From NCBI GenBank assembly GCA_964434115.1, contig CAYSSX010000002.1, positions 137,680 to 201,679 on the forward strand: a DNA stretch of 64,000 nucleotides, read 5' to 3'. Below, piece by piece: positions 1 to 64,000 of the stretch. Under the pieces are notes generated by a model. It was not told the DNA's origin and searched no databases. It worked only from the letters and a program-made list of their open reading frames with translations. The DNA comes from an uncultured bacterium. GTDB taxonomy: Bacteria > Omnitrophota > Omnitrophia > Omnitrophales > Aquincolibacteriaceae. Numbering within the stretch: position 1 is the first letter of the stretch; the number at the start of each line of letters is the position of its first letter. Made by a program: the position numbers and the translations under genes.

Positions 1-1
1 T

Positions 2-2035
2 GTTTCGGTGATCGCGGCGGTCCTTGAAATCGTGATCATGTTGAATATCGGATACTTCGTCGGACGCGCTTTCGGCTGGAGCTTTATGGACAGTCTTTTT
101 CTCGGAGCCATTCTCTGTATTTCCAGTACGACCATTATCGCGAAACTGCTCATCGAGAACGGGAAAATCAATGAGACATTTGCCCAGCTTATTCTGGGTA
201 TTTTGATCGTTGAAGACCTCCTCGCTATCGTGATTATTGCTGTTCTTTCCGGGCTCGCGTCCACAGGAACTCTGGACTTCAAAAGTGTGGGCATGGCCAT
301 GATGGAAGTGCTGGCTTTTGTCAGCGCGGTGATCATCTCGGGTTTTTTATTTATCCCAAGATTTTTAAGATACGTGGATCGTTTCAAAAGCAGGGAAATG
401 ATGACCGTATCTATTCTAGGACTTTGCTTTGCCGCATCACTGGCGGCCGCAAAACTTGGTTTTTCAGTGGCTTTGGGAGCCTTTCTGGTGGGCGCGATTA
501 TCGCCGAAACCCGGCAAGCCAAAGCCGTGATTCACCACATGGAACCTTTGCGTGACATGTTTACCGCCATTTTCTTTGTCTCGGTGGGGATGATGATCAA
601 GCCTTCGGTGCTGGCGGATCTGTGGCTGCCGATCCTGGTGATCACGCTGGTGACAATTCTGGGAAAACTTTTCAGCATTTCGCTCGGAACCTTTTTTGCC
701 GGTTACAACTCCGAAGTCGCGCTTCGCGTGGGGCTTGGACTTTCGCAAATCGGCGAATTTTCATTTATCATTGCCGCGCTTGGCGAGTCCACCAAAGTGA
801 CAAGCGACTTTCTTTATCCTGTGGCTGTTTCGGTTTCAGGGGTGACAACATTAACGACGCCGATTCTCATGAAAAACACAGTGCCGATCATTGAATGGCT
901 GCATCGTGCGGCGCCCCGGCCCCTCACGACATTTCTGGGGTTATATACTTCCTGGATAGCGAAAACCCGGCACCCCCATGGCGGAGCAAGCGGCAGCGGT
1001 TCAGGTATGCTCCGTAAAGAAATTCCTAAGCTGGCAGCCTATACCCTGGGCGGTCTCATTCTCCTTTTTGGATCCGCTCAAGTGCAGTTTCATTATCTCC
1101 ATTGGCCCAACACTGTTTATTGGACCGTGACCGGACTTCTTATTTTCCCGGTTTTTCTTGGTGCCGCGGCAACCCTGGACCGGATGCTTTGGAAAATGCT
1201 GCTTGCCCGGGCGGGATCACAGGAGGATTCCGGCGAGGAGACGGAACATCAAGATTTGATGCATCAGGGGATCCGGTTCGCGCTGATGTGTTCTGTAGGG
1301 ATTATTTTTCTTCTTACCGGAACACTTTTTGCTCCAGCATTTCCGTGGGCATGGGCGATCCTTGGGCTCGTTCTCATTTCAGGTCTCTTTGTCTGGGGCA
1401 CAATTAAGAAGACGCACGAAAGAATTGAAAAACTGGTGCTGGGAGTTTTTGACCCTGATTTGCGGCACGAAGAAGTGCAGAGTGCTAAAAAAGACCTTGC
1501 CCGCCTCATTCAGGAGGATTATCCGGGAGAAGTTGAAACCCAGGACTTTCTTCTTCCTTACAAGGAATGCGGCGTTAATGTGACGCTCCGTGAACTGGCC
1601 ATTCGATCCGTTACAGGGGCCAGCGTGGTGTCGATTTACCGTGATCCTGAGTCTTTGGCAAACCCCCCAGCGGACACAAGGCTGCTTCCAGGCGACGTGC
1701 TTCTTTTGATGGGGAACGCTGAGCAGATTGCCGCCGCCATCACATTTCTGAGAGAGAAGATCAAAAGCCCCGCTCCCGGATTAGCGGTTGTTCAAAAACC
1801 TGCAACCCGGCGGTTTACTCTTTTGGAGGCGAGCCCTGTCTGCGGAAGAAGAATCCGGGAAGTCCATTTGGGAAGAAAAACAGGGGTTCAGATACTGGGC
1901 TTGCACCGCAGCGGACTGTATGTGACCAACCCCGGGCCGGATTTTGTTTTTGAAGCAGGAGACGAGCTTGTGTTGTTTGGTTCTGAAGAACAGCTTGAAA
2001 AAGCCGCTCATTTTTTGAGTGAAGAAAAAGAGTGA
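2..2035 (+). CDS. Kef-type monovalent cation:proton antiporter (CPA2 family) with two C-terminal RCK_C/TrkA-C domains; 5' end truncated by window edge
   Basis: ORF runs to the window start. Multi-TM N-terminal Na+/H+ exchanger-like region, then two TrkA-C-like stretches in the C-terminal soluble region. Confidence 0.7.
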   Translation, partial: VSVIAAVLEIVIMLNIGYFVGRAFGWSFMDSLFLGAILCISSTTIIAKLLIENGKINETFAQLILGILIVEDLLAIVIIAVLSGLASTGTLDFKSVGMAMMEVLAFVSAVIISGFLFIPRFLRYVDRFKSREMMTVSILGLCFAASLAAAKLGFSVALGAFLVGAIIAETRQAKAVIHHMEPLRDMFTAIFFVSVGMMIKPSVLADLWLPILVITLVTILGKLFSISLGTFFAGYNSEVALRVGLGLSQIGEFSFIIAALGESTKVTSDFLYPVAVSVSGVTTLTTPILMKNTVPIIEWLHRAAPRPLTTFLGLYTSWIAKTRHPHGGASGSGSGMLRKEIPKLAAYTLGGLILLFGSAQVQFHYLHWPNTVYWTVTGLLIFPVFLGAAATLDRMLWKMLLARAGSQEDSGEETEHQDLMHQGIRFALMCSVGIIFLLTGTLFAPAFPWAWAILGLVLISGLFVWGTIKKTHERIEKLVLGVFDPDLRHEEVQSAKKDLARLIQEDYPGEVETQDFLLPYKECGVNVTLRELAIRSVTGASVVSIYRDPESLANPPADTRLLPGDVLLLMGNAEQIAAAITFLREKIKSPAPGLAVVQKPATRRFTLLEASPVCGRRIREVHLGRKTGVQILGLHRSGLYVTNPGPDFVFEAGDELVLFGSEEQLEKAAHFLSEEKE

Positions 2036-2052
2036 GCCCGCGCGAGGCGGGC
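2036..2052. terminator. GC-rich hairpin (GCCCGC-GCGAG-GCGGGC) between convergent genes; possible bidirectional terminator, no clear U-tract
   Basis: Perfect 6-bp inverted repeat immediately after the antiporter stop codon (2033-2035) and 15 nt before the stop of the minus-strand gene. Confidence 0.35.
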
Positions 2053-2066
2053 CCACTCGGGGGAAT

Positions 2067-5000
2067 TTAACTTAGAAGATTCTTGTCATCATCGCCGCCT
2101 AGAAGTGATCCACCCGTCAAGGTAGGAGCAAAAGAGGCTGGCGTTTGTGTGGTGACTACAGGCGCGGCCGCAAGAGGCGCATTCATCTTGAAATTTTTAA
2201 CAGCGGCCACAGCGGCTTCCGCGAGTTTCTTAATCTCAGCAATCTTGTTTTGATTTTCTTCCCGGATCATTTTGATTTGAACTTCTGCGTCCCTTCTCAC
2301 CGCTGCAATCACAGGAGACTGCTTTTCAGCCTCTCTTTTGAAGACAGGGATGACCGCGGAAACCCTGCTTCCATTATCAGGATTATTTGCCGTTGTGTCG
2401 GTTTTTAAAGCAATCTCTTTGTCCCTGACTTCGGATTTAATGGCCTCTATTTTTCCTTCAGCGTTACTCCGAAGCACTGCTGCGGCTTCACGCCCAATGC
2501 CCTTAAGTTTTTGGCCAAGATCCTTGAGTGATTCCGCGGATATCATGGGGACAAATCTGGGCTGAATGTCCATTACGGCAGTAAAGAAACGCTGAACTTC
2601 CGGAGTTTGCAGCGCTGCCGATGCAATGGCCGCGCCCGGCTTTTGATTTGGACTGCTTACCGCCTTAATCATGAATGTCTGCGGATCCACTGGCTTAAGC
2701 CCTTCGTCTGAAGAGGGTTCTTCGGGCATTTTCAATTTAACGACAGCCCATTCTTTAGATTCCTGGTTCATTGTAGCTTCTGATTTAGGTTCCGGAATCC
2801 TAACCTCTAAGACTCTTGGAAGATTTCCGCGGTCCTTGTCATCAAGCTCACCGTCCTTGTTTGGATCAGTAGATTTGATTACTGGGTGATCAGTATTTGT
2901 TGAGTCTTCGTGGGCAGACTCTTTAGCGTCGGTGTTTGCCAGCTCCTCTTCTGTAGGTTCCCGCAAAGGGCGTCCAGAATTCTCCTCCGTGGGTTGGGAA
3001 GTAGTGTTAAAGAGGTTATCGTCTGCTACTGTAGCAGAGATTCCGTTGCCGCTGTTCGAAGAAGCATCATTGGGGCAAAACCAAGCTGTTGTTCCAGATG
3101 CTCCCGGAGACTGGATTGCGACACCCTCTGCACAGGGAGATTCTGAAGGATGCTTGGGATCCAGATCAACAATGGTTCCTTCGCCATTAGCAGCCTTACT
3201 CTTGGCATCCTCATAAGAAAAGACAGGGTTTTCGGGGGCAGGAGAATGCACATCACCTTCCGGTGCCGCTAACGCTTTAAAAGCCGCTATTTCAGCGGAG
3301 TCCGGGGTTGTGGAGTCCTTCGGCCTAGTCTCGCTGCTTTCTGTCTTAACGGCTTCGTCCTTGTTGGTGTCTTGGGCCGTGTAGTCGGTATCCATGGTGT
3401 TAACAACGCCGTCCTTGTTGGTGTCTTGGGCCGTGTAGTCGGTATCCATGGTGTTAACAACGCCGTCCTTGTTGGTGTCTTGGGCCGTGTAGTCGGTATC
3501 CATGGTGTTAACAATGCCGTCTTTGTTGGCCTCTTCGGCGGGAGCATCCGTACTTCTCAAAGCCGCAACTTCGACTTTGGTTTCAGCGATGACACGATCT
3601 TCTCCCCCCTGCATCCGCTGCAACAGATGAATTCTATGAATGCCCGGTTGATCTGCTTTTAATCGAGCGTAGAAAATACCGTTATCGTCTACTTCCAGCT
3701 TTTGCTCGTCGCCGAATTTTCTCCCGCCGCCATCGATGGCATCAATCCCATGAGCGATCAGAAAAGCGGAAGCATCACTTTTAAAGCGTTTGATAACGCC
3801 TTTGACTAAAATCATGCGATCTGCGGGAACGTGGAAAGCTCCGATTTCAGCTTTGGCAAGAAGGCTGTCTTTTACGTCGATGACGCCGTCTTTGTTCCTG
3901 TCTTCTGGATTAGCGTAATCGGTGTCTTTAGTGTCAATCACTCCGTCCCCGTTATGATCGCCATTCAAGACCACTCCGCCATCATCGAATTTTTGGCCGC
4001 CATTGTTGTCAGAGGGCTTGATGCCCGCTCCGGATTCCTTTGAAATAATTTTAGCGTCCCACATGTCACTGTTGCCTTCCACCATTTTTTTTGGGTTCGA
4101 AAGCAAAGCGAAAATATGCATGCCTCGCTTCAGCTCTTGACGCTCATCCTTAGAGAAATGGGCGAAAAAGTTAACCCCATCAGATAAACGTTTTAACAGA
4201 AGCTCGCCTTGCATGTAAAAAGAGGCATCGTTTGGATCCTGGATGACTTCGAAAGCATCACGAAACTCCTTGATCTTTGGCGGATCAAAACCAGGAGGAG
4301 GTGTCGTCGGGTCAATCGGTTTTGGAGGCAAGGGGAGAGGCGGCATCGGAACCGGAGGCAGTTCTTCCCCGGGATTCCCCATGCCTGAAAGAATGACCCG
4401 AATGCCGTTAAATCCAAAAATGAGGGTCGCTGCACCCTTTCCCCCGCGGCCCTCTGCCGTAGAGTAAGAGAAGAGCGCCCGAAATGCTCTGTTCCCAATA
4501 ACGCCGCCAGCAGCCATCATGTCGCTGGTCATTTTTTCATAAAGAGGATCGATCGCATGAACTTCTACTTTTACATCTGTTTTTAGTTCCTTCCTAAGTT
4601 CTTCCGCGATGTAGTAAGCAGCCTTCTCCTTAGAAATAATTTCCCAGTTTCGCACATTGTTAACATCAATTATTTTTTCAGGCGCGGTTTCTACAGTCAA
4701 ATCTTCTTCAGTTTTTTCCAAAGCATCGGCTGCTTCAAACTGACCCAAGGTTTTGAGTATGGGTTCGTTTGCGGAATCCTCAGCTTTCTCTTCAGAGGGC
4801 TGAAGCGTTAATACCGGGTCGATCTTGTTCGTCATGGCGATCGGGTTGCCCTCAGCGTCATATAAAATATTTCCGCCGGACGGCTTTGGATTTAGCAGGG
4901 TTGTTTCCTTATCCGAAGGTTCGGAGATTCTTTCATCATTTGTAGCCGTACGAAGAGTCATCTCTTCTGCCGGATACTCTTCATAAGCGGGGATTCCGGG

Positions 5001-5207
5001 TACAGACACCGGTGCTTTACTTCCGTCTTCCGGAGTTACGGTGCCGGAAGGTGCAGGAGCCTGCTTTTCCGCAATGGCTTTTTGATTTGGGTCGGCAGCT
5101 GTTGTTGAAAACTGCTGAGCATAGGCCTTGGAAGTGAACGGGGTACCGTTCAGGCTCAGCGTTACGGTGACTACCCAGACCAGACTTTTCTTAAATGACT
5201 TTTTCAT
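2067..5207 (-). CDS. Large secreted protein with thrombospondin type 3-like calcium-binding repeats, a proline-rich linker and a coiled-coil C-terminus
   Basis: Likely start at MKKSFKKSLVWVVTVTLSL (signal peptide), 28 codons inside the six-frame ORF. The ATG follows the RBS-like GGGGTGAAAAC. Contains repeated D-x-D-x-D-G-x-x-D motifs (NGDHNGDGVIDTKDTDYANPEDRNKDGVIDVKD and 3x NKDGVVNTMDTDYTAQDT) and the proline-rich stretch PPVPMPPLPLPPKPIDPTTPPPGFDPP. Confidence 0.6.
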   Translation of the reverse strand: MKKSFKKSLVWVVTVTLSLNGTPFTSKAYAQQFSTTAADPNQKAIAEKQAPAPSGTVTPEDGSKAPVSVPGIPAYEEYPAEEMTLRTATNDERISEPSDKETTLLNPKPSGGNILYDAEGNPIAMTNKIDPVLTLQPSEEKAEDSANEPILKTLGQFEAADALEKTEEDLTVETAPEKIIDVNNVRNWEIISKEKAAYYIAEELRKELKTDVKVEVHAIDPLYEKMTSDMMAAGGVIGNRAFRALFSYSTAEGRGGKGAATLIFGFNGIRVILSGMGNPGEELPPVPMPPLPLPPKPIDPTTPPPGFDPPKIKEFRDAFEVIQDPNDASFYMQGELLLKRLSDGVNFFAHFSKDERQELKRGMHIFALLSNPKKMVEGNSDMWDAKIISKESGAGIKPSDNNGGQKFDDGGVVLNGDHNGDGVIDTKDTDYANPEDRNKDGVIDVKDSLLAKAEIGAFHVPADRMILVKGVIKRFKSDASAFLIAHGIDAIDGGGRKFGDEQKLEVDDNGIFYARLKADQPGIHRIHLLQRMQGGEDRVIAETKVEVAALRSTDAPAEEANKDGIVNTMDTDYTAQDTNKDGVVNTMDTDYTAQDTNKDGVVNTMDTDYTAQDTNKDEAVKTESSETRPKDSTTPDSAEIAAFKALAAPEGDVHSPAPENPVFSYEDAKSKAANGEGTIVDLDPKHPSESPCAEGVAIQSPGASGTTAWFCPNDASSNSGNGISATVADDNLFNTTSQPTEENSGRPLREPTEEELANTDAKESAHEDSTNTDHPVIKSTDPNKDGELDDKDRGNLPRVLEVRIPEPKSEATMNQESKEWAVVKLKMPEEPSSDEGLKPVDPQTFMIKAVSSPNQKPGAAIASAALQTPEVQRFFTAVMDIQPRFVPMISAESLKDLGQKLKGIGREAAAVLRSNAEGKIEAIKSEVRDKEIALKTDTTANNPDNGSRVSAVIPVFKREAEKQSPVIAAVRRDAEVQIKMIREENQNKIAEIKKLAEAAVAAVKNFKMNAPLAAAPVVTTQTPASFAPTLTGGSLLGGDDDKNLLS
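3369..3530. repeat. Three tandem, essentially perfect 54-bp repeats (18-aa unit NKDGVVNTMDTDYTAQDT on the minus strand), inside the CDS above
   Basis: Unit gtcttgggccgtgtagtcggtatccatggtgttaacaacgccgtccttgttggt starts at 3369, 3423 and 3477. Copies 1 and 2 are identical, and copy 3 diverges only in its last ~12 nt. A partial copy tail precedes at 3351-3368. Confidence 0.9.
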
Positions 5208-5553
5208 GTTTTCACCCCAAGGAAATTTTTTTGATAAAGACGAACCGTTCTTAAACGGTTTTAGTATCTTCAAAAGTAAATATAACCCCATATTGAGTTA
5301 TTACAAGCTATAGAGTCTTATTTTGCCCTATTAAAATCAAAAACATACAAAACTAATCAAGAAAATTAAAAAAAGAGCATAAAAAAGCTGGTTAATGCTA
5401 GACGCCAACAGTAGGCTAAAAGCAGCTTAACTCCCTGCGGTGCAAAAGGATGGAGGAATGTCTTGATAAATGGCCCTGCTTTTCGCATCATACACGTGTT
5501 TCATTTGCTCCCTCCGGGATAAAAACCATTCATTTTCTTAAGGACCCGCTCTC

Positions 5554-7347
5554 ATGGATTATGTAATTTATGCCCGCAAATTCCGTCCCCAGACATTTGA
5601 AGAAGTTGTGGGGCAGGAGGCGGTGACGACCACCCTTAAAAACGCCATCCGTCAGAAGCGTATTCCTCAGAGCTTTCTTTTTTTTGGCCCGCGCGGTGTA
5701 GGCAAAACTTCCGTGGCCCGTATTCTTGCCAAGGCCTTAAATTGCGCGAAGGGACCGATTGAAACACCGTGCGGAAAATGCGACAGCTGCGTTGAGATTA
5801 CGCGTTCGTCCGCGCTTGATGTGGTTGAGATCGATGGAGCTTCCAATCGCGGCATTGATGAAATCCGCAGCCTCCGCGAGACGGTAAAATTCAAACCCTC
5901 GAGCGGTAGTTTCAAAATTATCATTATCGATGAAGTGCACATGGTCACGACCGAGGCCTTCAACGCGCTCTTGAAGACCCTTGAAGAGCCGCCGCCGCAC
6001 GTGAAATTTATTTTTGCCACAACAGAATCGCATAAAGTCCCGGTCACCATTCTGTCGAGATGCCAGCGTTTTAATTTCCGGCGCATTCCTACGGCAGAAA
6101 TCGTGAAGAAGCTGGAAGAGATCACTCAGCGTGAAAAATTAAAAGCGGACAAGAACGCGCTTTTCTGGATCGCTAAAACCAGCGATGGCGGCCTTCGGGA
6201 TGCGGAAAGCCTTCTGGATCAGCTCGCCAGTTTTTCAGACGGTAAGATCAAGGAAGAAGACGCGCTTTTTCTTCTTGGGCTGGCGTCCGAAGATCATTAT
6301 TTCCGGGTGCTGGATTTGCTTTCGAAGAAAGACGCGCAGGGGCTTTTTACTTTAATCAGTGAACTTTATGATTCGGGCAAGGATTTAGTGCTTTTCGGGA
6401 AGGAGCTTTTGGAGGTTTTCCGCCACCTTCTGCTTCTTCAGTGCGCTGAAAAATCCGAAGGCTTTATTGAAATGTCCGAAGACGCGATTGCCAAGCTTCA
6501 GGAAAGAAAGAAATTGTTTTCCCGGGGGGAGCTTTTGCTGGCCTTGAGTTTGCTGGGAAATCTCCAAGGGCAGCTCAGACGCAATTTAGCGCCTGCCCGG
6601 CTTCTTGTGGAAACGGTTTTGCTGAAGCTTCTTCATATGGACAGCTTGAAGTCCCTCGAAGAGTTAAGCGCTTCTTTCCCGGCACCCGCGGGGGGACAAG
6701 TCTCATCAAAGACTTCCACGGGGGCCCTTTCACCAGCTCCGCAGGCGGCCCCCCTAAGACCTCTTCCGGCCGCCGCGCCTGCGTCACCCAAAGCAGTTGT
6801 TAAAAAAGCACCTGCCGCAATGGAGGATCTTCCGCATGAACCAGACCTGGCTGAAGGATCCGAAGAAGAAATGGTGAGTCCTCCGCAGTCAGCGCAGCCT
6901 TCAGCAAAGCCCGCTGCTCAGCCTGCCGCTGCAGGGACAGGTCTTTCCCTGGGCGAAATTGAAACCGCGTGGCCGCGTATCCTCGACTATGTCAAAAGCA
7001 AGCGTATGTCGATTGGCATTTTTCTTTCAGAGTCCCAGCCCGTGGAAGCTTCGGGCACCATGCTGACGCTTGGGCTTCCTGCGGAGTTCCAGTTTCACAA
7101 AGAAACTCTGGAAAAGAGCGCCAATAAAAAGATCATTGAAGAAGCCTTTGAGGTTCTTATTGCAAAAAAAATAGGAATCGAATTTGTCATCACGCAAGGT
7201 CCGCAGTCCTCACCTGGAAAATCCGCCGCTTCATCAGACGGCGGGGCCTCAGGGTCTCAGGGTTCCTCTGAGGGCGGCCAACTCCCCGATATTATTATGA
7301 AAGCGCTGGATATTTTTGATGGCGCCAAGATTGTCCGGAAAGATTAA
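5554..7347 (+). CDS. dnaX: DNA polymerase III subunit gamma/tau
   Basis: N-terminal KFRPQTFEEVVGQE...FGPRGVGKTS (Walker A), zinc-module cysteines CGKCDSC, DEVHM and SRC motifs. Pro/Ala-rich linker and tau C-terminal domain. Confidence 0.93.
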   Translation: MDYVIYARKFRPQTFEEVVGQEAVTTTLKNAIRQKRIPQSFLFFGPRGVGKTSVARILAKALNCAKGPIETPCGKCDSCVEITRSSALDVVEIDGASNRGIDEIRSLRETVKFKPSSGSFKIIIIDEVHMVTTEAFNALLKTLEEPPPHVKFIFATTESHKVPVTILSRCQRFNFRRIPTAEIVKKLEEITQREKLKADKNALFWIAKTSDGGLRDAESLLDQLASFSDGKIKEEDALFLLGLASEDHYFRVLDLLSKKDAQGLFTLISELYDSGKDLVLFGKELLEVFRHLLLLQCAEKSEGFIEMSEDAIAKLQERKKLFSRGELLLALSLLGNLQGQLRRNLAPARLLVETVLLKLLHMDSLKSLEELSASFPAPAGGQVSSKTSTGALSPAPQAAPLRPLPAAAPASPKAVVKKAPAAMEDLPHEPDLAEGSEEEMVSPPQSAQPSAKPAAQPAAAGTGLSLGEIETAWPRILDYVKSKRMSIGIFLSESQPVEASGTMLTLGLPAEFQFHKETLEKSANKKIIEEAFEVLIAKKIGIEFVITQGPQSSPGKSAASSDGGASGSQGSSEGGQLPDIIMKALDIFDGAKIVRKD

Positions 7348-7350
7348 TCC

Positions 7351-7950
7351 ATGAAGGGGTATTCCGAATGGATGCGGGAGCTCATCGAAGCTCTTATTAA
7401 ACTGCCGGGTATTGGCCGCCGCTCCGCAGAACGGATTGTCTTTTATCTCCTTCGGGCCAAACGCGAAGAAGTGATCCGTCTCTGCTCACTCCTGACAGCC
7501 GCGAAGGACAATGTTTTTTTCTGCGAAATTTGCCACAATTTTGCCAATGCCAAAATCTGTAATGTCTGCTCTGATCCCGGCCGCGACAAAGGTTTGATTT
7601 GTGTTGTGGAAGACCCCAAGGATGTTGTGGCCATAGAAAAAACGCAGACTTATGCAGGGGTTTATCACGTGCTTCTGGGCGCCCTCTCTGCTCTGGATGG
7701 AATTGGCCCCGCTGAAATTCAGATTCAGGATCTTCTGGAAAGAATCGAGAAGACGCCGGTGCGGGAAGTGATTCTTGCTACGAATCCCAACACGGAGGGC
7801 GAAACCACGGCCCTTTACCTTTCCCGGATGCTTAAGCCGTTGAAAGTAAAAGTGTCCCGGATTGCCCGAGGAGTTCCCGTGGGCAGCAATATTGAATTTG
7901 TTGATCAGGCCACCCTGTCCAGGGCCCTTGAAGGCCGCCTCCCCGCTTAA
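7351..7950 (+). CDS. recR: Recombination protein RecR
   Basis: LIEALIKLPGIGRRSAERIVFYLL helix-hairpin-helix, C4 zinc finger CEICHNFANAKICNVCSD, Toprim-like C-terminal region. Starts 3 nt after the dnaX stop. Confidence 0.92.
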   Translation: MKGYSEWMRELIEALIKLPGIGRRSAERIVFYLLRAKREEVIRLCSLLTAAKDNVFFCEICHNFANAKICNVCSDPGRDKGLICVVEDPKDVVAIEKTQTYAGVYHVLLGALSALDGIGPAEIQIQDLLERIEKTPVREVILATNPNTEGETTALYLSRMLKPLKVKVSRIARGVPVGSNIEFVDQATLSRALEGRLPA

Positions 7951-7957
7951 TAAAAGG

Positions 7958-7998
7958 CAGTCCTGACTAGTAAGATATAGCGCCAAGGACTGTTTTTT
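7958..7998 (+). terminator. Rho-independent terminator after recR
   Basis: Inverted repeat CAGTCCTG ... CAAGGACTG followed by TTTTTT (7993-7998). Confidence 0.6.
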
Positions 7999-8017
7999 AA
8001 TGTTTCGCCCCTCTGAA

Positions 8018-8046
8018 TTGACAGCCCGGAAACCGCATGGTTAACT
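8018..8046 (+). promoter_or_regulatory. Putative sigma70-type promoter for the giant gene (TTGACA-17 nt-TTAACT), leaving a ~165-nt leader
   Basis: TTGACA at 8018-8023, 17-nt spacer, TTAACT at 8041-8046. RBS AAGGAA 8-13 nt upstream of the ATG at 8212. Confidence 0.35.
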
Positions 8047-8211
8047 TTTCGGGGGAGTTCAACTCCGCTAGGGCGGGTGTCTGCTTACCTATTTATATAG
8101 GCCCTGATTGGTAATAGGGTTCAGCCGTGGATCATAACAGTTATTCGGCGGTGTTTATTTGATGATGACCGGCTTTCAGAAATTTCCCTTTTTTAAGAAA
8201 GGAATTGAAGC

Positions 8212-8316
8212 ATGAAAGTTTCCAGGAACAGCTCTCGGTTTACATACTTCCTTAAAACTACCTCTGCGGTTGTGGCTGTTTTTTTTACCGTGAATACGGT
8301 TTTTGCGGCTGCGCCC
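8212..8316 (+). other. Predicted signal peptide of the giant protein
   Basis: Basic n-region (K, R, R), hydrophobic core AVVAVFFTVNTVF, AxA-like cleavage site VFA-AA. Confidence 0.55.
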
Positions 8317-11300
8317 ATTTCGATCAACGGCGGAGCTATGACTTCATCGGCCGTGAATTTGGGAGCTGATTCATTCTCTTGGTTTGAGGGCCTTCAGGTT
8401 CCTGAATCGTTTGGGCGGATCGAGTCCCGGTATTGGCCCAAAGAAACCGCGGTCAAAGGTCCCGCGGTCATTCATATTCAGGACGCACATGCCAATCCCG
8501 AAGCGCAGAGGCATATTGCCGAACTTCTTGGCGATCTTGAAGCGCGGGGGATTGTTTCAAGAATTTCTGTCGAAGGCGCTGCCGGCCCGCTTCATCCGGA
8601 AATCTTAAAGGTTTCTTCCCGTTCCGACATCAATCTTAAAATGGCGGATTATCTTTTGGAGCTCGGGGAACTTAGCGGCGCTGAACTTTTTGCTTTGAAA
8701 CACCCCCAGGCCCCGGAAATCCTTGGCGCGGAAAATACAGACCTCTACCGCCAAAGTTATCAGACTTTCGAAAAAGTGAAACGCGCAGAAGTTTTGATCC
8801 GGCCTGTCCTTGACACTTATGCCAAGGAACTCGAGCGCCTGCAAATCGCGCTTTTCCCCAAAGAACTGCATGAGTATGTGATCCGTTCCAATGAATGGCA
8901 CAGAAGCCAAGAGAGATCTTTCCGGTATTTTGACTTACTTGCCCGCTATGGCAGGGAGTATCTGGGGCTGGATTTTCACGACGCCCGGCTTCAGTTTGAG
9001 TGGCCGATGTTTGTGCGTTTGATGGCCTTGCAGGACATGGAGTCCAAAATCGATTCCGAGAAATCGAGAAGTGAATCTCAAGAAATAGTAAAAGCCTTGA
9101 ATGCCTCTGGAAATAAAATTTCAACGCAAGACCGTGAAGCCTTTGATTTTTTGTCTAAAAAAATAAAAGTTCTGTTTGATAACCCGTCTGAAACGGCCGC
9201 ATTTGTTCCCGACAGCCGCTATTCTGAGATCGAATCAATCCGCAGTCTCATGGAGTTTTTGAAAAGGAAAAGCCAAGCTGCGAGACTTGAGTTGTCTTTG
9301 TACCCGGACTTCGTGAAAAGAAGCGGCGTATTGATTCTGAGAGAAGAAATCGATGCCCGCATGCTTTTTTCGGAAATGGAAAAAGTTGAACGCCAGCTGG
9401 AAGAGAAAATGTCAGTTTCTGATGCTGAGAAAAGCCTTTTAAAAACGGCCCGCGACTTCCGGCTTCTTGAAAAATTGCTTTCACTCACGCTGACCCGGGA
9501 AGAATATGAAACCTTTTCTTCCAGAGTCCAGGATTTTCAACCCGCAGCATTTCGTGAGCGCTTTCGTTTGCTTGACCGCGAATTGAAGCAGGAAAAAGAC
9601 TACCCGCTTCTTTCCAGTGAAACCGTTACTGCGGCCGCTGAATTTTACAAACTCTCCCGCAGCCGCGATGAGATTTTATTGGATCAAGCTCTTTCCGGCG
9701 CTTCCGGCCAGGCTGTGGTGCTTGTCACGGGGGGCTTCCATAGCCAGGGAATGACAGATCTTCTAAAAGAGAGAAAGATTCCGCATGTGGTTATTGCCCC
9801 TAAAATAACAACCGCAGGCGAGGATGGCCTCTACGACAAAGTCATGATGGGGGGGCATTCTTCTTCGGAGGCTCCGGCAAATCCAGCATTGGGAACGCTC
9901 GCCAAGATGATTCTCTCTCAGCTTCCGTCGGTTTACGGCGTTCTTCAGCCGGGCACGCGCCCGGAAGAACAGGCGGCCCTTATTTTCAGAGGACTTCGTG
10001 ACGCTGCACTTCCCGCGCTTCGTGAGCAAGGCGTCCCGGAGCAAGTTATTTATGATGAGCTGTCACGCTGGGTTTCTCAGACCGGCGTTTTTTCGGGAAC
10101 AGATTTTCAAGTTTCATTCGATAGCGCTGCCAGCCGTGTGTCTTTGTCAGGTGCCGCAAGCGTTGAGACTGCACTACGCTCAGAACTTCGCATGGCCCCT
10201 GAGCCGGACACGCTTGCTTGGATTGCTGCAAATCTTCCCGAAGATGCAAATCGTCAGAAGGTTGTGGAAGCGATTACGGCCCTTAATGACCGTAAAGAGA
10301 AAGATTATGCTGAGGCAAACGGTGCCTATACGGGAATGTCTTTGTCTGATTTTCTCTTACAAAACACCGCAGAGTCAATTCCTGACCTTGACGGCCTTAT
10401 CCGTGATGTTTCGCGGATTGAAGGGTTGGTTCAGGAGGTCTATTCGAGTTTTGGAATTGGCGGGCTCTCCCTTGCTCACCGCGCCGCTTTTATTCTTGGT
10501 GCCTTTAGCCAGGCAGAATTTCCTGTGATCCACGAAGCTCTTCAAACCGCCTATGGCGCGATACGCTTTGACGAACACCGTTACTCGGAAGACCTGTCGG
10601 CTGAGGAATATGCCCGCCTCGCAAGAAAATTCTCAGAAGCCGTGAGCCGTGAAACTGTGCAGGAAAACCTCCTGATACGCGCAGCCCTTACCGAATATGT
10701 TTTCAATATTCCGGCACAAGCCAGACGCGCCCTTGAAAAAGAAAATCTTGTGAATGAACTGATCCGTGAGCTTCAGGAGCCGGGCAAAGGCCGGGTTCCC
10801 AACCTTACGTTTCTTACCGACTTACATGGAAGTACCAAGGTAGGTTCCTTTATTGCTTTCGCGCTGGGTATCGATGACTACGCTGGAATTACAAGCCCTC
10901 AAGAGCTTGAGCGCCGCCTAGTCGCAGACTGGCAGAAAAAAAATCCGGGTGCTCCTGAAAAATCCCTAAACGAGATTCTCGAAGAGAGAAATGTTCTCAT
11001 CGTGGGCGGCTCGGATTATGTGGATCGAGGGCCCAAACCCTATTGGGGTTTTCAATTTAATAAGTGGCTCCGCGAACACGGACTTTTGAAGTTTATCAAC
11101 GGTAACCACGACCTTTGGAAGGACTGGAATGTGGTTGGTATGCATCTTCGCGTGCATGACACGCTCCGAGATATAGCAGCTTCTGGAAAATTTAATGAAG
11201 CAGATCTTGCGGCGAATATTGAACGTATTCAGCGGTTTGTTACAACTGCGGGATGGGATCCGGAAAAAGACCGGACTAAATTTGAAGATACCGAAGCGCA

Positions 11301-14300
11301 AGTTCGGGAAATTATGAAGACGTTTATGCTTGGCATGCAGCAGGGAGCTGTGACGGACGCTCTTATTGAAACGGTTGCAGATGCCATTATCGATTCAGGC
11401 AACAATGCCAATCATTCCCTGGAGTGGTGGGCGCGTGAATGGGGGATTCACGGGGGCTGGTTTGATACCTTTTTGGATCAAATTAATGAGGAGTTAATCA
11501 ACGAGGCCATTAATGCTGCAAATATTGTGATTTCGCAGGAGGCGAATGCTCCGCGAGTCATGGCGATGTTTAAAGATGAAAGTCTTTTGCCCGAAGAGAT
11601 CCGTCCTTATGTGGCAGCGTGGAGGGAAAAGCTGAAAGCCGGGAAGCCGATGTTTGACCGCGTTGAAGCCTCTCTTTTCTCAAAAGGCGAGGATGTGAAA
11701 ACCCTCAAGGCGGAAATTGAACGCATCAAGAAAGCTAATGCCGAGATCCGGAGTGCTAATGAAAAGCTTGCCGCTGAAAAGCGTTTTGGTGAAATGTCGC
11801 CTCAGCATAAAGTGCCAAGCGCTTTTGAGTTGACGGCCAAGGCTGCCCAGGCCGAGATGAGCCGCATTAAGAAAGCCCTTGAAACCCTCAATGACCTTCT
11901 GCCGGGCCTGAATCTTCCTGTGCCCGAATCTGAAGTTGTGACTCAGCAAAATTACAGGACGAATCCCTCTGTGGCTGAAACCGCGCTTTGGGATTGGAAA
12001 AATTTCAGGCTTTTGTATACGGATGTTTACGACAATGTTTACGTCCACGGAATTATTCCGGTGGATGTCGAGAAGCTTGATTTTAATGTGACGTATACAA
12101 ACCCTCAGGGAGAGGTTTTTAGGGGTATCGCGGCGATTGAACGCATACAGTATGAAGTGCGCAGTTTCTTTGAAAAGTACGACGCCCTGCCGGATACTCC
12201 GGAGTTCCGGGCCGAGCTTGACGCGAAGCTGGGAGCAGCCTTTCAGGTTTTGAACGAGTGGTACTCAGATGTGCTTGGGTTTCTCAAGCCTGAAAGTATC
12301 CAGGGATTTTTAAAGTCCGGAGGAGCTAAAAGTTACCCCTTTGGACAAGGCTCTGACTTGAGTCCTCGTCAATTCAAAGGGGCTCTCGGGGCCATGCACG
12401 TGGGGCATGTGGAGTCTGCGAAGCTTAGAAAGCAAAAAATGTCTTATTGGATCGGAGGGATGGAGGGCGGTCTTCTCCACGGAGACTTTGAAATGTCCGA
12501 GGGCTACTCAGGCCTGGGCGCGATCATTCAATGGTTCAGACGTGATGCGGCCGGCAAGCTTCTGGGCTTCTCGCGCTTCGGATATAAGGAGTCCGTATCT
12601 TTTTACAACAACCAGATCAAGGAAAAGGAAAAGAAACTCAAAGAAGCCGCTGCCGTTACGGCAAAGGCCAGGACGGACCAAAAAGCGGAACTTGAAATCC
12701 AAGGCCTTGAAGCTGCTGAATTGAAGCTTAGGCAAGACATCGAAGCTTTAAAAGTACAGCGTGAGGCTCTAGTGAGCCGCGGCGAGCAGATGGAAGACAT
12801 CACTTTTCATGACGACCTTTTGCCTGCCGATGCAGAAAAAATTCGTCCTTACAAGGCCGGTGGTGATTTGGCCCGCTATTACATTGACCGTTTTCTCAGG
12901 GAAAACATTGAATCTTATAGAAGTCTGAAGGAAGAGGCTTCCAAGGTTGGGAACAAGGAACGTGCAGCTTTCTATGAAAGACGCGAGCAGGACGTTCGGG
13001 AACGCCTTAAAAGCTTCCGGAAACAAGAGTCTGAGCGGATGCTTGATGTTCTGTCGGGATGGAATTCCGGAGCGCTTCAGGCGCTGGCGGCTGCCAGGGC
13101 GGCCGTGGGACGACAGGATTACGCCGCGGCAGCTGCAGCGCTAATGCCGCTCACGCAATCGCAGGATGCCGGTGAAGATTTTACGGCGGCTTTGAAACAG
13201 ACCGCGCAAGCTCTTGAGCTGTTCTCCCGCGCGGAGCTGCGTGGAGAAGACTTTGTTCCTCAGTCGGAACTTGTGCTTTCTGATATGGCAGGAAGCCCGG
13301 CACAGGTTCTCGGCCTTTTTGCAGCCGCTCAAATTGCCAGCCCAAAACAAGCTCGTTCTGAACTGCGCTCCTTCGATGATGATGAAGAAGTGGTGCTTTC
13401 CGCTGAACTCCAGAATTTGTTCCGAGATGGGCTCGGCATGGATCCAGCCACCTTCAGCCGGGAAGAAAATAAAAACATCCTGAAAAGTTCTGAGGTCTTC
13501 GAATTTCTGATTAACAATCCCTTATTCACAGGAGCCCGAAAAGATCAGCTCCGAAGCATTTTTCAGGGGAACTTAACCTCTTGGGAAAATCTGGCAGCAG
13601 CTCTTTTGGCTGCCCGTTTGGCTCAGCCAGGATTACCCGATCCCGGAGTCGAATACCGGGCCGATGCTGTTTTTACCCTGAAGATGATGGAACGCTTAGG
13701 CTGGGAGCTTTCTAGTGCAGCAGCGCTTCGTAAGCCGATCGAGGAAAGAGCGCGCAATCTGGTAAAAGTCTACGGAGCATTTACAGTTTCTGATTCAGAT
13801 TTTCTTGCCACCGCCGCGAAGGCGCTTTACCGGGTTGTCGGGAATTCCTTCCATGCCACTGAACTCATTTTTGACACAACGGCATTGACTGAGCAGGAAA
13901 GACATACGGTTGAACAGGTCCAGCCTTTCCTTGAATATATTCAAAACAACAATGGATTTTTTGGTGACCGCCTCGGAGATCTTTGGCAGATTTTTCACAA
14001 TCATCTTACCTCGCCCTCGGACATGGCAAAAGCATTTATCGAAAGCGTTGAGGTCTCGTTCAAAGCTCCGGCAACATCCGAGACCCCTTTGATACCCGAT
14101 GATGCGGTTCACGGGCACGCCTTGAAATTGATAAAGTCTCTTTTGACGCTTATTCCCCAAGACCAGTCTGAGATCCGCCTGCAAGCCCTTGAGAAAGCTC
14201 GCGCGATTTTAAGTTCGGACCATACTTACCATGTTGTTTTGTCAGCGATTGAGGTTTTTGATGCCATTGGAACGCCGGCATTACAGGATCTCGTTCTGTA

Positions 14301-17300
14301 TTCCGCGCCATCTATTCCCGCAGATTACCGAAAAAACGCAATCTGGGCCTTGGCTCGTCATCGGGATGCTGCTGTTCCGTATCTGGCCAAGCTGATTATG
14401 GAAGAGCCTGAAGCTCGCTCAAGAAATGCGCTGGCAGAACTTCTGCAGAGAGTGTCCCGGGAGAGTGAATATGCTCCTGAGCCTGTGATGCGGCGTGATG
14501 TCTTTGATTTTTTTATCGGAGACCGGAAAATTGCAGAACAGCTTTTTGCGCTTATGGGCGGCCAGCTTCCCTTTTACAGGCAATTTATTAATTCATCCTG
14601 GCTGATTCCGTTTGATACCAAAGACCGGTTGAATGTCTTGCGCGCCCGTGTGGCGTTACTGCAGAAATTTAAGGGACATTTCACAGCGTCCGATTTTTCA
14701 ACCCTGCTTGAAACATGGGGGTTTGACAGCGTTTCCTACTGGGCAGAGCGAGTCGATTTCACAGCCCAGCGCGAGCACTTTCAATTTCTAATCAATCTTC
14801 CAAGACTTGATAAATCCATTTCTCCTGTTTCGGAAGCCATTCAAATATCCCGCCGCGACCACACGCCGGAACATACTCGATCCATACTGCTTCTTCTTCT
14901 CGAAGGGGGAGTCCTTTCTGGCGGCGGAATCGGTGCCCTCATTGATTTGATTCGTGAAAATCCGAGGGACTCCGTGGAAATTATGGCGTTTCTGATTGTG
15001 GCGCTCAAACTTCAAGATTTTGACTTTGGAGAAGACGGGGTTGTGCAAAGGAGAATTTCCCAGCTTCTTCATTCAAACATTGGCCCCGTTTATTTTATGG
15101 CGAGGAAGCTGGCTAAAAGTATTCCGCATGCCACCAATACTTCAGCTGGACTGGAGGCCGGCATTCGCGCCCCCATCGCAGAGCTGGATGATTCTTTGGG
15201 CCATGGAAATATGCTTTTTTATTTTCTGCGCATGGAGTTTCACCGAGCGCCTTCGACCGGCGATCTGGAAGTTATGCGGCAGACACTGCGCTTGATGCTT
15301 GACCTTCATCACCCAGTTCCCGAAAAACGCATTAAGTCTTCTGATGTCGACCGGGTTATTAGAGTCAGAATGCAGGATCTTGTTAGAAACGTGTTGCATA
15401 CCCGGGTTTTTCCTGCTTTTAAAGCGCCTTTGGTTGAACAGGCGGCATGGTTTATTGGAAGAGAGGTTATGAATATGGGCGGGACGGAAAACGATAGTCC
15501 GGACTATCTCTTGGAACATCCGCCAACATGGGCCAACTTTACCGATGAGGAAAAGCAGTCAGAGGGCTACCGAGCCGCACAGCTTCTTATTAGGACCTTC
15601 ATTGGCTTAAGAGACCGGTATGTTTTGAACCCAAGGGCTATTGAATTTATGAATACGGGCGGTGCAGCGAAACTGGCTTCTGAGGGTGATGTTTTGGGCG
15701 CGCTGAGAGCTCTTCAGGATTGGCGCCAAGGAATGAAACAATCACTGCTGACCCCGTCGGAAATGGAAGACCAATGGGAAATGTATATAAAACGCCACAT
15801 TACTGTGAACGACTTTGGCTATGTAAGCAACAGCAGTTACGGAAATTATAGCGAAGCCAAGTTTAATGAATTTGAACGAGATCGCGTGCTGGAGCGTTTT
15901 GCGGAGAATCTGCACGATGAGTTTTTGGCGCGGTTGTTTCCGCAGTACCAGGAATCCATTAGCCAGGCGGCGCAGGCTCAAACACCTGCCGAAACTAAAC
16001 CGGAAACCGTACTTCCTGAAAGTATCCGCGAACCTCTAAAAAATATTTTGCTTGCACTGCGTGCCTTGGTCAACCAAATGGCGATGGATGGGATCGCAAA
16101 CGAGCGTCTCGTGACGCTTATGCGAGTCCTTGAAACAGAGTCTTTGGATGTCCGGCAGGCGGCGAATATTATCGCGCTTATGCAGGATGAGTCGATCCGA
16201 ATGTATGACTTTTTTAACTTTCATTTTTCAGATTATCCCAAACAGCTTGCTCTGACGCTTGGCAAGGAAAGGGTTTTTGCCAGGTACCGCAAAGACAATG
16301 ACGATGAATTGACAGACAAGCAGTGGGCAAGCCGGGCCCAGGAAACGCTTCTTGCGGATATGAATGCTGAAGAAAAAACCATTTCAACCTTAAAGAGATA
16401 TTTAGAAAGTCTTCAGGTCGTTTTTGGGAGTCTGAAAGCTCAGGAACGTCAGCTTCTCAATCCGATTCCCTTGATCGTGGGTGATCTTCCTGTTTACAGT
16501 TCCAGCTTTGATCCTGAAACTGTTTCTCCTGTGAAGGTAGGGTCCAAAGCCTATGAGCTTCTTACGCTCAAAGCTTCGGGCTATCCTGTTCCTGCACTCA
16601 GTGTGCTGCCCAGCGAACTTCCCCGGACAACCAAGCTTGCCGTGGCTAACCCAATGTTTCGTTTCAGCGTTCTCCGCTCCCTTCTTGAACTTGAAAAAGA
16701 AAGCGGAAGGGTATTTCCCTTTCCTTCAGAAGGTCTAACGGACGCTGAAAAAGAGCAGGTCAGGGTTTTTCGCCAGGGTTATGCTTTCAACCCCGACGCC
16801 CCGCCGCTTTCGATTTCTATCCGGAGCGGATCTTTTTATTCCATGCCGGGAATGATGGACACTGTTCTCAACATGCCTTTTAACGAGGCTATTCGCGATG
16901 AGTTGATCCGTCGCGGTGAGCCTGAGGTTTTCGTCCTCGACAATTACCGGAGATTTTTAAGCGCGTACGCGATAAGCAGGTACGGCATTGATTCACGGTT
17001 TTTTTCAGAAGCAATTGACGAACTGAAACAAAAAGCCGCCCAGCGGCTCGGAAGATCTGCTTCAGCGATTACGATTGCCCAGTTTAATGTAGAGGAACTG
17101 AAAGAGGTCATTCAGAAATTTGAAGAGATCATCAGTTCAAGGGTTTCTGGTTTCGAACTGGAAGATCCTTTCACTCAGGTTTTGAAAGTCACCATGGATG
17201 TTTATAAGTCCTGGAACAGCAATGGGGCCACTCGTTACCGTCAGACCTTTGGTATCTCGGAACGTTTTGGCACGGCGGTCATTTATGAACAAATGGTTTA

Positions 17301-20300
17301 TGGAAACCGCGGCTCAAATTCAGGAACGGCTGTTGTGATTTCTAGTGATCCGGCTATGGGTAAGCATTACATGAGCGGCGCCTGGAAATTCGGAGGACAG
17401 GGAACTGAACTTGTCAGCGGTATGACAGGAGACTATATCGCGCTGACTCATCACGAAGGACAAGGACAAAGTCTGGAAGCGATCAACCCTGCTCTTTTTT
17501 CTGAGGTCCGGCAAGTTGTCGAAAAGCTGGATCGCGACCGAGGCCCTCAAGATATCGAAATCACCGCAGAAGATGGGAAAGTTTATTTGCTTCAGACAAG
17601 ACCCATGGTTCTCTCCGGAAAAGCCCCCAAGATGGTGCTTGAACCAGAGCAGTCTGCGCGTGATGCAGCCATTCCTGCTGTTCAAGGTGTTCCGGTTTCT
17701 CCAAATGCCGCGGTGGGGCGTATGGTGAATGCTCGAAACCTCAGCATTCCTAAACTCAAAGGGATTATCACAGAACTCCGCCGGAAAATGGACGAGGCGG
17801 GTGAAGAAGACCTTGGGATCATTCTTGTATCCGATTACGTTAACGATGATACCGCTGCCGCAATTCTCGATGTTAATAGTGAGCTCGGCCACAGAGGCAT
17901 TACGGGGATCATTAATTCAAAAGTCGGCGTCAGCAGCCATGCTGGTCTTATTGCCCGCCGTTTGGGTATTGCCTATGTCAGTGACGTAGAAGGGCTTGAA
18001 TTTAATGACGTATCAGGCGTAACCCGTTTGGCTGACCAGGACCTTAAATTCGGCATGGCCGGACTGGTGCTCAGCATTGATGGGTATTCCACACTCCAAA
18101 GTGAACACAGCGGAAAGGTTTTCCTTGGTGAAGTCACGCATCGTTTTGCAAAAGGATCGCCGACGCTTGGAGATCGGGACGAAGAAATCATAACTCAGGA
18201 AGAAAAGCCCGCATTTTCCTACGACCCTGAAGAAAAACCCGTTTTGACAAAAGAACCCGTTCGCCTTGCGGTGAATTTGGGGGCCTTTCGAGTCGACAAG
18301 CAAGGACAATCGACGGGCGTGCTGGAATCCAATTTTGATTTATCCAGGGCTAAGATTACAAACACGGTGCCTAATCGCGTGTTCGATGCCTTTTTGCGCA
18401 GCCTTGTCGGCAACCCTAATTTTTCCCTTACGGATATTTATGGTGTTGAGGACGCGGAGAAGTTCTTTGCGTTTCTCCGGGGGAATATCGCTCACGGTGT
18501 TTTTGATATCAATCAGATGGATGTGCATAAGGAAACGGACTTCTGGGTTTTGACTCTGAATGGACACAACATCAGGATCCATGAAGCTCCTGCGGCACCT
18601 GGGATTTTGAATCAGAAGGTCGAGTATTTGATTGATTTTAGCGACCCCGACTTGACGCGTGAAACGAACGAGCAGCGTGAACAGCGCCTCAAAGCACTGC
18701 AGGGCGGTAACTTGAAAAGGGTTTTTGCCTTTTCCGGTGACGAGGATCCAGCGGCCAGAGTTCTCACGCCCGGGATCAATACCCAAGAATTTACGGATGC
18801 TCAGAATCTGTTTCTTCCCCTGGCTTCTCCTTTGACCCTTGCAGCAGCGCAGGTTCTTTCTGTTATTGAGAAGGCCTTTCCCGGAGAGTTTGATGTTTTC
18901 TCCAGTGTTTTGGCTACCCGCCCCTTAAGCGGAGAAGCCGGAAATATTGCTTTTATACGAGACAAACAGTTTGGGAGTGCTTTGAAAGGTTTGTTTCCGC
19001 AAATAGCGCCCGAAGTCCCGGGAAGTCCCGCAACCATGTTTGAATTTGATATTCCAAAAGGTGCCGGGAATGTCAGGCTTTTCCTCGTGCCTAAGCCCGG
19101 ATCAAAGTTTGAACAGGTTAAGAGCTTGGGTAAGGATGAGAAAGCCGCCATGATCAAGGTCCTTCAAAAGGAAATTAACAAGGCCGTTGAGACCGCAGCA
19201 AAAGGCAGCCTTGCACCCTTTCTCCGCTATGCCGGAGAAGAACATCTCAGCTCGCTGACGGCTCTTCGGGATACGCATGCCGTAGTTTTTGACAGCCAGG
19301 CGACGGCCGTTGTGGAAGGCGGCAAGGTGGAACTCTATTTTCACATGAATGACATCGGGTATGCAGCTGCGCTCAGCAAAACACTTGAGTCCTTTCTGGC
19401 TGTCGATGCAGAGCCGATAGAGGCATTGGCGAAACCTCTGTTTGCAAAACAGGCAGCGCAGGGGATTTGGAGGACCGGAACGATTGCGCCCAATCAGATT
19501 ATTCAAACGCCCCGTTTTGTTGCTGCTGGTGATGAAATCGGGTTTGGAATTATCGGAGTCCGCGGACGCATCGGTAAACAGGTCCATCAGCTTCTGGCGT
19601 CAAATCCAAATTATGTTCCGGAATTTTGGATCGGCGTTCAGGATATTGATACGTTGATTCAGCAGTTTAAAGAAGACGTTGGACAGGGGCCCGCCGATGT
19701 TGTCCGGGATGATGAAGTTTATGAACTCGAAAAAGGTAAGGATGAAAACAAAGACCACGTTCTTCTTAAAAACAAAAAAACCGGAGCTTATTTGCTGAAT
19801 CCCAAAACGAATAAACCTTTGGCGATTCCGTATTACAACATCACCATGAAAGCCCAGGGAGATCCTGAGGCCTTTGAACGGCATCTTCGGGAAACTCTGG
19901 GGGATGCCATTGACCGCATAGAAACCCTTTTTAATGCGGCTGGGTTCGGACTTGATCGCAATGATCCGTATTATGACGCCTTTTTGGGAGGCGCTAAGTT
20001 GAAGCGTATTGTTTTGACCGCTCCCGCGAAAGGAGAAGTGGATGTGACGGTTGTTCGAGGCGTGAATGAAAGTGCTTTAGCCAAAGCTGTTGAAAACACA
20101 GAGGGGCAAGTTCTTTTTTGTTCCGCAGCTTCGTGTACCACCAATGGGCTGGGACGTGCTCTTATTGAATTTGTTGGGATTCTTGAAAATGCAGGATTCC
20201 CCGCAGACAGCGTTCGCTTTATCACCCATCACGCCATGACGCCAAGTCAGGGCGCTCTTTTTGGGGCTGCGTCGGCAGGAAAATCTCAGCGCACGGCCAA

Positions 20301-22335
20301 TGACCCTAACATGTCGGCCATGCTGGAAGCGACTGGCGCGAACAAAGTTGTTGTTGAGGTCTGGAATTCTTTCAAGGGAAAATTGAGCGGCGTGTCTCAC
20401 CGTGACGGTAACTATGCAGGATCTGTGCTTGTGGTGACGGCCTTTATTAAGGCCGGAGAAAACAAATACCCTACGGCCGAAGAGATCAATAGGGCTTTTG
20501 AAGATATTGCCGCCAGGGAAGATCTCAAGGGGATTTTGTCCTACAAGCCTGGTGTGATTTCAACAGGCCAAATCGCAGGAGACAGGACAACGTCGATGTT
20601 TTTGCCCGAGTTTACGAAAGTTGAGATCGGAAAAAACGGAGCGGCAGTGACCATGGTTGTCGGCTATGACAACGAAGCCGGATATACCAACGCGGTCATT
20701 CAGTTTGATCAGCTTCTCGCAATGGCGGCTCGCGGAGTGACTCCGCCTGCGGGGCTGGGAGCAGTGGATGCCGCGAATAAAGCCTTGGAAAATAAAATTT
20801 ATATGCAGCGGTATGAAGCACTTCTTCACAGGGTTCGAGGTTATCTGAACCTTAAAGCTCTCAATCTTGAGCAAAATCAGAGGGCGGCTTTTCTGGAATC
20901 CCTGCAGCAGCTTTTGGCCGTCCTTCAGCAAAACACAACGTCTGCTGGAGGGAATCGCGTGTTGGAAGCGGCTCGGGATGCTTTCAGCCAAGTTGAAAGA
21001 ATTGGAACTGCCGAAAATACGGAAATCCGGCAAGTTGAAAATGATCTTGAGAATACCATTTTTGAAATTGAAGACGCGCTCAACGGAACCCAGCCGCGCA
21101 GCGAACTCCGCAGCATTGAACTCGCAATCGAGGCTCTTGGTAATCTCGGACTCAGCATTTCTGATCAGGACCGGATCCGGTTTACCTCTGTGGAAGACGC
21201 TGCACGATACGCGGATCAGCAAATACGGGTTAACTTTGCTTCTCTTGATCTGGCTGGATTGAAATCGCGTGCCGATAAGCTGATACGCGAAGGACACACC
21301 CCTTACCAGGGACGCGAGGCGATTGAACGGGCGGTTCGCGAACTCAATGAGATCCGCGGGATTGATGCGCCCGCATTCCTCAATCACTTGGCAAATTTGG
21401 TGTCAGACCGGATTCGCGAAATCGGTTCAGCGCGCTCCGAACTCCGTGACCTTTCTCCTGCAGCGCCTGCCTTTGAAGACTGGAAAGCCAGTTACCAGAC
21501 AGCCTTACCGTTTTTAGGTGCTGATTACGAAAGCCGCCGCTGGGTCGCTGTCCACATGGCTGACGGCCTTTTTGCGGTTGTGCCCGCGGCGCTTGAACCC
21601 ATTATTCGGGATGCGGCGATGCAGTTTCTCAAACAGGATTTATTTTACTTTGATGGAAACTTTGAAAGACCGACAGATGCCTTGGGGGTCCCGGCTTCCA
21701 CCCAGCCTTCGGCCAACCAGCCTGGGCTTGAGATTTCAGTCACCCGGAAAATCGAAGACGCTGAAACGCATTTTCTTGCTGTGGCCACACTGCTGGCCCG
21801 GAAAGATCAAGCCTATGTTCATGAACTGCTTTTGGATGGCGACCCCGAAGAAGCGGCTCGTCTCAACCAGGCTTTTCGGGAGGAGTATGGTTACACAGGT
21901 TTTGCCGGCCGGTATCAGGTGACGGCGGTTTCTTCCAAGGATCTTGGGAAGAAAATTCAAGGGCTTGTCAGCGGGGTCTATAACAATGTCCGCTCTGCAT
22001 CGGACGCGGCCAACCTTCAGGATTTTATTGCCCGGCATGTCGCTTTCTCAAGCCCAGACCGCGAACTTCTTGTTAAGGGACTTGTCAACACAGGGTGGCT
22101 TATTCACGACGACTTGGGAAATCACCCAGGCATTATCGCGGCCCGTATGGACCGCTCGGTTTCTCTTGCTGCGGGACAGCTTGAGCCTGAGTTAATCCGC
22201 AAGCTCGGAGAAATTGCGGCTCTCCGGAAAGTTATTTCAGCGTCCGGGGAACTTTTTGCGGGGATGAACCTGCAGCTGATCCAGGACCTTTGGGACAATG
22301 CTGTGAAGCAGCGCTGGTTTTACAAGTCAGCATAA
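8212..22335 (+). CDS. Giant secreted multidomain protein (4707 aa) with a mosaic of metallophosphoesterase-, PPDK/PEP-synthase- and GAPDH-like modules plus coiled-coil and HEAT-like regions
   Basis: Single uninterrupted 14,124-nt ORF with RBS AAGGAA upstream. N-terminal signal peptide MKVSRNSSRFTYFLKTTSAVVAVFFTVNTVFA|AAP. Internal modules are listed as separate features below. Confidence 0.8.
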   Translation: MKVSRNSSRFTYFLKTTSAVVAVFFTVNTVFAAAPISINGGAMTSSAVNLGADSFSWFEGLQVPESFGRIESRYWPKETAVKGPAVIHIQDAHANPEAQRHIAELLGDLEARGIVSRISVEGAAGPLHPEILKVSSRSDINLKMADYLLELGELSGAELFALKHPQAPEILGAENTDLYRQSYQTFEKVKRAEVLIRPVLDTYAKELERLQIALFPKELHEYVIRSNEWHRSQERSFRYFDLLARYGREYLGLDFHDARLQFEWPMFVRLMALQDMESKIDSEKSRSESQEIVKALNASGNKISTQDREAFDFLSKKIKVLFDNPSETAAFVPDSRYSEIESIRSLMEFLKRKSQAARLELSLYPDFVKRSGVLILREEIDARMLFSEMEKVERQLEEKMSVSDAEKSLLKTARDFRLLEKLLSLTLTREEYETFSSRVQDFQPAAFRERFRLLDRELKQEKDYPLLSSETVTAAAEFYKLSRSRDEILLDQALSGASGQAVVLVTGGFHSQGMTDLLKERKIPHVVIAPKITTAGEDGLYDKVMMGGHSSSEAPANPALGTLAKMILSQLPSVYGVLQPGTRPEEQAALIFRGLRDAALPALREQGVPEQVIYDELSRWVSQTGVFSGTDFQVSFDSAASRVSLSGAASVETALRSELRMAPEPDTLAWIAANLPEDANRQKVVEAITALNDRKEKDYAEANGAYTGMSLSDFLLQNTAESIPDLDGLIRDVSRIEGLVQEVYSSFGIGGLSLAHRAAFILGAFSQAEFPVIHEALQTAYGAIRFDEHRYSEDLSAEEYARLARKFSEAVSRETVQENLLIRAALTEYVFNIPAQARRALEKENLVNELIRELQEPGKGRVPNLTFLTDLHGSTKVGSFIAFALGIDDYAGITSPQELERRLVADWQKKNPGAPEKSLNEILEERNVLIVGGSDYVDRGPKPYWGFQFNKWLREHGLLKFINGNHDLWKDWNVVGMHLRVHDTLRDIAASGKFNEADLAANIERIQRFVTTAGWDPEKDRTKFEDTEAQVREIMKTFMLGMQQGAVTDALIETVADAIIDSGNNANHSLEWWAREWGIHGGWFDTFLDQINEELINEAINAANIVISQEANAPRVMAMFKDESLLPEEIRPYVAAWREKLKAGKPMFDRVEASLFSKGEDVKTLKAEIERIKKANAEIRSANEKLAAEKRFGEMSPQHKVPSAFELTAKAAQAEMSRIKKALETLNDLLPGLNLPVPESEVVTQQNYRTNPSVAETALWDWKNFRLLYTDVYDNVYVHGIIPVDVEKLDFNVTYTNPQGEVFRGIAAIERIQYEVRSFFEKYDALPDTPEFRAELDAKLGAAFQVLNEWYSDVLGFLKPESIQGFLKSGGAKSYPFGQGSDLSPRQFKGALGAMHVGHVESAKLRKQKMSYWIGGMEGGLLHGDFEMSEGYSGLGAIIQWFRRDAAGKLLGFSRFGYKESVSFYNNQIKEKEKKLKEAAAVTAKARTDQKAELEIQGLEAAELKLRQDIEALKVQREALVSRGEQMEDITFHDDLLPADAEKIRPYKAGGDLARYYIDRFLRENIESYRSLKEEASKVGNKERAAFYERREQDVRERLKSFRKQESERMLDVLSGWNSGALQALAAARAAVGRQDYAAAAAALMPLTQSQDAGEDFTAALKQTAQALELFSRAELRGEDFVPQSELVLSDMAGSPAQVLGLFAAAQIASPKQARSELRSFDDDEEVVLSAELQNLFRDGLGMDPATFSREENKNILKSSEVFEFLINNPLFTGARKDQLRSIFQGNLTSWENLAAALLAARLAQPGLPDPGVEYRADAVFTLKMMERLGWELSSAAALRKPIEERARNLVKVYGAFTVSDSDFLATAAKALYRVVGNSFHATELIFDTTALTEQERHTVEQVQPFLEYIQNNNGFFGDRLGDLWQIFHNHLTSPSDMAKAFIESVEVSFKAPATSETPLIPDDAVHGHALKLIKSLLTLIPQDQSEIRLQALEKARAILSSDHTYHVVLSAIEVFDAIGTPALQDLVLYSAPSIPADYRKNAIWALARHRDAAVPYLAKLIMEEPEARSRNALAELLQRVSRESEYAPEPVMRRDVFDFFIGDRKIAEQLFALMGGQLPFYRQFINSSWLIPFDTKDRLNVLRARVALLQKFKGHFTASDFSTLLETWGFDSVSYWAERVDFTAQREHFQFLINLPRLDKSISPVSEAIQISRRDHTPEHTRSILLLLLEGGVLSGGGIGALIDLIRENPRDSVEIMAFLIVALKLQDFDFGEDGVVQRRISQLLHSNIGPVYFMARKLAKSIPHATNTSAGLEAGIRAPIAELDDSLGHGNMLFYFLRMEFHRAPSTGDLEVMRQTLRLMLDLHHPVPEKRIKSSDVDRVIRVRMQDLVRNVLHTRVFPAFKAPLVEQAAWFIGREVMNMGGTENDSPDYLLEHPPTWANFTDEEKQSEGYRAAQLLIRTFIGLRDRYVLNPRAIEFMNTGGAAKLASEGDVLGALRALQDWRQGMKQSLLTPSEMEDQWEMYIKRHITVNDFGYVSNSSYGNYSEAKFNEFERDRVLERFAENLHDEFLARLFPQYQESISQAAQAQTPAETKPETVLPESIREPLKNILLALRALVNQMAMDGIANERLVTLMRVLETESLDVRQAANIIALMQDESIRMYDFFNFHFSDYPKQLALTLGKERVFARYRKDNDDELTDKQWASRAQETLLADMNAEEKTISTLKRYLESLQVVFGSLKAQERQLLNPIPLIVGDLPVYSSSFDPETVSPVKVGSKAYELLTLKASGYPVPALSVLPSELPRTTKLAVANPMFRFSVLRSLLELEKESGRVFPFPSEGLTDAEKEQVRVFRQGYAFNPDAPPLSISIRSGSFYSMPGMMDTVLNMPFNEAIRDELIRRGEPEVFVLDNYRRFLSAYAISRYGIDSRFFSEAIDELKQKAAQRLGRSASAITIAQFNVEELKEVIQKFEEIISSRVSGFELEDPFTQVLKVTMDVYKSWNSNGATRYRQTFGISERFGTAVIYEQMVYGNRGSNSGTAVVISSDPAMGKHYMSGAWKFGGQGTELVSGMTGDYIALTHHEGQGQSLEAINPALFSEVRQVVEKLDRDRGPQDIEITAEDGKVYLLQTRPMVLSGKAPKMVLEPEQSARDAAIPAVQGVPVSPNAAVGRMVNARNLSIPKLKGIITELRRKMDEAGEEDLGIILVSDYVNDDTAAAILDVNSELGHRGITGIINSKVGVSSHAGLIARRLGIAYVSDVEGLEFNDVSGVTRLADQDLKFGMAGLVLSIDGYSTLQSEHSGKVFLGEVTHRFAKGSPTLGDRDEEIITQEEKPAFSYDPEEKPVLTKEPVRLAVNLGAFRVDKQGQSTGVLESNFDLSRAKITNTVPNRVFDAFLRSLVGNPNFSLTDIYGVEDAEKFFAFLRGNIAHGVFDINQMDVHKETDFWVLTLNGHNIRIHEAPAAPGILNQKVEYLIDFSDPDLTRETNEQREQRLKALQGGNLKRVFAFSGDEDPAARVLTPGINTQEFTDAQNLFLPLASPLTLAAAQVLSVIEKAFPGEFDVFSSVLATRPLSGEAGNIAFIRDKQFGSALKGLFPQIAPEVPGSPATMFEFDIPKGAGNVRLFLVPKPGSKFEQVKSLGKDEKAAMIKVLQKEINKAVETAAKGSLAPFLRYAGEEHLSSLTALRDTHAVVFDSQATAVVEGGKVELYFHMNDIGYAAALSKTLESFLAVDAEPIEALAKPLFAKQAAQGIWRTGTIAPNQIIQTPRFVAAGDEIGFGIIGVRGRIGKQVHQLLASNPNYVPEFWIGVQDIDTLIQQFKEDVGQGPADVVRDDEVYELEKGKDENKDHVLLKNKKTGAYLLNPKTNKPLAIPYYNITMKAQGDPEAFERHLRETLGDAIDRIETLFNAAGFGLDRNDPYYDAFLGGAKLKRIVLTAPAKGEVDVTVVRGVNESALAKAVENTEGQVLFCSAASCTTNGLGRALIEFVGILENAGFPADSVRFITHHAMTPSQGALFGAASAGKSQRTANDPNMSAMLEATGANKVVVEVWNSFKGKLSGVSHRDGNYAGSVLVVTAFIKAGENKYPTAEEINRAFEDIAAREDLKGILSYKPGVISTGQIAGDRTTSMFLPEFTKVEIGKNGAAVTMVVGYDNEAGYTNAVIQFDQLLAMAARGVTPPAGLGAVDAANKALENKIYMQRYEALLHRVRGYLNLKALNLEQNQRAAFLESLQQLLAVLQQNTTSAGGNRVLEAARDAFSQVERIGTAENTEIRQVENDLENTIFEIEDALNGTQPRSELRSIELAIEALGNLGLSISDQDRIRFTSVEDAARYADQQIRVNFASLDLAGLKSRADKLIREGHTPYQGREAIERAVRELNEIRGIDAPAFLNHLANLVSDRIREIGSARSELRDLSPAAPAFEDWKASYQTALPFLGADYESRRWVAVHMADGLFAVVPAALEPIIRDAAMQFLKQDLFYFDGNFERPTDALGVPASTQPSANQPGLEISVTRKIEDAETHFLAVATLLARKDQAYVHELLLDGDPEEAARLNQAFREEYGYTGFAGRYQVTAVSSKDLGKKIQGLVSGVYNNVRSASDAANLQDFIARHVAFSSPDRELLVKGLVNTGWLIHDDLGNHPGIIAARMDRSVSLAAGQLEPELIRKLGEIAALRKVISASGELFAGMNLQLIQDLWDNAVKQRWFYKSA
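10790..11500 (+). other. Calcineurin-like metallophosphoesterase module within the giant protein
   Basis: Ordered motifs D870-L-H-G (FLTDLHG, nt 10819-10830), GGSDYVDRG (GD-x-x-D-R) and G964-N-H-D (INGNHD, nt 11101-11112). These match the metallophosphatase signature DxH..GDxxDRG..GNH[DE]. Confidence 0.6.
16530..17630 (+). other. Pyruvate phosphate dikinase / PEP synthase-like nucleotide-binding (ATP-grasp) module within the giant protein
   Basis: VGSKAYELLTLKASGYPVPALSVLPSE (compare GGKGANLAEM..GLPVPPGF), SMPGMMDTVLNMPFNE (PPDK hallmark SMPGMMDTVLNLGLN), MVYGNRGSNSGTAVVISSDP...GE.LVSG and LLQTRPM. Confidence 0.65.
17690..18140 (+). other. PEP-utilizing-enzyme mobile (phosphohistidine swivel) domain-like module within the giant protein
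   Basis: GITGIINSKVGVSSH(3243)AGLIARRLGIAYVSDVEG resembles the GGxTSHAAIxARExGIPxVVG phosphohistidine motif. The candidate His codon is at 17938-17940. No PEP/pyruvate-binding TIM-barrel domain follows. Confidence 0.55.
19520..20720 (+). other. Glyceraldehyde-3-phosphate dehydrogenase-like module within the giant protein
   Basis: Gly-rich NAD-binding start FGIIGVRGRIGKQV. Active-site motif SAASC(3975)TTNG (ASCTTNC, Cys codon 20134-20136). FITHHAMTPSQGALFGAAS (compare TVHAxTxxQxxxDGPS). VVGYDNEAGYTN (compare WYDNEWGYS). Has a ~40-aa insertion in the N-terminal lobe. Confidence 0.7.
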
Positions 22336-22436
22336 GCGCCGAACCATTTTCTTTTTCGTCTTTCCGGTATGGCCGCAAGAAATCCGCTTTATCTTTTTGG
22401 AATATGTCCGATGAAAGCTCCATACGGAAAGGACCT

Positions 22437-23171
22437 ATGCCCAAGCGTCAAATCCTCGTCCTTCAGACTAAAACCAGCCCATGGAATGAATTTCTAAAAG
22501 AATTTTTCCAGGATACGGCATCGGAACTGTCCTTTTTTCAGGATCCTGCCGCCGTAAAAACGGCCTTGGAGCGCCAGCCTCACGAAATCGTTTTTGCCGA
22601 CCCCGCACTTGTTTCTCTTCCTTTGTCACAGGCCTTAGAAGTCGCGCGGCAATCGGGAAGGGATGTCATTGTTTTTTCAGCAGGAGCGGCACAGCCGGCA
22701 GCCCGGTTTAAATTCGATGAGAATTTTCCGGTTATTCCTGAAATGCTGGAATTTCAAAAAAAACTGCTTCGGTGCCTCCGGTTCCCCGAAAAGATTCATG
22801 TTCTTGTCGTGGACGACGAGCTTGAAATAGGAAGGATGATCTGTGATTTTCTGGATCGCCGCGTGAAGCCGTCCTTTGAAACCGAACATGCCCCTAACGG
22901 CGCGGAAGGGCTCCGCCGCATTCTTGAGCGCGCACCTGATGTGATGGTGCTTGATATTAAAATGCCTCTTCTTGACGGCCGTGAAGTTTACCGGGAAATG
23001 CGCAAAAACGGCCTGAATGTGCCGACAATCGTTTTTTTTGACGCTGTCTTTGGAGACGAACTCGCCGAGATGCGTCTTTACGGAAAGCCCGCAGTGATTG
23101 AAAAAGGCGCCCCCCAGAGCGCCCTTCCTGAATTACTCGAACTCGTAAAAAAGATGTGGTTTTTCTGCTGA
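22437..23171 (+). CDS. Response regulator with a degenerate N-terminal receiver-like domain plus a canonical C-terminal receiver domain, and no output domain
   Basis: C-terminal HVLVVDDELEIGRMI...VMVLDIKMPLLDGREVYREMRK (CheY-like DD..D..K). The N-terminal half (ILVLQTK...) has receiver-like spacing but lacks the acidic pocket. Start is ambiguous: ATG 22437 with GGAAAGGA upstream, alternatives 22404 or 22290. Confidence 0.6.
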   Translation: MPKRQILVLQTKTSPWNEFLKEFFQDTASELSFFQDPAAVKTALERQPHEIVFADPALVSLPLSQALEVARQSGRDVIVFSAGAAQPAARFKFDENFPVIPEMLEFQKKLLRCLRFPEKIHVLVVDDELEIGRMICDFLDRRVKPSFETEHAPNGAEGLRRILERAPDVMVLDIKMPLLDGREVYREMRKNGLNVPTIVFFDAVFGDELAEMRLYGKPAVIEKGAPQSALPELLELVKKMWFFC

Positions 23172-23226
23172 CCCCGCCCCTCTAGAACTAAAAATCAGGC
23201 ATAATTGGATTGTAAGCAATCGCCAT

Positions 23227-24333
23227 GTGTCTTCGCGGCTTGGAGATCAGATGCATTGTTTAAACCGCAGGTATTATTTCCGGCTCGTTTCTCTTCTGAT
23301 GGCTTCGGTCCTTTTCTTGCAGGGCTGCGCCGTCTGGCGGCCCTTTCCGTTAGATCGCATTAAGACATCTTCTCATGACGATCTTCCAGAAGCCTATCAG
23401 GGGTACTATGATTATCCGGCTGGAGAAAAAATCGGGACGATGATCACTTCCGAAGAAAAAGGCAGCTATGTTTTGAAACGCTTTGAAGTTCCGCTTTCTT
23501 TTCCTCAGGACTTGCTCCCGCCGGATTTAGAGGAACAAAAAAAACATGTGGAAGAACTGTCTAAAAACGACCAAAAAACAGCCGGAGATTTAAAGCTGAA
23601 TTTCACGAATAGAATAGATGTTTACTACCCCGCGAAGATGAAGGCAGGGGAAAAACGGCCGCTGATTTTAATTTCGCCGATCCTTGGCGGGAACATGGTC
23701 GTCGACCATTTCGCGCGCTACTATGCAGGACGCGGCTACATCGCGGCCATTGTGCATCGCAAGCGCCCTTATCTTTCCGATAAAGCCCAGGATCTTTCAG
23801 GGGCCGAGCGTTACCTGAGAACATCTGTCATCCGTCTCCGTCAAGCTCTGGACTGGCTTGAGACACATCCTGAAGTAGACACTGATCGCATCGGGGCGTT
23901 TGGAATCAGCTATGGAGCGATTCTTCACTCTGTTCTCGCTGCTGTGGAACCGCGTATTCGCTACCATGTTCTTGCCATGGCCGCGGCGCCGCTTTCGGAA
24001 GTCATTATGGAGTGCCCGGACAAGGGGGTTTCAAAGCTTGTCCGGAAAGCGCATGAAGAGTTTGGCTGGAGTCATGAAAAGATTGAAATGGAACTGAGAG
24101 AGCATATCAAAACCGACCCTCTCTATTTGGCGGCCTATGTCCCTAAAGACAAAGTTGAATTTTATGCCGCAGCTTTTGACCGGGTGGTGGGCGCCAAACG
24201 TTCTTTCGGGTTATGGAAGGCGATGGGAAAACCTAAGTTGAAGGTGATGCCCTTTGGCCACTATGGAGGGGTGATGATTCTGCCGCTTTTACAAACGCAG
24301 TCGTATTGGGCTTTCAAAAGTCATTTCAAGTGA
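23227..24333 (+). CDS. Alpha/beta-fold serine hydrolase lipoprotein (dienelactone hydrolase / peptidase S9-like)
   Basis: Lipoprotein signal RRYYFRLVSLLMASVLFLQG-C. GxSxG nucleophile elbow GISYGAIL and a C-terminal FGHYGG candidate catalytic His. Alternative start at 23251. Confidence 0.6.
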   Translation: MSSRLGDQMHCLNRRYYFRLVSLLMASVLFLQGCAVWRPFPLDRIKTSSHDDLPEAYQGYYDYPAGEKIGTMITSEEKGSYVLKRFEVPLSFPQDLLPPDLEEQKKHVEELSKNDQKTAGDLKLNFTNRIDVYYPAKMKAGEKRPLILISPILGGNMVVDHFARYYAGRGYIAAIVHRKRPYLSDKAQDLSGAERYLRTSVIRLRQALDWLETHPEVDTDRIGAFGISYGAILHSVLAAVEPRIRYHVLAMAAAPLSEVIMECPDKGVSKLVRKAHEEFGWSHEKIEMELREHIKTDPLYLAAYVPKDKVEFYAAAFDRVVGAKRSFGLWKAMGKPKLKVMPFGHYGGVMILPLLQTQSYWAFKSHFK

Positions 24334-24344
24334 AGTTTTGAAGT

Positions 24345-26816
24345 TTAGATTTTCCACGCCGCATCCCGTGTTTCTTCTTTAAGAAGTTCCTCCAAGTTGA
24401 AAGCATGGTAGGTGCTTTCAACCGCACGCTTGTCATCCTCGGCATTGGCGACCCAGAAATCCGGAAAAGCGTAAATGACACTTTGAATGTTAGAACCCGG
24501 AGCAATTTCTTTAGCAATAAGGCGTGCGGTTTCAGGGGTTATTTTTCCGTAATACTCTTGAACAAGATGACCGTGTTTGAGATAACGGATTTCGTAAGCG
24601 CTTCCTGCCGGCGGCTCAAGCCCATCTTTTTTGGGGTTGCCCTTTGAAGCCTTTTGAACATTTCTGACTTCAGGGTTGAGTGCCGTGTCTGCCCGGAAAA
24701 CAGCGTCTTTCAAACTAAACGCATAGGGGATCTTTTTCTCTTCCACATCGTCATCCTGAAAGAAAGCCAAGTGATTTCGAGTCGCCTCCACAGTCATGGC
24801 TTTTTTAGTTTTTGCGTCCGCGATCACGTAGTTATACCCGCGGGTGAGGTCGCTCCGCTTAAAGACAGCCGCGGCATCTTCAAGCGAAGAGGACTCTTCC
24901 AGAATCCGCTTTAAAAGAAAAGGCATGGGAACACCTTTCATTGTTTCGTCTGCGGATTCAGCCCCGATTTGCCCCACCGAAATTCCTTCGGAGTTCATGC
25001 CGGACAAGATGCCCGTGAAACCGCCATAGCCGATGTTGACCGTATCCGGCCCGCTTTTATTCTGGAAAACTTTTACAGCGGCCATGGATTGAACACCCAT
25101 TTTCCGGTTCCAGTCGAGATTGCGAATGGCGACAAGGCGCCCGCCCTCCGTGGCGTCGCCCCAGTAGGCGCCATTAGAGCACAGGGAAGGGTAAAGTTCC
25201 GGAAGGGCATGAATGCGGAGCATTTGTTTCAAAGAAATTTCAGCGCCATCCGCGACCCCTTGAATTTGCCGGTATTCGTCATAGCTGACAAAGGGACTCA
25301 TTTTCTTCCATGCCTGGCCGGAGATTCTGCGGATGATGAGCCGGTTAATGAGAGGGACTTTTAGCTCTTTCCGGAAGTAACTGAAAATTTGATCCACCCC
25401 GCTGTGGATTTCTTTTTTGAGTAAGCGCCCTTCCTCATACCCCCGGTGGTAGGCGCTGCCGCGCAGAATCAAAACCGGAAGGTCCGCGTTTCTGTCCAAA
25501 TGGCCTTCACCGTCCCGTGCTGATTTTTCGCTGGGATCCATGAGGGCATCGATCATCCTGTCCGCCTGCGCCTGAAAAAACCACTCCAAACCCGGACCGT
25601 AAAAACTCACCCGTGCTTCATACTCTTCCCGGTGATTGTAATAGCGGCGGGGAATGATGTAGCCCACATAGTCGTTTGCGTAGCCCGTGAATAAAGGTTT
25701 GAAGCCAGCCTCGCGCGCGCGCTTTTCGATCTCCGCGCCGATTTCAGAGGTGACCTCTCCCGGAAAGCATAGAAAGACTAACGGGCCGAGACGAACAGAT
25801 TGAAAAGGCGCATGACGCGGGAAAACTCTTCCGCCGATGACGGATGGAAAAGTGAGGGGCCCCAATCGTGTTTTGACTCGGGGCAATTGACGTGTTTCCC
25901 AAGTGCTTTTCCAGGAGGTGCTGAGATCCAGGGGAGAGAAAGAGATACTTTGAAAGGTGCTGACCAGGCTTTGGCCGTAGGCGGCGAGCCGTTCCTTTCT
26001 GTTCTCAATATCGGGGGCGTGAGGGCGTGTATCTCCCGCAGCACCGTTGATAAATAAGGCTGTAGAACCCGGCGATGCGGCTTCAAGAGCGCCTGTTAGG
26101 ATTCCGGGATAGTCGGCCGAAAATAAAAGTTCCTTGGCTGGAAAAAGTGTCGGGTGAGCAGCCATAAAAACCATCTGGGCCGCCAAGGTGTCATCCGCCA
26201 TTCTCCGAAAGCGGAGTGCTTTTAACTTTTGGGGGTAGCGGAGCTTTGTGATCATCCGGTTCTCGACAAGATCATCAATCCGGATTTCGCCATATTCAGC
26301 CTTTACAGGGACTTGTTCTGCAAGTGATTCCAGAACTGCGTCGCGCGCCTGATTTGTCAGCTGATCAAAAACATCCGCTTGAAATTTCCCCATGATGAAC
26401 CGCTCCCAATAACGTCCGCCGACAGCGCCTGCGCCCGAGTGTGTGTGCGTCGCGGTCACGATAAAGTGAGAATCTTCCAGCGGATACTGAGAAAGGATTT
26501 TTTTGTGGATTGTTTGGCGAAGGTTTTTGTCGATGAGGCAAAGATCAAGGGAAAGGAAAACAAAGGTCTCGCCGTCTCTGGAAAGACTGATGCTTCTCGC
26601 GAACAGAGGGTCATAAATACCTACTGTTTTTTTTCCCCGCAATTTTCCGTATCCTGAAAGGGGTGTTCCGGAAGCGGGGGTGATTTCCTTCTTCGCAGAA
26701 CCGAGGAGTATGGCAGGCGCAGCGTATTCTGCCGGCAGTGGAGGAGCAAAATACAGGAAGCAAGAAAACCCGAGAGCGAAAACCGCGGCAGCGGTCAATT
26801 TCCGGAAGCGGCGCAT
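24345..26816 (-). CDS. Secreted fusion protein: neutral/alkaline ceramidase-like N-terminal domain plus C-terminal Ntn-hydrolase (peptidase C45 / acyl-CoA:6-APA acyltransferase-like) domain
   Basis: Signal peptide MRRFRKLTAAAVFALGFSCFLYFA. The N-terminal half has LSGYGKLRGKKTVGIYDPLFARSISL...FLSLDLCLI...VTATHTHSGAG (neutral ceramidase-like). The C-terminal half has LCSNGAYWGDATEGGRLVAIRNLDW...GYGGFTGILSGMNSEGISVGQ, resembling choloylglycine / C45 Ntn hydrolases with Cys as nucleophile. Confidence 0.55.
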   Translation of the reverse strand: MRRFRKLTAAAVFALGFSCFLYFAPPLPAEYAAPAILLGSAKKEITPASGTPLSGYGKLRGKKTVGIYDPLFARSISLSRDGETFVFLSLDLCLIDKNLRQTIHKKILSQYPLEDSHFIVTATHTHSGAGAVGGRYWERFIMGKFQADVFDQLTNQARDAVLESLAEQVPVKAEYGEIRIDDLVENRMITKLRYPQKLKALRFRRMADDTLAAQMVFMAAHPTLFPAKELLFSADYPGILTGALEAASPGSTALFINGAAGDTRPHAPDIENRKERLAAYGQSLVSTFQSISFSPLDLSTSWKSTWETRQLPRVKTRLGPLTFPSVIGGRVFPRHAPFQSVRLGPLVFLCFPGEVTSEIGAEIEKRAREAGFKPLFTGYANDYVGYIIPRRYYNHREEYEARVSFYGPGLEWFFQAQADRMIDALMDPSEKSARDGEGHLDRNADLPVLILRGSAYHRGYEEGRLLKKEIHSGVDQIFSYFRKELKVPLINRLIIRRISGQAWKKMSPFVSYDEYRQIQGVADGAEISLKQMLRIHALPELYPSLCSNGAYWGDATEGGRLVAIRNLDWNRKMGVQSMAAVKVFQNKSGPDTVNIGYGGFTGILSGMNSEGISVGQIGAESADETMKGVPMPFLLKRILEESSSLEDAAAVFKRSDLTRGYNYVIADAKTKKAMTVEATRNHLAFFQDDDVEEKKIPYAFSLKDAVFRADTALNPEVRNVQKASKGNPKKDGLEPPAGSAYEIRYLKHGHLVQEYYGKITPETARLIAKEIAPGSNIQSVIYAFPDFWVANAEDDKRAVESTYHAFNLEELLKEETRDAAWKI

Positions 26817-26948
26817 CGTGAAAGCCCTCCTGAAATGAATTATGCCACAGGGACAGGCGCTGGCGGCGGGATATTTTTTTTCGGGAAGCTTGGGGGATTG
26901 AAAATCTCATGGTATGATTTTTAATACTTTTATTAAGGGGAAGGATCT

Positions 26949-27320
26949 ATGGCACGAGGAAAGATTCTGATTATTGATGACGAACTGGAAATTCGGGACT
27001 TTCTCAGAGATTTTTTTGAGGACCGCGATTTTGACGTTGTTACAGCCGCCCATGGGCTTGAGGGGTGTGAAAAGTTCAAAACCGCAGCCCCGTTTGACCT
27101 CGTGATCTGTGACATGTTGATGCCTCATATGATCGGCCTTGATGTCCTCAGAAACATTAAAGCAAGCGCTCCCGCCCAGCGGATTATTCTTATGACGGGC
27201 GTTAAAGAAAACTCGATGGTGGATAAAGCGAAACAACTTGGCTGCCATCTTTACCTGACAAAGCCCGTGGGGCTTTCGGATCTCGAAACCAAAGTGGAGG
27301 AATGTTTTCCCGCCTCCTGA
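26949..27320 (+). CDS. Stand-alone CheY-like receiver domain protein
   Basis: KILIIDDELEIRDFL...DLVICDMLMPHMIGLDVLRNIK...LMTG...LTKP. 123 aa, no output domain. Confidence 0.85.
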   Translation: MARGKILIIDDELEIRDFLRDFFEDRDFDVVTAAHGLEGCEKFKTAAPFDLVICDMLMPHMIGLDVLRNIKASAPAQRIILMTGVKENSMVDKAKQLGCHLYLTKPVGLSDLETKVEECFPAS

Positions 27321-27363
27321 AACAGCGTCAGCTCCCTGACCGGCTGACGCCATCGGTTCCGGC

Positions 27364-29364
27364 ATGTGTTTGTTTTCGGGTTTTAAAAAAATAAAAGCCG
27401 CAGTTCTCCTTCAGGCATTTTTATTTCTATTCTCGGTATCTCCTGCCGTCCTTTCTGCTTCGGATATTCAAACGGGTCTTCCTGATGAGGAGCTGCTGGA
27501 GCTTATTTCCAGAAAGGCGTTTGATTATTTTCAGATGGAAAAAGACCGGGGGACAGGTCTTGTCCGAGACCGCGCGAACAATTTTCGTCGCGGCGCGTCG
27601 AACGCTCCGGCCAGTATTGCGGCAACGGGTTTTGGCCTGACCGCGCTTGGGGTGGGTGTTGAGAGAGGGTGGATCGATAGGGCCACGGCTCAGGAATCGG
27701 CCCGCCGGACCCTGGAGTTCTTTTGGAAACAGGCCCCGCAGGAGCATGGGTTTTTCTACCACTTTCTGGATCCCCGGACCGGAAAACGTTCCGGAAAGTC
27801 CGAATTGTCACCGATTGATACCGCGCTTTTTCTTGCCGGAGCACTTTTTGCGGCTGAGTACTTTGATGACCCCGGGCTTCGTCAATTAGCGGAGCAAATT
27901 TATGGGCGTGTGGATTGGCCGTGGATGATGCATGACGGGAAGACTTTGGCTCTTGCCTGGTCACCGGAAGAAGGTTTTAATCGGCGCCGCTGGGATCACT
28001 ATGACGAATCCATGATTCTTTACCTCCTTGCGATAGGATCTTCCACCCATCCGGTGGATCCCTCTGTGTGGCAGGAGATCGCGCGGCCTGTGGGGAGTTA
28101 TGCCGGCCATCGAGTCATCCAAATGCCGCCGCTTTTCACGCACCAATACTCGCATATCTGGATTGACTTCCGGAACAAGAATGACGGCTTTGCCGACTAC
28201 TTCCAAAACTCCGTGAATGCCACTCGCGCCAACCGGGAGTTTTGTATCCGGCAGTCCAGCCGATTTTCAAGCTATGGAGTGAATTCCTGGGGACTTACGG
28301 CTTCTGACGGCCCCTTCGGATATAAAGCTTACGGAGCTCCCCCGGGATGGGCCATTCATGATGGTACTGTGGCCCCCACAGCTTGCGGCAGTGCGATTGT
28401 TTTTACTCCCGAAGAGTCGATGGCATGCCTGCGGCACTTTTATGAGAATTTAGGAGATCAGCTTTGGGGGACCTATGGTTTTTCTGACGCGTTCAATCTA
28501 GACAAAAAATGGTTTTCAGATCAGGCGCTTGCGATTGATCAGGGCCCGCTTCTTCTTATGATTGAGAATCACCGGACCGGCCTTATCTGGGAAGTCATGA
28601 AGAAAAATACAAACCTGGCCGAAGCCATGCAGAAAGCGGGTTTCCGGGAGGGGGCAAAAGAAGTGCCTTGGCCTGATCCGCCCCATTTCAACGCACCCTT
28701 TCTGCAGGGGGGGATCAAGGTTGACGGGTACTTGAAAGACTGGCCCGGATTTCCTCCGCTAGTGCTGAATCCTAAACAGAAAGAAGGGGGTAATTTTTCA
28801 GATGATAAGGATGTCCGCGCCAATGTTCGCTTCGCTTGGAGCGGCGAAGCCCTTTATTTTTCAGTGATTGTGACGGATGACAGCGTCATGTTGAAGCGTC
28901 GCGGCAACCAGATTTGGCAGGATGACCTGGTGGAACTGTACATTGACCCGCAGAACGATGGGCTTCGCTGGAAGGATCCGTCTGATTATCAAATCGGCTT
29001 CCGGCCTAATTTTGACAGCGAGAACATCGAAATCTGGTCCTGGTTCCAGGCCAATCAGGATTCGGTCCAGAATATGGTCGCTGCCCGTGGATTCGCCTAT
29101 AAAGACGGCTATGTGATTGAAGGCGGCATCCGCTGGAGTGTTTTGGGGGTGGATCCGCAGGAAGGAAAAAGTGTCAAAGTTTCAATCGCTGTTCACGATA
29201 TTGATAAAGACCGGAGCGAAGGAAAGGTGCAGTGGTTTTTTAGAAACGAAGAAGATTTAGAACGATTCAACCTCGGAGAAGTTGTTTTGAGCCCTGTTTC
29301 CGCAGCGTCCAAACCTTTAAGTGCTGATAATCCTTCAACAGAATCTGCCGGAGGTGCGGGATGA
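27364..29364 (+). CDS. Secreted glycoside-hydrolase-like protein: (alpha/alpha)6 putative glucoamylase / GH144-like domain plus C-terminal CBM9/DOMON-like carbohydrate-binding module
   Basis: Signal peptide, then WDHYDESMILYLLAIGS, WGLTASDGPFGYKAYGAPP and FSDAFNLDKKWFSDQALAIDQGPLLLMIEN (similar to DUF3131 / PF10091-type glucanases). C-terminal GYLKDWPGFPPLVL...FAWSGEALYFSVIVTDDSV...WQDDLVELYIDPQNDG is CBM9-like. Confidence 0.45.
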   Translation: MCLFSGFKKIKAAVLLQAFLFLFSVSPAVLSASDIQTGLPDEELLELISRKAFDYFQMEKDRGTGLVRDRANNFRRGASNAPASIAATGFGLTALGVGVERGWIDRATAQESARRTLEFFWKQAPQEHGFFYHFLDPRTGKRSGKSELSPIDTALFLAGALFAAEYFDDPGLRQLAEQIYGRVDWPWMMHDGKTLALAWSPEEGFNRRRWDHYDESMILYLLAIGSSTHPVDPSVWQEIARPVGSYAGHRVIQMPPLFTHQYSHIWIDFRNKNDGFADYFQNSVNATRANREFCIRQSSRFSSYGVNSWGLTASDGPFGYKAYGAPPGWAIHDGTVAPTACGSAIVFTPEESMACLRHFYENLGDQLWGTYGFSDAFNLDKKWFSDQALAIDQGPLLLMIENHRTGLIWEVMKKNTNLAEAMQKAGFREGAKEVPWPDPPHFNAPFLQGGIKVDGYLKDWPGFPPLVLNPKQKEGGNFSDDKDVRANVRFAWSGEALYFSVIVTDDSVMLKRRGNQIWQDDLVELYIDPQNDGLRWKDPSDYQIGFRPNFDSENIEIWSWFQANQDSVQNMVAARGFAYKDGYVIEGGIRWSVLGVDPQEGKSVKVSIAVHDIDKDRSEGKVQWFFRNEEDLERFNLGEVVLSPVSAASKPLSADNPSTESAGGAG

Positions 29365-30005
29365 CGGAGCGTGAAAAGAAATCGATCTATCGCATCCTTG
29401 GGAATGCGATCCACGGCGAGGTGGGGCGGCGGCAGGCCGCTGAAAAGATCGATCTACAAGCCGCTATCAAGAGAATCCGTCTTGAAAAAAAACTTTCCGG
29501 CGTGGAGCTTTGCCGGCGGGCAGGGGATCTAGACCCCCGGACCTTGACGGCGCTCGAGAAAGGGAGAATTAAAAATCCAACGATCAAAACCCTTCAATCG
29601 GTTGCGAGAGGGCTTGGTGTTACCGTGGGCGACCTTTTTCGCTCGATTGAGATGAAATTTGAACAGAATTATTGTGTTGGGACCCCAAAAGGGGCCTTTC
29701 TTCTCGATTTTCCTAGGAAAGGTTTGAAAATAGTCTCCTTTACACCGTTGATACGTGATTTTTTCTGCGGTAAACTTATCCTTGGTCCCAAGGTGAAAGT
29801 GACCGACACTCTGATGGATCATCCATTTCCTATTTTCATTTCTGTGCTCGTTGGCTCTTTGGAAATAACGGTGGATCACCAAACCACCGTGCTTAAAGAA
29901 GGCGATAACCTTTTCTTTCATGGGGTGCTGAACCACAGCTTTACAAACCCCCTGCATCGCGAAACCTCGCTTCTTATGTTAATGGCTCCCTCTTTTTTAA
30001 AGTAG
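29361..30005 (+). CDS. XRE-family HTH transcriptional regulator with C-terminal cupin domain
   Basis: IRLEKKLSGVELCRRAGDLDPRTLTALEKGRIKNPTIKTLQSVARGLGVTVGDLF (HTH_3). C-terminal beta-rich region with HGVLNHSFTNP (cupin-like). Start ATGA overlaps the upstream stop. Confidence 0.65.
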   Translation: MTEREKKSIYRILGNAIHGEVGRRQAAEKIDLQAAIKRIRLEKKLSGVELCRRAGDLDPRTLTALEKGRIKNPTIKTLQSVARGLGVTVGDLFRSIEMKFEQNYCVGTPKGAFLLDFPRKGLKIVSFTPLIRDFFCGKLILGPKVKVTDTLMDHPFPIFISVLVGSLEITVDHQTTVLKEGDNLFFHGVLNHSFTNPLHRETSLLMLMAPSFLK

Positions 30006-30118
30006 GGCCGGAAGAGATTTCGTGAGGCAAGTTAAGTGAAATCAAGCGGTTGTCGATATTTAAGAGAGTCAGAAAAGCCGGAATTGTTTTTGCAACCTGT
30101 TTAAAATGAAGCACTTGG

Positions 30119-31861
30119 ATGAATAAACGGACCTTCGCCATCCTTTTTGCGGCTGTCTTCGCGGGATATTCATGCCCACTTTTCGCGGAAGACGCCCTGA
30201 TTTCTGCCCCCTCGTCTGCACAAGACCCGCTCTCTGGAATTACGATCGAGCATCAAGAGGTTGTTAAACCGCAGCTTCATGTCTCTCAGGATGATTTGAC
30301 GAAGCAGGCGATTCGTGAACGCGTGCGTGCTCTTCGCCAGGAACGGATGCAGACCATGCCGTACCTTGACCGTGGGTTTATCCGGCAGTCTATTGACGCT
30401 AAAAAAGTCCGGGAAAAAATGAAGTTTGTCGAAGGCGGAGAAAAAAAGCTTCAGGATCTTGTGGCTCGTGCTGTTCAATCCCAAACCGCCGCACAGGCCG
30501 CCAAAGAACGTATATCCCTCGCCAACCGCCGCATTCTTGTGGCCATGCGAAAGCTTTTCCCTGAAGCCAGTATGGAGCTGGAGTATAAGCGGGGAACCTT
30601 GAGCGGACAGGCCTTCAACGGACAAGATTATAAATTTGTTCTCCGTCAGCCGATTTTCAGGGGCGGTATTCTTTGGAATACCCTTTTGCAGGAAAGGGCG
30701 GAATTGAAAGCCGCTCAGAAGGAATACGAAAAAATTATTGAAGATGTGGTCCGCGATGTCTCAAAGGCTTACTTTGAATACAGCCGCGCGAAGCAAGTCT
30801 CCGATGACCGTCTTGAAGCGATTACCCGCATGGAAAGATTCGATACCATTTCCGAACAGAAATTCAAAGAAGAGCTTATTTCTGAAATCGAACACTTAAA
30901 TGTGCAGTCGCTCTTTAGCCAGATGAAGTATGACTACGAAACGTCAAAGCAGGAACTCGAGCTTGCCAAGCTTGATCTCCAGAGCTACCTCGATGTCGAT
31001 AATGAAGACGATATTCAAACGGCAACCATTTATGACATGAACGCCCTTGTCGAAAAGGCGGCGATAGAAAATAGTTCCCCCACCTCTCCGGAAGCAGCCT
31101 CCGCGGATGCTGTTGCAGTCCCAGAAATTCCAGATCTGAAAAGTCTCGTGGACATGGCCTATGGGCACCGCGCGGAATTGCAGGTGGAATCCGCAAAGCT
31201 GGCGTCAGCGCAGTTGAAGCAGCGGATCCGCATGGGAGAACTCCTTCCGAAAGCAGATATTGTGATGGAGATGGGCGAGCTTGGGGAGGCTTTCAACGTA
31301 GATGCGATTCATCCAAAACAGCGCAATGAATACAGGCTCATGCTGGAACTCAGCTGGAACGCGGCCGGAAACACGATTAAGTATGAACATGAGGATGATC
31401 AGAATGCGCCTTCCGTGACGCAGTTTCAGTCCTCAAGCGGCAGTGTCACAAAGCGCAATAAAATGACACTGGGTCTTCTCGACGGGCTTGATGCCCTGGC
31501 CGATGCCAAGGAAGCGGAAGCCCAAAAACTGGATCAGATCGTGGCCCTTGAAAACGCTGAAAAAGAAGTGATTCAGGACGTCAAGCAGGCCTATTATGAT
31601 TATCAAAAAGCTTCCATCCAGGTGAAATCCTCCTTACAGCGTTTGAATTACCGCCAGCGTCTTGCAGAACTTTCCAAACACCGTCTTGAACAGAACGAGA
31701 TTCAGATCTCAGAGTACATGCAGGCTGAGATTGACGCGATTTCAGAGCGCGCTGAACTCCATAAAGCTTTAAATGAATACTTCACCGCAAAAGCCAATTT
31801 GAACCGCGCCGTGGGCATCAGAAACTATATGCCGATTGAGGAGTCGTATGGAAACAAATAA
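30119..31861 (+). CDS. Outer membrane efflux protein (TolC-like outer membrane factor)
   Basis: Signal peptide MNKRTFAILFAAVFAGYSCPLFA. Two-repeat helical OEP architecture and position as first gene of an RND operon. Confidence 0.7.
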   Translation: MNKRTFAILFAAVFAGYSCPLFAEDALISAPSSAQDPLSGITIEHQEVVKPQLHVSQDDLTKQAIRERVRALRQERMQTMPYLDRGFIRQSIDAKKVREKMKFVEGGEKKLQDLVARAVQSQTAAQAAKERISLANRRILVAMRKLFPEASMELEYKRGTLSGQAFNGQDYKFVLRQPIFRGGILWNTLLQERAELKAAQKEYEKIIEDVVRDVSKAYFEYSRAKQVSDDRLEAITRMERFDTISEQKFKEELISEIEHLNVQSLFSQMKYDYETSKQELELAKLDLQSYLDVDNEDDIQTATIYDMNALVEKAAIENSSPTSPEAASADAVAVPEIPDLKSLVDMAYGHRAELQVESAKLASAQLKQRIRMGELLPKADIVMEMGELGEAFNVDAIHPKQRNEYRLMLELSWNAAGNTIKYEHEDDQNAPSVTQFQSSSGSVTKRNKMTLGLLDGLDALADAKEAEAQKLDQIVALENAEKEVIQDVKQAYYDYQKASIQVKSSLQRLNYRQRLAELSKHRLEQNEIQISEYMQAEIDAISERAELHKALNEYFTAKANLNRAVGIRNYMPIEESYGNK

Positions 31862-33236
31862 CGACGACGATTTTGCCCCGCCAATTTCGAATCGTAAAAA
31901 TCCCCTTCAGAAATTAATGGGGCTGCTCGGCAAGCTTATTAAGCTTCCTTTTGTTCTGATCGGCGCCCTGAAAAACCTTATTCTGCGCACCAAAAAGAAA
32001 TCTTCTGAGACTGAGGAGGAGGGTGCGCCCTCTCTCTCGCCCGTGTTCATTGAAAAACCCGAGAAGAAGCGAGGCGGTAAAAAAGTTTTGATGCTGCTTC
32101 TTGTTGCAGCCGTGATTGGCGGCGGAGTTTACTTCGGTAAAGGGATGCTATCCAAGAAGGGCGGCGAAGAAGGCGGGGAGCCGGGGAAAACCTTGGAAGA
32201 GAAACTGACCGAGACGGTTGCTCCTAAAGAAAAGACCATTCCTGTGAAAGCCTTTAAAATTTCCCGGTTTAATTATGAAGACTCTTTGAATGTCCTGGGA
32301 ACCATCAAAGGAGCCATGGAGTTTAAGCTCAGCTTTGAAGTGCCGGGCGTTATCAGTTCTGTCAACTACCGGGAAGGGGAGCGCTACGAAGAAGGAGCCC
32401 TTTTGATTTCGCTCCGCCAGGATGACATTTTGCTCCGCTTGAAGCGGGCTCAGGCTGAACTGAATAAGTCCGAAACTCAGGTGTCGATTGCCAGTGACAA
32501 GGTCAAGGAACACGAAAAACTTTTCAGTATGGGCGCAATCCCCAAGCAGACACTTGATAAAGTGAAGCTGGAGTGGGATGGGGCCAAATACGAATCCGAG
32601 GCAGCCCGCCTTGAAGTCAAAGCGAATGAAGCCATGCTTGAGAAATCAAACCTTTACGCCCCAAGCGCCGGAATGATTGGAGAGCTTAAAATTGAAGAAG
32701 GGGAGACCGTCACTCAGAACACACTTCTCGGAACACATATCATGACGGAGTATGTTTATGCGGAGTTTGGTATTGTTGAACGTGATGTGAATAAAATCGC
32801 GCTGGGTCAAAAAGCCCGCGTTTTTATTGATGCTTATCCGGACAAGACCTTTGAAGGTGTCATCGAAAATGTGGCCCCTGTAGTCGGGGGCACCAGCCGC
32901 ACCGCAACGGCTAAGGTTCGCATTGAAAACACCGAACGTCTTCTTCTTCCGGGCATGTTTGCCCGCATCCGCATTCTTCTTTACAGCAAAAAGAATACAC
33001 TAGTTGTTCCCACGGATGCCCTTCAAGGCAGCGAAGGCGATCAGCATGTGTTTGTGGTTCATCCCGACGAAGGCGTCGCGGAAAAAAGGGCGTTGACCAT
33101 CGGCTACACCCGTCCCGACTATTCGCAAGTGGATGCCGGTCTTTCCGAGGGTGAGCTCGTTGCGGTTTCAGGTTTGGAAAAACTTGAAGACGGGACGAAG
33201 ATCCGCCTGCTTGAAACTCAGGAAGCGGAAACCTAG
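31848..33236 (+). CDS. RND efflux membrane fusion protein (HlyD/AcrA family periplasmic adaptor)
   Basis: N-terminal TM anchor, coiled-coil hairpin and lipoyl/beta-barrel regions (LYAPSAGMIGELKIEEGETV; ARVFIDAYPDKTFEGVIENVAPV). ATG 31848 with GAGGAG RBS; the six-frame track starts at TTG 31836. Confidence 0.75.
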   Translation: METNNDDDFAPPISNRKNPLQKLMGLLGKLIKLPFVLIGALKNLILRTKKKSSETEEEGAPSLSPVFIEKPEKKRGGKKVLMLLLVAAVIGGGVYFGKGMLSKKGGEEGGEPGKTLEEKLTETVAPKEKTIPVKAFKISRFNYEDSLNVLGTIKGAMEFKLSFEVPGVISSVNYREGERYEEGALLISLRQDDILLRLKRAQAELNKSETQVSIASDKVKEHEKLFSMGAIPKQTLDKVKLEWDGAKYESEAARLEVKANEAMLEKSNLYAPSAGMIGELKIEEGETVTQNTLLGTHIMTEYVYAEFGIVERDVNKIALGQKARVFIDAYPDKTFEGVIENVAPVVGGTSRTATAKVRIENTERLLLPGMFARIRILLYSKKNTLVVPTDALQGSEGDQHVFVVHPDEGVAEKRALTIGYTRPDYSQVDAGLSEGELVAVSGLEKLEDGTKIRLLETQEAET

Positions 33237-33238
33237 GC

Positions 33239-36200
33239 ATGAGCATAGCTTCTATTTCGGTACGCAAGAAAGTGACCGTTGTTATGGTCACTGGCGGTGT
33301 TTTTCTTTTAGGGATTATTTCGTTCCTTCGTTTGCCCCAAGAGTTGTTCCCTCCGATTGTCTTCCCGCAAATCACGGTTGTTACGGAATATGCGAATGCC
33401 GCGCCGGAAGAAATCGAAACACTCATTACCAAACCCATTGAAGAATCGATTGGCTCCGTTACGGGCCTGAAGCGGGTCGACTCCATCTCCCGCGAAGGGC
33501 GAAGCACGGTCATTATTTCTTTTAACTGGGGCCAAGACATTGATTTCGCTGCCCTGGCTGTGCGTGAAAAAATCGATCTTGTCAAAGAGCGCCTGCCTAA
33601 GGAATCGGAAGATCCCGTGGTGCTTAAATTTGATCCGCTTGCAAGACCGGTGCTCATGCTTTCTGTGAAAGGCGCCAACATTCCCCCTGTCCAATTGAAG
33701 TATCTTGCTACAAAAATGCTCAAGGACAACCTTGAAAAACTGGAGGGTGTCGCTTCCGTGGCCGTGTCCGGAGGAGCGGACCGCGAAATCCTTGTGAACA
33801 TTGATCAGGCCCGCCTTGAAGCCAACCATCTTTCCCTCTTGGAAGTTATTCAATCCATTGAAAACGCCAATGTCACTTACCCTGCCGGAAGTATCAAAAA
33901 AGGGCTTTATGAGTATCTGATCCGGACCGTGGGTGAATTCCGGACGGTGAAGGAAATTGGGTTTACTGTGGCCGGTGTTGACATGGTGAAGCAGACTCAA
34001 AGGCCGGACACAAGCTTTCTGGAAAAGGGGGATCAAGGCCCGCGGCAAACTCTTGATACGATGCGCGGAGAAAGAGATCAATCGATTGCTGAAAAGCGTC
34101 TGGTCCTGGTTCGTGATATTGCGGAAATTGTGGACGGCACGGGTGAGCAGACAAGCATTTCCCGTTATAACGGAAGCGAAAATATCACACTGGCAATTCA
34201 AAAACAGGCGAATGCGAACACCATTCAGGTTGTGGACCGCGTCCGAAAAGCCCTTGATTTTCTGAAAGAGGATATCGAATCCCGCGGCATCAGCTACGAA
34301 ATCATCTATGATCACTCTATTTTTATCCGGGCGTCGCTGGAAAATCTCGTCGAAGAGTTTAAGGGCGGCGGCATCCTGGTCTTTTTTGTTCTTTTTGCGT
34401 TTCTGCGCTCGATCGGTCCGCCGCTTCTTGTGCTCTTGTCGATTCCGATTTCCATTTTTGGGACTTTTTTTTGCATGGGACTGGCCGGTATTACGCTGAA
34501 TACCATGTCCACAGGGGGGCTCGTCCTCGCGATCGGCATGATCGGTGACACGAGTATCGTTGTTTTGGAGAACATTTTCCGTTACCGGCAGCAGCACCCG
34601 GAAAAAAGTCCTGATGATGCGGCTATTGAAGCCACTGAAGAAGTTCTTTGGCCGGTCGTTACGTCCAACCTCACCACTATTGCCGTTTTTTTCCCCATGA
34701 TTGCCTTTGTCCCGGGTATTCCCGGCCAGATTTTTAAGGATCTTTCCTGGGCCATTATTTTTTCCCAGATTGTTTCAACGGTCGTTCCTATCACCGTTGT
34801 CCCCATGCTTTCGGTTTATTTGAAAGTGCAGTCCACGGAATACAATCCGTTAGCCTGGACAAAACCGCTGGAAAAACAGCTCATAGGCGATCACATTTCG
34901 ATTGGCAGGAGGATCGCTTTTTCAGGCATGATGCTTGTCGCGGTGTTTGCTCTTTGTTCAACGGCCCTTCCGATTTTTGCATCGCTTGAAAAAGAAGTTT
35001 TGCCGAAGGTAGACCAAGGTCAATTTCTCATCAAAGTGGATATGCATATCGGTACGCGGCTTGAAATCACGGACCGGGTTTGCAAGCGCATTGAAAATGC
35101 CATGTCTGATCTTAAGGAAATTGAAAGCGTTGCGGTAACGATAGGTTCCGAAAAAAGCTCCAAAGGCGAGATTAAAGTCGAATCCCTGCGTTCCTCCCAA
35201 GCTTTGATCCTTGTGGTTTTAAAGGATGGCCCCAAAGGACAAACCGCGAGGGTCGTCGGCGATCTCCAGAAGAAGATTACCGCGCTGGACCTTGAGGGCG
35301 GAGAGGTTGACTTTGTTCTTCAGGAGAGTGAGTTTGCCTTTGCTGAGGGCGGCGCGAAGCCGATTCTCATAGAAGTTAAGGGCTACGATTTTGAAGAAAT
35401 GTCCCATCTTGTCGAGGAGGTTAAGAAACAGCTCCGTCAAATCCCAGGTGTGATTAACCCCACTGATGACATGGGGGAATCTTCACCGGAAACGAAACTT
35501 GAAATCGACAAAAAACGCGCGGCTCTTTATGGGATTTCGGCGCTGGATATTTCTCTGATTACCAAAGCCGCCATCGACGGAGTTGTCTCCACGCAGTATC
35601 GCGAAGCGGGAAAAGAGTTTGATATTCGTGTCCGGTTAAGTGAGAAGGACAGGAGCAATGTCGAAAACCTTAACAACATGCTGCTTTATTCCAAAGTGCT
35701 TAACGCGCTTATTCCGCTTAAAGAAGTGGCCAGCATTGAGAAAGGATCCGGCCCCAGTGAAATCAAGCGCAGTGATCAAGAGCGCACCATTATGGTTTCC
35801 GCGGATATTGATCAAACCATGAAGAGTAAAGACGTTCTCGTGGGCGTCCAGGAAATGCTTCAAAAATTACAAATTCCCCAGGACTTCCGCGTGCTTCTTT
35901 CCGGTAAAGCCAAAGAAGTTAAAGAGAATTTCAACAAAGTAACATTCGCATTTGTGCTGGCTCTTGTTTTGAATTACATGATTATGGCCTCGCAGTTTGA
36001 ATCTTTTGTTCAGCCGATCATTATTATGTTTACAGTGCCGCTTGCTCTTTTTGGGACGGCATTGGCACTTCTGTTTACCGGAACGTCACTCAATGTTATC
36101 TCGCTTTTGGGGATGATTTTCCTTGCAGGTACAGCCGTGAATAACGGTATCGTTCTTATTGAATACATGAACCAGGCCCGGGAGGAGGGGCAGGACGTTG

Positions 36201-36502
36201 AAGAGGCGGCGCTTAACGCAGCCAAGATTCGAACACGCCCGATTTTGATGAGTGCTCTGACAAGCGCTATTGGCCTTGCGCCGATGGCGCTGGGTCTTGG
36301 TGAAAGCGCGGAGCTTCGCGCCCCGATGGCCGTTTCGATGTTCGGAGGAACGATTGCCGCAGTCTTTTTGTCTTTGATTGTGATTCCGATGTTTTATATT
36401 TTTGTGACGCGGGTAACAGAAAAGGTTTTTGGAAGCGCTTTTCAAGATGACGATGATCCGGACGACATTGAATCTGAACCTGTGCCGCCTCCAAAGAGCT
36501 GA
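33239..36502 (+). CDS. RND family efflux transporter permease (AcrB/MdtB-like), 1087 aa
   Basis: 12-TM plus two large periplasmic loops. Conserved TM4 region GGLVLAIGMIGDTSIVVLENIFRY and TM10 region. Confidence 0.85.
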   Translation: MSIASISVRKKVTVVMVTGGVFLLGIISFLRLPQELFPPIVFPQITVVTEYANAAPEEIETLITKPIEESIGSVTGLKRVDSISREGRSTVIISFNWGQDIDFAALAVREKIDLVKERLPKESEDPVVLKFDPLARPVLMLSVKGANIPPVQLKYLATKMLKDNLEKLEGVASVAVSGGADREILVNIDQARLEANHLSLLEVIQSIENANVTYPAGSIKKGLYEYLIRTVGEFRTVKEIGFTVAGVDMVKQTQRPDTSFLEKGDQGPRQTLDTMRGERDQSIAEKRLVLVRDIAEIVDGTGEQTSISRYNGSENITLAIQKQANANTIQVVDRVRKALDFLKEDIESRGISYEIIYDHSIFIRASLENLVEEFKGGGILVFFVLFAFLRSIGPPLLVLLSIPISIFGTFFCMGLAGITLNTMSTGGLVLAIGMIGDTSIVVLENIFRYRQQHPEKSPDDAAIEATEEVLWPVVTSNLTTIAVFFPMIAFVPGIPGQIFKDLSWAIIFSQIVSTVVPITVVPMLSVYLKVQSTEYNPLAWTKPLEKQLIGDHISIGRRIAFSGMMLVAVFALCSTALPIFASLEKEVLPKVDQGQFLIKVDMHIGTRLEITDRVCKRIENAMSDLKEIESVAVTIGSEKSSKGEIKVESLRSSQALILVVLKDGPKGQTARVVGDLQKKITALDLEGGEVDFVLQESEFAFAEGGAKPILIEVKGYDFEEMSHLVEEVKKQLRQIPGVINPTDDMGESSPETKLEIDKKRAALYGISALDISLITKAAIDGVVSTQYREAGKEFDIRVRLSEKDRSNVENLNNMLLYSKVLNALIPLKEVASIEKGSGPSEIKRSDQERTIMVSADIDQTMKSKDVLVGVQEMLQKLQIPQDFRVLLSGKAKEVKENFNKVTFAFVLALVLNYMIMASQFESFVQPIIIMFTVPLALFGTALALLFTGTSLNVISLLGMIFLAGTAVNNGIVLIEYMNQAREEGQDVEEAALNAAKIRTRPILMSALTSAIGLAPMALGLGESAELRAPMAVSMFGGTIAAVFLSLIVIPMFYIFVTRVTEKVFGSAFQDDDDPDDIESEPVPPPKS

Positions 36503-36504
36503 TC

Positions 36505-39500
36505 ATGGGACTCCCCAATTTTTCAATCCGACGCCCCGTTTTAACCACCATGATTTACCTGATTCTCCTGCTTTTCGGAGTCATTTCTTTGACTCGTCTC
36601 CCCGTGGAACTTTATCAAGGACAAAACCAGGGAATTATCAGTATCGTGGTTCGCGCACGAGGCGGATTGCCCCCTCCTGAAGTTGAACGAACCATTACAA
36701 AACCCGTCGAAGAAGCGGTTGCCACGGTTGCGCACCTTAAAAGCCTTTACTCAAGCTCGAGAGAGGCCGAATCCCGCGTGACCATGGAGTTTGAGCCGGG
36801 TACGAACATGAATTTTGCGGCCCTGGAAATCCGCGAAAAATTCTCTCGGGTCAAACCGGTTCTTCCCAAAGAAATCGAAAAGCCTGTAATTGCCAATTAT
36901 GACGATGCTCAATCCGCGGTTCTTATTTGCGCGCTGACCTCTGATTCGATGTCACCGGAAGAAATCCGGGAAATGGTGGAAACGGATCTTAAACCTGTTC
37001 TCGGGCGAATCGATGGTGTTGCCAGCATCGAAATTTACGGGGGCAGGGAGCGCAAGATCCTTATCGAGCTCGACCGGGATAAGCTGGTTGCCTATAACAT
37101 TTCCGTTGAGAAAGTCATGGATATTCTTGGGCAGAGCAATGTCAACCTGCTTTCGGGAACCGTAGATAAAGGGAGCTATCAATTCGCGGTCCGGAGTATG
37201 GGGGCCTTTGAGTCTGTCGAGGAAATCGGTGATCTGGGGATCCAGGCAACTCGGCAGGGTTCGATTATTCCTTTGAAGGAAATTGCGACTGTCAAAGACG
37301 CTTACATGGAAGCCGAGGACGCGGCCCGGCTCAACCTTGATCAGAACGTGACACTCTATATTAAAAAAACCAGCATGGCGAATACGATACCCGTTGTTAA
37401 ATCCGTGCTTCATGTGATTACCCAGTATGAAAAAGAGCATGATGATGCCCTCGATATTGTGGTCGTCTCAGACCGCGCAAAGACGATTGTCCACGCGATT
37501 AAAGAAGTCAGGGACTCCATGTTCTTGGGAGTGACGCTTACGGTAATGATGATTTATCTCGTTCTGCGTCAATGGGTTCTCGCCCTGATTGTGTCGGTGG
37601 CCATTCCATGTTCAGTCATCATCACGTTTATTTTTATGGCGGCCTTCGGATTTAGCCTGAATGTGATGACCTTGAGCGGTCTTGCTCTGGCCGTCGGCAT
37701 TATGGTGGATAGCGCGGTCGTGGTTTTGGAAAATACGTTTGTCAAAAAAGAAAATGGTTATTCGGATGGGCATGCGATCCGCGAGGCGGCCGAAGAGGTT
37801 TGGCTTCCCCTGCTATCGTCTTTGATTACAACCGTCATTGTGTTTGTGCCGGTGACATTTATTGATAAAAAAATCCAGATGACCTATTCGGGGTTTGCTT
37901 TGACCGTAACCGTCTCTTTGATCGTCTCATTCTTTGTCGCCATGATGCTGATCCCAGTGCTTCTGATGCAGTGGGCGCGGGGAAGGTTTGTAGTAAAGAA
38001 AAAGAGTGCGGAAGACAATTCGCAGTCGAAACTTCAAAAAGTTTACTGCGCCGTCATGCGGTGGAATTTGAAACTGCGGTATCTGATCGCCGCTTTCACA
38101 GTGGCGATGTTTTGTTTATCGTCATACAAGATCATCACCCGGGATATTGACTGGCCTTCGGCAATGGAAGAAAACGAATTTTCCGTAGTGGTTTTTCCTC
38201 TTGCGGGAGCACGCCTGGAAGCGAATGATGACGCGGTCAAAAAGGTTGAAGAAATGTTAAGTAAAATCCCCGATGTGGAAATGTTTTCTTCCACGGTGCG
38301 TAAAGATGATGTGAGGATTTTTGTCCGGCTCAAGGAAAAGAATAAACGGCAGTACTCAAAAGACGAAGTCATGCAGATTCTTGATGAAAAAGGCAACGAA
38401 GCTGTTAAAGAAATTCACGATGACTACAGTTTAATTATTGACGAAGGCGCATCTTCCTCTGAGCAGAAAAAGCTGATTGTAAATATCTTTGGATATGAAA
38501 ATGATGAGCTGGAAAAGCTTGCGCGTGATTTTGCAAATCGCATGGCCAAGGCGCCAGGGCTTACGAATATTGTGATGACAGATTTGCGGAAGCGCCCCGA
38601 ATATTCTCTGGTTGTCGATAAGGGGAGAGCCGCAATCTACGGATTGGACGTGAAAAAAATCGCGGATTCGGTCCATGCTTTGGTTCGCGGTATGCGCCCG
38701 ACAAAATTTCATGAAATCTCCAAAGGAGAGGAAATCGAGACCATTACGCGCCTGCAGGCGATTTACCGTCAGAAAATAGAGGATCTCAAGTCTATTTATA
38801 TTGCCAGCGATCAGGAAGGACACCAAATACCTTTGGGTGAGATTGCCAATTTCTATGCCTCAACCGGTCCGCAAACCATTGATCGTAAAGACAAGTACCG
38901 TTATGTGTTTGTAAAGGGAGACGCCAAGGCTGCCCTTGAAACGGTTGCGAAACAAGTTAAAGAAGTTCTCAAAGATGTAAAGATGCCGGATGATTATTAC
39001 TGGCGGTTTGGGGGCACTTATGAAGATCTTGTGGGGGGGAAGTCCAGCATGAATCTTGCGCTTGTGCTGACGGTTGGGCTTGTCTATATGGTGCTGGCGT
39101 GTACTTTTCAAAGCTATCTGCTGCCGGCGATTGTCATGCTTTCTGTCCCCATGGCCACGATTGGTATTTGGCTTTCGCTTGCGATTACGGGAAAACCTTT
39201 AAGCCAGCCGGTTTTTATCGGGATGATTCTTTTGGCAGGATATGTTGTTAATTCTGCGATTATTATGGTCGATCACATGAAACTTTTGATGACGAAGGGT
39301 AAAGATTTAACGGAAGCTCTTGTTGCTGCGGGGGCGGACCGTATTCGCCCGATTGTTATGACCACCGTTGCGACCGGTTTGGGTTTTCTTCCTATGGCTA
39401 TAAACTCGGGGCAGTCCAGTGATCTCTGGTCGCCGCTTGCTGTGACGGTTATCGGCGGACTGATAAGTTCGACCATCTTGACGCTTTTAATTTTGCCTAA

Positions 39501-39606
39501 TTTTATTGTGATTTCGGAAGATGCACGAGTGTTTTTTAAAACAATAATTTTGAAAGTCAGGCACCTTTTTAAACCCTCCGGCCCTCGCTTGGGACGCGGA
39601 GTTTAA
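36505..39606 (+). CDS. Second RND family efflux transporter permease (AcrB/MdtC-like), 1033 aa
   Basis: Same architecture as the first permease, with LSGLALAVGIMVDSAVVVLENTF. Starts 2 nt after the first permease's stop. Confidence 0.85.
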   Translation: MGLPNFSIRRPVLTTMIYLILLLFGVISLTRLPVELYQGQNQGIISIVVRARGGLPPPEVERTITKPVEEAVATVAHLKSLYSSSREAESRVTMEFEPGTNMNFAALEIREKFSRVKPVLPKEIEKPVIANYDDAQSAVLICALTSDSMSPEEIREMVETDLKPVLGRIDGVASIEIYGGRERKILIELDRDKLVAYNISVEKVMDILGQSNVNLLSGTVDKGSYQFAVRSMGAFESVEEIGDLGIQATRQGSIIPLKEIATVKDAYMEAEDAARLNLDQNVTLYIKKTSMANTIPVVKSVLHVITQYEKEHDDALDIVVVSDRAKTIVHAIKEVRDSMFLGVTLTVMMIYLVLRQWVLALIVSVAIPCSVIITFIFMAAFGFSLNVMTLSGLALAVGIMVDSAVVVLENTFVKKENGYSDGHAIREAAEEVWLPLLSSLITTVIVFVPVTFIDKKIQMTYSGFALTVTVSLIVSFFVAMMLIPVLLMQWARGRFVVKKKSAEDNSQSKLQKVYCAVMRWNLKLRYLIAAFTVAMFCLSSYKIITRDIDWPSAMEENEFSVVVFPLAGARLEANDDAVKKVEEMLSKIPDVEMFSSTVRKDDVRIFVRLKEKNKRQYSKDEVMQILDEKGNEAVKEIHDDYSLIIDEGASSSEQKKLIVNIFGYENDELEKLARDFANRMAKAPGLTNIVMTDLRKRPEYSLVVDKGRAAIYGLDVKKIADSVHALVRGMRPTKFHEISKGEEIETITRLQAIYRQKIEDLKSIYIASDQEGHQIPLGEIANFYASTGPQTIDRKDKYRYVFVKGDAKAALETVAKQVKEVLKDVKMPDDYYWRFGGTYEDLVGGKSSMNLALVLTVGLVYMVLACTFQSYLLPAIVMLSVPMATIGIWLSLAITGKPLSQPVFIGMILLAGYVVNSAIIMVDHMKLLMTKGKDLTEALVAAGADRIRPIVMTTVATGLGFLPMAINSGQSSDLWSPLAVTVIGGLISSTILTLLILPNFIVISEDARVFFKTIILKVRHLFKPSGPRLGRGV

Positions 39607-39658
39607 TTTCTAAATTTTTAAATAAGAAACCGGCTTCGTGCCGTCAGGAGATCATGCT

Positions 39659-40318
39659 ATGGAAAATCAAGAAAACGCCAAAGCGCCCGAGAAGCTCCGG
39701 GATAACCGCGCTTACCGCAGGCGAGTCCGGAATATTTTAATTCACAAACCCATGCAGCGGGAATTCACATTTGTGATGATTTCTCTTTTGATGATATCCA
39801 CGCTTGCGATTGGATTTGTCATTCATCAAACAATCCGCGAGGCGGCATTTGGCGGGGGATTTCAATTCGGAAAGATTAATCCGTACGAAGTTCTCGCTGA
39901 GGTGAGCTACCAGCTCATTATCAGAGTAAGTGCGATTTTATTTCTTACACTGATCGTCATCGGTGTGTTCGGAATTTTCTTCCTTCACCGTGTCGCGGGT
40001 CCTGTTTACCGGTTCCGTCAAATTTTTATGCGCATTAATGACGGCGAATTCCCTAAATTTGTCCGCCTTCGTGAGGGGGACTTTTTTAGCGAAACGGCGT
40101 CAGAGATTAATCAACTGGTTAATAAGTTGCGGTTTGACTTTGAGAGGCACCGGACGGCCCGCCAGCGTATTGATCAAATTTTGGAGCAGACTAAATCAGG
40201 CGACCCTTTGCGCTCCGAAGTTTTGAAGTTAAAAGAGCTTATGGATAAGGAAGTGGATATTTCGGCTAAAGCCCCAGCAAAAGCACAAGCTGAAAGTCAA
40301 AATATAAATATTAATTAA
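39659..40318 (+). CDS. Small membrane protein with a HAMP-like domain and no recognisable output domain
   Basis: Two predicted TM segments flanking a short loop; HRVAGPVYRFRQIFMRINDGEF...LREGDFFSETASEINQLVNKL resembles HAMP. ATG 39659 has AGGAG 8 nt upstream; the track starts at GTG 39638. Confidence 0.45.
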   Translation: MENQENAKAPEKLRDNRAYRRRVRNILIHKPMQREFTFVMISLLMISTLAIGFVIHQTIREAAFGGGFQFGKINPYEVLAEVSYQLIIRVSAILFLTLIVIGVFGIFFLHRVAGPVYRFRQIFMRINDGEFPKFVRLREGDFFSETASEINQLVNKLRFDFERHRTARQRIDQILEQTKSGDPLRSEVLKLKELMDKEVDISAKAPAKAQAESQNININ

Positions 40319-40358
40319 TATTATTTTGTAAATTAATAAAAAATTATATTTCTTATCG

Positions 40359-40387
40359 TTGACTTTGTGGGGTCGGATAAGTATAAT
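40359..40387 (+). promoter_or_regulatory. Consensus sigma70 promoter P1 upstream of tRNA-Thr/tuf (TTGACT-17-TATAAT)
   Basis: TTGACT 40359-40364, 17-nt spacer, TATAAT 40382-40387, within an AT-rich 200-nt intergenic region. Confidence 0.6.
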
Positions 40388-40432
40388 TCCACAAATTTCT
40401 GCGGTACAAGACTTCAAATCTTTAAAAATGTA

Positions 40433-40460
40433 TTGACAGTTTCCTGAGGTTCTGTAAAAT
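40433..40460 (+). promoter_or_regulatory. Consensus sigma70 promoter P2 upstream of tRNA-Thr/tuf (TTGACA-16-TAAAAT)
   Basis: TTGACA 40433-40438, 16-nt spacer, TAAAAT 40455-40460, ~65 nt upstream of the tRNA. Confidence 0.6.
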
Positions 40461-40524
40461 CCCCGTTTACCTCTCAAGGAAGCACTGTCTTTTTTTCTGT
40501 TTACTTACTTCACTTCAGCGTTTT

Positions 40525-40597
40525 GCTGGGGTAGCTCAGTTGGTAGAGCACGTCCTTGGTAAGGACGAGGTCACGGGTTCAATCCCCGTCTCCAGCT
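40525..40597 (+). tRNA. thrT: tRNA-Thr (anticodon GGT)
   Basis: Cloverleaf: acceptor GCTGGGG/CCCCAGC (one G-U pair), D-arm GCTC-AGTTGGTAG-GAGC, anticodon stem CGTCC/GGACG with loop TTGGTAA, T-arm ACGGG-TTCAATC-CCCGT. CCA not encoded. Confidence 0.85.
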
Positions 40598-40713
40598 GAA
40601 ACTCCAAGATCACTACCCCGGTTTCGTTACCGAAGTTGGATAACCTAGTAGAGATCGCGTGCTCTGCTGTGCAGGGTGTGCGTAACACAATATAAGGATG
40701 AGGAGAAAGTCCC

Positions 40714-41913
40714 ATGGCAAAAGAAAAATTCGAAAGAACAAAACCGCACGTGAACGTTGGGACGATCGGCCACGTTGACCACGGAAAGACGACTTTGACC
40801 TGCGCGCTCACAAAGGTGTTGGCGGAAAGAGGTATGGCGACAGTTAAGGAATATGCTGATATCGCCAAGGGGGGTACGGTTCGCGACGACTCCAAAATCG
40901 TTACCATTGCTGTTTCCCACGTTGAATATGAATCCGAAAAGCGTCACTATGCGCACGTTGACTGCCCTGGACATGCTGACTACATTAAAAACATGATCAC
41001 TGGTGCTGCTCAGATGGATGGAGCCATTCTTGTTGTGTCTGCTGTGGATGGTCCTATGCCGCAGACTCGCGAGCACATTCTTCTTGCTCGTCAGGTCGGT
41101 GTGCCTGCTGTTGTCGTTTTCCTCAATAAGGTTGACCTTGTGGATGACGCGGAACTTTTGGATCTTGTCGAGCTTGAAGTTCGCGAGCTCCTTAAGAAGT
41201 ATGATTTCCCGGGTGATAAGACCCCTGTTGTCCGCGGTTCCGGTCTTCCCGCCGCCACTAACCCTAAAGATCCCAAAGCGATTCAATGCATTCTTGATCT
41301 TGTGAAGGCACTGGATGAATTCATTCCTGAGCCTAAGCGCGATATCGATAAGCCCTTCCTGATGCCTATTGAAGACGTTTTCTCGATTTCGGGTCGCGGT
41401 ACCGTGGCTACGGGTCGTATCGAGCGTGGCAAGGTTAAGGTTGGTGAAGATGTTGAAATTATTGGTCTTCAGGAAGCTCCTTTGAAGTCTACGGTTACGG
41501 GTGTTGAAATGTTCCGTAAGCTTCTTGATGAGGGGTTTGCTGGTGATAACGTTGGCTTGTTGCTCCGCGGCGTTGAAAAAGAGCAGCTTGAGCGCGGTAT
41601 GGTTATTGCGAAGCCGGGCTCCGTGAAACCGCATAAGAAATTCAAGGCGCAGATTTACGTCCTGAGCAAAGAGGAAGGCGGCCGTCATACACCGTTTTTT
41701 AACGGGTATCGCCCGCAGTTCTACTTCCGCACTACGGACGTTACGGGGAATGTGAAGCTCCCTGCCGGCACGGAAATGGTAATGCCTGGCGACAACGTTG
41801 CTATCGAAGGTGAATTGATTATGCCGATCGCAATGGAAAAAGAGCTCCGCTTTGCCGTTCGTGAAGGTGGTAAGACGGTTGGCGCTGGCGTTGTAAGTGA
41901 GATCATCGAATAA
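40714..41913 (+). CDS. tuf: Elongation factor Tu
   Basis: [29 protein letters not shown]...[26 protein letters not shown]...NKVD; 399 aa. Confidence 0.97.
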
Positions 41914-41933
41914 TTTCTAAGGGTTCGTGCTTG

Positions 41934-41970
41934 GCCCGCAGCCAAGTCTTCCTCGGCTGCGGGCATTTTT
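41934..41970 (+). terminator. Rho-independent terminator after tuf
   Basis: GCCCGCAGCC (41934-41943) ... GGCTGCGGGC (41955-41964) followed by ATTTTT. Confidence 0.6.
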
Positions 41971-42082
41971 CCCGCAAACACCCAAAATAAGAAATTCTCG
42001 GTAATCGGCTGGTTTATAAGGCTGAGGCAAGCAGGTCAGCCTTGAAGGCATTTTTTTCTCCAGCGTTTGTTGCGTATGTTGG

Positions 42083-42160
42083 AGGCCTGTAGCTCGAACT
42101 GGCTAGAGCGGCGGTCTCCAAAACCGCATGTTGCAGGTTCGAATCCTGCCAGGCCTGCCA
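42083..42160 (+). tRNA. tRNA-Trp (anticodon CCA), encoded 3' CCA included
   Basis: Acceptor AGGCCTG/CAGGCCT, anticodon loop CTCCAAA, T-arm GCAGG-TTCGAAT-CCTGC, discriminator G then CCA. Sits immediately upstream of secE, its usual position. Confidence 0.85.
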
Positions 42161-42193
42161 CTAGTTGATTGCGGTACACGTAAGGAAAAAAAC

Positions 42194-42379
42194 ATGTTTG
42201 GAAAAGCAGGGTCGTTTCTACAGGAAACTAAGCAAGAGCTGAATAAGGTTACTTGGCCTAGCCGCCATGAAGTTGTTCAGGCTACCATTGTCGTTATTTT
42301 TACAATGTTCCTTATGGCGCTTTATATAGGGGCGATTGACCTTGTTCTTTCTGGCGCTATGAGAATGATCCTTGGATGA
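42194..42379 (+). CDS. secE: Preprotein translocase subunit SecE
   Basis: 61-aa single-TM protein, MFGKAGSFLQETKQELNKVTWPSRHEVVQATIVVIFTMFLMALYIGAIDLV. Position tRNA-Trp - secE - nusG. The track ORF starts 22 codons upstream inside the tRNA. Confidence 0.85.
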   Translation: MFGKAGSFLQETKQELNKVTWPSRHEVVQATIVVIFTMFLMALYIGAIDLVLSGAMRMILG

Positions 42380-42918
42380 AGACCATGAGCGAACCGAAGT
42401 GGTATGTGGTGCACACGCAGACCGGCGTTGAAGCGCGGGTGAAGGCGAGTTTGGAAACGCGGGCTGAAACAGCCGGGATGAAGCATTTGATTCACCAGGT
42501 TTTAATCCCCACTGAAAAAGTCAGCGAAGTTAAAGAGGGGAAGAAGCGCATCAGTGAGCGCAAGTTTTTTCCCGGCTACATTCTGATACAGATGGATTTG
42601 ACCGACGATAGCTGGTATCTCGTCCGTAACACTCCTGGAATCTCGGGTTTTGTGGGGTCAGGTAAAAACCCTATTCCGCTTTCCGATATCGATGTTGACC
42701 AGATTGTTCGGCAGCAAGAAGAGAAAACGTCAAAGCCGAAACCTAAGGTTGAGTTTACTGTGGGTGAGAGCGTTCGTGTGAAGGAAGGCTCTTTTGCGAA
42801 CTTCAATGGAACGATTGATGAAGTTAATCCGAACCGCGGCAAACTGAGAGTTATGGTTAATATTTTTGGGCGCTCTACACCGGTTGAACTTGAATACTGG
42901 CAAGTAGAAAAAATCTAA
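42376..42918 (+). CDS. nusG: Transcription termination/antitermination factor NusG
   Basis: WYVVHTQTGVEARV (NGN domain) and C-terminal KOW (FTVGESVRVKEGSFANFNGTIDEV). Confidence 0.93.
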   Translation: MKTMSEPKWYVVHTQTGVEARVKASLETRAETAGMKHLIHQVLIPTEKVSEVKEGKKRISERKFFPGYILIQMDLTDDSWYLVRNTPGISGFVGSGKNPIPLSDIDVDQIVRQQEEKTSKPKPKVEFTVGESVRVKEGSFANFNGTIDEVNPNRGKLRVMVNIFGRSTPVELEYWQVEKI

Positions 42919-42945
42919 TAAGAAAATTCGTGAGGCTCGTTTTAC

Positions 42946-43377
42946 ATGGCAAAAGAAGTCACAGGAAGTATTAAACTTCAGGTTACCGGTGCTCAGGCCA
43001 ATCCTGCGCCGCCTATTGGTCCTGCCCTTGGTCAGCACGGTGTTAACATTATGATGTTCTGTAAAGAATTTAATGAGCGCACCAAGGATCGTCCGGGTGT
43101 GGTTCTTCCGGTGGTGATCACGGTATACAAAGATAAGTCATTTACGTTTATTCTGAAATCTCCGCCAGTAGCCAATGCGATCAAGAAGGTCGCAGGTCTT
43201 GCGAAGGCATCATCGGAGCCGGGGCGTAACGTTATCGGTAAGATTACCCGCGATGATGTGGCTGAAATTGCAAAAGCGAAGATGAAAGATCTCAACACGA
43301 CGAAGCTTGATTCTGCTTGCCGGATTGTCGAAGGTACGGCGCGCAGTATGGGTATTCAGGTCGTAGACAAGAAGTAA
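42946..43377 (+). CDS. rplK: 50S ribosomal protein L11
   Basis: [34 protein letters not shown]. Confidence 0.95.
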
Positions 43378-43392
43378 AGACGGGGGTTTGTT

Positions 43393-44085
43393 GTGGCTCG
43401 TAAAAAAAGCAAGCGGTATCAGACAAGAGTGAATGGGTTGGAACGTGAAAGGGCATATACCCTTGATGAGGCGCTCCAATTCCTGAAAAAAATTGCAAGT
43501 TTTAAGTATGATGAAACAGTTGCTTTAAACCTCCAGCTTGGGGTTAAACCGGATCAGAGCGATCAGCTGGTTCGTGGTACGGTGAGCCTCCCTAATGGGA
43601 CGGGTAAAGATCTTCGCGTGATTTGTTTCTGCAAGGGTGAAGAAGCGAAGGCTGCTCAGGCTGCTGGAGCTAACCATGTTGGCGGTGAGGAATTGGTTCA
43701 GAAGGTTATGGAGGGCTGGTTTGATTTTGATGCCGTGGTTGCCCATCCTGACATGATGCGTGAAGTGAGTAAGCTTGGCCGAGTGCTGGGTCCTCGCGGG
43801 TTGATGCCGACACCTAAAACCGGAACCGTGACTCCTGATGTTGGCCGTGCTGTCAAGGAGTTGAAGGCGGGGCGTGTTGAGTTTAAGAATGACAAGACCG
43901 CTGGTCTTCATGTGATTTGTGGAAAGCTTTCGTTTTCTGAAAAAGCGTTGAAAGAAAATATTCAGGTAGCTATCAAGGCTATTCGTGACGCCAAGCCGTC
44001 TTCGAGTAAAGGGGATTACCTCAGACAGGTAACGATTGCCCCGACTCAGGGACCTGGTATCCGCTTAGCTGTTAGCGCCCTGTAA
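43393..44085 (+). CDS. rplA: 50S ribosomal protein L1
   Basis: GTG start; [36 protein letters not shown]. Confidence 0.93.
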
Positions 44086-44095
44086 GGAGTGGAAT

Positions 44096-44629
44096 ATGCC
44101 TTCATTGGTTAGACAGCACATGCTTGATGAAATTCGCAAAGAGTTTGATGCGAATCCCTATGCGTTTATTACCAGCTTTGAAAAGGCCACGGTTGCCGAT
44201 TCCGCGGATTTTCGCCGTGCCCTTGAAAAGGTTTCATCCCGGTCGCTTGTGATCAAGCAGACGCTTGCGAAAAAAGTCCTGTTGGATATGAAGTGTGAGA
44301 CCGCAGAAAAATATCTCAAAGGTTCGGTTCTGGTGACTTTTGGGGATAAAGACCCGCAAAATATTTCGAAGGCCATTGTTGATTTTGTGAAAACCAACAA
44401 GAAGTTCGGGGTGGGCGGTGTAGTGTTCGAAAGTCAGGTTTATGATTCTGAATTTGTAAACCAGCTTGCGAAACTTCCTTCGCGTCATGAATTGCTGACG
44501 CAGGTCGTGGTGCGGGTGAAGTCACCCATTTCTGGTTTTGTGATGACTTTGTCTCAAGTCTTGCGGGGCCTTGTGGTGGTTGTGAGTGAAATTAAAAAGC
44601 AGCGCGAAGCGGGCCCTGCCGCAGCATAA
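44096..44629 (+). CDS. rplJ: 50S ribosomal protein L10
   Basis: Position between rplA and rplL; L10 length and composition. Confidence 0.88.
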   Translation: MPSLVRQHMLDEIRKEFDANPYAFITSFEKATVADSADFRRALEKVSSRSLVIKQTLAKKVLLDMKCETAEKYLKGSVLVTFGDKDPQNISKAIVDFVKTNKKFGVGGVVFESQVYDSEFVNQLAKLPSRHELLTQVVVRVKSPISGFVMTLSQVLRGLVVVVSEIKKQREAGPAAA

Positions 44630-44659
44630 AATTATTTTATTCCAAGGAGGAATTAAATC

Positions 44660-45115
44660 ATGTCGGAACAAACAACGGTTGAAGAAGTAAAAGCTGAAGT
44701 TAAAGAAAAGAAAGAAGGTGTTAACGTGTCTGAAAAATTGCAGGGTGTTCTTAAAACAATTGAGCAACTGACGGTTCTTGAGCTTGCTGATCTTGTGAAG
44801 GCTCTTGAAGACAAGTTTGGTGTGAGTGCGGCGGCGGCTGTTGCGGTTGCGGCTCCTTCGGCTGGCGGCGCGGCGGGTGCTGGCGCGGCGGCAGTGGAAG
44901 AAAAGGATTCTTTCGATGTCGTCCTGACGGATGGCGGCGCTAAAAAGATCCAGGTTATTAAAGAAATTCGTACGATCACGAACCTGGGCCTGAAAGAAGC
45001 GAAGGATCTTGTTGAAGGTGCACCTAAGGTTGTTAAAGAAGGTGTGAAGAAGGATGAAGCCGAGAAGATTAAGAAGATTCTTGAAGAGCAGGGCGCTAAG
45101 GTTGAGCTGAAGTAA
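44660..45115 (+). CDS. rplL: 50S ribosomal protein L7/L12
   Basis: Ala-rich hinge [22 protein letters not shown] and C-terminal domain [57 protein letters not shown]. Confidence 0.95.
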
Positions 45116-45186
45116 TTTTGAAGCGCTTGTTTTTAAGAAGATCCTTATAGGTTCCTCGTCAACGTCACTTTGGAGGCGTACTCCGT

Positions 45187-48977
<3,791 letters not shown>

Positions 48978-48981
<4 letters not shown>

Positions 48982-51900
48982 ACTACGAGATCAATACTTT
49001 TGACTCCGTTCTGATCCGGATTGCTTCTCCTGAAACCATTCGTGCATGGTCGAAGGGTGAAGTTAAGAAGCCGGAAACCATTAACTACCGCACCCTCAAG
49101 CCTGAAAAAGACGGGCTTTTTTGCGAGCGTATTTTTGGCCCGACGAGGGACTACGAATGCGCTTGCGGCAAATACAAACGCATTAAACATAAGGGCATTA
49201 TTTGCGATCGCTGCGGCGTTGAAGTCACTCAGTCCAAAGTTCGCCGTGAACGCATGGGGAACATTGAGCTTGTAACGCCTGTGTCGCACATTTGGTTTTT
49301 TAAGACCATGCCTTCCCGTATTGGGAATTTGCTGGACCTTAGCGTTCGCGCTCTTGAAAAAGTGCTCTATTATGAAGAATACATTGTCATTGATCCGAAA
49401 GAAACCCCGTTAAAGAAGCGCCAGCTTTTGACGGAAGAGGAATACCTCAAAGCCATTGAGCAGTATGGTGCTGCGAGTTTTGTGGCAGGCATGGGAGCTG
49501 ATGCTGTTCGCGAGCTTCTCAAAGAGTTAGAGCTGGACAAAATCGCGACGAAATTTCAACGCCAGGTCAAGACAAGCAAGTCTAAGCAGGCTCGGGCCCG
49601 TGCGGTTAAAATTTTGAAAATTGTGGACGCCTTTAAGAAGTCTGGCAATAAACCGGAATGGATGATTTTGGAATCCGTCCCTGTGATTCCGCCGGATCTT
49701 CGTCCATTGGTTGCCTTGGATGGTGGGCGCTTTGCGACAAGTGATCTTAACGATCTCTATCGCCGTGTTATTAACCGCAACAACCGTTTGAAAAAGCTTC
49801 TTGAGCTCAAAGCTCCGGATGTGATTATCCGCAATGAAAAAAGAATGCTGCAGGAAGCTGTAGATGCTCTTTTTGACAATGGCCGTCATGGCCGCCCGGT
49901 TCTTGGAACTGGAAACCGTCCGCTGAAGTCTTTGAGCGATATGCTCAAGGGTAAGCAGGGTCGTTTCCGTCAGAATCTTTTGGGTAAACGCGTTGACTAC
50001 TCCGGCCGCTCCGTTATCGTTATTGGCCCTGAAATGAAAATTTACCAGTGCGGTCTTCCGAAGAAGATGGCCCTTGAACTTTTTGAGCCGTTTATTATTC
50101 GCAAGCTCAAGGAGCGCGGACATGTTCATACGATTCGTTCCGCAAAAAAAATGGTTGAGCGTGTGAAGCCTGAAGTCTGGGATATTCTTGAAGAAGTCAT
50201 TCATGAGCATCCTGTGATGTTAAACCGCGCCCCCACGCTTCACCGCTTGGGTATTCAGGCATTTGAGCCGCTTTTGATTGAGGGAAAAGCCATTCGTATT
50301 CATCCGCTTGTCTGCGCAGCTTTCAACGCCGACTTCGACGGTGACCAGATGGCTGTTCACGTGCCGCTCTCCATGGAAGCGCAGATGGAAGCCCGTGTCC
50401 TTATGCTTTCCGCCAACAACATTTTTTCGCCTGCTAACGGTCAGCCGATCGCATCTCCTTCTCAGGATATCGTGCTTGGTATTTACTACCTGACCAAGAT
50501 TCGTGAAGGCCAGAAGGGGCAGGGGCTTTTCTTTGGAAGTCCCGAGGAAGCCATTCTTGCGTTCTATGACAGCGAAATCCATAAGCATGCCAAGTGCAAG
50601 CTTCGCCTTGAAAAGGGTGATGTTGTGGATACCACTGTTGGAAGAATTCTTTTTAACCAGGTTCTTCCCAAGGGTTTTCGCTATGTTAACGACATTGTTA
50701 ACAAGTCCAAGCTCTCCAAGATTATCGCTGACTGCTATCGTGAATTTGGGCACAACGAAGTGATTCAGCTTCTTGATCGCCTGAAGTCGCTTGGTTTTGA
50801 ACAGGCTACGCGCTCCGGTGTGTCGATCGGTCTTGATGACATTCAGGTTCCTAAACTGAAAACCTCGATGCTTGATGAAGCTCGCGGCAGTGTCCGCGCC
50901 ATCGAATCTCAGTATAAGAACGGTCTTATTACTGAAGGTGAGCGTTACAACAAGGTCATCGACATTTGGACGCATACGACGGATCGAGTGTCTGACCGTA
51001 TGTTTGAAGATTTCGACGCCTTTAACCCGATTTTCATGATGGCCGATTCAGGCGCGCGTGGTTCTAAGCAGCAGATTCGCCAGCTTGCGGGTATGCGTGG
51101 TTTGATGGCAAAACCATCAGGCGAAATTATCGAGAGCCCGATTACTGCCAACTTCCGCGAGGGGTTAACCGTGCTGGAGTATTTCATTTCCACTCACGGA
51201 GCGCGCAAAGGTTTGGCGGATACAGCCTTGAAGACTGCTGACTCGGGTTATCTTACGCGCCGTCTTGTTGACGTTGCTCAGGATGTTATCGTTACGGAGA
51301 TTGATTGCGGTACCGTGAGCGGTAATTTTGTTGAGGCGATTTATGAAGGGGAAGAAGAAATTGTCCCGCTTCGCGACCGTATCATCGGCCGTGTTGCCCT
51401 TGATAACATTGTCGACGTTGTTACCGATCAGCAGATTGTAAAGGCTGGCGAGATCATTGATGAAAAGGTCGCGGACAGGCTGGATGAAGTTGGTATTGAG
51501 AAAATCCGTGTCCGTTCCGTTTTGACCTGCGAATCCAAAAAAGGTATTTGCGCTAAGTGTTATGGCCGGGATCTTGCGACAGGCCGTTTAGCGGAACTTG
51601 GAACGGCTTGCGGTATTATTGCCGCCCAGTCGATCGGTGAACCGGGAACTCAGCTGACCATGCGTACCTTCCACATTGGTGGTACGGCTTCTCGTACGGT
51701 TGAGCAATCCTACTTCCGTTCTAAGAATGAAGGCGCGTTGAAGTATCACGCGTTGAAAACTGTTGTGACAAAGACCGGTGAAATCGTTGTGTTGAATCGT
51801 AACGGTTCCCTCACCATTCATGATGCCGTCGGCCGCGAGCTCGAACACTATGTCATTCCTAGCGGCGCGATTATTGCCCACAAAGATGGCGGGCAAGTTA

Positions 51901-53024
51901 AGAAGGGTGAAATCTTCGTGAAGTGGGATCCTTATACGGTTCCTATTTTGACTGAAGTTTCGGGGCGTGTCCGTTATGAAGACATTGTTTCGGGTGTTTC
52001 CATGAATGAAGAAATGGACGCCACCACCGGCTTGACGGAACGCGTGATCATCGAACATAAAGAGGATTTACATCCTCAGCTTTTAATCTTGGGTGAAAAT
52101 GATGAGATTATCGGCTTCTATCCTATTCCGACCGCGGCGCACGTTGTTGTAAACGAAGGTGACACGGTTACGGCCGGTACCCTCCTTGCGAAAACCCCTC
52201 GTAAGATCGCAAAAACCCGCGATATCACTGGCGGTCTTCCCCGTGTGGCTGAGCTTTTTGAAGCGCGTAAGCCGAAAAATCCTGCTGTTATCTCGGAAAT
52301 CGACGGTATTGTTGAAATCGGCGAGATTGTTAAGGGACAGCGCAAGATTATCGTGAAGAGTGCTGCGGGGATGAGTAAAGAATATCTCGTTCCGCATGGA
52401 AAGCATCTTAACGTGTACAAGGGTGACAAGGTTCTTACGGGGCAGCAGCTTGTTGATGGCCCGGTTGTTCCCCAGGACATTTTGAGAGTTTCCGGAGAGC
52501 GCAGCCTTCAAGAGTACATTGTGAACGAGGTTCAAGAAGTTTATCGTCTTCAGGGTGTGCGCGTAAATGACAAGCACGTTGAAGTCATTGTGCGTCAGAT
52601 GCTGCGTAAGGTGCGTATCGATGATTCGGGTGACACAGAATTTATTGTGGGATCTCACATTGACCGCCTTCGTTTCCGTGAAGAAAATGAATTGATGGAG
52701 AAAAAAGGAAAACAGCAGGCAACCGCTACGCCGATGCTTTTGGGAATTACGAAAGCTTCTTTGACAACCGAAAGCTTTATCTCGGCTGCCAGCTTTCAGG
52801 AAACAACGCGCGTGTTGACGGAAGCCGCCTCAGCGGGAAAGCGTGATTATCTTCTCGGACTTAAAGAGAACGTCATCATGGGACATCTTATCCCTGCGGG
52901 TACTGGTTTTGGTATCCATCAGAATATTGAGCTTGTTAAAGAGGTGAGTGATATGCTGCCTGATCCGGCGGCGAGTCAGGCTTCCAAAGAAGAAGCCGGA
53001 AAAACCAATGAGGAGAAGGCCTAA
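48978..53024 (+). CDS. rpoC: DNA-directed RNA polymerase subunit beta'
   Basis: 1348 aa; zinc-binding [23 protein letters not shown] and [14 protein letters not shown] catalytic loop. Start ATGA overlaps the rpoB stop. Confidence 0.97.
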
Positions 53025-53416
53025 TGGCTCCGACCATCAATCAATTGATTAAAAAGGGTAGACAAGACTATAAGGCGAAAACAAAATCACCCGCGCTTCA
53101 GGGGTCCCCTTTTCGTAAGGGTGTGTGTTTGAATGTTCGTACTCAAACGCCTAAGAAACCGAACTCTGCCCTTCGTAAAATTGCCCGTGTTCGTCTAACG
53201 AATGGTGAAGAAGTCACGGCTTATATTCCTGGAGTTGGGCATAATCTTCAGGAACACTCGATTGTTTTGGTTCGTGGTGGCCGCGTAAAAGATCTTCCCG
53301 GTGTGCGTTATCACATTGTGCGGGGCAAGCTGGATACCCAGGGCGTCGCCAATCGTAATCGCTCGCGTTCCAAGTACGGGGCAAAAACTCCGAAGAAAGA
53401 AACTCCTAAGAAATAG
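53024..53416 (+). CDS. rpsL: 30S ribosomal protein S12
   Basis: [14 protein letters not shown]...[28 protein letters not shown]. Confidence 0.96.
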
Positions 53417-53429
53417 AGGCTAATGATCC

Positions 53430-53897
53430 ATGAGACGCAGAAAAGCTCCAAAGAGAAAAATTAATCCAGATCCTATCTATCAGGATCTTATTGTAGCAAA
53501 AATGATCAATATGGTTATGGAAAAGGGTAAGAAATCCACTGCTGAGGGTATCGTTTATGGTGCGTTTGAGGCCCTCCAGAAAAAAACAGGAAAAGAACCT
53601 CTTGAAGTTTTCAAGCAAGCTGTGGATAATGTTCGTCCCTTGCTTGAAACCAAATCCCGGCGAGTTGGTGGGGCGACCTACCAAGTGCCGGTAAGTGTTC
53701 CTCCTGACAGGGGGAGCTCTCTCGCCATGCGCTGGATCCGAAATTACGCCAGAGCGCGCAAAGGGAAGCCGATGCGCACCAAGCTGGCTGAAGAAATTCT
53801 CGATAGTTACAATCGCACGGGGACGTCCATCAAGAAAAAAGAGGACACTCATAAAATGGCAGAGTCCAACAGGGCTTTTGCGCATTATAGGTGGTAA
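53430..53897 (+). CDS. rpsG: 30S ribosomal protein S7
   Basis: [45 protein letters not shown]. Confidence 0.95.
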
Positions 53898-53903
53898 AAA
53901 CAA

Positions 53904-55985
53904 ATGGCTGATGAAAAAGTAATTAGTTATCCGCTCGAAAAAATTCGCAACATCGGGATTGCTGCGCATATTGATGCGGGCAAGACCACGACTTCTGAGC
54001 GTATTCTTTACTACACGGGCCGCACTTACAAAATCGGTGAAGTGCATGAAGGCACCGCTGTTATGGACTGGATGGAGCAGGAGCAAGAGCGCGGTATTAC
54101 TATTACATCAGCGGCGACAACATGCTTTTGGAATGATTGCCGCATTAACCTTATTGATACGCCTGGGCACGTAGACTTTACAATCGAGGTCGAGCGCTCG
54201 ATGCGAGTGCTTGATGGCTGCGTTGCTGTGTTTGGCGCGGTTGAAGGTGTTGAACCGCAGTCCGAAACGGTTTGGCGTCAGGCGGATCGTTATCACGTTC
54301 CGCGTATTGCGTTTATTAATAAGATGGACCGAACCGGCGCTGTCTTTTATGAGAACGTTCAGCAGATGCGCGACCAGTTGGGTGCTGTGGCTGTTCCGAT
54401 TCAGATCCCTATGGGAAAAGAAGATACTTTTAAGGGAATTATCGATCTTGTGCTTATGAAGGCATATATTTTCCACGACGAAAACCTGGGTTCGAAATTT
54501 GATGTTATAGATGTTCCAGCTGAGTTCCAGGAAGAAGCCAAGAAGATGCGCGAAGAAATGGTTGAGCGTCTTTCTGAGCAGGACGATGAGTTGATGGCGA
54601 AGTATATCGATGGAAAAGAAATTTCCAACGATGATATTAAGAAAGCCATTCGCCGCGCAACAATAGCGATTAAAATCACGCCCGTCATTTGTGGAAGCGC
54701 TCTTAAAAATAAGGGCGTTCAGCAGCTCTTGGATGCTGTTGTGGATTACCTTCCGAGCCCGATGGACGTCACGGGAATTAAGGGAAAGAACCCTGACGAC
54801 GACTCGGACATTGAGCGCCATCCCAAGGAATCTGATCCGCTGACTTGTTTTGCGTTTAAAATCGCAAGTGATAAATTTGTCGGAAGCTTGACCTTTATCC
54901 GAATTTACTCCGGTGTCATGACAACCGGAACTTATGTTTACAACCCCCGTACGCAGAGAAAAGAACGTATTGGCCGCCTTCTTCTTATGCATGCCAATAA
55001 ACGGGAAGAAATTGAAAGTGCTGGCGCTGGAAATATTGTGGCTGCTGTCGGTTTGAAGGATACGCGCACTGGAGACTCTTTGTGCGATGAGAATCATCCG
55101 ATTGTTTTGGAGAGTCTTTTCGTCCCTGAGCCGGTCATTTGGATGGCTGTTGAACCGAAGACAAAAGCCGATCGCGATAAAATGTCAGATGCGCTTGGCC
55201 GCTTAATGGCCGAAGATCCCACCTTTCGTGTTAAGACCGATCAGGAAACGGTTCAGACGCTTATCGGCGGTATGGGTGAGCTTCATTTGGATATTAAAGT
55301 GGATATTATGAAGCGTGATTATGGCGTCCTGGTGAATGTGGGTAAGCCGCAAGTGGCTTACCGCGAAACCATCACAACGAGCGCTGAGGGTGAAGGTAAA
55401 TTTATTAAGCAAACCGGTGGTCGCGGTCAATACGGACATGCCTACATTAAGATCGAGCCCCTTGAGCGGGGTAAGGGCAATGAATTTGTGAATGAAACGG
55501 TCGGTGGTTCGATTCCCCGTGAATATATTCCCGCAGTCGAGGCCGGTGTTGAGGATGCTTGCGCGAACGGTGTTTTGGCGGGATATCCGGTCGTTGATGT
55601 GAGAGCTATTGTCTATGACGGAAGCTTCCACGATGTTGACTCCTCGGAAATTGCTTTTAAGATGGCAGGTATTTTGGGGTTTAAAGAGGCGTTCCGCAAT
55701 GCAAAGCCTGTTCTTTTGGAGCCTATGATGTCTGTTGAAGTTGTTGTCCCTGAAGAATACGCAGGGGATGTGATTGGTGATTTGAATTCTCGCCGCTGCA
55801 TTATTCAGGAGATGGGTAATCGCGGACATTTAAAGTTGGTTAAGGCGCTTGTTCCCCTTGCGGAAATGTTTGGTTACGCTACATCGGTGCGCTCGCTTTC
55901 TCAGGGGAGAGCTACCTATTCGATGGAGCCGCATAGCTATCAAGAAGTGCCACGCGCCATCGCTGAAAAAATCAAAGCTAATTAA
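53904..55985 (+). CDS. fusA: Elongation factor G
   Basis: [26 protein letters not shown]...DTPGHVDFT; 693 aa. Confidence 0.96.
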
Positions 55986-56016
55986 AATTTCGGAAAAGGA
56001 TCTGGTTGAGTGACCT

Positions 56017-56325
56017 ATGACAAAAGAAAAGATTCGCATTAAGCTCAGAGCTTACGATCATAGAATTCTGGATCAATCGGTTCAGGAAATTGTTGATACG
56101 GCCAAGCGGACGGGCGCTCTTGTGTTAGGTCCCATTCCGCTTCCGACACAAATTTGGAAAACGACGGTTCTCAAAGGTCCGACGATTGATAAAAAAGCGC
56201 GTAATCAGTTTGAGGTTCGCACCCACAAGCGCTTGATTGATCTCGAAGGCCCTACGTCAAGAACAGTGGACGCCCTCATGAAGCTGGATCTTCCGGCCGG
56301 TGTGGACGTTGAAATTAAACTCTAA
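56017..56325 (+). CDS. rpsJ: 30S ribosomal protein S10
   Basis: [30 protein letters not shown]...RTHKRLIDL. Confidence 0.95.
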
Positions 56326-56343
56326 AATTCAGGTGATTAAGTC

Positions 56344-57078
56344 ATGTTAGGTCTCATTGGAAAAAAACAGGGAATGACGCAAATTTTTGACGAGGAAGGC
56401 AAACAGATTCCCGTCACCGTTTTAGAGGTGGGCCCGTGTTATGTGACAGCCCTCCGCACAGCGGACAAGAACGGTTATAAAGCTGTTCAGTTGGGATTTG
56501 GTTCCATTGCGGAAAAGAAACTCACTAAAGCGGATCTTGGACGCTTCAAAAAAGCGGGGACTCCTAACTTCCGTTACACACGCGAAATTCGTACTGAAAA
56601 TCTCGAAGGCCTTGTTGTCGGCCAGCAGGTCAGCGCTGATAATTTCGAAACAGGAGATCTCATTGATGTGCAGGGGATCTCTGTGGGGCGCGGTTTTCAG
56701 GGCGTCGTTAAGAGATGGCACTTTAAAGGCGCTCAAACCATGAGCCACGGTACGAAAATGGGACGTGAGCCTGGATCCGTGGGTTCGCGTGCTGGCGGTG
56801 TTGGCTGCCGTAAGAAGACACCCAAAGGTAAAAAGCTCCCTGGCCGCATGGGAAATGAAATTGTTACAATTCAAAATCTTAAAGTTGTAAGAGTTGATGC
56901 GGAAAAAAATGTGATTTTGGTGAGGGGTGCTGTGCCCGGCCCTGAAGACCAATGCCTCGTCATTTCCACGGCTCTGAAGCACCCTGTTAAGCGTAACTGG
57001 AAAGTTCCTGCAGCTAAGAGTCAAGCCTCTGCTCCGCAAGAAGCCTCCAGCCCGGAATCTCCGGAGAAAAATTCCTAA
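56344..57078 (+). CDS. rplC: 50S ribosomal protein L3 (with C-terminal extension)
   Basis: [34 protein letters not shown]. Confidence 0.94.
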
Positions 57079-57107
57079 TTTAAATTGACGAATGGAACGG
57101 TAAAAAA

Positions 57108-57761
57108 ATGAAAGCGCCCTTGTATTCAAAAAATGGCAGTAAAAAAGGAGAGGTTGACCTTAATCCTGAAATTTATGGAGCCCGGGTTAACGCTCGCTTG
57201 CTGGAGCTCGTTAAAAACGCTTATGCCGCTAACCTTCGCCATGGAACGGCCTCGACGAAGACCCGTAAAGATGTTCGCGGCGGTGGTAAAAAACCTTGGA
57301 AGCAAAAGGGTACCGGGCGCGCGCGCGCTTCTTCTATTCGTTCACCTCTTTGGCGTGGCGGTGGAACGGTATTTGGACCTCAGCCGCGCGATTATTTCGT
57401 TTCTTTGCCCGCCTCTATGCGCCGCACAGCTCTGATCGCGGCGCTTAGTCAAAAAGCTAAAACGAGCCAGCTTGTTCTAATGGAAGCTCTTCAAGTTGCT
57501 ACGCCTAAAACAAAAGAGTTTGTGGCGACCATGAAAGGTCTTCCGCTCGACAATCGCAAAACGCTTTGCGTGGTTAAAGACCTGGCGCCCGCGCTGAAAC
57601 GCGCGAGTCAGAATGTGAAGTCGAGAATCGAGCTTCGTAAAGCTGCGGATCTTAATGCGTATCATGTGTTGCAGCGTGAAAAGCTTGTGATTGAGCAAGA
57701 TGCGCTTCAGGTCCTTGAAGAGCGCTTGCTTGTTAAAGAATCCAAGGGGTCGAAATCATGA
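57108..57761 (+). CDS. rplD: 50S ribosomal protein L4
   Basis: GGGKKPWKQKGTGRARASSIRSPLWRGGGTVFGPQPRDY. Confidence 0.94.
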   Translation: MKAPLYSKNGSKKGEVDLNPEIYGARVNARLLELVKNAYAANLRHGTASTKTRKDVRGGGKKPWKQKGTGRARASSIRSPLWRGGGTVFGPQPRDYFVSLPASMRRTALIAALSQKAKTSQLVLMEALQVATPKTKEFVATMKGLPLDNRKTLCVVKDLAPALKRASQNVKSRIELRKAADLNAYHVLQREKLVIEQDALQVLEERLLVKESKGSKS

Positions 57762-58045
57762 AAATCCATATCTATGATGTTATTCGTGAGCCGCTGATCA
57801 CTGAAAAAGCTGCTAAGGATGCTGACGCTCTTGGTAAGTACGCTTTTAAGGTACGTACAGACGCCAACAAAAAGGCGATCAAAGCCGCGGTTGAAAAAAT
57901 TTTCAATGTTCATGTTGTGAAAGTGAATACTTCATGTCAGGCCGGAAAGTGGCGCCGTGTTCGCTCTCAGCCTGGAAAAACAGCGCAGTGGAAAAAAGCG
58001 ATCGTCACTCTTAAGCAGGGTGAAAAGATCGACATTACGGCCTAA
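57758..58045 (+). CDS. rplW: 50S ribosomal protein L23
   Basis: IREPLITEKAAKDADALGKYAFKVRTDANKKAIKAAVEKIFNVHVVKVNT. Confidence 0.93.
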   Translation: MKIHIYDVIREPLITEKAAKDADALGKYAFKVRTDANKKAIKAAVEKIFNVHVVKVNTSCQAGKWRRVRSQPGKTAQWKKAIVTLKQGEKIDITA

Positions 58046-58079
58046 GGGTCTGCGATTAATTTAAAGGAGTTCAATTCAA

Positions 58080-58907
58080 ATGGCACTGGTAAAATTCAAG
58101 CCGACATCCCCGGGAAGGCGTTTTGGGAACGCGGCCAACTTTTCCGAAGTAACGAAAGACACTCCTCATAAGCCTTTAACTGAAGCTTTGAGGAAAAGAG
58201 GCGGTCGCAACTCTCACGGGCATATGACCGCTCGCCGTCGCGGCCAGGGACATCGCCGCCGGTACCGGTTAATTGATTTTCGCCGCAATCGGATTGGCGA
58301 AGCGGCTAAGGTGGTTTCTGTTGAGTATGACCCCAACCGTACAGCCCGGATCGCTCTTGTGGAGTATCAGGACGGAGTGAAGAGCTACATTGTCAGCCCT
58401 GATGGACTTAAAGTTGGGCAGACTGTGGTGAGCGGCGCGGAAGCGGATGTTCAAGTTGGAAATCATCTTCCTCTCCGCAACATTCCGGAAGGTACGCCAG
58501 TTCACAACATCGAGCTTCGCCCTGGTCTTGGAGCGAAGCTGGTGCGTGCGGCTGGAGCGGTTGCGCAGATTCTTTCTAAAGAAAAGGATTATGCTCACGT
58601 TAAGCTGCCCTCGGGGGAAGTTCGGATGATTCCTCTTGGTGCGTTTGCTACGATTGGGCAATGCTCAAATATTGAAAACGAAAATCTTATGCTTGGCAAA
58701 GCAGGCCGTGCTCGCTGGCGCGGACGCCGTCCCGCAAGCCGTGGTGTTGCGAAGAATCCGGTTGACCACCCGATGGGTGGCGGTGAAGGTAAGTCAAAAG
58801 GTGGTAATCATCCCCAGAGTCCTTGGGGTCAAAAGGCAAAAGGTCTTAAGACTCGCAAGCTCCGGAAATTCAGCAATAAATTTATCGTGAAGGACAGAAG
58901 AAAATGA
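58080..58907 (+). CDS. rplB: 50S ribosomal protein L2
   Basis: [26 protein letters not shown]...[20 protein letters not shown]. Confidence 0.96.
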
Positions 58908-59203
58908 GTCGTTCAGCGAAAAAAGGTATCTACGTAGACCCAAAGCTTTTAAAGAAAGCGCAGGCGGCTATACGCAGTAAAGATCGCCGGCCGATTAAGA
59001 CTTGGTCCCGCCGCTCAACGCTTACCGAAGAATTTGTGGGAGCAACGTTTTCTGTTCACAATGGGAAGTCGTTTCAGAATGTATTTGTTACAGAAAATAT
59101 GGTGGGGCATAAACTCGGGGAATTTGTCCCGACAAGAACCTTCCGTAAACATAGTGCCGCCCAAGATAAGGCGAAAGCTGTTGCAAAAGGCGCAAAAACC
59201 TAA
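58904..59203 (+). CDS. rpsS: 30S ribosomal protein S19
   Basis: [17 protein letters not shown]...[35 protein letters not shown]. Confidence 0.94.
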
Positions 59204-59226
59204 GGATCGGATTGGAATAGAGCTAT

Positions 59227-59724
59227 ATGGCTAAGGCTAAAGCATCAAAAAAAGCAGCACTTGAATCAGAAAGAAAGTCAGCGCGGGTTGTTTTGAAGTA
59301 TTTGAGAATCTCTCCGCGCAAGGCGCGCCTTGTGTTGGACACTATTCGCTTTAAGCCTGTTCACAAAGCGAGTGCCATTTTGAAAACGTTGACCAAGAAA
59401 AAAGCTGCAGGCATGGCCCTTAAAGCGCTTACAAGTGCGGTTGCAAACGCTAAGGTTCTCGGTATGGACGAAGCAAAGCTCTATGTGTCTGATGTTCATG
59501 CTGATGGCGGGCCTGTCTTTAAAAGATTCATGTCCCGCTCTATGGGGCGTGCTGATCGAATTTTAAAACGCACTACCCATTTGTCGCTTTCGGTTTCAGA
59601 GAGCGCAAGGGTTTATTCAGACGCACCGATTCAGGAACAGCCGGGCAAAGAAAAGCAGCCGGCTGCACCCGCTAAAAAGAAAAGCCCGGCCAAAAGTAAA
59701 AAAGCGGCCGCAGGCGCGAAGTAA
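59227..59724 (+). CDS. rplV: 50S ribosomal protein L22 (with Lys/Ala-rich C-terminal tail)
   Basis: ARVVLKYLRISPRKARLVLDTIRFKPVHKASAILK; 165 aa. Confidence 0.93.
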   Translation: MAKAKASKKAALESERKSARVVLKYLRISPRKARLVLDTIRFKPVHKASAILKTLTKKKAAGMALKALTSAVANAKVLGMDEAKLYVSDVHADGGPVFKRFMSRSMGRADRILKRTTHLSLSVSESARVYSDAPIQEQPGKEKQPAAPAKKKSPAKSKKAAAGAK

Positions 59725-59745
59725 AGCAGTTACAGGAGGAAGACC

Positions 59746-60576
59746 TTGGGGCAGAAAACACATCCATACGGACTCAGATTAGGATACATCAAACCTTGGA
59801 AAGCGAAGTGGTTTTCGCGCAAAGGGCTAGATCAGCTTCTTCACGAAGATTTGAAACTTCGTGACTATGTTCACAAGAAACTCGGTTTCGCCGGCATTTC
59901 GAATGTTGAGATTGAGCGCTCCAGCGGCCGTGTGCGGGTGAGAATTTATACCGCTCGTCCGGGTGTTATTATTGGCCGGCGTGGTCAGGAAATCGACAAG
60001 GTGAAAGATGATCTTGCCAGTTTGACCACCAAAGAGCTTTTTGTGGATATTAAAGAAATCAAGGCGCCGCAGGTTGATGCTCAGCTAATCGCTGAAAACA
60101 TTACTTCGCAGCTGGAGAAACGTATTGGGTTTCGGCGGGCCATGAAAAAAGCGATTCAGGTTGCCATGATGAAAGGCGCTCTTGGCGTGAAGATTCAGTG
60201 CAAAGGGCGGCTTGGCGGTGCTGAAATCGCTCGTGAGGAAAAGTATCACGAGGGAAAACTCCCGCTTAGCACTTTTCGTGCAAATATCGATTATGGCTTC
60301 AAAGAAGCGTTCACGACTTACGGAACCATCGGCTGCAAAGTTTGGGTCTACAAGGGCGATATTCTTGTGAAAAAAGAAGAAGCTACGGAGCGACTTGAGC
60401 GGCAGCGGAAACAGGAAGAGAAATGGAAGAGTGAAGAGTCTTCTTCTGAAGCTGCGGCGACGCAGGATGCGCCTCAAAAACAGAAGCGCGCTCCACGGGT
60501 CAAGGCCGATAAGTCTGAGCCTGTAGAGCCGCAAGCATCCGAAGGAACTCAGCCTTCACCGGATGAGGGGAAATAG
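59746..60576 (+). CDS. rpsC: 30S ribosomal protein S3 (with charged C-terminal extension)
   Basis: [23 protein letters not shown]...KH domain; 276 aa. Confidence 0.95.
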
Positions 60577-60578
60577 TT

Positions 60579-60995
60579 ATGCCGATGATGCCGAAGAGAG
60601 TAAAGTTTCGCAAGCAGCAGCGCGGGTGGCTTAAGGGGATCGCGACTCGTGGAAGCACGTTGTCTTTTGGTGACTATGGGCTTAAGGCTGTTGATCGCGG
60701 CTGGTTGACCGCTATTCAAATTGAGGCGGCGCGTGTTGCTCTTACCCGCCACGTCAAGCGCGGCGGCAAAATCTGGCTGCGCGTTTTCCCTGATAAAGGC
60801 TACACCAAAAAGCCTGCCGAAACCCGAATGGGTAAAGGTAAAGGGGCTCCTGAGTATTATGTCGCGGTTATCAAACCCGGCCGGATTATTTTTGAGATGG
60901 GCGGTGTTCCTGAAACCCTTGCAAAATCAGCGATGCGTCTTTGTGCGTACAAGATTCCTATCAGAACAAAATTCGTGAAACGGGCTGGACATTAA
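60579..60995 (+). CDS. rplP: 50S ribosomal protein L16
   Basis: [16 protein letters not shown]...[47 protein letters not shown]. Confidence 0.96.
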
Positions 60996-60996
60996 T

Positions 60997-61194
60997 ATGG
61001 TTAAAGTAAGCGAAATCAAAAACCAAAGCGTTGAAGAGTTGCAGGATAAAGTTGAGAAACTGCGTAAGGAACTCATGCAGTATCGATTTCAATCAAAAAC
61101 CGGAAAGCTTGAACGCCAGTCTGTCATTAAAGAAACGCGGCGTGACATTGCCCGTATTCTTACGGCGATCAGTCAAAGCAAGAAAGTAAAGTGA
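60997..61194 (+). CDS. rpmC: 50S ribosomal protein L29
   Basis: 65 aa, SEIKNQSVEELQDKVEKLRKELMQYRFQSKTGKLE. Confidence 0.92.
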   Translation: MVKVSEIKNQSVEELQDKVEKLRKELMQYRFQSKTGKLERQSVIKETRRDIARILTAISQSKKVK

Positions 61195-61204
61195 GGATTG
61201 ACTC

Positions 61205-61486
61205 GTGAGCGCTACGACTGGAGTTAAGCAGGAATCCGAAGCGGTAAAGGTTAAACGTTTCCGTGAAGGCGTTGTTCTTAAAAATAAAATGAACAAAACG
61301 GTGATTGTTGAAATTACCCGTTTGACTCAGCATCCTCAATTCAAAAAGGTCATCCGCAGAAAAATTCGTTATGCGGTTCACGACGAAAAGAATGAGGCGA
61401 AGGCTGGAGATAAAGTTCGTATTCTTCAAACCCGTCCAATCTCAAAGACTAAGCGTTGGACATTGATTAAGGTGCTGCCCAAATGA
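61205..61486 (+). CDS. rpsQ: 30S ribosomal protein S17
   Basis: GTG start; [43 protein letters not shown]. Confidence 0.93.
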
Positions 61487-61851
61487 TTCAGTTGAGAAGC
61501 ATTCTTGAAATCGCTGACAATAGCGGCGCTAAAAAAGCAGCCATGATCGGTGTGATTGGATGCCACGGAAAGCTTAATGCCGAAGTGGGTGATGTGATCA
61601 CGGCTTCGATTAAGGAAGCCCTTCCCAACGGGACTGTTAAGAAGGGTGAGGTTGTAAAGGCTGTGATTGTAAGAACCCGCGGCCCCATTAACCGCAAAGA
61701 CGGTTCTTCTGTGAAGTTCTCATCAAATGCGGTTGTCTTGATTGATAATAACAAGAATCCTAGGGGGACCCGTATTTTTGGCCCTGTTGCACGCGAGTTG
61801 AGAGATCGTTCATTCATGAAGATTATCTCTTTAGCGCCTGAGGTGGTATAA
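61483..61851 (+). CDS. rplN: 50S ribosomal protein L14
   Basis: [26 protein letters not shown]. Confidence 0.96.
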
Positions 61852-61854
61852 GTC

Positions 61855-62163
61855 ATGAAAATTCGTAAGGGTGATACGGTGATTGTTATCGCCGGGAAGG
61901 ATCGCGGCAAGAAAGGGAAGGTCCTTAAGACTTTTCCAGGTGAAAGCAAAGTTCTCGTAGAAAAAATTAACCATCACACCGTTTATCTCCGCCGGAGTCA
62001 GCAGAATCCTAAAGGCGGAATCGCGAAGATGGAAGGCAAAATCGACGTTTCAAACATTAAGCTTATCTGTCCTAGAACAAGCAAGCCGACGCGTGTTGGT
62101 TATACGGTTCTGGCGGATGGAACGAAGCATCGCCTTAGTAAAAAATCCGGCGAAATTCTGTAA
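61855..62163 (+). CDS. rplX: 50S ribosomal protein L24
   Basis: [25 protein letters not shown] (KOW). Confidence 0.95.
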
Positions 62164-62176
62164 GGATGGTATAGCA

Positions 62177-62740
62177 ATGTCCACGACTATTACAAAACCT
62201 AGACTCCTTGAAAAGTATCGCACTGAAATTGTGCAGAAAATGCAAAAGGAGTTTAAGTATAAGAATGTAATGCAGGTTCCGAAGCTTGAAAAAGTTGTTA
62301 TTAATATGGGTGTGAAGGAAGGCGCTTCCGATATTAAAATTATTGAGCATATGGCTCAAGAGCTTTCAAAAATCGCGGGACAAAAGCCCTTGATTACGCG
62401 GGCTAAAAAATCCATTTCCGCGTTTAAGCTTCGCGAGAATGCGCCGATTGGACTTAAAGTCACGCTCCGCCGTTCTCGGATGTATGAATTTATCGATCGG
62501 CTTTTCAACATTGCGATGCCCAGAATTAGAGACTTCCGTGGTTATTCCGACAAGAGTTTTGACCAGAATGGGAACTACTCTCTTGGAATCCAGGAACAGA
62601 TTATTTTTCCGGAAATCGAGTTTGACAAGATTAAGAAAGTTCAGGGGATGGATGTGACTTTTGTGACAACTGCAAAAAATCCAGAAGAGGGTAAGATGCT
62701 TCTGGAGCTCCTGGGACTTCCTTTTATTAAGAAGGGTTGA
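62177..62740 (+). CDS. rplE: 50S ribosomal protein L5
   Basis: [42 protein letters not shown] at 62177 after the rplX stop; the track ORF starts upstream, overlapping rplX. Confidence 0.94.
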
Positions 62741-62747
62741 GGCTGTT

Positions 62748-62933
62748 ATGGCGAAGACATGTTTGGTAGTTAAGCAAAGAAGAGAACCTAAATTTCCGGT
62801 AAGGAAATATCACCGCTGTCAGCGGTGCGGCAGAGCGCGCGGATTTATTCGCCGGTATGCTTTGTGCCGTATCTGCTTCCGTGAGCTGGCGCTTCAGGGC
62901 ATCATCCCGGGCGTGGTGAAATCAAGCTGGTGA
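62748..62933 (+). CDS. rpsN: 30S ribosomal protein S14 type Z (zinc-binding, 61 aa)
   Basis: [28 protein letters not shown] with four Cys. Confidence 0.93.
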
Positions 62934-62946
62934 CAGGGAGAAACGT

Positions 62947-63345
62947 ATGCCGAGAACAGATTTTATTGCAGATTTTTTAACGATGATCCGGAATGCCTCA
63001 AGGGCGCACAAGGACAAGGTTACCTTACCGGCTTCAAACATCACGGTAAGGATTGCCGAGCTTCTTCATGAAGAAGGATTTGTGGGTCAGACCAAGGTTT
63101 TCTCAGAAGGAAATAAAAGGTTTATCCGGGTTCATCTCAAATACGTGAAGGGTGACAAGCCCGCCATTCAGGGCCTCCGCCGTATTTCAAAGCCGGGTAT
63201 TCGGAAGTATGTGGGTGTTGAAGCTATTCCCCGGGTTCAGGGTGGAATTGGAATCGCAATTGTGTCTACGTCGAAAGGCGTAATTACAGATCGTAAAGCT
63301 CGTCAAGACAAGCTTGGCGGCGAGCTTATTTGCAGCGTTTGGTGA
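62947..63345 (+). CDS. rpsH: 30S ribosomal protein S8
   Basis: DFIADFLTMIRNASRAHKDKVTLPASNI. Confidence 0.95.
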   Translation: MPRTDFIADFLTMIRNASRAHKDKVTLPASNITVRIAELLHEEGFVGQTKVFSEGNKRFIRVHLKYVKGDKPAIQGLRRISKPGIRKYVGVEAIPRVQGGIGIAIVSTSKGVITDRKARQDKLGGELICSVW

Positions 63346-63354
63346 GGATGATAT

Positions 63355-63891
63355 ATGTCACGAATTGGAAGAAAGCCCGTTGTAATACCAAGTGGTGTTA
63401 AGGCTGAACTTAAGGGGTTAAAGCTTAATGTTCAAGGCCCGAAGGGGAAGCTTGAAATGGATGTCCATCCCCGGATTAAGGTTACGGTTGCGCAGAATCA
63501 GGTTCAGGTTGAGCGTTCGACAGATGTCCCGTCGGATCGAGCTCTCCACGGGCTTGTCCGCAGCATGATTCAAAACATGATGGTGGGCGTAACTCAAGGT
63601 TTTTTGAAAGAGCTGGAAATTGTAGGGGTTGGTTTCAAGGCACAGGTTAAAGGTAAATTTCTGAACCTTGCTCTGGGTTATACGCACCCTATTGATCACG
63701 AAATTCCAGAAGGAGTTCTTGTTGTGTGCCCTAACCCGACGCGTGTTGCTGTGTCGGGCTGCGATAAACAGAAAGTGGGGCAAGTGGCCTCTGATATACG
63801 CCGCTACCACAAACCCGAACCTTACAAGGGCAAGGGGATTCACTACGTTGGTGAACATATCCGTAGAAAACAAGGTAAGGCGGTGGGTTAG
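63355..63891 (+). CDS. rplF: 50S ribosomal protein L6
   Basis: MSRIGRKPVVIPSGVKAELKGLKLNVQGPKGKLE. Confidence 0.95.
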   Translation: MSRIGRKPVVIPSGVKAELKGLKLNVQGPKGKLEMDVHPRIKVTVAQNQVQVERSTDVPSDRALHGLVRSMIQNMMVGVTQGFLKELEIVGVGFKAQVKGKFLNLALGYTHPIDHEIPEGVLVVCPNPTRVAVSGCDKQKVGQVASDIRRYHKPEPYKGKGIHYVGEHIRRKQGKAVG

Positions 63892-63896
63892 CATCA

Positions 63897-64000
63897 TGCT
63901 TAAAAAAGAAAAAAGAAGACTCAAAAGACACGGAAAGATTCGCAAGAGAATTCAGGGGACTGTGGAGCGTCCGCGCCTTGCGGTTCACCGTTCGATTAAA
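63897..64000 (+). CDS. rplR: 50S ribosomal protein L18 (3' end truncated by window edge)
   Basis: MLKKEKRRLKRHGKIRKRIQGTVERPRLAVHRS at the expected position after rplF. Confidence 0.85.

Follow-up and report, generated by a model that had tools for sequence, protein, structure and literature searches.

A 4,707-residue Omnitrophota protein with a conserved head, exchangeable enzyme modules and a conserved tail: a putative exported polyprotein

Omnitrophota are widespread, ultra-small and probably predatory or parasitic bacteria. The stretch of DNA analysed here (64,000 nucleotides, referred to as the window) carries a single gene in which several enzyme modules are strung into one chain of 4,707 residues, and the locus raises the question of where such a product works, and whether it does so as one chain or in pieces. 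The very long genes of the phylum are a recognised puzzle, and for their proteins the choice between a single chain and a cut product has been left open (bioRxiv 10.1101/2023.11.21.568195; bioRxiv 10.64898/2026.06.07.730766). The evidence collected below leans towards a product that is exported and whose modules act separately; it is also compatible with each of the roles proposed in an earlier note on this DNA, namely a surface scaffold, a contact-dependent effector and an extracellular phosphoryl relay. The preferred reading, to which a probability of about one half is assigned, is that of a Sec-targeted modular polyprotein of Omnitrophota which would be exported, enzymatically active and possibly cut at a short junction motif. 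The gene is small enough to handle, and it offers a testable grammar of head, five-residue motif, tail and purge of cysteine.

Reading frame and chromosomal locus

All features of the gene, its product and its upstream neighbours are collated in Table 1. As claimed in the earlier note, the gene is one very long reading frame with a ribosome-binding site (AGGA, about 9 nt 5' of the ATG), and dnaX-recR lies next to it. The orthologs in four independent Omnitrophota MAGs (L001, L002, L007 and L011) are likewise single stop-free frames, each of more than 3,900 residues, these lengths being lower bounds since the frames continue past the end of the flank. The modules of the window protein are 35-55% identical to those of the orthologs, and composition is uniform along the frame. 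The pair dnaX-recR is found directly upstream in six MAGs as well (L001, L002, L005, L006, L009 and L011). Compared with L001, dnaX is 70% and recR 86% identical, identities from which the host phylum may be taken to be Omnitrophota; the loci closest to the gene are nearly all in Omnitrophota MAGs. The neighbours of the frame comprise an RND efflux operon and housekeeping genes. No translocation machinery, T1SS genes included, was identified among the neighbouring genes, and no promoter, terminator or Rfam element stood out around the frame. Self-BLAST of the chain gave no internal protein repeats, and no record identical to the protein came up in an exact-sequence look-up.

That the frame might be an artefact (an assembly chimera, or several genes joined by sequencing errors), a concern which the earlier note had raised itself, can safely be dismissed in view of the uninterrupted frames in four independent assemblies, the flanking synteny kept between MAGs and the conservation module by module at uniform composition, with nothing in its favour other than the ortholog in L009, the apparent split of which shows that such artefacts do occur in MAGs. 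A natural division of the L009 gene into two frames was rejected, the break being a run of N in the scaffold.

Table 1. Features of the long gene, its protein and its upstream neighbours (positions refer to the window).
Feature	Residues	Position (nt)	Strand	Remarks
dnaX-recR		5554..7950	+	conserved upstream neighbours, outside the protein; gene context
Single open reading frame	4,707 + stop	8212..22335	+	ATG start, no internal stop
Putative Sec-type signal peptide or N-terminal anchor	1-33	8212..8310	+	MKVSRNSSR...; hydrophobic core, VFA|AA
Head module	~60-560	8389..9891	+	predicted Tiki/TraB/ChaN/erythromycin-esterase-fold core with helical insertion (~320 aa)
Junction motif 1, RSELR	656-660	10177..10191	+	directly after head region
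PPP-type metallophosphoesterase	~860-1410	10789..12441	+	TDLHG 869-873, GSDYVDRG 933-940, GNHD 964-967, VGH ~1398
Charged helical (coiled-coil-like) spacer	~1460-1672	12589..13227	+	sequence inspection; weak WzzB-like match, E~0.6
Junction motif 2, RAELR	1673-1677	13228..13242	+	motif scan
Junction motif 3, RSELR	1715-1719	13354..13368	+	left breakpoint of cargo swap relative to P0026
Helical block	1720-2760	13369..16491	+	HEAT-like repeats ~2003-2086; ortholog profile A3
PPDK-like ATP-grasp and phospho-His swivel	~2770-3310	16519..18141	+	SMPGMMDT 2877-2884, D-I-E/Q-T-R ~3110-3130, His3243
Degenerate GAPDH-like module	~3327-3745	18190..19446	+	ASPLT replaces ASCTT; catalytic His lost; best PDB E=7.7e-7
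GAPDH-like module, intact active site	~3780-4172	19549..20727	+	S-C3975-T-T-N; His in ITHHAMT 4004-4010
Junction motif 4, RSELR	4296-4300	21097..21111	+	right breakpoint of cargo swap relative to P0026
Junction motif 5, RSELR	4408-4412	21433..21447	+	immediately before tail
Tail module, Rossmann-like alpha/beta domain	4413-4707	21448..22332	+	ends ...RWFYKSA; always exact C-terminus in relatives

Head, tail and enzyme modules

The head gave a confident AF2 model, in which the alpha/beta fold of the Tiki/TraB/ChaN/Ere superfamily is predicted. This superfamily is defined by paired G-x-x-H motifs and a conserved Glu, and it includes non-proteases (ChaN, Ere). The invariant head residues are D91, H93, E121 and G507-G-F-H510. 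In common with the superfamily (Tiki/TraB/PrgY/ChaN/erythromycin-esterase/RRSP/HopBA1), the head has an N-terminal His motif, a conserved Glu (E121) that follows the second strand, and a C-terminal G-x-x-H (GGFH). The His motif, however, is I-Q-D-x-H (H93) in place of G-x-x-H, and the head differs further by its long helical insertion and in that every example examined has it fixed at the N-terminal end of a long multidomain protein. None of the family models of the superfamily reached its threshold with the head; PF04187 was matched by two of 11 heads, below threshold (E=0.0019). The head family comprises 10,047 protein clusters and has no curated model, and the head was N-terminal in all of the best 150 matches listed. 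The gene belongs to a very large family without a curated model, which is defined by this N-terminal hydrolase-fold head.

At the other end, a conserved Rossmann-like tail closes the proteins of the gene's own clade. No Pfam or PDB sequence match was obtained for the tail, and a word-index search with the tail profile was empty. Assignment as an HAD enzyme was considered and set aside (weak match to the HAD-phosphatase fold, no canonical DxD motif seen).

Between these two ends, alignments and profile searches indicate that three of the four enzyme modules have kept their catalytic residues. In the metallophosphoesterase, motifs I-III (D-x-H, G-D-x-x-D-R and G-N-H-[DE] of PF00149) are intact; the region scored 18.6 bits with Pfam Metallophos (gathering score 21.5) and had no PDB sequence match. 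Motifs III and IV are separated by a large insertion, and the VGH that follows it may be the last metal-binding motif. The motifs are kept in L001 and L002, and the module is 82% identical in P0026.

The HEAT-like assignment within the helical block rests on the match of an ortholog profile to alphaRep HEAT proteins (E=9e-6). The distal half of the block (from residue ~2244) is part of the dikinase unit: the block accompanies the PPDK module in L001, L011, P0048 and P0108, and P0154 aligns to residues 2244-3308 (helical domain through swivel). A word-index search with the block found a single distant protein.

In the dikinase itself, TIGR01828 (E=2.6e-57) covers residues 2854-3310 with profile positions 74-507 of 865 (194 bits, cut-off 843). 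Pfam PPDK_N scored 52.7 bits (cut-off 27), and the PEP-utilizers mobile domain 19.9 bits, below its cut-off of 23.1, with the catalytic G-x-S-S-H present. The ATP-grasp residues (Arg, SMPGMMDT and D-x-E/Q-x-R) are conserved in the alignment to 1kbl/1jde; in the swivel, GVSSH3243AG, which is kept in L001, aligns with GGMTSH455AA of PPDK. The combination of ATP-grasp and phospho-His swivel with catalytic residues kept is that of PPDK, PEP synthase, rifampin phosphotransferase and glucan-water dikinase, and the module aligns to residues 76-487 of C. symbiosum PPDK. Unlike PPDK, it has no PEP/pyruvate-binding TIM barrel (no match to PF02896 in the protein; the catalytic Cys of the barrel is absent too), and a conserved helical domain of ~500 residues, shared with P0154, precedes the ATP-grasp.

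The degenerate GAPDH copy is 42-47% identical in P0048 and P0127. The distal copy matched TIGR01534 (E=5.5e-32; 111 bits, cut-off 367) and exceeded the gathering score of Pfam Gp_dh_C, and its SC3975TTN and ITHHAMT were aligned to Cys149 and His176 of 1cer. Pfam Gp_dh_N gave no match in the GAPDH; the NAD N-domain aligns weakly and carries an insertion of ~60 residues. With type I GAPDH the distal module shares the Cys of S-C-T-T-N, the His, and the Arg and Thr residues of the phosphate sites; it differs in being embedded in a 4.7-kaa chain in tandem with an inactive copy. Some pathogens expose a "moonlighting" GAPDH on their surface, and the window GAPDH would probably lie outside the cytoplasm as well.

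Other modules of cytoplasmic type, for phosphotransfer and sugar phosphates, make up the cargo of relatives: receiver domains, HPr, PEP-utilizers_C, hexokinase, PGI, FBPase, iPGM, HAD and CsrA. Module order in L001 differs from that of the window protein, and a fixed assembly line for phosphotransfer from swivel to GAPDH is accordingly less likely.

The profile and motif matches uphold the enzyme families named in the earlier note (metallophosphoesterase, PPDK ATP-grasp with swivel, and GAPDH) against the prospect, also raised there, of low-complexity or repeat matches only. Its HEAT/ARM-like stretches were supported as HEAT-like, and the lack of obvious Ig/cadherin repeats agrees with the absence of any such Pfam match in the protein. 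Its description of the modules as remnants does not suit the three with intact catalytic residues. It had overlooked the degenerate second GAPDH copy, the head, the tail, the junction motif and the exclusion of cysteine.

Junction motif, cysteine exclusion and fate of the product

The pentapeptide R-[SA]-E-[LVM]-R recurs at module junctions. It was observed five times in the window protein (0.08 expected) and 358 times in 153 relatives (~8 expected); in 12 kaa of neighbouring proteins it was found 0 times. Among relatives, the median position of the first motif is residue 706. The codons differ at all five sites of the window gene, so selection acts on the peptide, and a DNA-level repeat or recombination signal was rejected for the same reason. 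Searching the literature for the motif string turned up nothing but names of unrelated software.

Relatives exchange cargo at these motifs. Relative to P0026, the window motifs at residues 1715 and 4296 mark the two limits of the cargo swap, the ends of homology blocks in the rearranged L001 fall at motifs, and 30% of the cargo HSP starts (n=1,011) lie within 15 residues of a motif, compared with 6% for random positions. P0002 and P0011 have arrays of receiver domains in which the motif occurs about every 147 residues, a spacing consistent with one motif per receiver domain. In the gene's subfamily the chain behind the head consists of autonomous cassettes in a row, with the pentapeptide before each. 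The motif is absent between PPDK and pseudo-GAPDH, and between pseudo-GAPDH and GAPDH, in the window protein, so some modules would stay fused. In the model of the tail, the only one that contains a motif, the pentapeptide falls where confidence is low and the chain is probably disordered.

A positively charged n-region, a hydrophobic core (residues 13-38) and an AXA-like VFA|AA site make up the N-terminus, which, as judged by eye and from hydropathy, agrees with the Sec-type signal peptide of the earlier note. Residues 13-38 are the only segment of the whole protein hydrophobic enough for a TM helix or a signal, and a hydrophobic N-terminal segment is present in 147 of the 153 relatives. Cysteine is nearly absent: two residues were counted in 4,707 (~33 expected, P=4e-12), both of which (C3970 and C3975, the latter catalytic) lie in the active-site stretch of GAPDH, and the same confinement is seen in L001, L007 and L011. 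The motif-bearing subfamily contains 0.07% Cys compared with 1.14% in other Omnitrophota ORFs; Cys is depleted ~15- to 30-fold relative to other ORFs of the same genomes. By a rough count, about a third of the residual Cys in relatives belongs either to the signal-peptide region or to catalytic motifs, those of GAPDH, PEP-utilizers_C and UDPGDH-type modules. The free-standing homolog P0154, which is of cytoplasmic type and has no signal, contains 10 Cys in 1,400 residues. Catalytic positions apart, the entire chain has been cleared of cysteine, a pattern that argues both for export and for enzyme activity.

In the preferred reading, the chain would be exported through its N-terminal Sec signal and would work outside the producer's cytoplasm with catalytically active modules, and the junction motif would be a recognition and processing site freeing the modules as separate products. 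The head would be the obvious candidate protease; a sister subfamily has the same head and lacks the RSE[LVM]R motif, so the head need not read it. Action would most likely take place on or in the prey or host cells to which Omnitrophota attach, and such cells would offer ATP, NAD+ and sugar phosphates to the modules. A cytoplasm is the normal setting for HPr, receiver domains, CsrA and enzymes that depend on ATP or NAD, which counts against this reading: such cargo fits the periplasm or the surface poorly unless it gets into a target cell. At position 2 the motif has Ala in 18% of the sites, a tolerance that also speaks against the reading and makes phosphorylation of the Ser unlikely.

A more specific proposal is advanced tentatively, as one that may well prove wrong: RSE[LVM]R would be the processing site of the long proteins of Omnitrophota, and a Sec-exported effector polyprotein would be cut there, either by the Tiki-fold head of the same chain or by an Arg-directed protease dedicated to the task. 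The freed phosphatases, dikinase, GAPDH, HPr, receiver domains, CsrA and other products would rewire the phosphometabolism of prey or host to the advantage of the ultra-small predator, in a MARTX-like but unrelated manner, with cassette exchange diversifying the cargo. Should the motif prove to be a processing site, functional units could be read off long proteins by computation, and the biochemistry of single modules would come within reach. Should the cargo act on prey, it would form a new class of metabolic effectors; if neither holds, the locus is a clear case of domain-cassette evolution at a conserved chromosomal position.

Among the alternatives, an unprocessed scaffold is unlikely, yet it accounts for several of the observations. 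One chain, tethered N-terminally to the envelope or periplasm, would act with its enzymes and HEAT repeats jointly on extracellular or lysate phosphometabolites, RSELR being a structural linker or a partner docking site without cleavage. The single hydrophobic segment at the N-terminus, HEAT repeats (typical of scaffolds), the motif-free run from PPDK to GAPDH and the exclusion of Cys, which suits any extracytoplasmic location, agree with this, and extracellular pre-processing of sugars by such domains has been proposed (West-Roberts et al., bioRxiv 10.1101/2023.11.21.568195). A bare linker, however, would have no need of three charged residues kept invariant by selection on the peptide, and the changed module order of L001 argues against an assembly line with a set order. 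For CsrA, HPr and receiver domains no substrate outside the cell is obvious, and little ATP or NAD+ is to be had there.

A cytoplasmic product is improbable. [quoted passage not shown] Every cargo type is a classic cytoplasmic protein whose active site is intact, and the locus is core-chromosomal, syntenic and vertically inherited; moreover, stand-alone genes of upper glycolysis often go undetected in Omnitrophota, and a cytoplasmic face has been suggested for long proteins with TM helices only (Nielsen & Lui, bioRxiv 10.64898/2026.06.07.730766). The positive charges before the hydrophobic segment and the AXA-like site after it are, however, the topology of an exported protein, and Cys depletion of this extent is unexpected for cytoplasmic enzymes, as the 10 Cys of P0154 illustrate. 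Stand-alone GAPDH is found in 176 of 176 complete Omnitrophota genomes (bioRxiv 10.64898/2026.06.07.730766), so the window copy is an extra one.

A non-catalytic adhesin or decoy, in which enzyme folds would be kept for binding ligands, prey surfaces or cytosolic partners, is very improbable: the conservation of a GAPDH copy that has lost its catalytic residues, module scores far below the curated cut-offs of their families, a dikinase without acceptor domain and the parallel of moonlighting surface GAPDH are outweighed by the conserved ATP-grasp, phospho-His and metal-binding motifs and by the retention of Cys solely in the GAPDH active site, which recurs in orthologs and in other enzyme types of the family.

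Comparison with known long proteins and with MARTX

The earlier note knew of no described family with such an architecture, which was overstated, since multi-enzyme proteins of Omnitrophota already appear in two preprints. The giant "Archaeovorins" have HEAT repeats, PPDK and domains resembling glycolytic enzymes and are predicted to be extracellular (West-Roberts et al. 2023, bioRxiv 10.1101/2023.11.21.568195), and a "multi-enzyme metabolic cluster" class of very long proteins has been defined (Nielsen & Lui 2026, bioRxiv 10.64898/2026.06.07.730766). The window protein shares with these its phylum, HEAT, PPDK_N, glycolytic and sugar-phosphate modules and receiver domains, a signal peptide and a bulk predicted to be extracytoplasmic. 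In length (4.7 kaa) it falls below the Omnitrophota giants of more than 10-30 kaa, that is, below both the 2026 catalogue (at least 10 kaa) and the 2023 Archaeovorins (above ~30 kaa, many TM helices); unlike the giants, it has no internal TM helices and, by Pfam, no C39/S8 peptidase, glycosyltransferase or dockerin domains. The cleavage points of giant proteins were stated to be unknown (bioRxiv 10.1101/2023.11.21.568195), and the text of the 2026 preprint contains neither "cleav" nor "linker" nor "polyprotein" (bioRxiv 10.64898/2026.06.07.730766). Neither preprint mentions the head module, the RSE[LVM]R motif, the tail or the exclusion of Cys. No description was found of the extreme exclusion of Cys, nor of the build plan of a conserved head, a short motif between swappable modules and a conserved tail; this plan is a pointer to where such long proteins might be cut.

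The window protein may be likened to the MARTX toxins by analogy of logic only, there being no homology, and with cleavage proposed for the window protein. MARTX proteins of Vibrio and relatives are long exported chains in which variable autonomous effectors stand between conserved terminal regions; the effector repertoire is shuffled between strains, and the modules are freed at short junction sites. In contrast to MARTX, the window protein has neither RTX/glycine-rich repeats nor a cysteine protease domain (Pfam/NCBIfam), its only Cys residues, those of GAPDH, leave none for a protease of the MARTX type, and no T1SS genes lie near its gene. It carries an N-terminal Sec signal where MARTX has a C-terminal T1SS signal, and its cargo consists of enzymes of central metabolism and phosphotransfer, whereas that of MARTX consists of toxins directed at the cytoskeleton and GTPases.

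Locus and neighbourhood of the giant gene

The giant gene is conserved and syntenic, and its product (the giant protein, 4,707 aa) is laid out as an N-terminal module (head), enzyme cassettes and a C-terminal module (tail), with exchangeable, motif-delimited modules, intact catalytic motifs and a purge of cysteine. The single frame opens with ATG, is stop-free and uniform in GC content, and AGGA lies ~9 nt 5' of its start. At the N-terminus (MKVSRNSSRFTYFLKTTSAVVAVFFTVNTVFA/AAP) a positive n-region precedes the hydrophobic core and an AXA-like site follows it; no other stretch of the protein is hydrophobic enough to form a membrane helix or signal. The frame is not an assembly artefact, because its orthologs in four MAGs from unrelated studies (loci L001, L002, L007 and L011) are also single frames of >3,900 aa, which run off the stored flank. 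A gene split into two at another locus (L009) was rejected, as the scaffold carries a run of N there. dnaX-recR is found directly upstream in the window and likewise in six MAGs. The very long ORF, RBS, Sec-type N-terminus and dnaX-recR neighbourhood described in the earlier note were all recovered, and the artefact it had allowed for is countered by the uninterrupted orthologous frames.

The leader that separates recR from the giant ORF gave no Rfam match, and consensus scans of it yielded no convincing sigma-70 promoter or terminator. No translocation machinery was found near the giant gene, the neighbours being an RND efflux operon, whose outer-membrane factor indicates a diderm envelope, and then tuf-nusG-rplKA...rpoBC. 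The features are collated in the table.

Features of the window around the giant gene (window positions)
Feature	Position	Strand	Remarks
Exported-type ORF	2067-5291	-	1,074 aa; clear signal peptide MKKSFKKSLVWVVTVTLSL...AYA/QQ
Leader, recR to giant ORF	7951-8211		261 nt
Giant ORF	8212-22335	+	4,707 codons
Receiver-domain ORF	22290-23171	+	293 aa; ~255 aa from likely start, ATG near 22404
Hydrolase pair	23227-26816	both	alpha/beta-hydrolase, S9/S15-like, 368 aa; ceramidase/AAT-like, 823 aa, on minus
Glucoamylase PF10091, secreted-type, with CBM9	27364-29364	+	5 kb downstream of giant gene
HTH-cupin regulator			after glucoamylase
RND efflux operon, OEP-HlyD-AcrB x2	30119-39606		after HTH-cupin regulator

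The protein encoded directly 3' of the giant gene carries a receiver domain at its C-terminus (PF00072, E=4.5e-13; 31-34% identity with the cargo receiver domains of the relatives P0002 and P0011) and has a normal cysteine content (1.7%). The exported-type ORF, another cysteine-poor exported product, has no Pfam match and two cysteines (0.19%); it lacks the junction motif (the pentapeptide R-[SA]-E-[LIVM]-R) and does not resemble the head family. In Candidatus Omnitrophus fodinae (L018:712-4204) an equivalent of the hydrolase pair just 3' of the giant gene (40-46% identity) adjoins another member of the head family; such pairs may be recurrently linked with head-family genes.

Head, enzyme modules and tail

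A query with the first 1,200 aa returned ten relatives sharing only aa ~60-550; their other domains vary (five receiver domains, PEP-utilizers_C, iPGM, amylase with PP2C, Metallophos). At E<=1e-3, an exhaustive profile search with an 11-sequence head alignment (A1) recovered 10,047 representative clusters, 7,050 of them at E<=1e-30. In all 150 of the best hits listed among these 10,047 the head sits at the very N-terminus, and the proteins range from 519 to 7,832 aa. Species-representative genomes contained 339 confirmed head stretches, nearly all in Omnitrophota MAGs and often several per genome. Pfam and NCBIfam have no model for the head. In its AF2 model (pLDDT 77, pTM 0.73) a helical insertion of ~320 aa interrupts a small alpha/beta core, and D91, H93, E121 and G507-G-F-H510 are invariant in A1. 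From the model and these residues the head is a probable hydrolase and a putative member of the Tiki/TraB/ChaN/erythromycin-esterase superfamily.

Head-bearing genes form tandem pairs on one strand within a few kb at three Omnitrophota loci (L020, L021, L033), and several genomes hold multiple unlinked copies (e.g., O. fodinae, L018 and L029; nzgw332, L011 and L046); the family is therefore strongly paralogous. A sister subfamily ("HIQDAHCNYEAQ" head; relatives P0009-P0153; 75-84 of the 153 representatives) shares the head and lacks the junction motif; its cargo includes phosphoglucomutase signatures (TASHNP, GDSDR, RPSGT) and HExxH motifs.

The enzyme modules reported in the earlier note are real and, judged by their motifs, mostly look active. 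Its PPDK ATP-grasp and swivel domains correspond to aa 2854-3310, which match NCBIfam TIGR01828 (profile positions 74-507 of 865, E=2.6e-57) and score above the gathering threshold of Pfam PPDK_N. The module aligns over residues 76-487 of C. symbiosum PPDK, with retention of the Arg/SMPGMMDT loop, of the ATP-grasp residues D-x-E and Q-x-R, and of the catalytic His (GVSSH3243AG vs GGMTSH455AA). The PEP/pyruvate TIM barrel is missing, so the module is a dikinase half and not a PPDK. The GAPDH-like domain proved to be a tandem of two modules: S-C-T-T-N and the His are retained in the distal copy (aa ~3780-4172, E=7e-20 to 1cer), whereas the proximal copy (aa ~3327-3745, E=8e-7) reads ASPLT instead and has lost the His. 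The calcineurin-type metallophosphoesterase scores under the Pfam cut-off, but TDLHG, GSDYVDRG and GNHD are intact and conserved in orthologs. The HEAT-like helical stretches were likewise supported, an ortholog profile of aa 1720-2780 matching designed HEAT-like repeat proteins (E=9e-6). From aa ~2244 this helical block, together with the ATP-grasp and swivel domains, aligns with a free-standing protein of 1,400 aa (P0154, E=2e-61) that has no signal peptide and 10 cysteines; by this alignment the dikinase unit is an autonomous enzyme family taken up as cargo.

The tail (last ~295 aa) is 28-62% identical in ten relatives, in which it always forms the exact C-terminus, ending in ...R-x-F-Y-[KRQ]-S-A. 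No DxD motif was seen in it, and no Pfam or PDB sequence match was obtained.

Junction motif, cassette exchange and cysteine content

The junction motif, first spotted as R-S-E-L-R during alignment of C-terminal regions, marks module boundaries. It occurs in the giant protein at aa 656, 1673, 1715, 4296 and 4408 (5 observed vs 0.08 expected; maximum 2 in 2,000 shuffles) and in the 153 relatives 358 times (~8 expected), but not once in 12 kaa of protein from neighbouring genes of the window; its density in head-bearing ORFs is six times that in the remaining ORFs across 80 Omnitrophota loci. The codons differ among the five sites, so that selection acts at the peptide level. RSELR, RSEVR and RSEMR are the commonest pentamers of motif-bearing relatives, and the flanks carry small residues before the motif and small or acidic residues after it. 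In relatives the first motif follows the head (median position aa 706), the median segment between motifs is 315 aa, and the tail begins exactly at a motif in 10/10 tail-bearing representatives. Cargo HSPs between relatives (1,011 in all) begin <=15 aa from a motif in 30% of cases, vs 6% for random positions. A motif recurs every ~147 aa along the receiver-domain arrays of P0002 and P0011, consistent with one per receiver domain. In the tail model, the only one to include the motif, it falls in a low-confidence stretch.

The closest relative (P0026, 5,234 aa) matches the giant protein over aa 28-1722 (65% identity; phosphoesterase module 82%) and aa 4292-4707 (60%), but its cargo differs (HAD, PGI, another GAPDH) in the stretch bounded by the motifs at aa 1715 and 4296. 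The L001 ortholog is rearranged (head, phosphoesterase, GAPDH pair, helical block with PPDK, C-terminal region), with block ends that coincide with junction motifs. Twelve further relatives carry receiver domains (6/12), PEP-utilizers_C (4), HPr (2) and FBPase (2), as well as hexokinase, starch synthase, transaldolase, FHA, CsrA, WD40 and methyltransferase domains; the cargo theme is phosphotransfer, sugar-phosphate metabolism and regulators, all normally cytoplasmic. Receiver domains are the commonest cargo of the head family.

Only two of the 4,707 residues are cysteines (C3970 and C3975, both within the GAPDH active-site stretch), vs ~33 expected from neighbouring genes (P=4e-12). Orthologs have 0-3 per ~4,000 aa and keep the pair wherever the GAPDH module exists. 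Cysteine amounts to 0.07% over 260 kaa of the motif-bearing subfamily (none in 15/64 proteins), 0.42% in the sister subfamily and 1.14% in the other ORFs of those loci. By a rough count, about one third of the residual cysteines of relatives lie in known catalytic motifs or the signal region, the retained motifs being GAPDH SCTTNC, PEP-utilizers_C CFCGE and UDP-glucose-dehydrogenase-type GGSCFPKD. Two more cysteine-containing motifs recur despite the purge, VFDFT[KR]CG (P0020, P0031, P0035, P0043, P0049) and SIACTSCNET (P0019, P0071), and are probably catalytic sites of further cargo modules. Cysteine exclusion is typical for exported proteins of bacteria that do not form disulfides; we read the pattern as evidence for both an extracytoplasmic chain and selection on catalysis.

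Proposed mechanism and relation to known proteins

Sec would export the giant chain, since 147/153 relatives have a signal-like N-terminus, the topology is positive-inside and cysteine is excluded. The modules would act as active enzymes, and the junction motif would be recognised and processed, the head being the candidate protease. Since ATP, NAD+, the partners of HPr and mRNAs for CsrA occur only in cytoplasm, the chain may act in prey or host cells or in their lysate. Processing and the prey site are the weakest steps, as the sister subfamily has the head without the motif, some modules are unseparated and no translocation machinery lies nearby. Among the rival readings, an unprocessed surface scaffold would retain export and dispense with cleavage, leaving the motif as a structural linker or docking site; a cytoplasmic, anchored polyprotein would suit the cargo but has the cysteine exclusion against it. 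A non-catalytic adhesin is at odds with the intact catalytic motifs.

West-Roberts et al. 2023 (bioRxiv 10.1101/2023.11.21.568195) described giant proteins of Omnitrophota in which HEAT repeats occur alongside PPDK domains and glycolytic-enzyme-like domains, with a predicted extracellular location; these authors suspected C39 or S8 peptidase domains of cleavage and stated the cleavage points to be unknown. Nielsen & Lui 2026 (bioRxiv 10.64898/2026.06.07.730766) catalogued proteins from 10 kaa upward and defined a multi-enzyme metabolic class, in a text silent on cleavage, on linkers and on any shared head; Seymour et al. 2023 noted the poor annotation of giant ORFs. In view of the two preprints the giant gene is a smaller relative of already described giant, multi-enzyme proteins, and the earlier note, right in its domain reading, overstated the novelty of the architecture. 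The head family, junction motif, tail, motif-bounded cassette exchange and cysteine purge appear to be undescribed in the searchable literature. With this gene, the open question of whether and where such long proteins are cut becomes directly testable. Although it has none of the defining parts of MARTX toxins, the giant protein resembles them in its logic.

What the first reader, a model, noticed from the sequence alone, without database searches (positions are those of the whole stretch)
16530..18140. PPDK/PEP-synthase-like ATP-grasp plus phosphohistidine swivel domain pair lacking the PEP/pyruvate TIM-barrel
SMPGMMDTVLNMPFNE is a near-copy of the diagnostic PPDK N-domain motif. It is preceded by a GGKGANLAEM-like stretch (VGSKAYELLTLKASGYPVPA) and followed by MVYGN...GE.LVSG.

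About 100 aa later, GVSSH(3243)AGLIARRLGIAYV matches the phosphohistidine carrier motif of PEP-utilising enzymes. The third, PEP/pyruvate-binding TIM-barrel domain is absent. This is the architecture seen in rifampicin phosphotransferase and other PEP-synthase-like kinases that move a phosphoryl or pyrophosphoryl group from ATP via His onto a non-pyruvate acceptor.

Within a secreted giant protein this could mean phosphorylation of an extracellular or partner-cell substrate, perhaps cooperating with the metallophosphoesterase module upstream.
Basis: seen in the sequence. Interest (0 to 1): 0.72.

Follow-up and report, generated by a model that had tools for sequence, protein, structure and literature searches.

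The report
Barrel-less PPDK-derived phosphotransfer module, GAPDH-linked
A 4,707-residue Omnitrophota protein carries the ATP-binding and phospho-histidine domains of pyruvate phosphate dikinase but not its pyruvate-binding barrel, and this module belongs to an apparently undescribed family that sits beside, or is fused to, GAPDH-like enzymes.

Summary
Residues 2760-3308 of a 4,707-aa ORF (window 8212-22335, +) form a PPDK-type ATP-grasp domain plus a phospho-histidine swivel domain. His3243 aligns with the catalytic His455 of Clostridium symbiosum PPDK. No PEP/pyruvate TIM barrel is detectable anywhere in the protein.

The module descends from genuine PPDK, not from rifampicin phosphotransferase. 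Its catalytic residues are invariant across 27 barrel-less relatives. dN/dS against an ortholog about 87% identical over the module (80-85% over the whole protein) is about 0.04.

The module is the C-terminal part of a larger conserved unit: about 1,000 aa of helical N-domain, then ATP-grasp, then swivel. That unit also exists as stand-alone 1,360-1,430-aa proteins, seen in Desulfobacterota and Bacteroidales. In 5 of 7 genomic contexts the stand-alone gene is immediately followed by a GAPDH gene; three are 415-442 aa and a fourth, cut by the contig end, starts with the same signature. In this protein the unit is fused, in the same order, to two GAPDH-like domains.

Most likely mechanism: ATP passes a phosphoryl group to His3243, which passes it to a non-pyruvate acceptor linked to the GAPDH-like partner. 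The acceptor is not identified.

PPDK_N domains in Omnitrophota giant proteins were already reported, and M. tuberculosis VadK is an experimentally characterised barrel-less PPDK derivative. I rate this a new variant of a known kind.

The parts
8212..22335 (+). Giant ORF, 4,707 aa, Omnitrophota. It contains all the parts listed below.
   Evidence: ORF list and translation. It is a singleton cluster on a 481-kb NCBI contig. The rpoB and rpoC genes of the window fall in clusters named Candidatus Omnitrophota. An ortholog 80-85% identical lies on L001.
8212..8319 (+). N-terminal basic stretch plus hydrophobic segment (MKVSRNSSRFTYFLKTTSAVVAVFFTVNTVFAAAP). It looks like a signal peptide or signal anchor.
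   Evidence: It is the only strong hydrophobic segment in 4,707 aa. Equivalent segments occur in the large homologs P0135-P0138, P0166 and P0171 and in mid-size members, and are absent from the ~1,400-aa stand-alone family. This is a heuristic judgement; no SignalP run was possible.
13354..13368 (+). RSELR motif (aa 1715-1719) marking the start of the dikinase-like unit.
   Evidence: RSExR occurs 4 times where 0.11 is expected. In homologs the motif brackets a unit of about 1,440-1,455 aa, the size of the stand-alone proteins.
13369..16488 (+). All-alpha N-domain of the dikinase-like unit (aa 1720-2759). It is the candidate acceptor- or partner-binding region.
   Evidence: phmmer shows colinear matches of aa ~2240-2720 to residues ~420-860 of stand-alone 1,400-aa proteins (E 1e-11 to 1e-15), and of aa ~1950-2735 to P0141 (5e-56). 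No Pfam domain is found. The AlphaFold2 model is helical but low-confidence. dN/dS is 0.09.
16489..17610 (+). PPDK-type ATP-grasp nucleotide-binding domain (aa 2760-3133). Catalytic residues are K2779, R2871, G2880, D3114, E3116, Q3128 and R3130.
   Evidence: Pfam PPDK_N 5.3e-14; TIGR01828 2.6e-57; PDB PPDK 8e-37. Catalytic residues are conserved. dN/dS is 0.042. The model has pLDDT mostly 85-95.
17611..17682 (+). Short linker (aa 3134-3157). It replaces the roughly 45-residue helical linker of true PPDK.
   Evidence: Alignment with PPDKs shows a gap where PPDKs have GKRT...LLHP. This stretch has low pLDDT in the model (model residues 377-384).
17683..18135 (+). Phospho-histidine swivel (central) domain (aa 3158-3308). 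It has two lineage-specific insertions.
   Evidence: PEP-utilizers hit 5.5e-4, below the gathering score. TIGR01828 coverage extends to profile position 507. The fold matches the PPDK central domain, including the NMR structure 2fm4. dN/dS is 0.033.
17938..17940 (+). His3243 codon, the predicted phosphoryl-carrier histidine.
   Evidence: It aligns with His455 of C. symbiosum PPDK. It is invariant in all 27 barrel-less relatives and 6 PPDKs aligned.
18256..19503 (+). GAPDH-like domain 1 (aa 3349-3764), a pseudo-enzyme. The GxGxxG motif is lost, the catalytic Cys is replaced by Pro (ASPLTL), and the catalytic His is lost.
   Evidence: NCBIfam PRK07729 GAPDH 5.4e-8, covering profile 17-321/343. 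Alignment with operon GAPDHs. P0136, P0138 and P0171 show the same Cys-to-Pro state.
19504..20736 (+). GAPDH-like domain 2 (aa 3765-4175). It keeps the catalytic Cys3975 (SCTTNGL) and His (THHA), plus residues aligning with R231 and T179.
   Evidence: Pfam Gp_dh_C 6.9e-12; TIGR01534 5.5e-32. Alignment.

Best explanation
**What it is.** The segment is a catalytically competent phosphotransfer module derived from PPDK. An ATP-grasp domain (aa 2760-3133) uses MgATP to phosphorylate His3243 on a tethered swivel domain (aa 3158-3308). Because the PEP/pyruvate TIM barrel and the helical PPDK linkers are gone, the phosphoryl group cannot go to pyruvate.

**The larger unit.** The module is the C-terminal half of a conserved ~1,400-1,600-aa unit: an all-alpha N-domain, then ATP-grasp, then swivel. 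That unit exists as stand-alone cytoplasmic proteins in other phyla.

**The partner.** The unit is genetically coupled to GAPDH paralogs. In operons the GAPDH gene lies immediately downstream. In this Omnitrophota protein the fusion is in the same order: unit, then pseudo-GAPDH, then an apparently active GAPDH-like domain.

**Proposed mechanism.** His3243~P delivers phosphate to an acceptor presented by the N-domain and/or the GAPDH-like partner. The acceptor could be a small phospho-acceptor feeding the GAPDH-type active site, or the partner protein itself in a regulatory mode like VadK.

**Shown:** domain identity, catalytic-residue conservation, absence of the barrel, family membership, the GAPDH linkage, and purifying selection.

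**Inferred:** autophosphorylation activity, the identity of the acceptor, and the cellular location.
For: Identity and fold of the module:
- Pfam PPDK_N 5.3e-14, TIGR01828 2.6e-57 and PDB PPDK 8e-37.
- AlphaFold2 model pLDDT 81.8, matching 1kbl/1dik at TM 0.70. That is the conformer in which the His domain docks on the nucleotide domain.

Catalytic competence:
- The equivalents of K22, R92, G101, E323, Q335 and His455 are invariant, and R337 is kept in 25 of 27 (K22 could not be scored in the N-terminally truncated P0140), barrel-less relatives that are at most ~50% identical to one another.
- dN/dS is 0.039 for the module against ortholog L001.

Absence of the barrel:
- No PF02896 hit.
- The local TIM-barrel HMM gives no hit in this protein or in ~30 long relatives, while the full-length PPDKs in the set score 1e-88 to 1e-179.
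- In many relatives the protein simply ends 10-25 residues after the swivel domain.

Larger unit:
- The upstream region is homologous and colinear with the N-terminal region of the stand-alone 1,400-aa proteins.
- RSExR motifs bracket a 1,438-aa unit in P0136 and a 1,455-aa unit in P0137.

GAPDH linkage:
- A GAPDH gene lies immediately downstream in L007, L009, L010, L013 and L014, which is 5 of 7 contexts.
- The module is fused to GAPDH-like domains in this protein and in P0135, P0136, P0138 and P0171.

Precedent:
- The truncated PPDK derivative VadK autophosphorylates on its catalytic His with ATP and Mg2+ (PMC13400623).
Against: - No biochemical data exist for this family, and the acceptor is not identified.
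- The N-domain model is low-confidence (pLDDT 35-75), so no binding site can be named.
- GAPDH linkage is absent in the two Bacteroidales contexts (L003, L012) and in homolog P0137. GAPDH may therefore be a frequent partner rather than an obligate one.
- gap-pgk-tpi is a common housekeeping cluster, so part of the neighbourhood signal could be synteny. However, L009 and L013 have the GAPDH gene without pgk or tpi.
- The E of the conserved GE(D)VV(A/S)G motif is Thr here (GTELVSG), with unknown consequence.
- The PEP-utilizers Pfam score is below the gathering threshold.
- The signal-peptide-like N-terminus sits uneasily with ATP and NAD dependence.
Confidence: 0.65

Rival explanations
1. Regulatory histidine autokinase of the VadK type. 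The module autophosphorylates and then tunes the activity of the fused or neighbouring GAPDH-like enzymes through protein-protein contact or protein phosphorylation. It does not phosphorylate a metabolite.
For: VadK is a barrel-less PPDK derivative that autophosphorylates and binds methylcitrate-cycle enzymes. A long helical N-domain is typical of protein-interaction scaffolds. GAPDH-like domain 1 is a conserved pseudo-enzyme, which suggests a regulatory or structural role. Relative P0001 carries PAS domains after the swivel domain.
Against: The module scores only 153.9 bits against the truncated-PPDK model NF004531/PRK05878 (534 positions; that this is the mycobacterial VadK-type protein is my recollection), whose cut-off is 456. 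It scores better against full PPDK, so it is not a VadK ortholog. VadK's own target chemistry is still unclear. No phospho-acceptor site on GAPDH is known.
Confidence: 0.3
2. Metabolite dikinase feeding a dedicated GAPDH paralog. His~P phosphorylates a carboxylate such as 3-phosphoglycerate to an acyl phosphate, which GAPDH-like domain 2 then reduces. This would be an ATP-to-AMP-driven version of the PGK+GAPDH, AK+ASADH or ProB+ProA logic.
For: The dikinase gene followed by a GAPDH paralog is conserved as a gene order and as a fusion. GAPDH-like domain 2 and the three full-length long operon paralogs aligned (L007, L009, L010) keep Cys149, His176 and the residues aligned with the phosphate-site residues T179 and R231. 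Phospho-histidine has enough group-transfer potential; that point rests on established thermodynamics of PPDK and is an inference here.
Against: PGK is encoded in the same operons (L007, L010), so the bypass would be redundant. No substrate pocket has been identified. GAPDH-like domain 1 is catalytically dead. There is no precedent for an acyl-phosphate-forming dikinase.
Confidence: 0.2
3. ATP-driven analogue of PTS Enzyme I. The swivel His~P is passed to an HPr-type carrier or another phosphorelay protein, possibly the response regulator encoded at 22290-23171.
For: Relative P0144 carries three HPr domains directly after the module (Pfam PTS-HPr 1.2e-20). In L007 the stand-alone gene follows rpoN-hpf-ptsN-rapZ-EIIA. 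The swivel domain is homologous to that of Enzyme I, which is established knowledge. A receiver-domain gene overlaps the 3' end of this ORF.
Against: No HPr-like domain is found in this protein or in any other fetched relative. Only one of about 30 relatives has the fusion. Transfer from a swivel His to a receiver Asp is unprecedented.
Confidence: 0.12
4. Genuine PPDK activity with the PEP/pyruvate barrel supplied in trans. This is effectively the published reading that these domains interconvert pyruvate and PEP.
For: West-Roberts et al. state that Archaeovorins contain PPDK domains that interconvert pyruvate and PEP. The module is clearly PPDK-derived.
Against: No PF02896 domain occurs in the protein or in any neighbouring gene of seven contexts. 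The helical linkers that couple the swivel domain to the barrel are deleted. Many relatives terminate right after the swivel domain.
Confidence: 0.03
5. Catalytically dead structural or adhesive domain of a surface protein, that is, a moonlighting glycolytic-enzyme fold.
For: The protein has a signal-peptide-like N-terminus, and ATP is not expected outside the cell. GAPDH-like domain 1 is already a pseudo-enzyme.
Against: All ATP/Mg/phosphate ligands and the carrier His are kept across the family, apart from R337 in two distant relatives. dN/dS is 0.04, lower than in the flanking regions.
Confidence: 0.05

Closest known systems
Pyruvate, phosphate dikinase (PPDK, EC 2.7.9.1; TIGR01828; PDB 1kbl/1dik)
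   Same: The ATP-grasp nucleotide domain and central phospho-His domain are in the same order, at 30-35% identity. The equivalents of K22, R92, G101, D321, E323, Q335, R337 and His455 are conserved. The predicted two-domain arrangement matches 1kbl.
   Different: It has no PEP/pyruvate TIM barrel, and the ~45-aa helical linker is deleted. The swivel domain carries two insertions. The TSH motif reads SSH, and GEDVVAG reads GTELVSG. It scores 194.5 bits against a cut-off of 843.
VadK (Rv1127c) of Mycobacterium tuberculosis, a truncated PPDK-derived histidine autokinase (PMC13400623)
   Same: It is PPDK-derived, has the ATP-grasp plus phospho-His domains without the barrel, and is associated with central-carbon-metabolism enzymes.
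   Different: VadK is a stand-alone protein of about 50 kDa with no N-terminal helical domain. This module is not its ortholog: NF004531 (the truncated-PPDK model, by my recollection the VadK-type protein) gives 153.9 bits against a cut-off of 456, and the ATP-grasp domain alone accounts for the match. The partners differ too: methylcitrate-cycle enzymes there, GAPDH paralogs here.
Rifampicin phosphotransferase (RPH; PDB 5hv1/5fbt; NF041857)
   Same: It is an ATP-grasp plus His-swivel kinase without a TIM barrel, and it transfers phosphate to a non-pyruvate acceptor.
   Different: RPH comes from the PEP-synthase lineage. Its rifampicin-binding domain is inserted between the ATP-grasp and the C-terminal swivel domain. 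The fold match is only 4e-9, against 8.6e-34 for PPDK. This protein gives no NCBIfam RPH hit.
PPDK_N domains reported in Omnitrophota 'Archaeovorin' giant proteins (West-Roberts et al. 2023, bioRxiv 10.1101/2023.11.21.568195)
   Same: Same phylum and the same Pfam domain. The paper describes very large proteins with helical HEAT repeats and domains derived from glycolytic enzymes.
   Different: The paper reads these as pyruvate/PEP-interconverting domains and does not note the missing barrel, the conserved N-domain or the GAPDH linkage. This protein has 4,707 aa, against >=30,000 aa, and only one hydrophobic segment.
PTS Enzyme I, with glucan water dikinase and phenylphosphate / hydroxyphenylethanone (HpeHI) kinases
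   Same: All share the homologous swivel-His carrier. GWD, phenylphosphate synthase and HpeHI also pair it with an ATP-grasp and a non-pyruvate acceptor. One relative (P0144) is fused to HPr domains, echoing the Enzyme I to HPr transfer.
   Different: Enzyme I uses PEP through a TIM barrel rather than ATP. In GWD the His domain precedes the ATP domain. HpeHI and phenylphosphate synthase are multi-subunit enzymes; the HpeI fold match is only 1.4e-4.

Membership tests
Pyruvate, phosphate dikinase (TIGR01828 / EC 2.7.9.1) | N-terminal ATP-grasp nucleotide-binding domain with the K22/R92/G101/D321/E323/Q335/R337 set | tested here: met
   K2779, R2871, G2880, D3114, E3116, Q3128 and R3130 are aligned and conserved. 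PPDK_N scores 5.3e-14.
Pyruvate, phosphate dikinase (TIGR01828 / EC 2.7.9.1) | Central swivel domain with the catalytic His in a T-S-H motif | tested here: met
   His3243 aligns with His455. The motif reads S-S-H, with Thr453 replaced by Ser.
Pyruvate, phosphate dikinase (TIGR01828 / EC 2.7.9.1) | C-terminal PEP/pyruvate-binding TIM barrel (PF02896) | tested here: not met
   No PF02896 hit at E <= 0.1. The local barrel HMM gives no hit. The sequence after aa 3308 is a linker followed by a GAPDH-like domain.
Pyruvate, phosphate dikinase (TIGR01828 / EC 2.7.9.1) | Score at or above the curated equivalog cut-off (843.45 bits) | tested here: not met
   194.5 bits, covering profile positions 74-507 only.
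Rifampicin phosphotransferase (NF041857) | ATP-grasp, then an inserted rifampicin-binding domain, then a C-terminal swivel His; PEP-synthase lineage | tested here: not met
   No NCBIfam RPH hit for this protein. Foldseek gives 4e-9 at TM 0.32, against 8.6e-34 at TM 0.70 for PPDK. No inserted domain lies between the ATP-grasp and swivel domains.
VadK / truncated PPDK (NF004531, PRK05878; linked to VadK by my recollection) | Two-domain PPDK derivative without the barrel | tested here: met
   Same two domains, no barrel.
VadK / truncated PPDK (NF004531, PRK05878; linked to VadK by my recollection) | Equivalog-level sequence score (456 bits) and a stand-alone size (the NF004531 model has 534 positions; VadK itself is about 50 kDa) | tested here: not met
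   153.9 bits, profile positions 83-306 only. The module is embedded in a 4,707-aa protein behind a ~1,000-aa N-domain.
VadK / truncated PPDK (NF004531, PRK05878; linked to VadK by my recollection) | ATP/Mg-dependent autophosphorylation on the catalytic His | not testable with these tools
   Shown experimentally for VadK. Here it is only inferred, from residue conservation.
Helical N-domain + ATP-grasp + swivel family (~1,400 aa; annotated 'PEP/pyruvate-binding domain-containing protein'); apparently uncharacterised | Homologous helical region directly upstream of the module | tested here: met
   phmmer gives colinear matches between aa 2240-2720 and residues ~420-860 of P0213, P0159, P0271 and P0276 (1e-11 to 1e-15), and a match to P0141 at 5e-56.
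Helical N-domain + ATP-grasp + swivel family (~1,400 aa; annotated 'PEP/pyruvate-binding domain-containing protein'); apparently uncharacterised | Module lacks the barrel and the helical PPDK linker | tested here: met
Helical N-domain + ATP-grasp + swivel family (~1,400 aa; annotated 'PEP/pyruvate-binding domain-containing protein'); apparently uncharacterised | GAPDH paralog immediately downstream, as a separate gene or as a fusion | tested here: met
   Operon contexts L007, L009, L010, L013 and L014. In this protein, GAPDH-like domains lie at aa 3349-3764 and 3765-4175.
Omnitrophota 'Archaeovorin' giant proteins (West-Roberts 2023) | Very large (>=30,000 aa) multi-TM proteins with HEAT repeats, glycosyltransferases and SecA-like domains | tested here: not met
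   This protein has 4,707 aa and one N-terminal hydrophobic segment, and Pfam finds no GT, SecA or HEAT hits. It shares only the phylum, PPDK_N and glycolytic-type domains.

The most novel reading that the evidence does not exclude
The helical-domain + ATP-grasp + swivel proteins and their dedicated GAPDH paralogs form a previously unrecognised two-enzyme system. In it, a PPDK-derived dikinase spends ATP to AMP to phosphorylate a non-pyruvate acceptor, for example a carboxylate converted to an acyl phosphate, which the GAPDH paralog then processes. Omnitrophota would have fused this system and placed it behind a signal peptide, so that it acts outside the cytoplasm or inside a host or prey cell.
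Probability: 0.15. Interest if true: 0.85.

Novelty: new variant of a known kind. Interest (0 to 1): 0.6.

Why it matters
It corrects a published reading. The PPDK domains counted in Omnitrophota giant proteins are said to interconvert pyruvate and PEP. At least in this lineage they lack the barrel needed to do so.

It defines a widespread family that appears to be uncharacterised, seen in Omnitrophota, Desulfobacterota and Bacteroidales MAGs. Members are routinely mis-annotated as 'pyruvate, phosphate dikinase'.

It provides a Rosetta-stone clue, a gene pair in some genomes and a colinear fusion in others, that ties this family to divergent GAPDH paralogs. That makes the question of the acceptor directly testable with a short list of candidates.

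If the signal peptide is functional, ATP- and NAD-dependent enzymes are being exported by ultra-small bacteria thought to depend on hosts. That bears on how Omnitrophota interact with partner cells.

Tried and rejected
- **Whole-protein word-index search.** Searching with the full 4,707-aa protein timed out.
- **Module search.** The word-index search returned only true PPDKs plus one fragment, P0001. It missed the protein itself and all large homologs, so absence in that tool is not informative for very long proteins.
- **Region after the swivel domain (aa 3320-3860).** No word-index hits. It later proved to be a degenerate GAPDH fold.
- **Metagenome contig scan.** The scan with alignment A1 found nothing, because the patterns were poor.
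- **Genome contig scan.** It gave only the L001 ortholog and one unrelated Gammaproteobacterial PPDK-like hit.
- **Structure of N-domain plus module.** The N-domain came out helical but low-confidence (pLDDT 35-75), so I did not run fold searches on it.
- **Class III fructose-bisphosphatase idea.** I considered it for the upstream metallophosphoesterase region. No Pfam, NCBIfam or PDB support was found, so I dropped it.
- **HPr domains.** I looked for them in this protein and in all fetched relatives. Only P0144 has them.
- **RPH, GWD and PEP-synthase membership.** Rejected on scores and domain order.

Full report
**1. The observation**

The window contains one very long + strand ORF, 8212-22335, encoding 4,707 aa.
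- VGSKAYELLTLKASGYPVPA at aa 2776-2795
- SMPGMMDTVLNMPFNE at aa 2877-2892
- MVYGN at aa 3028
- GTELVSG at aa 3064
- GVSSHAGLIARRLGIAYV at aa 3239-3256

The histidine is exactly residue 3243.

The profile and structure evidence is strong:
- Pfam gives PPDK_N at E 5.3e-14, above the gathering score, and PEP-utilizers at E 5.5e-4 (19.9 bits, just below the gathering score of 23.1).
- NCBIfam TIGR01828 (PPDK) matches at 2.6e-57 but covers only profile positions 74-507 of 865. Those are the nucleotide-binding and central domains, not the barrel.
- Against PDB sequences the best hits are PPDKs (8e-37). HMMER aligns VGVSSHAGLIARRLG with GGMTSHAAVVARGMG, placing His3243 on catalytic His455.
- An AlphaFold2 model of aa 2760-3335 built on 32 sequences has pLDDT 81.8 and pTM 0.81.
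- Foldseek ranks C. symbiosum PPDK first (1kbl/1dik, E 8.6e-34, TM 0.70 across both domains). Rifampicin phosphotransferase scores 4e-9 and PEP synthase 2.6e-7.

**2. The TIM barrel is absent**

- No PF02896 match occurs anywhere in the 4,707 aa at E <= 0.1.
- A barrel HMM I built from 30 PPDKs scores the full-length PPDKs in the set at 1e-88 to 1e-179 and gives no hit for this protein.
- The swivel domain ends at ...SGKVFLGEV (aa 3308). A low-complexity linker follows.
- The ~45-residue helical linker that joins the nucleotide and central domains in true PPDK is also deleted. A 24-residue stretch replaces it.

**3. The module looks catalytically active**

I aligned this module with 26 barrel-less relatives that are at most ~50% identical to one another, plus six PPDKs. 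The equivalents of K22, R92, G101, E323, Q335 and His455 are kept in every barrel-less relative in which they could be scored (K22 is missing from the N-terminally truncated P0140). R337 is kept in all but two distant relatives (P0142 and P0238, which have Val). D321 is D, E or N in most relatives.

Against the ortholog on L001 (87% identical over the module, 80-85% over the whole protein), dN/dS values are:

| Region | dN/dS |
|---|---|
| ATP-grasp domain | 0.042 |
| Linker plus swivel domain | 0.033 |
| Upstream N-domain | 0.09 |
| Linker tail after the swivel | 0.14 |

dS is near saturation, so these ratios are approximate. A decayed scaffold domain is therefore unlikely.

**4. The organism and what is already published**

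The rpoB and rpoC genes of the window fall in clusters named Candidatus Omnitrophota.

West-Roberts et al. (bioRxiv 10.1101/2023.11.21.568195) list PPDK_N among the 20 most frequent domains of Omnitrophota giant 'Archaeovorin' proteins. They state that these domains 'interconvert pyruvate and phosphoenolpyruvate', and they mention other glycolytic-enzyme-like domains. So the mere presence of PPDK_N in large Omnitrophota proteins is not new. The missing barrel, which contradicts that functional reading, is not discussed there.

**5. The wider family**

An exhaustive HMMER search of 1.84 billion representatives shows that the closest relatives are not PPDKs. They fall into three groups:
- Large proteins with the module in mid-chain: P0135-P0138, 3,600-4,500 aa, 43-46% identical over the whole module. 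P0136 is from Omnitrophota.
- Mid-size proteins of 1,350-2,900 aa.
- Many proteins of 1,360-1,430 aa in which the module sits at the extreme C-terminus, so the protein ends 10-25 residues after the swivel domain. Named examples are from Desulfotignum, Desulfobacterium and Bacteroidales. They are annotated 'PEP/pyruvate-binding domain-containing protein' or, wrongly, 'pyruvate, phosphate dikinase'.

None of these has a barrel.

The ~1,000 aa upstream of the module in this protein are homologous and colinear with the N-terminal region of these proteins. P0141 matches at 5e-56, and the 1,400-aa group at 1e-11 to 1e-15. This region has no Pfam family. It is predicted to be all-alpha but with low confidence.

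The functional unit is therefore N-domain, then ATP-grasp, then swivel, at aa ~1720-3308 here.

**6. Linkage to GAPDH**

For stand-alone members I could inspect seven genomic contexts. In five of them the gene is immediately followed by a GAPDH gene:

| Locus | Downstream GAPDH gene |
|---|---|
| L007 | 442 aa |
| L009 | 434 aa |
| L010 | 415 aa |
| L013 | 402 aa |
| L014 | truncated by the contig end, but starts with the same INxGRxxGTSL...DSTYG signature |

L007 and L010 continue with a second GAPDH, then PGK, TPI and SecG. L009 and L013 do not, so the pairing is not simply gap-pgk-tpi synteny. The two Bacteroidales contexts lack the pairing.

In this protein the region after the swivel domain is a GAPDH fold. 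It matches PRK07729 at 5.4e-8 across profile positions 17-321. It has lost its GxGxxG motif, its catalytic Cys (ASPLTL in place of ASCTTN) and its catalytic His. A second GAPDH-like domain follows and keeps Cys3975, the His, and the residues aligning with T179 and R231.

The order in the fusion is unit, then GAPDH-like 1, then GAPDH-like 2. This is colinear with the operon order. P0135, P0136, P0138 and P0171 share the arrangement; P0137 does not. A gene pair in some genomes and a colinear fusion in others is a classical Rosetta-stone signal of functional coupling.

**7. Other clues to the acceptor**

- Relative P0144 (4,155 aa) carries three PTS HPr domains right after the module (Pfam 1.2e-20).
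- In L007 the stand-alone gene follows rpoN-hpf-ptsN-rapZ-EIIA.
- P0001, a 476-aa fragment 54% identical over the shared part of the module, continues into PAS domains.
- In this window a receiver-domain gene overlaps the 3' end of the ORF.

These point to protein phosphorelay in some members. No HPr-like domain exists in this protein.

**8. Mechanism**

Best supported: MgATP binds the ATP-grasp domain, and His3243 is phosphorylated. By analogy with PPDK this would go through a pyrophosphoryl intermediate, with the beta-phosphate retained. The swivel domain sits on a short flexible tether and carries the phosphate to an acceptor that is not pyruvate.

The experimentally characterised precedent is VadK of M. 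tuberculosis. It is a PPDK derivative without the barrel that autophosphorylates its catalytic His with ATP and Mg2+ and interacts with metabolic enzymes (PMC13400623).

Which acceptor is used remains inference. I rank the options as follows:
1. A regulatory, VadK-like action on the GAPDH-like partner.
2. A metabolite dikinase feeding the GAPDH paralog.
3. An Enzyme I-like relay to HPr-type carriers.

Two further readings are unlikely: barrel-in-trans PPDK activity, and a dead scaffold.

**9. Location**

The only strong hydrophobic segment is at aa ~17-36, after a basic N-terminus, and it ends in AAAP. It looks like a signal peptide or signal anchor.

Equivalent N-termini occur in the large and mid-size relatives, of which the few that carry a taxon name are Omnitrophota. 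None occurs in the twelve stand-alone ~1,400-aa proteins examined. Export is therefore plausible and lineage-specific. It is unverified, and it conflicts with the ATP and NAD dependence of the domains. This remains unexplained.

**10. Verdict**

It is wrong about the RPH-like lineage and about the metallophosphoesterase as partner.

The finding is a new variant of a known kind, namely barrel-less PPDK/PEPS-type His-phosphotransfer kinases. The new elements are the conserved N-domain and the GAPDH coupling. Interest: 0.6.

Noticed in passing
window 10177-10191, 13354-13368, 21097-21111, 21433-21447 (aa 656, 1715, 4296, 4408): The pentapeptide RSELR occurs 4 times where 0.11 is expected. RSExR occurs 4-6 times in each of the homologs P0135-P0138. 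It falls at domain junctions, often directly after the swivel domain (P0135, P0136, P0137, P0001, P0142). In P0136 and P0137 it brackets a ~1,440-1,455-aa unit, the size of the stand-alone proteins. It may be a polyprotein processing site or a junction motif.
   Followed up: partly
window 18256-19503 and 19504-20736: Two tandem GAPDH-like domains. The first is a conserved pseudo-enzyme (no GxGxxG, Cys replaced by Pro, His lost), and P0136, P0138 and P0171 share that state. The second keeps Cys3975, the His and the phosphate-site residues.
   Followed up: partly
window 8212-8319: A signal-peptide-like N-terminus sits on a protein made of ATP- and NAD-dependent enzyme folds. It is conserved in the large and mid-size relatives (the few that carry a taxon name are Omnitrophota) and absent from the stand-alone ~1,400-aa relatives.
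   Followed up: partly
window 22290-23171: An ORF with a response-regulator receiver domain (Pfam 4.5e-13) overlaps the last 46 nt of the giant ORF, which suggests translational coupling.
   Followed up: no
window 10810-11260 (aa 867-1015): A metallophosphoesterase-like region with DxH...GDxxDR...GNHD motifs. The Pfam score is below the gathering threshold (18.6 against 21.5), and there is no PDB sequence match. Homologs P0136-P0138 carry a clearer version.
   Followed up: partly
window 8400-10170 (aa ~60-650): An N-terminal region with the motif IQDAHANPEAQ...GGFH is shared by all giant-type homologs (P0135-P0138, P0166, P0171). No Pfam family matches it.
   Followed up: no
P0144 (4,155 aa), residues 3209-3793: A relative of the module is followed by three PTS HPr domains (PF00381, 1.2e-20). 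This looks like an ATP-grasp-driven analogue of an Enzyme I-HPr fusion.
   Followed up: partly
L013 2447-7998 and L014 267-4034: In two contexts the stand-alone dikinase-like gene is preceded by the same trio: an AMP-binding ligase, a LOG/Lysine_decarbox protein and a CNNM/CorC protein. Lysine_decarbox is also among the top Archaeovorin domains listed by West-Roberts et al..
   Followed up: no
L001 ~2489-2591: The ortholog on contig CAYRBY010000081.1 changes reading frame near aa 1000 of the protein. This is either a frameshift in the MAG assembly or a real split.
   Followed up: no
P0146 (3,376 aa, Omnitrophota): This protein carries two copies of a more degenerate version of the module (residues 1258-1721 and 2840-3301) inside a large internal duplication.
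   Followed up: no

What the first reader, a model, noticed from the sequence alone, without database searches (positions are those of the whole stretch)
19520..20720. GAPDH-like module with intact catalytic Cys and His embedded near the C-terminus of the giant secreted protein
The segment reproduces the GAPDH fold signatures in the correct order: Gly-rich NAD-binding start GIIGVRGRIGKQV, active-site SAASC(3975)TTNG matching ASCTTNC, ITHHAMTPSQ matching the TVHAxTxxQ block that carries the catalytic His, and VVGYDNEAGYTN matching WYDNEWGYS. It also has a ~40-aa insertion in the NAD-binding lobe.

Retention of both catalytic residues suggests an active oxidoreductase or thiol-dependent activity rather than a decayed relic. 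GAPDH is a classic surface moonlighting adhesin that binds plasminogen and fibronectin, so a tethered GAPDH module could serve adhesion. It is also a separate glycolytic fold from the PPDK-like module in the same polypeptide.
Basis: seen in the sequence. Interest (0 to 1): 0.78.

Follow-up and report, generated by a model that had tools for sequence, protein, structure and literature searches.

The report
Tandem dead/live GAPDH in exported giant
A 4,707-residue exported protein of an uncultivated Omnitrophota bacterium carries a true GAPDH-derived enzyme module with its catalytic residues kept, fused behind a catalytically dead copy of itself, which adds GAPDH to the sugar-metabolism enzymes already reported inside this phylum's giant proteins.

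Summary
Residues 3770-4172 of the 4,707-aa ORF (nt 8212-22335, +) are homologous to type I GAPDH. Cys3975 and His4007 align with catalytic Cys149 and His176.

Residues ~3340-3745 are a second GAPDH copy that has lost Cys (now Pro3540), His, Arg231 and the glycine loop. The dead-plus-live pair is inherited as one block in at least eight other giant proteins. All named ones come from Candidatus Omnitrophota. The live copy's catalytic set is invariant at 33-78% identity, which argues for catalysis rather than adhesion.

The nucleotide pocket is altered: GxxGxxG replaces GxGxxG, the Asp32 position is Gly, and the lobe has about 51 extra residues.

The protein has a Sec-type signal peptide and no other hydrophobic segment. 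Relatives string GAPDH with PGK, TIM, hexokinase, aldolase or FBPase modules. A 2023 preprint already lists several glycolytic domains in Omnitrophota giants, but not GAPDH.

Verdict: a real, probably active, divergent GAPDH module, and a new variant of a known theme. Site of action and cofactor supply remain unknown.

The parts
8212..22335 (+). Giant ORF, 4707 aa, that holds all parts below
   Evidence: Single ORF from ATG to stop. A positional ortholog in an Omnitrophota MAG (L001:4338-16922) has the same flanks: dnaX, recR, response regulator, hydrolase.
8212..8310 (+). Signal-peptide-like N-terminus (MKVSRNSSRFTYFLKTTSAVVAVFFTVNTVFAA): basic n-region, about 17-aa hydrophobic core, V-F-A/A-A site
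   Evidence: Read from the sequence. It is the only Kyte-Doolittle peak outside globular domains. Family members have the same kind of N-terminus. No SignalP-type tool was available.
8314..10011 (+). Conserved N-terminal domain (aa 35-600) with invariant 'IQDAH' and 'GGFH' motifs; tentatively ChaN/EreA/TraB-like
10810..11256 (+). Calcineurin-like metallophosphoesterase-like module (aa 867-1015; motifs DLHG, DYVDRGP, GNHD)
   Evidence: Pfam Metallophos 0.0026, 18.6 bits, below the 21.5 cutoff. Motifs located. Weak evidence.
16777..18036 (+). PPDK-like module (aa 2856-3275): ATP-grasp plus phospho-histidine swivel domain, without the PEP/pyruvate TIM-barrel domain
   Evidence: Pfam PPDK_N 5.3e-14. 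TIGR01828 2.6e-57. PDB PPDK 1kbl 2.2e-34, matching chain residues 76-486 only. The 'SSHAGLIARR' His motif is at aa 3241.
18229..19446 (+). GAPDH copy A (aa ~3340-3745): catalytically dead pseudo-GAPDH with Cys149->Pro3540 (nt 18829-18831); His176 and Arg231 lost; WYDNE->FHMND; glycine loop split by a ~30-aa insert
   Evidence: phmmer against PDB finds 33 GAPDH chains, best 1vc2 at 7.8e-7. Canonical-GAPDH HMM 1.9e-10 over HMM positions 13-325. Alignment, residue table. hhalign of the A family against the B family gives 96.9% probability, E 1.6e-10, over 320 columns.
19519..20727 (+). GAPDH copy B (aa 3770-4172): the module of the finding, with the catalytic set kept
19555..19575 (+). Variant glycine loop GVRGRIG (GxxGxxG) of copy B
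   Evidence: It lies between strand A and the first helix in the AF2 model.
19633..19635 (+). Gly3808 at the position of GAPDH Asp32 (end of strand B)
   Evidence: MAFFT alignment. Strand register Y3801-I3807 in the AF2 model. Codon checked.
20134..20136 (+). Cys3975, aligned to catalytic Cys149
   Evidence: Invariant in alignment A2.
20230..20232 (+). His4007, aligned to catalytic His176
   Evidence: Invariant in alignment A2.
10177..10191 (+). RSELR motif 1 (aa 656-660), at the end of the N-terminal block
13228..13242 (+). RAELR motif (aa 1673-1677)
13354..13368 (+). RSELR motif 2 (aa 1715-1719)
21097..21111 (+). RSELR motif 3 (aa 4296-4300), between the GAPDH unit and the C-terminal block
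21433..21447 (+). RSELR motif 4 (aa 4408-4412)

Best explanation
Residues 3770-4172 are a divergent but catalytically competent descendant of type I GAPDH.

It most likely performs GAPDH-type chemistry. Cys3975 is activated by His4007 and attacks an aldehyde, most plausibly a phosphorylated triose or tetrose held by the retained Thr179/Arg231-type anion site. Hydride passes to a nicotinamide cofactor bound in a remodelled Rossmann lobe. That remodelling is a GxxGxxG loop, Gly in place of Asp32 and about 51 extra residues, so the cofactor may be NADP or unspecific rather than strictly NAD.

The module does not work alone. It is the second half of a fixed tandem unit whose first half (aa ~3340-3745) is a dead GAPDH copy. 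I infer that this copy serves as a built-in partner subunit, replacing contacts that free GAPDH gets from its homotetramer.

The unit is one module of a Sec-exported multi-enzyme protein typical of Omnitrophota. The protein also holds a PPDK-like phosphotransfer module, a phosphoesterase-like module, and repeated RSExR linker motifs.

Shown: homology, residue conservation, the tandem architecture, the family context and the signal-peptide-like N-terminus.

Inferred: catalytic activity, the pseudo-dimer role of copy A, cofactor preference, and the place of action (periplasm, cell surface or prey).
For: Homology and register. Fold: full-length GAPDH match at TM 0.77-0.82, 22-25% identity.

Selection on catalysis: S148, C149, T150, H176, T179, G209, R231, N313 and E314 are invariant in copy B across eight orthologs at 33-78% identity. 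They are kept in every second or B-type copy of 20+ large proteins. Copy A of the same proteins has Pro at 149 and none of the others. Copy A acts as an internal control for what relaxed catalytic constraint looks like.

Tandem unit: aa 3317-4190 is inherited as one block in L001, P0121-P0127 and, in two alignment pieces, P0129. The two-copy AF2 model has pTM 0.71 and a confident inter-copy linker. The A and B families are homologous.

Context: relatives combine GAPDH with PGK, TIM, hexokinase, GPI, aldolase, FBPase, isocitrate lyase or malate synthase. All six family proteins that carry an organism name are Candidatus Omnitrophica/Omnitrophota. The window's RpoB groups with Omnitrophota. A preprint reports other glycolytic domains and PPDK in Omnitrophota giants, predicted extracellular (10.1101/2023.11.21.568195).
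Against: - No activity data exist.
- The module is far below the GAPDH equivalog cutoff, 111 against 367 bits.
- Pfam Gp_dh_N does not detect the N-lobe.
- The glycine loop has an extra residue and the Asp32 position is Gly, so nucleotide binding is not assured.
- In the 190s anion loop, T. aquaticus 'DLRRAR' is 'SQRTAN' here. Only the first Arg is kept.
- The S-loop (aa 4011-4038) is modelled with pLDDT below 50.
- A Sec-exported enzyme would meet no NAD(P) or ATP in the periplasm or medium. This makes classical catalysis hard to place unless the protein reaches a prey cytoplasm.
Confidence: 0.6

Rival explanations
1. Non-catalytic module. The GAPDH fold is used as a binding or adhesion surface, or as a metabolite sensor, on an exported protein.
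For: The protein is probably exported, to a place where NAD(P) is not expected. The nucleotide lobe is remodelled. Surface and secreted GAPDHs with non-glycolytic roles are known: streptococcal SDH 6ite is among the fold hits. Purified M. xanthus GAPDH and PGK inhibit E. coli growth (PMC10141889).
Against: The complete catalytic set is invariant across orthologs down to 33% identity, while the neighbouring copy A lost it. A pure binding role would not hold Cys, His, Arg231 and Asn313 fixed. No adhesin-type repeats or domains were detected in the protein.
Confidence: 0.2
2. Cytoplasmic, membrane-tethered metabolon. The N-terminal hydrophobic segment is an uncleaved anchor or is mis-read, and the enzyme string works inside the cell, where NAD and ATP are available.
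For: All recognisable modules need cytoplasmic cofactors: GAPDH and PPDK here, and PGK and hexokinase in relatives. West-Roberts et al. themselves warn that an extracellular call for glycolytic domains may be a topology error.
Against: Four basic residues precede the hydrophobic core, none follow it for more than 60 residues, and there is an A-x-A-like site. By the positive-inside rule the bulk is outside. The same signal-peptide pattern recurs in more than 12 family members, with no second hydrophobic segment to bring the chain back.
Confidence: 0.15
3. Phosphoryl-relay partner. The tandem GAPDH unit sits where PPDK normally has its PEP/pyruvate TIM-barrel domain. The swivelling phospho-histidine domain would exchange phosphate with the GAPDH acyl-enzyme or with 1,3-bisphosphoglycerate, coupling aldehyde oxidation directly to ATP formation.
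For: The PPDK-like part stops after the His domain (PDB residues 76-486 only) and keeps the His motif. The tandem unit follows it within about 40 residues in the window. Relatives P0121-P0125 show the same order: P0121 begins at the end of the His domain, while P0122, P0124 and P0125 have PPDK_N or PEP-utilizers hits upstream of the GAPDH unit, at larger distances. The 190s anion loop of copy B has lost two of three arginines.
Against: In the positional ortholog L001 the GAPDH unit lies more than 1000 residues upstream of the PPDK-like block and is separated from it by an RSELR motif. P0127 and P0129 have the unit without a detected PPDK module. No precedent is known to me.
Confidence: 0.05

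Closest known systems
Type I (phosphorylating) glyceraldehyde-3-phosphate dehydrogenase, GapA type (Pfam PF00044 + PF02800; TIGR01534)
   Same: Two-lobe fold. ASCTTN catalytic Cys, His176, Thr179, Thr208-Gly209, Arg231 and YDNE are all in register.
   Different: Only 22-35% identity and below the equivalog cutoff. GxxGxxG loop, Gly at Asp32 and about 51 extra N-lobe residues. Two of three 190s-loop arginines are lost. It is fused behind a dead paralog and embedded in a 4707-aa exported protein, instead of being a free homotetramer.
Giant multi-domain proteins of Omnitrophota ('Archaeovorins' and 'multi-enzyme metabolic' giants; bioRxiv 10.1101/2023.11.21.568195 and 10.64898/2026.06.07.730766)
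   Same: Same phylum. Signal peptide or membrane association. Embedded domains of central sugar metabolism (TPI, GPI, FBPase, PGM, aldolase) and frequent PPDK domains, predicted extracellular.
   Different: This protein is much shorter (4.7 kaa, against at least 10-30 kaa). No C39/S8 peptidase, dockerin or TM bundle was detected. Its flanks are dnaX-recR rather than a secretion or pilus locus. Neither paper's main text mentions GAPDH inside a giant protein.
Fused glycolytic enzymes sent to an unusual compartment, e.g. TPI-GAPDH fusions of stramenopiles (PMC3527533)
   Same: GAPDH is covalently linked to other glycolytic enzymes and carries an N-terminal targeting signal (abstract).
   Different: Those are two-enzyme eukaryotic fusions with canonical GAPDH, imported into mitochondria. 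Here it is a bacterial Sec-type signal, many modules and a dead-plus-live GAPDH pair.
Secreted or surface 'moonlighting' GAPDH (streptococcal SDH; M. xanthus GAPDH and PGK, PMC10141889)
   Same: GAPDH acts outside the producing cell. In the predator M. xanthus, GAPDH and PGK inhibit prey growth.
   Different: Those are the ordinary housekeeping enzymes released without a signal peptide. This is a dedicated, divergent, signal-peptide-bearing paralog fixed in a polyprotein-like chain.

Membership tests
Type I GAPDH (TIGR01534 / PF00044 + PF02800) | C-terminal catalytic domain (Gp_dh_C) detected above the curated cutoff | tested here: met
   45.7 bits against a 24.4 cutoff, aa 3998-4137.
Type I GAPDH (TIGR01534 / PF00044 + PF02800) | N-terminal NAD-binding Rossmann domain (Gp_dh_N) | tested here: inconclusive
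   No Pfam hit in the window protein. The ortholog P0126, 41% identical over the whole module, hits Gp_dh_N at 1.1e-14. The AF2 model superposes on whole GAPDH chains at TM ~0.8.
Type I GAPDH (TIGR01534 / PF00044 + PF02800) | Catalytic Cys149 in the ASCTTN motif and His176 | tested here: met
   Cys3975 and His4007 are in register with T. aquaticus GAPDH. Both are invariant in orthologs.
Type I GAPDH (TIGR01534 / PF00044 + PF02800) | Anion (phosphate) sites: Ser148, Thr150, Thr179, Thr208-Gly209, Arg231 and the arginines of the 190s loop | tested here: inconclusive
   S148, T150, T179, T208, G209 and R231 are kept. In the 190s loop, 'DLRRAR' of T. aquaticus is 'SQRTAN' here, so only the first Arg is kept. 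E. coli-type GAPDHs also lack the middle Arg, so the meaning is unclear.
Type I GAPDH (TIGR01534 / PF00044 + PF02800) | GxGxxG dinucleotide loop and an acidic residue (Asp32) at the end of strand B, giving NAD preference | tested here: not met
   The loop is G-V-R-G-R-I-G with one extra residue. The residue after strand B is Gly3808, and the nearest Asp (3811) aligns with canonical Asp35.
Type I GAPDH (TIGR01534 / PF00044 + PF02800) | Whole-protein score above the equivalog cutoff | tested here: not met
   111.3 bits against 367.2.
Type I GAPDH (TIGR01534 / PF00044 + PF02800) | Homotetramer and NAD-dependent, phosphate-dependent oxidation of glyceraldehyde-3-P | not testable with these tools
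   Needs purified protein.
Omnitrophota giant multi-enzyme exported proteins (West-Roberts et al. 2023; 2026 preprint) | Encoded in an Omnitrophota genome | tested here: met
   The positional ortholog is in a Candidatus Omnitrophota MAG. RpoB nearest named relatives are Omnitrophota at 82-85%, apart from one record labelled Verrucomicrobiae at 88%.
Omnitrophota giant multi-enzyme exported proteins (West-Roberts et al. 2023; 2026 preprint) | Very long single ORF (the papers use thresholds of at least 10,000-30,000 aa) | tested here: not met
   4707 aa. It is the same kind of architecture at a smaller scale.
Omnitrophota giant multi-enzyme exported proteins (West-Roberts et al. 2023; 2026 preprint) | Signal peptide and/or TM helices, plus several unrelated metabolic enzyme domains in one chain | tested here: met
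   Signal-peptide-like N-terminus. PPDK-like, GAPDH x2 and phosphoesterase-like modules.
Omnitrophota giant multi-enzyme exported proteins (West-Roberts et al. 2023; 2026 preprint) | C39 or S8 peptidase domain; neighbouring type II/IV secretion-pilus locus and pilZ genes | tested here: not met
   No such Pfam hits in the protein. The flanks are dnaX, recR, a response regulator and a hydrolase.

The most novel reading that the evidence does not exclude
The protein is a self-processing exported polyprotein. Under this reading, an N-terminal ChaN/TraB/TIKI-like hydrolase domain, or a partner protease, cuts at the recurrent, lineage-specific RSExR linker motifs. This would release a set of active central-carbon enzymes outside the cell or inside prey. 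One of them would be a GAPDH that carries its own dead paralog as a partner subunit. The enzymes would then tap or rewire the host's glycolytic intermediates.
Probability: 0.15. Interest if true: 0.85.

Novelty: new variant of a known kind. Interest (0 to 1): 0.58.

Why it matters
Omnitrophota are uncultivated, ultra-small, probably host-dependent bacteria, and the function of their giant genes is unknown.

A GAPDH module held under catalytic selection inside a signal-peptide-bearing protein, next to a dead copy that shows what relaxed selection looks like, gives a small and expressible unit of about 870 aa. With it one can test whether the enzyme domains in these proteins actually work, and with what cofactor.

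If they do, energy-yielding steps of glycolysis (GAPDH, with PGK in relatives) are being placed outside the cytoplasm or into prey. That would change how the lifestyle of this phylum is modelled.

There is also a practical point. Public records name such proteins after one domain, for example 'phosphoglycerate kinase' or 'class II fructose-bisphosphate aldolase'. Orthology-based pathway reconstructions could therefore count exported modules as the cell's own glycolytic enzymes.

Tried and rejected
1. The search for homologous proteins with the module returned only free canonical GAPDHs at 29-36% identity. With copy A plus the N-lobe it returned nothing. The word index does not reach this family. 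The exhaustive representative search did reach it.
2. Exact look-ups of the giant protein and of the 100%-identical RpoB found no contig on record, so the source record could not be named.
It was rerun without that row.
4. The C-terminal 544 aa have no PDB sequence relative. The N-terminal domain profile has none either.
6. Mis-assembly or a chance fusion was considered and rejected. The same tandem block recurs in nine independent assemblies, and the gene is syntenic in L001.
7. A separate gap gene was looked for in the window. Only the giant ORF matches the canonical GAPDH HMM.
8. The N-terminal numbering columns (G7-D32) of the residue table are off by one against conventional numbering and were not used. 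The Asp32 assignment rests.
Full report
**1. Observation**

The window holds one uninterrupted ORF at 8212..22335 (+) of 4707 aa. Cys3975 is encoded at nt 20134-20136.

Homology to GAPDH is well beyond chance.
- Pfam Gp_dh_C scores 6.9e-12, above its cutoff.
- NCBIfam TIGR01534 (type I GAPDH) scores 5.5e-32 over profile positions 90-329 of 330. Eight more GAPDH and two erythrose-4-phosphate dehydrogenase models also hit.
- phmmer against PDB finds 134 GAPDH sequences, the best being 1cer at 6.6e-20.

In the printed alignment to T. aquaticus GAPDH, the residues fall as follows:
- Cys3975 on Cys149.
- The second His of ITHH (His4007, nt 20230-20232) on His176.
- Thr4010 on Thr179.
- Arg4064 on Arg231.
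- YDNE on Asn313/Glu314.

**2.

The 447 residues directly upstream (nt 18160-19500) are also GAPDH-homologous. Against PDB at a permissive threshold they hit 33 GAPDH sequences (28 at E below 0.1) and two chance rhamnose epimerases, best 1vc2 at 7.8e-7, with some alignments spanning chain residues 16-320.

A canonical-GAPDH HMM that I built from 114 free GAPDHs gives two domains in the giant:
- Copy A: aa 3390-3723, HMM positions 13-325, E 1.9e-10.
- Copy B: aa 3928-4169, E 6.8e-34.

Copy A is catalytically dead:
- ASCTT has become ASPLT (Pro3540).
- His176 and Arg231 are gone.
- WYDNE has become FHMND.
- The glycine loop is split by a ~30-aa insert.

Profile-profile comparison of the A family with the B family gives 96.9% probability, E 1.6e-10, over 320 columns.

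The whole block aa 3317-4190 is inherited as one unit in the ortholog L001 and in P0121-P0127; in P0129 it aligns in two pieces. Degenerate first copies followed by intact second copies also occur in P0148, P0159 and P0160. In P0128 and P0130 both copies of each pair are still intact.

**3. Is copy B under selection for catalysis?**

In an alignment of eight orthologous tandem units, at 33-78% identity to the window, several residue sets are invariant:
- S658-C659-T660-T661.
- H691, T694 and Q697.
- G726-A727, K729 and R748.
- Y836-D837-N838-E839.

Adding 3316 converts these to protein numbering. They are exactly the GAPDH catalytic and anion-site residues.

Every B-type copy in more than 20 large proteins keeps S148, C149, T150, H176, T179, T/S208, G209, R231, N313 and E314. 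Copy A, in the same polypeptides and under the same mutational regime, has lost all of them. This contrast is the strongest argument here that copy B is an enzyme and not a relic or a mere binding surface.

**4. Structure**

AlphaFold2 on aa 3317-4190, with the 8-row alignment, gives mean pLDDT 77.7 and pTM 0.71. The A-B linker is modelled confidently. The low-confidence regions are the two S-loop equivalents, which in copy B is aa 4011-4038.

Foldseek against PDB returns only GAPDH chains at the top. E is about 5e-23, TM normalised to the target is 0.77-0.82, and there are about 397 alignment columns at 22-25% identity. Both lobes of one copy therefore match a whole GAPDH subunit.

I had no access to coordinates. 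The idea that A packs on B like two GAPDH subunits is therefore an inference from the fixed tandem arrangement and the pTM value.

**5. How copy B differs from ordinary GAPDH**

- It scores 111 bits against the 367-bit equivalog cutoff, and Pfam Gp_dh_N does not see its N-lobe. P0126, 41% identical over the full module, does hit Gp_dh_N at 1.1e-14.
- The dinucleotide loop is G3782-V-R-G3785-R-I-G3788, with one residue more than GxGxxG.
- Strand B of the model is Y3801-I3807. The next residue, where GAPDH has Asp32, is Gly3808. Orthologs have I-G, L-G or N-G there. From general knowledge of Rossmann folds, loss of this acidic residue goes with tolerance of NADP.
- The span from the first loop glycine to the Cys is 193 residues, against 142 in canonical GAPDH. 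The extra residues are spread over about four insertions, the largest about 30 aa.
- In the 190s loop, 'DLRRAR' of T. aquaticus is 'SQRTAN' here. E. coli-type enzymes also lack the middle Arg, so this is not decisive.

**6. The host protein and its family**

The N-terminus, MKVSRNSSRFTYFLKTTSAVVAVFFTVNTVFA/AA, has a basic n-region, a hydrophobic core and an A-x-A-like site. A hydropathy scan finds no other membrane-like segment outside globular domains. More than a dozen family members have the same kind of N-terminus. By the positive-inside rule the bulk is exported. No dedicated predictor was available, so this is an inference.

Other modules in the protein:
- A conserved N-terminal domain.
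- A weak metallophosphoesterase match with DLHG, DYVDRGP and GNHD motifs.
- A PPDK-like part matching only PPDK residues 76-486, that is the ATP-grasp plus phospho-His domain without the TIM barrel, with 'SSHAGLIARR' kept.

An exhaustive HMMER search of 1.84 billion representatives found 530 hits. About 30 of the best 150 are proteins of 700-4800 aa. Their domain strings are:
- P0127: hexokinase plus GAPDH x2.
- P0128: GAPDH x4 plus PGK.
- P0135: TIM, PGK, GAPDH and FBPase.
- P0148: PGK, GAPDH x2, GPI, TIM, GlpX and DeoC.
- P0264: isocitrate lyase, TIM, aldolase, malate synthase and GAPDH x2.
- P0137: aldolase, ICL and GAPDH.

Every member that carries an organism name is Candidatus Omnitrophica/Omnitrophota. 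The window's RpoB has a 100% identical NCBI entry. Its nearest named relatives, at 82-85%, are Omnitrophota, apart from one record labelled Verrucomicrobiae at 88%.

L001 is the positional ortholog: dnaX is 70% identical, recR 86% and the downstream hydrolase 69%.

**7. Literature**

West-Roberts et al. [quoted passage not shown] These are predicted extracellular, with a caveat about topology. The authors suggest proteolytic processing.

A 2026 preprint (10.64898/2026.06.07.730766) defines a 'multi-enzyme metabolic' class of giants and finds that 94% carry a signal peptide or TM helices.

Neither main text mentions GAPDH within a giant protein. The general theme is therefore known. The new elements are the GAPDH member, its dead-plus-live tandem form and its altered nucleotide pocket.

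**8. Mechanism and rivals**

Best-supported reading: an active GAPDH-type thiol dehydrogenase with its own pseudo-subunit, part of an exported enzyme string (confidence about 0.6).

The main difficulty is cofactor supply outside the cytoplasm. It can be met only if the protein acts in prey or host cytoplasm or at an intimate contact site, or if the topology inference is wrong (rival, 0.15).

A non-catalytic binding or adhesin role (rival, 0.2) is disfavoured by the conservation pattern.

A phosphoryl relay between the truncated PPDK-like module and the GAPDH unit is attractive, because the unit lies downstream of the PPDK-like part in six proteins and, in the window, sits where PPDK has its TIM barrel. 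L001 separates the two by more than 1000 residues and an RSELR motif, so I give this rival 0.05.

**9. Other observations bearing on mechanism**

RSELR or RAELR occurs five times in the window protein and RSELR four times in L001. RSE[x]R-type motifs occur 2-5 times in P0121-P0125. Shuffles of the same sequences give an expectation of 0.1-0.2.

The motifs sit at borders of homology blocks, for example:
- Right after copy B in L001.
- Right before copy A in P0122.
- At the end of the N-terminal block in the window.

The order of blocks differs between the two positional orthologs. In L001 the block equal to window aa 3327-4172 precedes the block equal to aa 1925-3308.

Together these observations allow, but do not show, a self-processing polyprotein.

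**10. Verdict**

The finding is real and more structured than described. It is a new variant within a recently described and still unexplained class. Interest is moderate to high, because the ~870-aa tandem unit is a tractable handle on whether the enzyme domains of Omnitrophota giant proteins are functional.

Noticed in passing
window 10177-10191, 13228-13242, 13354-13368, 21097-21111, 21433-21447; L001 giant aa 686, 2211, 3653, 3900: A five-residue motif, RSELR (once RAELR), recurs 4-5 times per protein against 0.1-0.2 expected from shuffles. It sits at borders of homology blocks. Relatives P0122-P0125 use RSE[V/M/T/K/F]R. By eye, more distant relatives repeat other short motifs, such as GARM in P0127. 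These are candidate processing or docking sites.
   Followed up: partly
window 8212-22335 against L001:4338-16922: The two genes are positional orthologs with the same dnaX-recR upstream and response regulator-hydrolase downstream. Their internal module order is permuted: in L001 the tandem GAPDH block precedes the middle/PPDK block. The giant gene is also more diverged (38-59% identity) than its neighbours (50-86%).
   Followed up: partly
[not shown]
   Followed up: partly
window 16777-18036 (aa 2856-3275): The PPDK-like module has the ATP-grasp and phospho-histidine domains only. The PEP/pyruvate TIM-barrel domain is absent, while the His motif SSHAGLIARR (aa 3241) is kept. In the window the tandem GAPDH unit follows it within about 40 residues; in several relatives it lies downstream at larger distances.
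   Followed up: partly
window 22300-22335 (C-terminus ...RWFYKSA) and the C-termini of P0121-P0130 and P0180: Nearly all family proteins end in a small-residue dipeptide SA or AA (RSA, KSA, TSA, SSA, AAA, KAA, VSA, NAA, ESA, IAA, VAA). The last ~300-400 aa are shared with L001, P0121, P0125 and P0148. This may be a C-terminal recognition signal.
   Followed up: no
P0137, P0148, P0130, P0180 (relatives, not in the window): Public records name these 1.4-4.4-kaa multi-enzyme proteins after a single domain ('class II fructose-bisphosphate aldolase', 'phosphoglycerate kinase', 'glyceraldehyde-3-phosphate dehydrogenase'). Orthology-based pathway calls for Omnitrophota could be counting exported modules.
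   Followed up: no
window 2067-5291 (-): A 1074-aa ORF has no Pfam match at E below 0.001. It lies between a Na+/H+ exchanger-TrkA_C gene and dnaX.
   Followed up: no
window 22290-23171 (+): An ORF with a C-terminal response-regulator receiver domain overlaps the 3' end of the giant gene by 46 nt as listed. The L001 homolog aligns only from residue 47, so the true start is probably downstream. Its position next to the giant gene is conserved.
   Followed up: partly
window 10810-11256 (aa 867-1015): A calcineurin-like phosphoesterase signature (DLHG at aa 870, DYVDRGP at aa 935, GNHD at aa 964) lies inside the giant protein. The Pfam score is just below the cutoff.
   Followed up: no
tool behaviour: The word-indexed protein search did not return any of the giant homologs, although P0122 is in NCBI nr. 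Only the exhaustive representative search found them. Absence of hits in the indexed search is not evidence of absence for this family.
   Followed up: yes

Follow-up and report, generated by a model that had tools for sequence, protein, structure and literature searches.

Why would an uncultivated bacterium of the phylum Omnitrophota join two unrelated amidase-type domains in one polypeptide that carries an export signal? The question is raised by the gene at 24345–26816 (minus strand) of the window, as we call the whole 64-kb stretch of DNA analysed here. Neutral ceramidases and acid-ceramidase-type Ntn amidases form unrelated enzyme classes, both of which cut amide-linked fatty acids in eukaryotes. 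Bacterial relatives of the two classes turned out to be repeatedly fused or to share an operon; they co-evolve, and an esterase and a phosphoesterase recur as their partners.

The fusion gene and its two domains

The gene is one unbroken frame encoding 823 aa, located where the preliminary description had placed it. A Shine-Dalgarno sequence (AGGAGG) can be read directly at 26826–26831 (minus strand), 9 nt upstream of the ATG at 26816; a promoter and terminator scan around the gene gave no signal above shuffled controls. The protein has three parts: a signal peptide, a Zn-amidase domain (residues ~32–435) and a complete C45 Ntn-hydrolase proenzyme (~437–815). Residues 1–31 (26724–26816, minus strand) are predicted to form a Sec-type signal peptide or N-terminal anchor, with MRRFRK followed by a hydrophobic core (maxH12 2.24, four K/R before the core). 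In the AF2 model of the full chain (pLDDT 87.8, pTM 0.89), residues 2–22 are a low-confidence helix and residues 23–31 a disordered stretch. All 37 aligned homologues likewise begin with a signal-peptide-like stretch; together with the single ORF, this supports the earlier reading of the product as one secreted chain. Among 15 catalytic and motif columns checked, 14 are invariant in the 37 homologues, whose identity goes down to 23%; the sole exception is residue 776, an Asn in 34 of the 37. All motifs quoted in the preliminary description (SGYGK...GIYDPLFARS, ATHTHSG, LCSNGAYWG with its Cys at position 546, RNLDW and GYGGFTGILSGMN) occur in the translation.

The N half had been called ceramidase-like, and domain searches agree. 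Residues 32–435 (25512–26723, minus strand) match Pfam PF04734 (Ceramidase_alk) in two stretches with 83 bits, above the cutoff of 32.1 (E 2.3e-23). A profile search of PDB sequences found 2zws at E 2.5e-38, and Foldseek with this half of the model returned 2zws at E 3.1e-29 and 4wgk at E 6e-26. The ATHTHSG motif (26433–26453, minus strand) carries His124, the equivalent of a Zn ligand, and His126. In HMMER alignments to 2zws, residues H124, H126, R187, H221, E354, Y386 and Y399 pair with H97, H99, R160, H204, E411, Y448 and Y460 of the Pseudomonas aeruginosa ceramidase (PaCDase), and all of them are invariant in the 37 homologues. In PaCDase (2ZWS/2ZXC), His97, His204, Glu411 and Tyr448, along with His99, Arg160 and Tyr460, serve as Zn ligands or catalytic residues. 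Against the ceramidase equivalog NCBIfam NF041649, the N half scores far under threshold (30.8 bits vs 1200 required). The C-terminal Ig-like domain PF17048 was not found in the fusion protein by Pfam at E ≤ 1; the C45 domain sits in its place. Judged by sequence profiles and the structural model, the N half is a short Zn-amidase domain of the neutral/alkaline ceramidase superfamily, outside the bona fide neutral ceramidases as delimited by NF041649 and PF17048.

For the C half, the suggested C45/AAT-like Ntn hydrolase was recovered with NCBIfam NF040521 (C45_proenzyme; 134.9 bits vs 85, residues 452–687) and Pfam PF03417 (AAT; 37.3 bits vs cutoff 23.2). The best Foldseek match was AAT 2x1c_A (E 1.2e-17, target-normalised TM 0.79 with the AAT precursor), followed by the precursors of acid ceramidase (5u84, E 5e-13) and NAAA (6dxw, E 3e-12). 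Profile comparison with PDB sequences yielded NAAA 6dy3_B (E 2e-5) and acid ceramidase (E 1e-3), with the RN[LM]D motif aligned. Specifically, RNLD at residues 565–568 pairs with RNMD of 5u84, and the Cys-Arg-Asp constellation is kept (C546, R565 and D568, all invariant). Neither CBAH (PF02275), a family that had been proposed for this half, nor NAAA-beta (PF15508) matched the fusion protein at E ≤ 1; the likeness of the C half to the C89/C59 families is confined to profiles and fold.

Residues 437–545 (25182–25508, minus strand) make up the C45 pro/alpha segment, modelled as two beta-strands (within 439–452) and a five-helix bundle (455–541). In stand-alone C45 genes the homologous segment directly follows the gene's own signal peptide. 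The domain sizes estimated earlier were near the mark, except that the C45 unit has ~380 aa (437–815) rather than 350, because it takes in the ~110-aa pro/alpha segment that precedes the nucleophile. The segment is followed by Cys546 (codon at 25179–25181, minus strand), the predicted N-terminal nucleophile. The preliminary description had advised looking for a Cys exposed by autoproteolysis; Cys546 occupies the expected position and is invariant in 37 of 37 homologues. The P1 residue before it is hydrophobic (Leu in 18, Trp in 11, Phe in five), and in the AF2 model Cys546 is the second residue of a core beta-strand (545–553). Residues 546–823 (24348–25181, minus strand) correspond to the C45 beta chain with its Ntn alpha-beta-beta-alpha core; R565 and D568 (both in RNLDW, 25110–25124, minus strand), N608, E677 and S779 are invariant, and R744 is nearly so. 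By profile HMMs, position of the Cys and predicted fold, the C half is a peptidase C45/AAT-type Ntn proenzyme. From the conserved geometry of the site, self-cleavage is predicted between Leu545 and Cys546.

Fused and split forms and their neighbours

Of the best 150 representatives (50% identity), 34 or more span both halves. The continuous fusion was found in ~40 independent clusters in Omnitrophota, originating from different samples and assemblers; a distant fused clade occurs in Hydrogenedentota, Planctomycetota and Nitrospirota (Nitrospirales). In 17 species-level loci of Omnitrophota the halves are adjacent same-strand genes, each with its own signal peptide, at a spacing of −31 to +77 nt (16 loci) or 225 nt (one locus). 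Every split C45 gene has a signal peptide, and the fused forms have no internal one. Trees of the two domains agree with each other, and fused and split forms are intermingled in them; the halves are co-inherited. Some candidates for true splits (L006/L017, L009 and L021) were rejected as fused genes with a frameshift. Another sequence (P0044, 455 aa, half a ceramidase-like domain plus esterase) was excluded as evidence, since its short contig seems to be rearranged or chimeric. As the pairing recurs in several phyla, either as a fusion or as a two-gene operon, it is probably the marker of an undescribed pathway, one that would remove amide-linked fatty acids from membrane lipids.

The architecture had been presented as apparently undescribed. 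This holds for the literature, where nothing relevant came up in searches on the fusion, on bacterial C45 enzymes, on short ceramidase homologues from bacteria and on N-deacylases of lipid A. It does not hold for databases, where the architecture is present in dozens of sequence clusters; these entries are annotated automatically after the N-terminal half only.

The gene at 23227–24333 (plus strand) is convergent with the fusion gene, the stop codons being 11 nt apart, and encodes a 368-aa lipoprotein-like alpha/beta-hydrolase (ABH) esterase. Its Pfam matches (S15, BAAT_C and S9) are weak. In the family alignment the lipobox Cys26 is near-invariant, while Ser220 (GxSxG), Asp310 and His337 are invariant. 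The AF2 model (pLDDT 90) has carboxylesterases as best PDB matches and is structurally nearest to CE7 acetyl xylan esterase/cephalosporin-C deacetylase and PETase-like enzymes. A lipase-specific match, sought with the predicted structure, was not obtained; only generic carboxyl/acetyl esterases were. Homologues of this ABH protein adjoin or neighbour the pair or the fusion in 20 loci across phyla.

An exported PHP phosphoesterase accompanies the pair or the fusion in 14 loci of relatives; within the 64-kb window we found neither a PHP partner nor further copies of the ceramidase-like or C45 domain. Other proteins combine C45 with ABH, the ceramidase-like domain with ABH, and PAP2 with a ceramidase-like domain, the last being of another ceramidase-like clade than that of the fusion protein. 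Beta-oxidation genes stand beside the fusion in two distant clades. One locus (L004) has the order FadB, acyl-CoA dehydrogenase, PlsC-type acyltransferase/lysophospholipase, fusion, and in three others (L043, L047 and L051) an enoyl-CoA hydratase gene abuts the fused gene. As only these four loci are concerned, the linkage is supportive and no general rule. Several window neighbours (two response regulators, glucoamylase/CBM9, HTH-cupin and OEP/RND genes and a giant ORF) were rejected as functional partners; they are syntenic only in the close Omnitrophota clade, and we therefore take their presence as lineage synteny.

Proposed function and alternatives

We consider it somewhat probable that the fusion protein, once exported and autoprocessed, works as a bifunctional N-deacylase on amide-linked acyl lipids, and that it belongs to a conserved exported module whose products would feed beta-oxidation. 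The signal peptide would direct translocation of the precursor, whereupon the C45 half would cleave itself between Leu545 and Cys546. The two resulting chains would stay together: chain A, with the Zn domain covalently attached to the C45 alpha segment, and chain B, the C45 beta chain with Cys546 as N-terminal nucleophile. The Zn site (His124, His221, Glu354 and Tyr386, with His126, Arg187 and Tyr399 as helpers) would cut one amide bond, and the Cys site (Cys546, Arg565, Asp568 and Asn608) would likewise cut an amide bond. The likeliest substrates would be amide-linked fatty acyl groups of membrane lipids (of sphingolipid, aminolipid, N-acyl-phospholipid or lipid-A type), drawn either from the bacterium's own envelope or from a prey or host organism. 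The enzyme's module partners would be the esterase-type ABH lipoprotein and, in many relatives, the PHP phosphoesterase; freed fatty acids would enter beta-oxidation.

The substrate class is suggested by analogy only with distant homologues (~12–21% identity). Several observations count against this reading: the N half is well below the ceramidase equivalog cutoff and is short of ~65 residues and the C-terminal domain of true ceramidases; the esterase partner resembles generic carboxyl/acetyl esterases, not lipases; beta-oxidation genes adjoin the fusion in four loci only; the PAP2 fusions belong to another ceramidase-like clade; and the window has no PHP partner. The preliminary description had envisaged that ceramide/sphingolipid-like or N-acyl substrates could be degraded in two steps. 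Ceramide, however, has a single amide bond, so that sequential action of two amidases requires another substrate; with the low equivalog score as well, two-step degradation of ceramide itself is not supported. The evidence supports two coupled lipid-type amidases better than a ceramidase specifically.

Other readings of the same data have to be weighed. C45 relatives are known to cleave non-lipid amides too, such as penicillin precursors and beta-alanyl-amines, and the substrates could be soluble amides or esters (N-acylated or O-acetylated glycans, peptidoglycan fragments, peptides, beta-lactam-like metabolites or acylated siderophores). The similarity of the esterase partner to CE7 and PETase-like enzymes points this way, as do a glucoamylase-like/CBM9 gene near the fusion gene in this Omnitrophota clade and the C45 membership of AAT (penicillin) and of insect Tan, a beta-alanyl-amine hydrolase (PMC10194958). 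We nevertheless find non-lipid substrates unlikely: the nearest characterised relatives of both halves are lipid amidases, the PAP2 domain fused elsewhere to a ceramidase-like domain is a lipid phosphatase, the enoyl-CoA hydratase, FadB and ACAD neighbours occur in two distant clades, and the glucoamylase-like gene looks like lineage synteny. Quite unlikely, too, is a role as acyl-remodelling transacylase, in which the protein would exchange N-acyl chains on the cell's own envelope lipid instead of hydrolysing them for catabolism. In such an enzyme the ceramidase-like site would deacylate or run backward, and an acyl-thioester on Cys546 would pass the acyl group to an amine. The nearest structural relative of the C half (2x1c) is indeed an acyltransferase, a PlsC-type gene lies directly upstream in L004, the module is found in diderm phyla having envelope lipids of their own, and neutral ceramidases can make ceramide in reverse, independently of CoA. 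On the other hand, acyl-CoA is absent outside the cytoplasm, which makes hydrolysis likelier than acyl transfer for the C45 half; the partners are hydrolases (esterase, phosphoesterases) and the recurring metabolic neighbours are beta-oxidation genes; and in sequence-profile searches the C half comes closest, among solved structures, to two hydrolases, NAAA and acid ceramidase, rather than to AAT.

We also asked whether the protein could effectively be a single amidase, one half being catalytically silent and only binding lipid, docking at the membrane or aiding folding; the C45 domain, for instance, might replace the C-terminal domain that true ceramidases have. The C45 unit does stand where canonical neutral ceramidases have PF17048, and a pTM this high suggests that the two domains form a rigid unit. 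Still, a silent half is very improbable given that no catalytic residue of either half varies among the 37 sequences, that the halves also occur as separate exported proteins from adjacent genes and that C45 is independently fused to esterase elsewhere. Split versions and frameshifted relatives might even raise the suspicion that assembly or gene calling has joined two neighbouring genes. This is hardly credible in view of the uninterrupted 823-codon frame in the window, the same continuous architecture in the ~40 independent clusters and the absence from fused forms of the internal signal peptide of split C45 genes.

The reading as a bifunctional N-deacylase can be carried further. The pair, the esterase lipoprotein and PHP/PAP2 might together constitute a dedicated, undescribed extracytoplasmic pathway that fully dismantles a complex envelope lipid to obtain fatty acids from prey or host. 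The target would then bear ester-linked and amide-linked acyl chains and a phosphate (lipid A, phospho-sphingolipid or N-acyl-phospholipid), with each amidase dedicated to its own amide position, and the users would be Omnitrophota, which are ultra-small and putatively predators or parasites, and further phyla of scavengers. We regard this extension as doubtful. To our knowledge, the phyla concerned have no cultured representatives and are suspected to be predators or parasites; the locus offers a concrete, cloneable candidate pathway for N-acyl lipid breakdown outside the cytoplasm. It would offer a starting point for assigning functions to thousands of short 'ceramidase N-terminal domain' and bacterial C45 proteins that are uncharacterised, and may yield new amidases for work on sphingolipids, aminolipids or lipid A. 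Database annotation, which at present names half of the fusion protein, is corrected as well.

Comparison with known systems

Neutral/alkaline ceramidases (PaCDase, 2ZWS/2ZXC; human ASAH2, 4WGK) have the catalytic-domain fold in common with the N half (Foldseek E 3e-29). By alignment, every Zn ligand and catalytic residue of PaCDase is kept, and PaCDase, like the fusion (predicted), is exported. Identity, however, is only ~20%, the N half is without ~65 residues between the equivalents of PaCDase 285 and 389, and a C45 enzyme is present where neutral ceramidases carry the Ig-like PF17048.

AAT, the acyl-CoA:isopenicillin N acyltransferase of family C45 (PF03417, NF040521; PDB 2X1C–2X1E), has the same proenzyme layout as the C half, a pro/alpha segment and then a Cys at the start of a core beta-strand, at ~14–15% identity. 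AAT is peroxisomal, whereas the fusion is predicted to be exported; P1 is Gly in AAT and hydrophobic (Leu/Trp/Phe) in the fusion family. Unlike in AAT, the alpha segment is covalently joined to a second enzyme.

Acid ceramidase (ASAH1) and N-acylethanolamine acid amidase (NAAA), Ntn lipid amidases of family C89, share with the C half the Ntn fold with a helical alpha subunit and a hydrophobic P1. Acid ceramidase is cleaved before Cys143 and has Cys143, Arg159 and Asp162 as catalytic residues (PMC5915598). These correspond to Cys546, Arg565 and Asp568 of the fusion in the motif C...R-N-[L/M]-D, with a three-residue indel between nucleophile and Arg. The eukaryotic enzymes are lysosomal, while the fusion is bacterial and predicted to be exported. 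Although the C half is not in the acid ceramidase/NAAA family, it plausibly works alike.

Also close are the two-gene operons of other Omnitrophota (for example GCA_016190215.1, L007; Ca. Omnitrophus fodinae, L022). Their domains are orthologous to those of the fusion (39–46% identity) and come in the same order; both proteins are exported, and the esterase gene found beside the fusion has its counterpart near the operons. The operons differ in making two polypeptides, each with a signal peptide, and some C45 copies are lipoproteins; where the operon C45 has this second signal peptide, the fusion has a short linker.

One reading frame with two amidase domains

The fusion gene is one uninterrupted frame of 823 codons on the minus strand (24345..26816), with an ATG start codon at 26816 and the sequence AGGAGG nine bases upstream of it (26826..26831); the single-protein fusion proposed in the preliminary description is thus borne out. 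Translation of this frame recovered all the motifs quoted there: ATHTHSG in the N-terminal half (26433..26453), LYPSLC546SNGAY with the Cys546 codon at 25179..25181, and RNLDW in the C-terminal half (25110..25124).

The N-terminal half matched PF04734 (Ceramidase_alk) with 83 bits (cutoff 32.1, E 2e-23), in agreement with the ceramidase-type assignment made earlier. A bona fide neutral ceramidase was rejected, as the score for the ceramidase equivalog NF041649 was too low (30.8 bits, cutoff 1200) and the ceramidase C-terminal domain, PF17048, had no Pfam match even at E<=1. For the C-terminal half, PF03417 (AAT; 37.3 bits, cutoff 23.2) and NF040521, ‘C45 family autoproteolytic acyltransferase/hydrolase’ (134.9 bits, cutoff 85, residues 452-687), support the C45/AAT part of the first assignment; Pfam gave no CBAH match at E<=1. 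Membership of the acid ceramidase, N-acylethanolamine acid amidase (NAAA) or CBAH families was rejected; nonetheless, the catalytic motif and the fold are common to the fusion and these enzymes. By curated thresholds and fold, the protein belongs to the PF04734 catalytic-domain superfamily and to peptidase family C45.

An AlphaFold2 model built on an alignment of 37 homologues had a mean pLDDT of 87.8 and a pTM of 0.89; so high a pTM over 823 residues implies that the modelled halves hold a defined relative placement. A signal-peptide-like N-terminus, judged by composition (residues 1-31: MRRFRK followed by a hydrophobic core and a disordered stretch), precedes the ceramidase-like domain (32-435), two beta-strands (437-452), a five-helix segment (455-541) and a core beta-strand (545-553), whose first and second residues are Leu545 and Cys546; the Ntn core spans residues 546-815. 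Foldseek searches against the PDB placed the N-terminal half closest to Pseudomonas aeruginosa neutral ceramidase, PaCDase (2zws, E 3e-29), and human neutral ceramidase (4wgk, E 6e-26). The top fold for the C-terminal half was the precursor of isopenicillin-N acyltransferase, AAT (2x1c, E 1e-17, target TM 0.79), followed by uncleaved acid ceramidase (5u84, E 5e-13) and the NAAA precursor (6dxw, E 3e-12), with bile-salt hydrolases, penicillin V acylase and cephalosporin acylases more distant (E about 1e-7). Family profiles run against PDB sequences matched 2zws (E 2.5e-38) and, for the C-terminal half, NAAA beta (6dy3_B, E 2e-5), acid ceramidase (E 1e-3) and 3gvz, an uncharacterised C45 structure (E 0.03).

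Residue correspondences were obtained by counting along HMMER alignments to 2zws. The zinc ligands of PaCDase (PDB 2ZWS/2ZXC) are reportedly H97, H204, E411 and Y448, which correspond to H124, H221, E354 and Y386 of the fusion; H99, R160 and Y460, said to be its catalytic helpers, correspond to H126, R187 and Y399. All seven residues are 100% conserved among 37 full-length homologues (>=23% identity). The same holds for C546, R565, D568, N608, E677 and S779 in the C-terminal half, and R744 is kept in 36 of the 37. In the profile alignment, R565-N-L-D568 pairs with R159-N-M-D162 of acid ceramidase, in which the roles of Cys143, Arg159 and Asp162 have been described (PMC5915598). By these residues both halves look non-degenerate: one polypeptide, predicted to be exported, carries two amidase active sites, both intact and differing in their chemistry.

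Fused, split and solo forms

A word-indexed search of 90%-identity clusters returned ∼40 clusters with both Pfam domains at 46-100% identity to the fusion, the named members being Candidatus Omnitrophica/Omnitrophota MAGs, as well as three distant clusters, also fused, at 23-28% identity. An exhaustive search of 1.84 billion representatives with HMMER yielded 10 305 matches at E<=1e-3; among the best 150 of these, at least 34 are single proteins in which one continuous match spans both halves (length about 745-890 aa, more in a few cases). Several large proteins (1000-1700 aa) show 2 to 4 separate stretches that match the C45 half (P0198, P0231, P0249, P0270, P0305 and P0309); PKD domains in P0198 and P0231 and an SLH domain in P0198 suggest C45 enzymes displayed on the cell surface.

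Arrangements were surveyed in one genome per GTDB species with domain-specific HMMs, taxon labels being partly those of depositors (e.g. ‘uncultured Planctomycetia’). Fused genes occur in eight Omnitrophota species, at six Hydrogenedentota and four Planctomycetota loci and in one Nitrospirales MAG. Adjacent same-strand gene pairs were found in 16 species (17 loci with L007), all Omnitrophota-type, Ca. Omnitrophus fodinae among them; solo ceramidase-like genes occur in many other phyla and solo C45 genes at a few loci. The C45 gene carries its own signal peptide at 17/17 split loci, with a lipobox in several, and starts −31 to +77 nt from the stop of the preceding gene at 16 of them (the gap in L024 is 225 nt); the pairs are therefore true operons rather than broken fusions. 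Fused genes with frameshifts form a separate class: orthologues at L006/L017 (4818..7209), L009 (454..2897) and L021 (5938..8129) are broken into two or three overlapping ORFs. The three assemblies are MAG or read assemblies, and the breaks may be frameshift errors or pseudogenes; such genes can pass for ‘split’ genes in automated counts.

Crude neighbour-joining trees of the two domains, built without support values, are broadly congruent, with fused and split forms interleaved; the two units therefore share a common inheritance, in which fusion or fission happened more than once. Ceramidase-like genes duplicated in tandem and lacking C45 were seen in Thermodesulfobacteriota, Syntrophobacterales and Nitrospirota (L056, 67..2551; L067, 5785..8566; L045; L048), where a second paralogue may replace the C45 partner.

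Genes around the fusion

In the window the fusion gene is a single minus-strand unit flanked by plus-strand genes. Convergent with its 3′ end, with stop codons 11 nt apart, lies the gene of a 368-aa lipoprotein-like alpha/beta-hydrolase (23227..24333, plus strand), the esterase partner. In its alignment the lipobox Cys is near-invariant and Ser220 (GxSxG), Asp310 and His337 are invariant. Pfam gave only weak matches (S15, BAAT_C, S9), and the AlphaFold2 model (pLDDT 90) resembled generic carboxylesterases most closely (7qjm, PET46, CE7 acetyl xylan esterase/cephalosporin-C deacetylase). Esterase homologues occur in 20 loci overall: convergent with the fused gene and directly downstream of it in virtually all Omnitrophota fusion loci whose flank is long enough, adjoining or within a few kb of split pairs, and adjoining solo ceramidase-like genes of Nitrospirota, Thermodesulfobacteriota and Syntrophobacterales. 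Members of the family also adjoin the tandem duplicates at L067 and L048, and the lone ceramidase-like gene at L044, a related locus in Nitrospirota. Among the exhaustive-search matches, three proteins fuse C45 to an alpha/beta-hydrolase homologous to the window esterase (P0262, P0266 and P0307; E 1e-15 to 6e-17) and one fuses a ceramidase-like domain to an alpha/beta-hydrolase (P0225).

Unbiased neighbour clustering detected an exported PHP-domain phosphoesterase (about 365-390 aa) in 14 loci of Omnitrophota, Nitrospirota, Syntrophobacterales and Bacteroidota, beside ceramidase-like, C45 or esterase genes (e.g. L002, 11661..12755, minus strand; L045, 753..1925, plus strand); it was not found within the 64-kb window. 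Export is unusual for a PHP enzyme. At seven loci a 513-565-aa protein without Pfam match is encoded directly downstream of, and overlapping, fused genes of the Hydrogenedentota/Nitrospirales type (L005, 4937..6517; L038, 3161..4855; both plus strand), and is probably an operon partner. Two distant clades have genes of fatty-acid oxidation right beside the fused gene: at L004 the genes on one strand run in the order FadB-like, acyl-CoA dehydrogenase, PlsC-acyltransferase/lysophospholipase-like, fusion, and at L043, L047 and L051 an enoyl-CoA hydratase gene directly abuts it. Fusions of a PAP2 lipid phosphatase with a ceramidase-like domain (P0250, P0256, P0264) belong to a ceramidase-like clade different from that of the window protein.

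Other neighbours are syntenic in the close Omnitrophota clade only; they are regarded as lineage synteny, and a role as functional partners was rejected. Receiver-domain response regulators of 293 aa (22290..23171) and 123 aa (26949..27320), both on the plus strand, flank the esterase/fusion pair and could regulate it locally, but their synteny is restricted to the close clade; L002 has a CHASE2 histidine kinase in place of the smaller one. Beyond them lie a secreted 666-aa protein with PF10091 ‘putative glucoamylase’ and CBM9 (27364..29364, plus strand), an HTH-cupin regulator (29361..30005) and OEP/RND efflux genes (30119 onwards). A giant 4707-aa ORF (8212..22335, plus strand) has only two Pfam matches (PPDK_N, residues 2863-3076; GAPDH C-terminal domain, 3998-4137), and a metallophosphatase-like motif was noted by eye. 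Its C-terminal region is kept beside the same gene cluster in L015, L010, L011 and L002, the last with a 10 303-aa ORF at this position; Omnitrophota are known for giant genes (PMC10066038; bioRxiv 10.1101/2023.11.21.568195). Apart from these, a 1074-aa ORF (2067..5291, minus strand) had no Pfam match at E<=1e-3.

Possible substrates and proposed maturation

Full-text literature searches found no paper on a ceramidase-like plus C45 fusion, on the short bacterial ceramidase-like subfamily, on bacterial C45 enzymes of this clade or on the four-part module, and two Omnitrophota genomics papers do not mention these proteins. The architecture, of which the preliminary description knew no earlier account, is unstudied, but it is already visible in databases, where fused proteins are annotated as ‘neutral/alkaline non-lysosomal ceramidase N-terminal domain-containing protein’ and the C45 half is ignored. 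What we add is evidence for a conserved multi-enzyme module.

Function is judged here from distant similarity to characterised enzymes (12-21% identity) and from gene neighbourhood. Each site would take off acyl groups held by an amide bond. Four observations favour a lipid substrate: among characterised enzymes, the closest relatives of both halves are lipid amidases; fusions with a PAP2 lipid phosphatase are found; the fusion has beta-oxidation genes beside it in two distant clades; and the partners are membrane-anchored lipoproteins. Among the candidates are sphingolipids, ornithine/glycine aminolipids, N-acyl-phospholipids or N-acylethanolamines, and lipid A. The two-step degradation of ceramide suggested earlier is unlikely as stated, since ceramide has one amide bond; possibly the sites act in parallel on different chain lengths or head groups, or sequentially on a lipid with two amide bonds. 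The two genomics papers propose predatory or parasitic lifestyles for Omnitrophota, under which foreign lipids might plausibly be scavenged.

After export the C45 half would cleave itself at Leu545|Cys546, as AAT, acid ceramidase and NAAA do. The ceramidase-like domain would then stay bound covalently to the C45 alpha segment and non-covalently to the beta chain, giving a two-chain, two-site mature enzyme. The predicted autoproteolytic site, which the preliminary description had proposed looking for, has its Cys546 invariant in 37/37 homologues, and the preceding residue is hydrophobic (Leu in 18, Trp in 11 and Phe in 5). In this respect it is closer to acid ceramidase, which is cut before Cys143, than to AAT with its Gly-Cys site.
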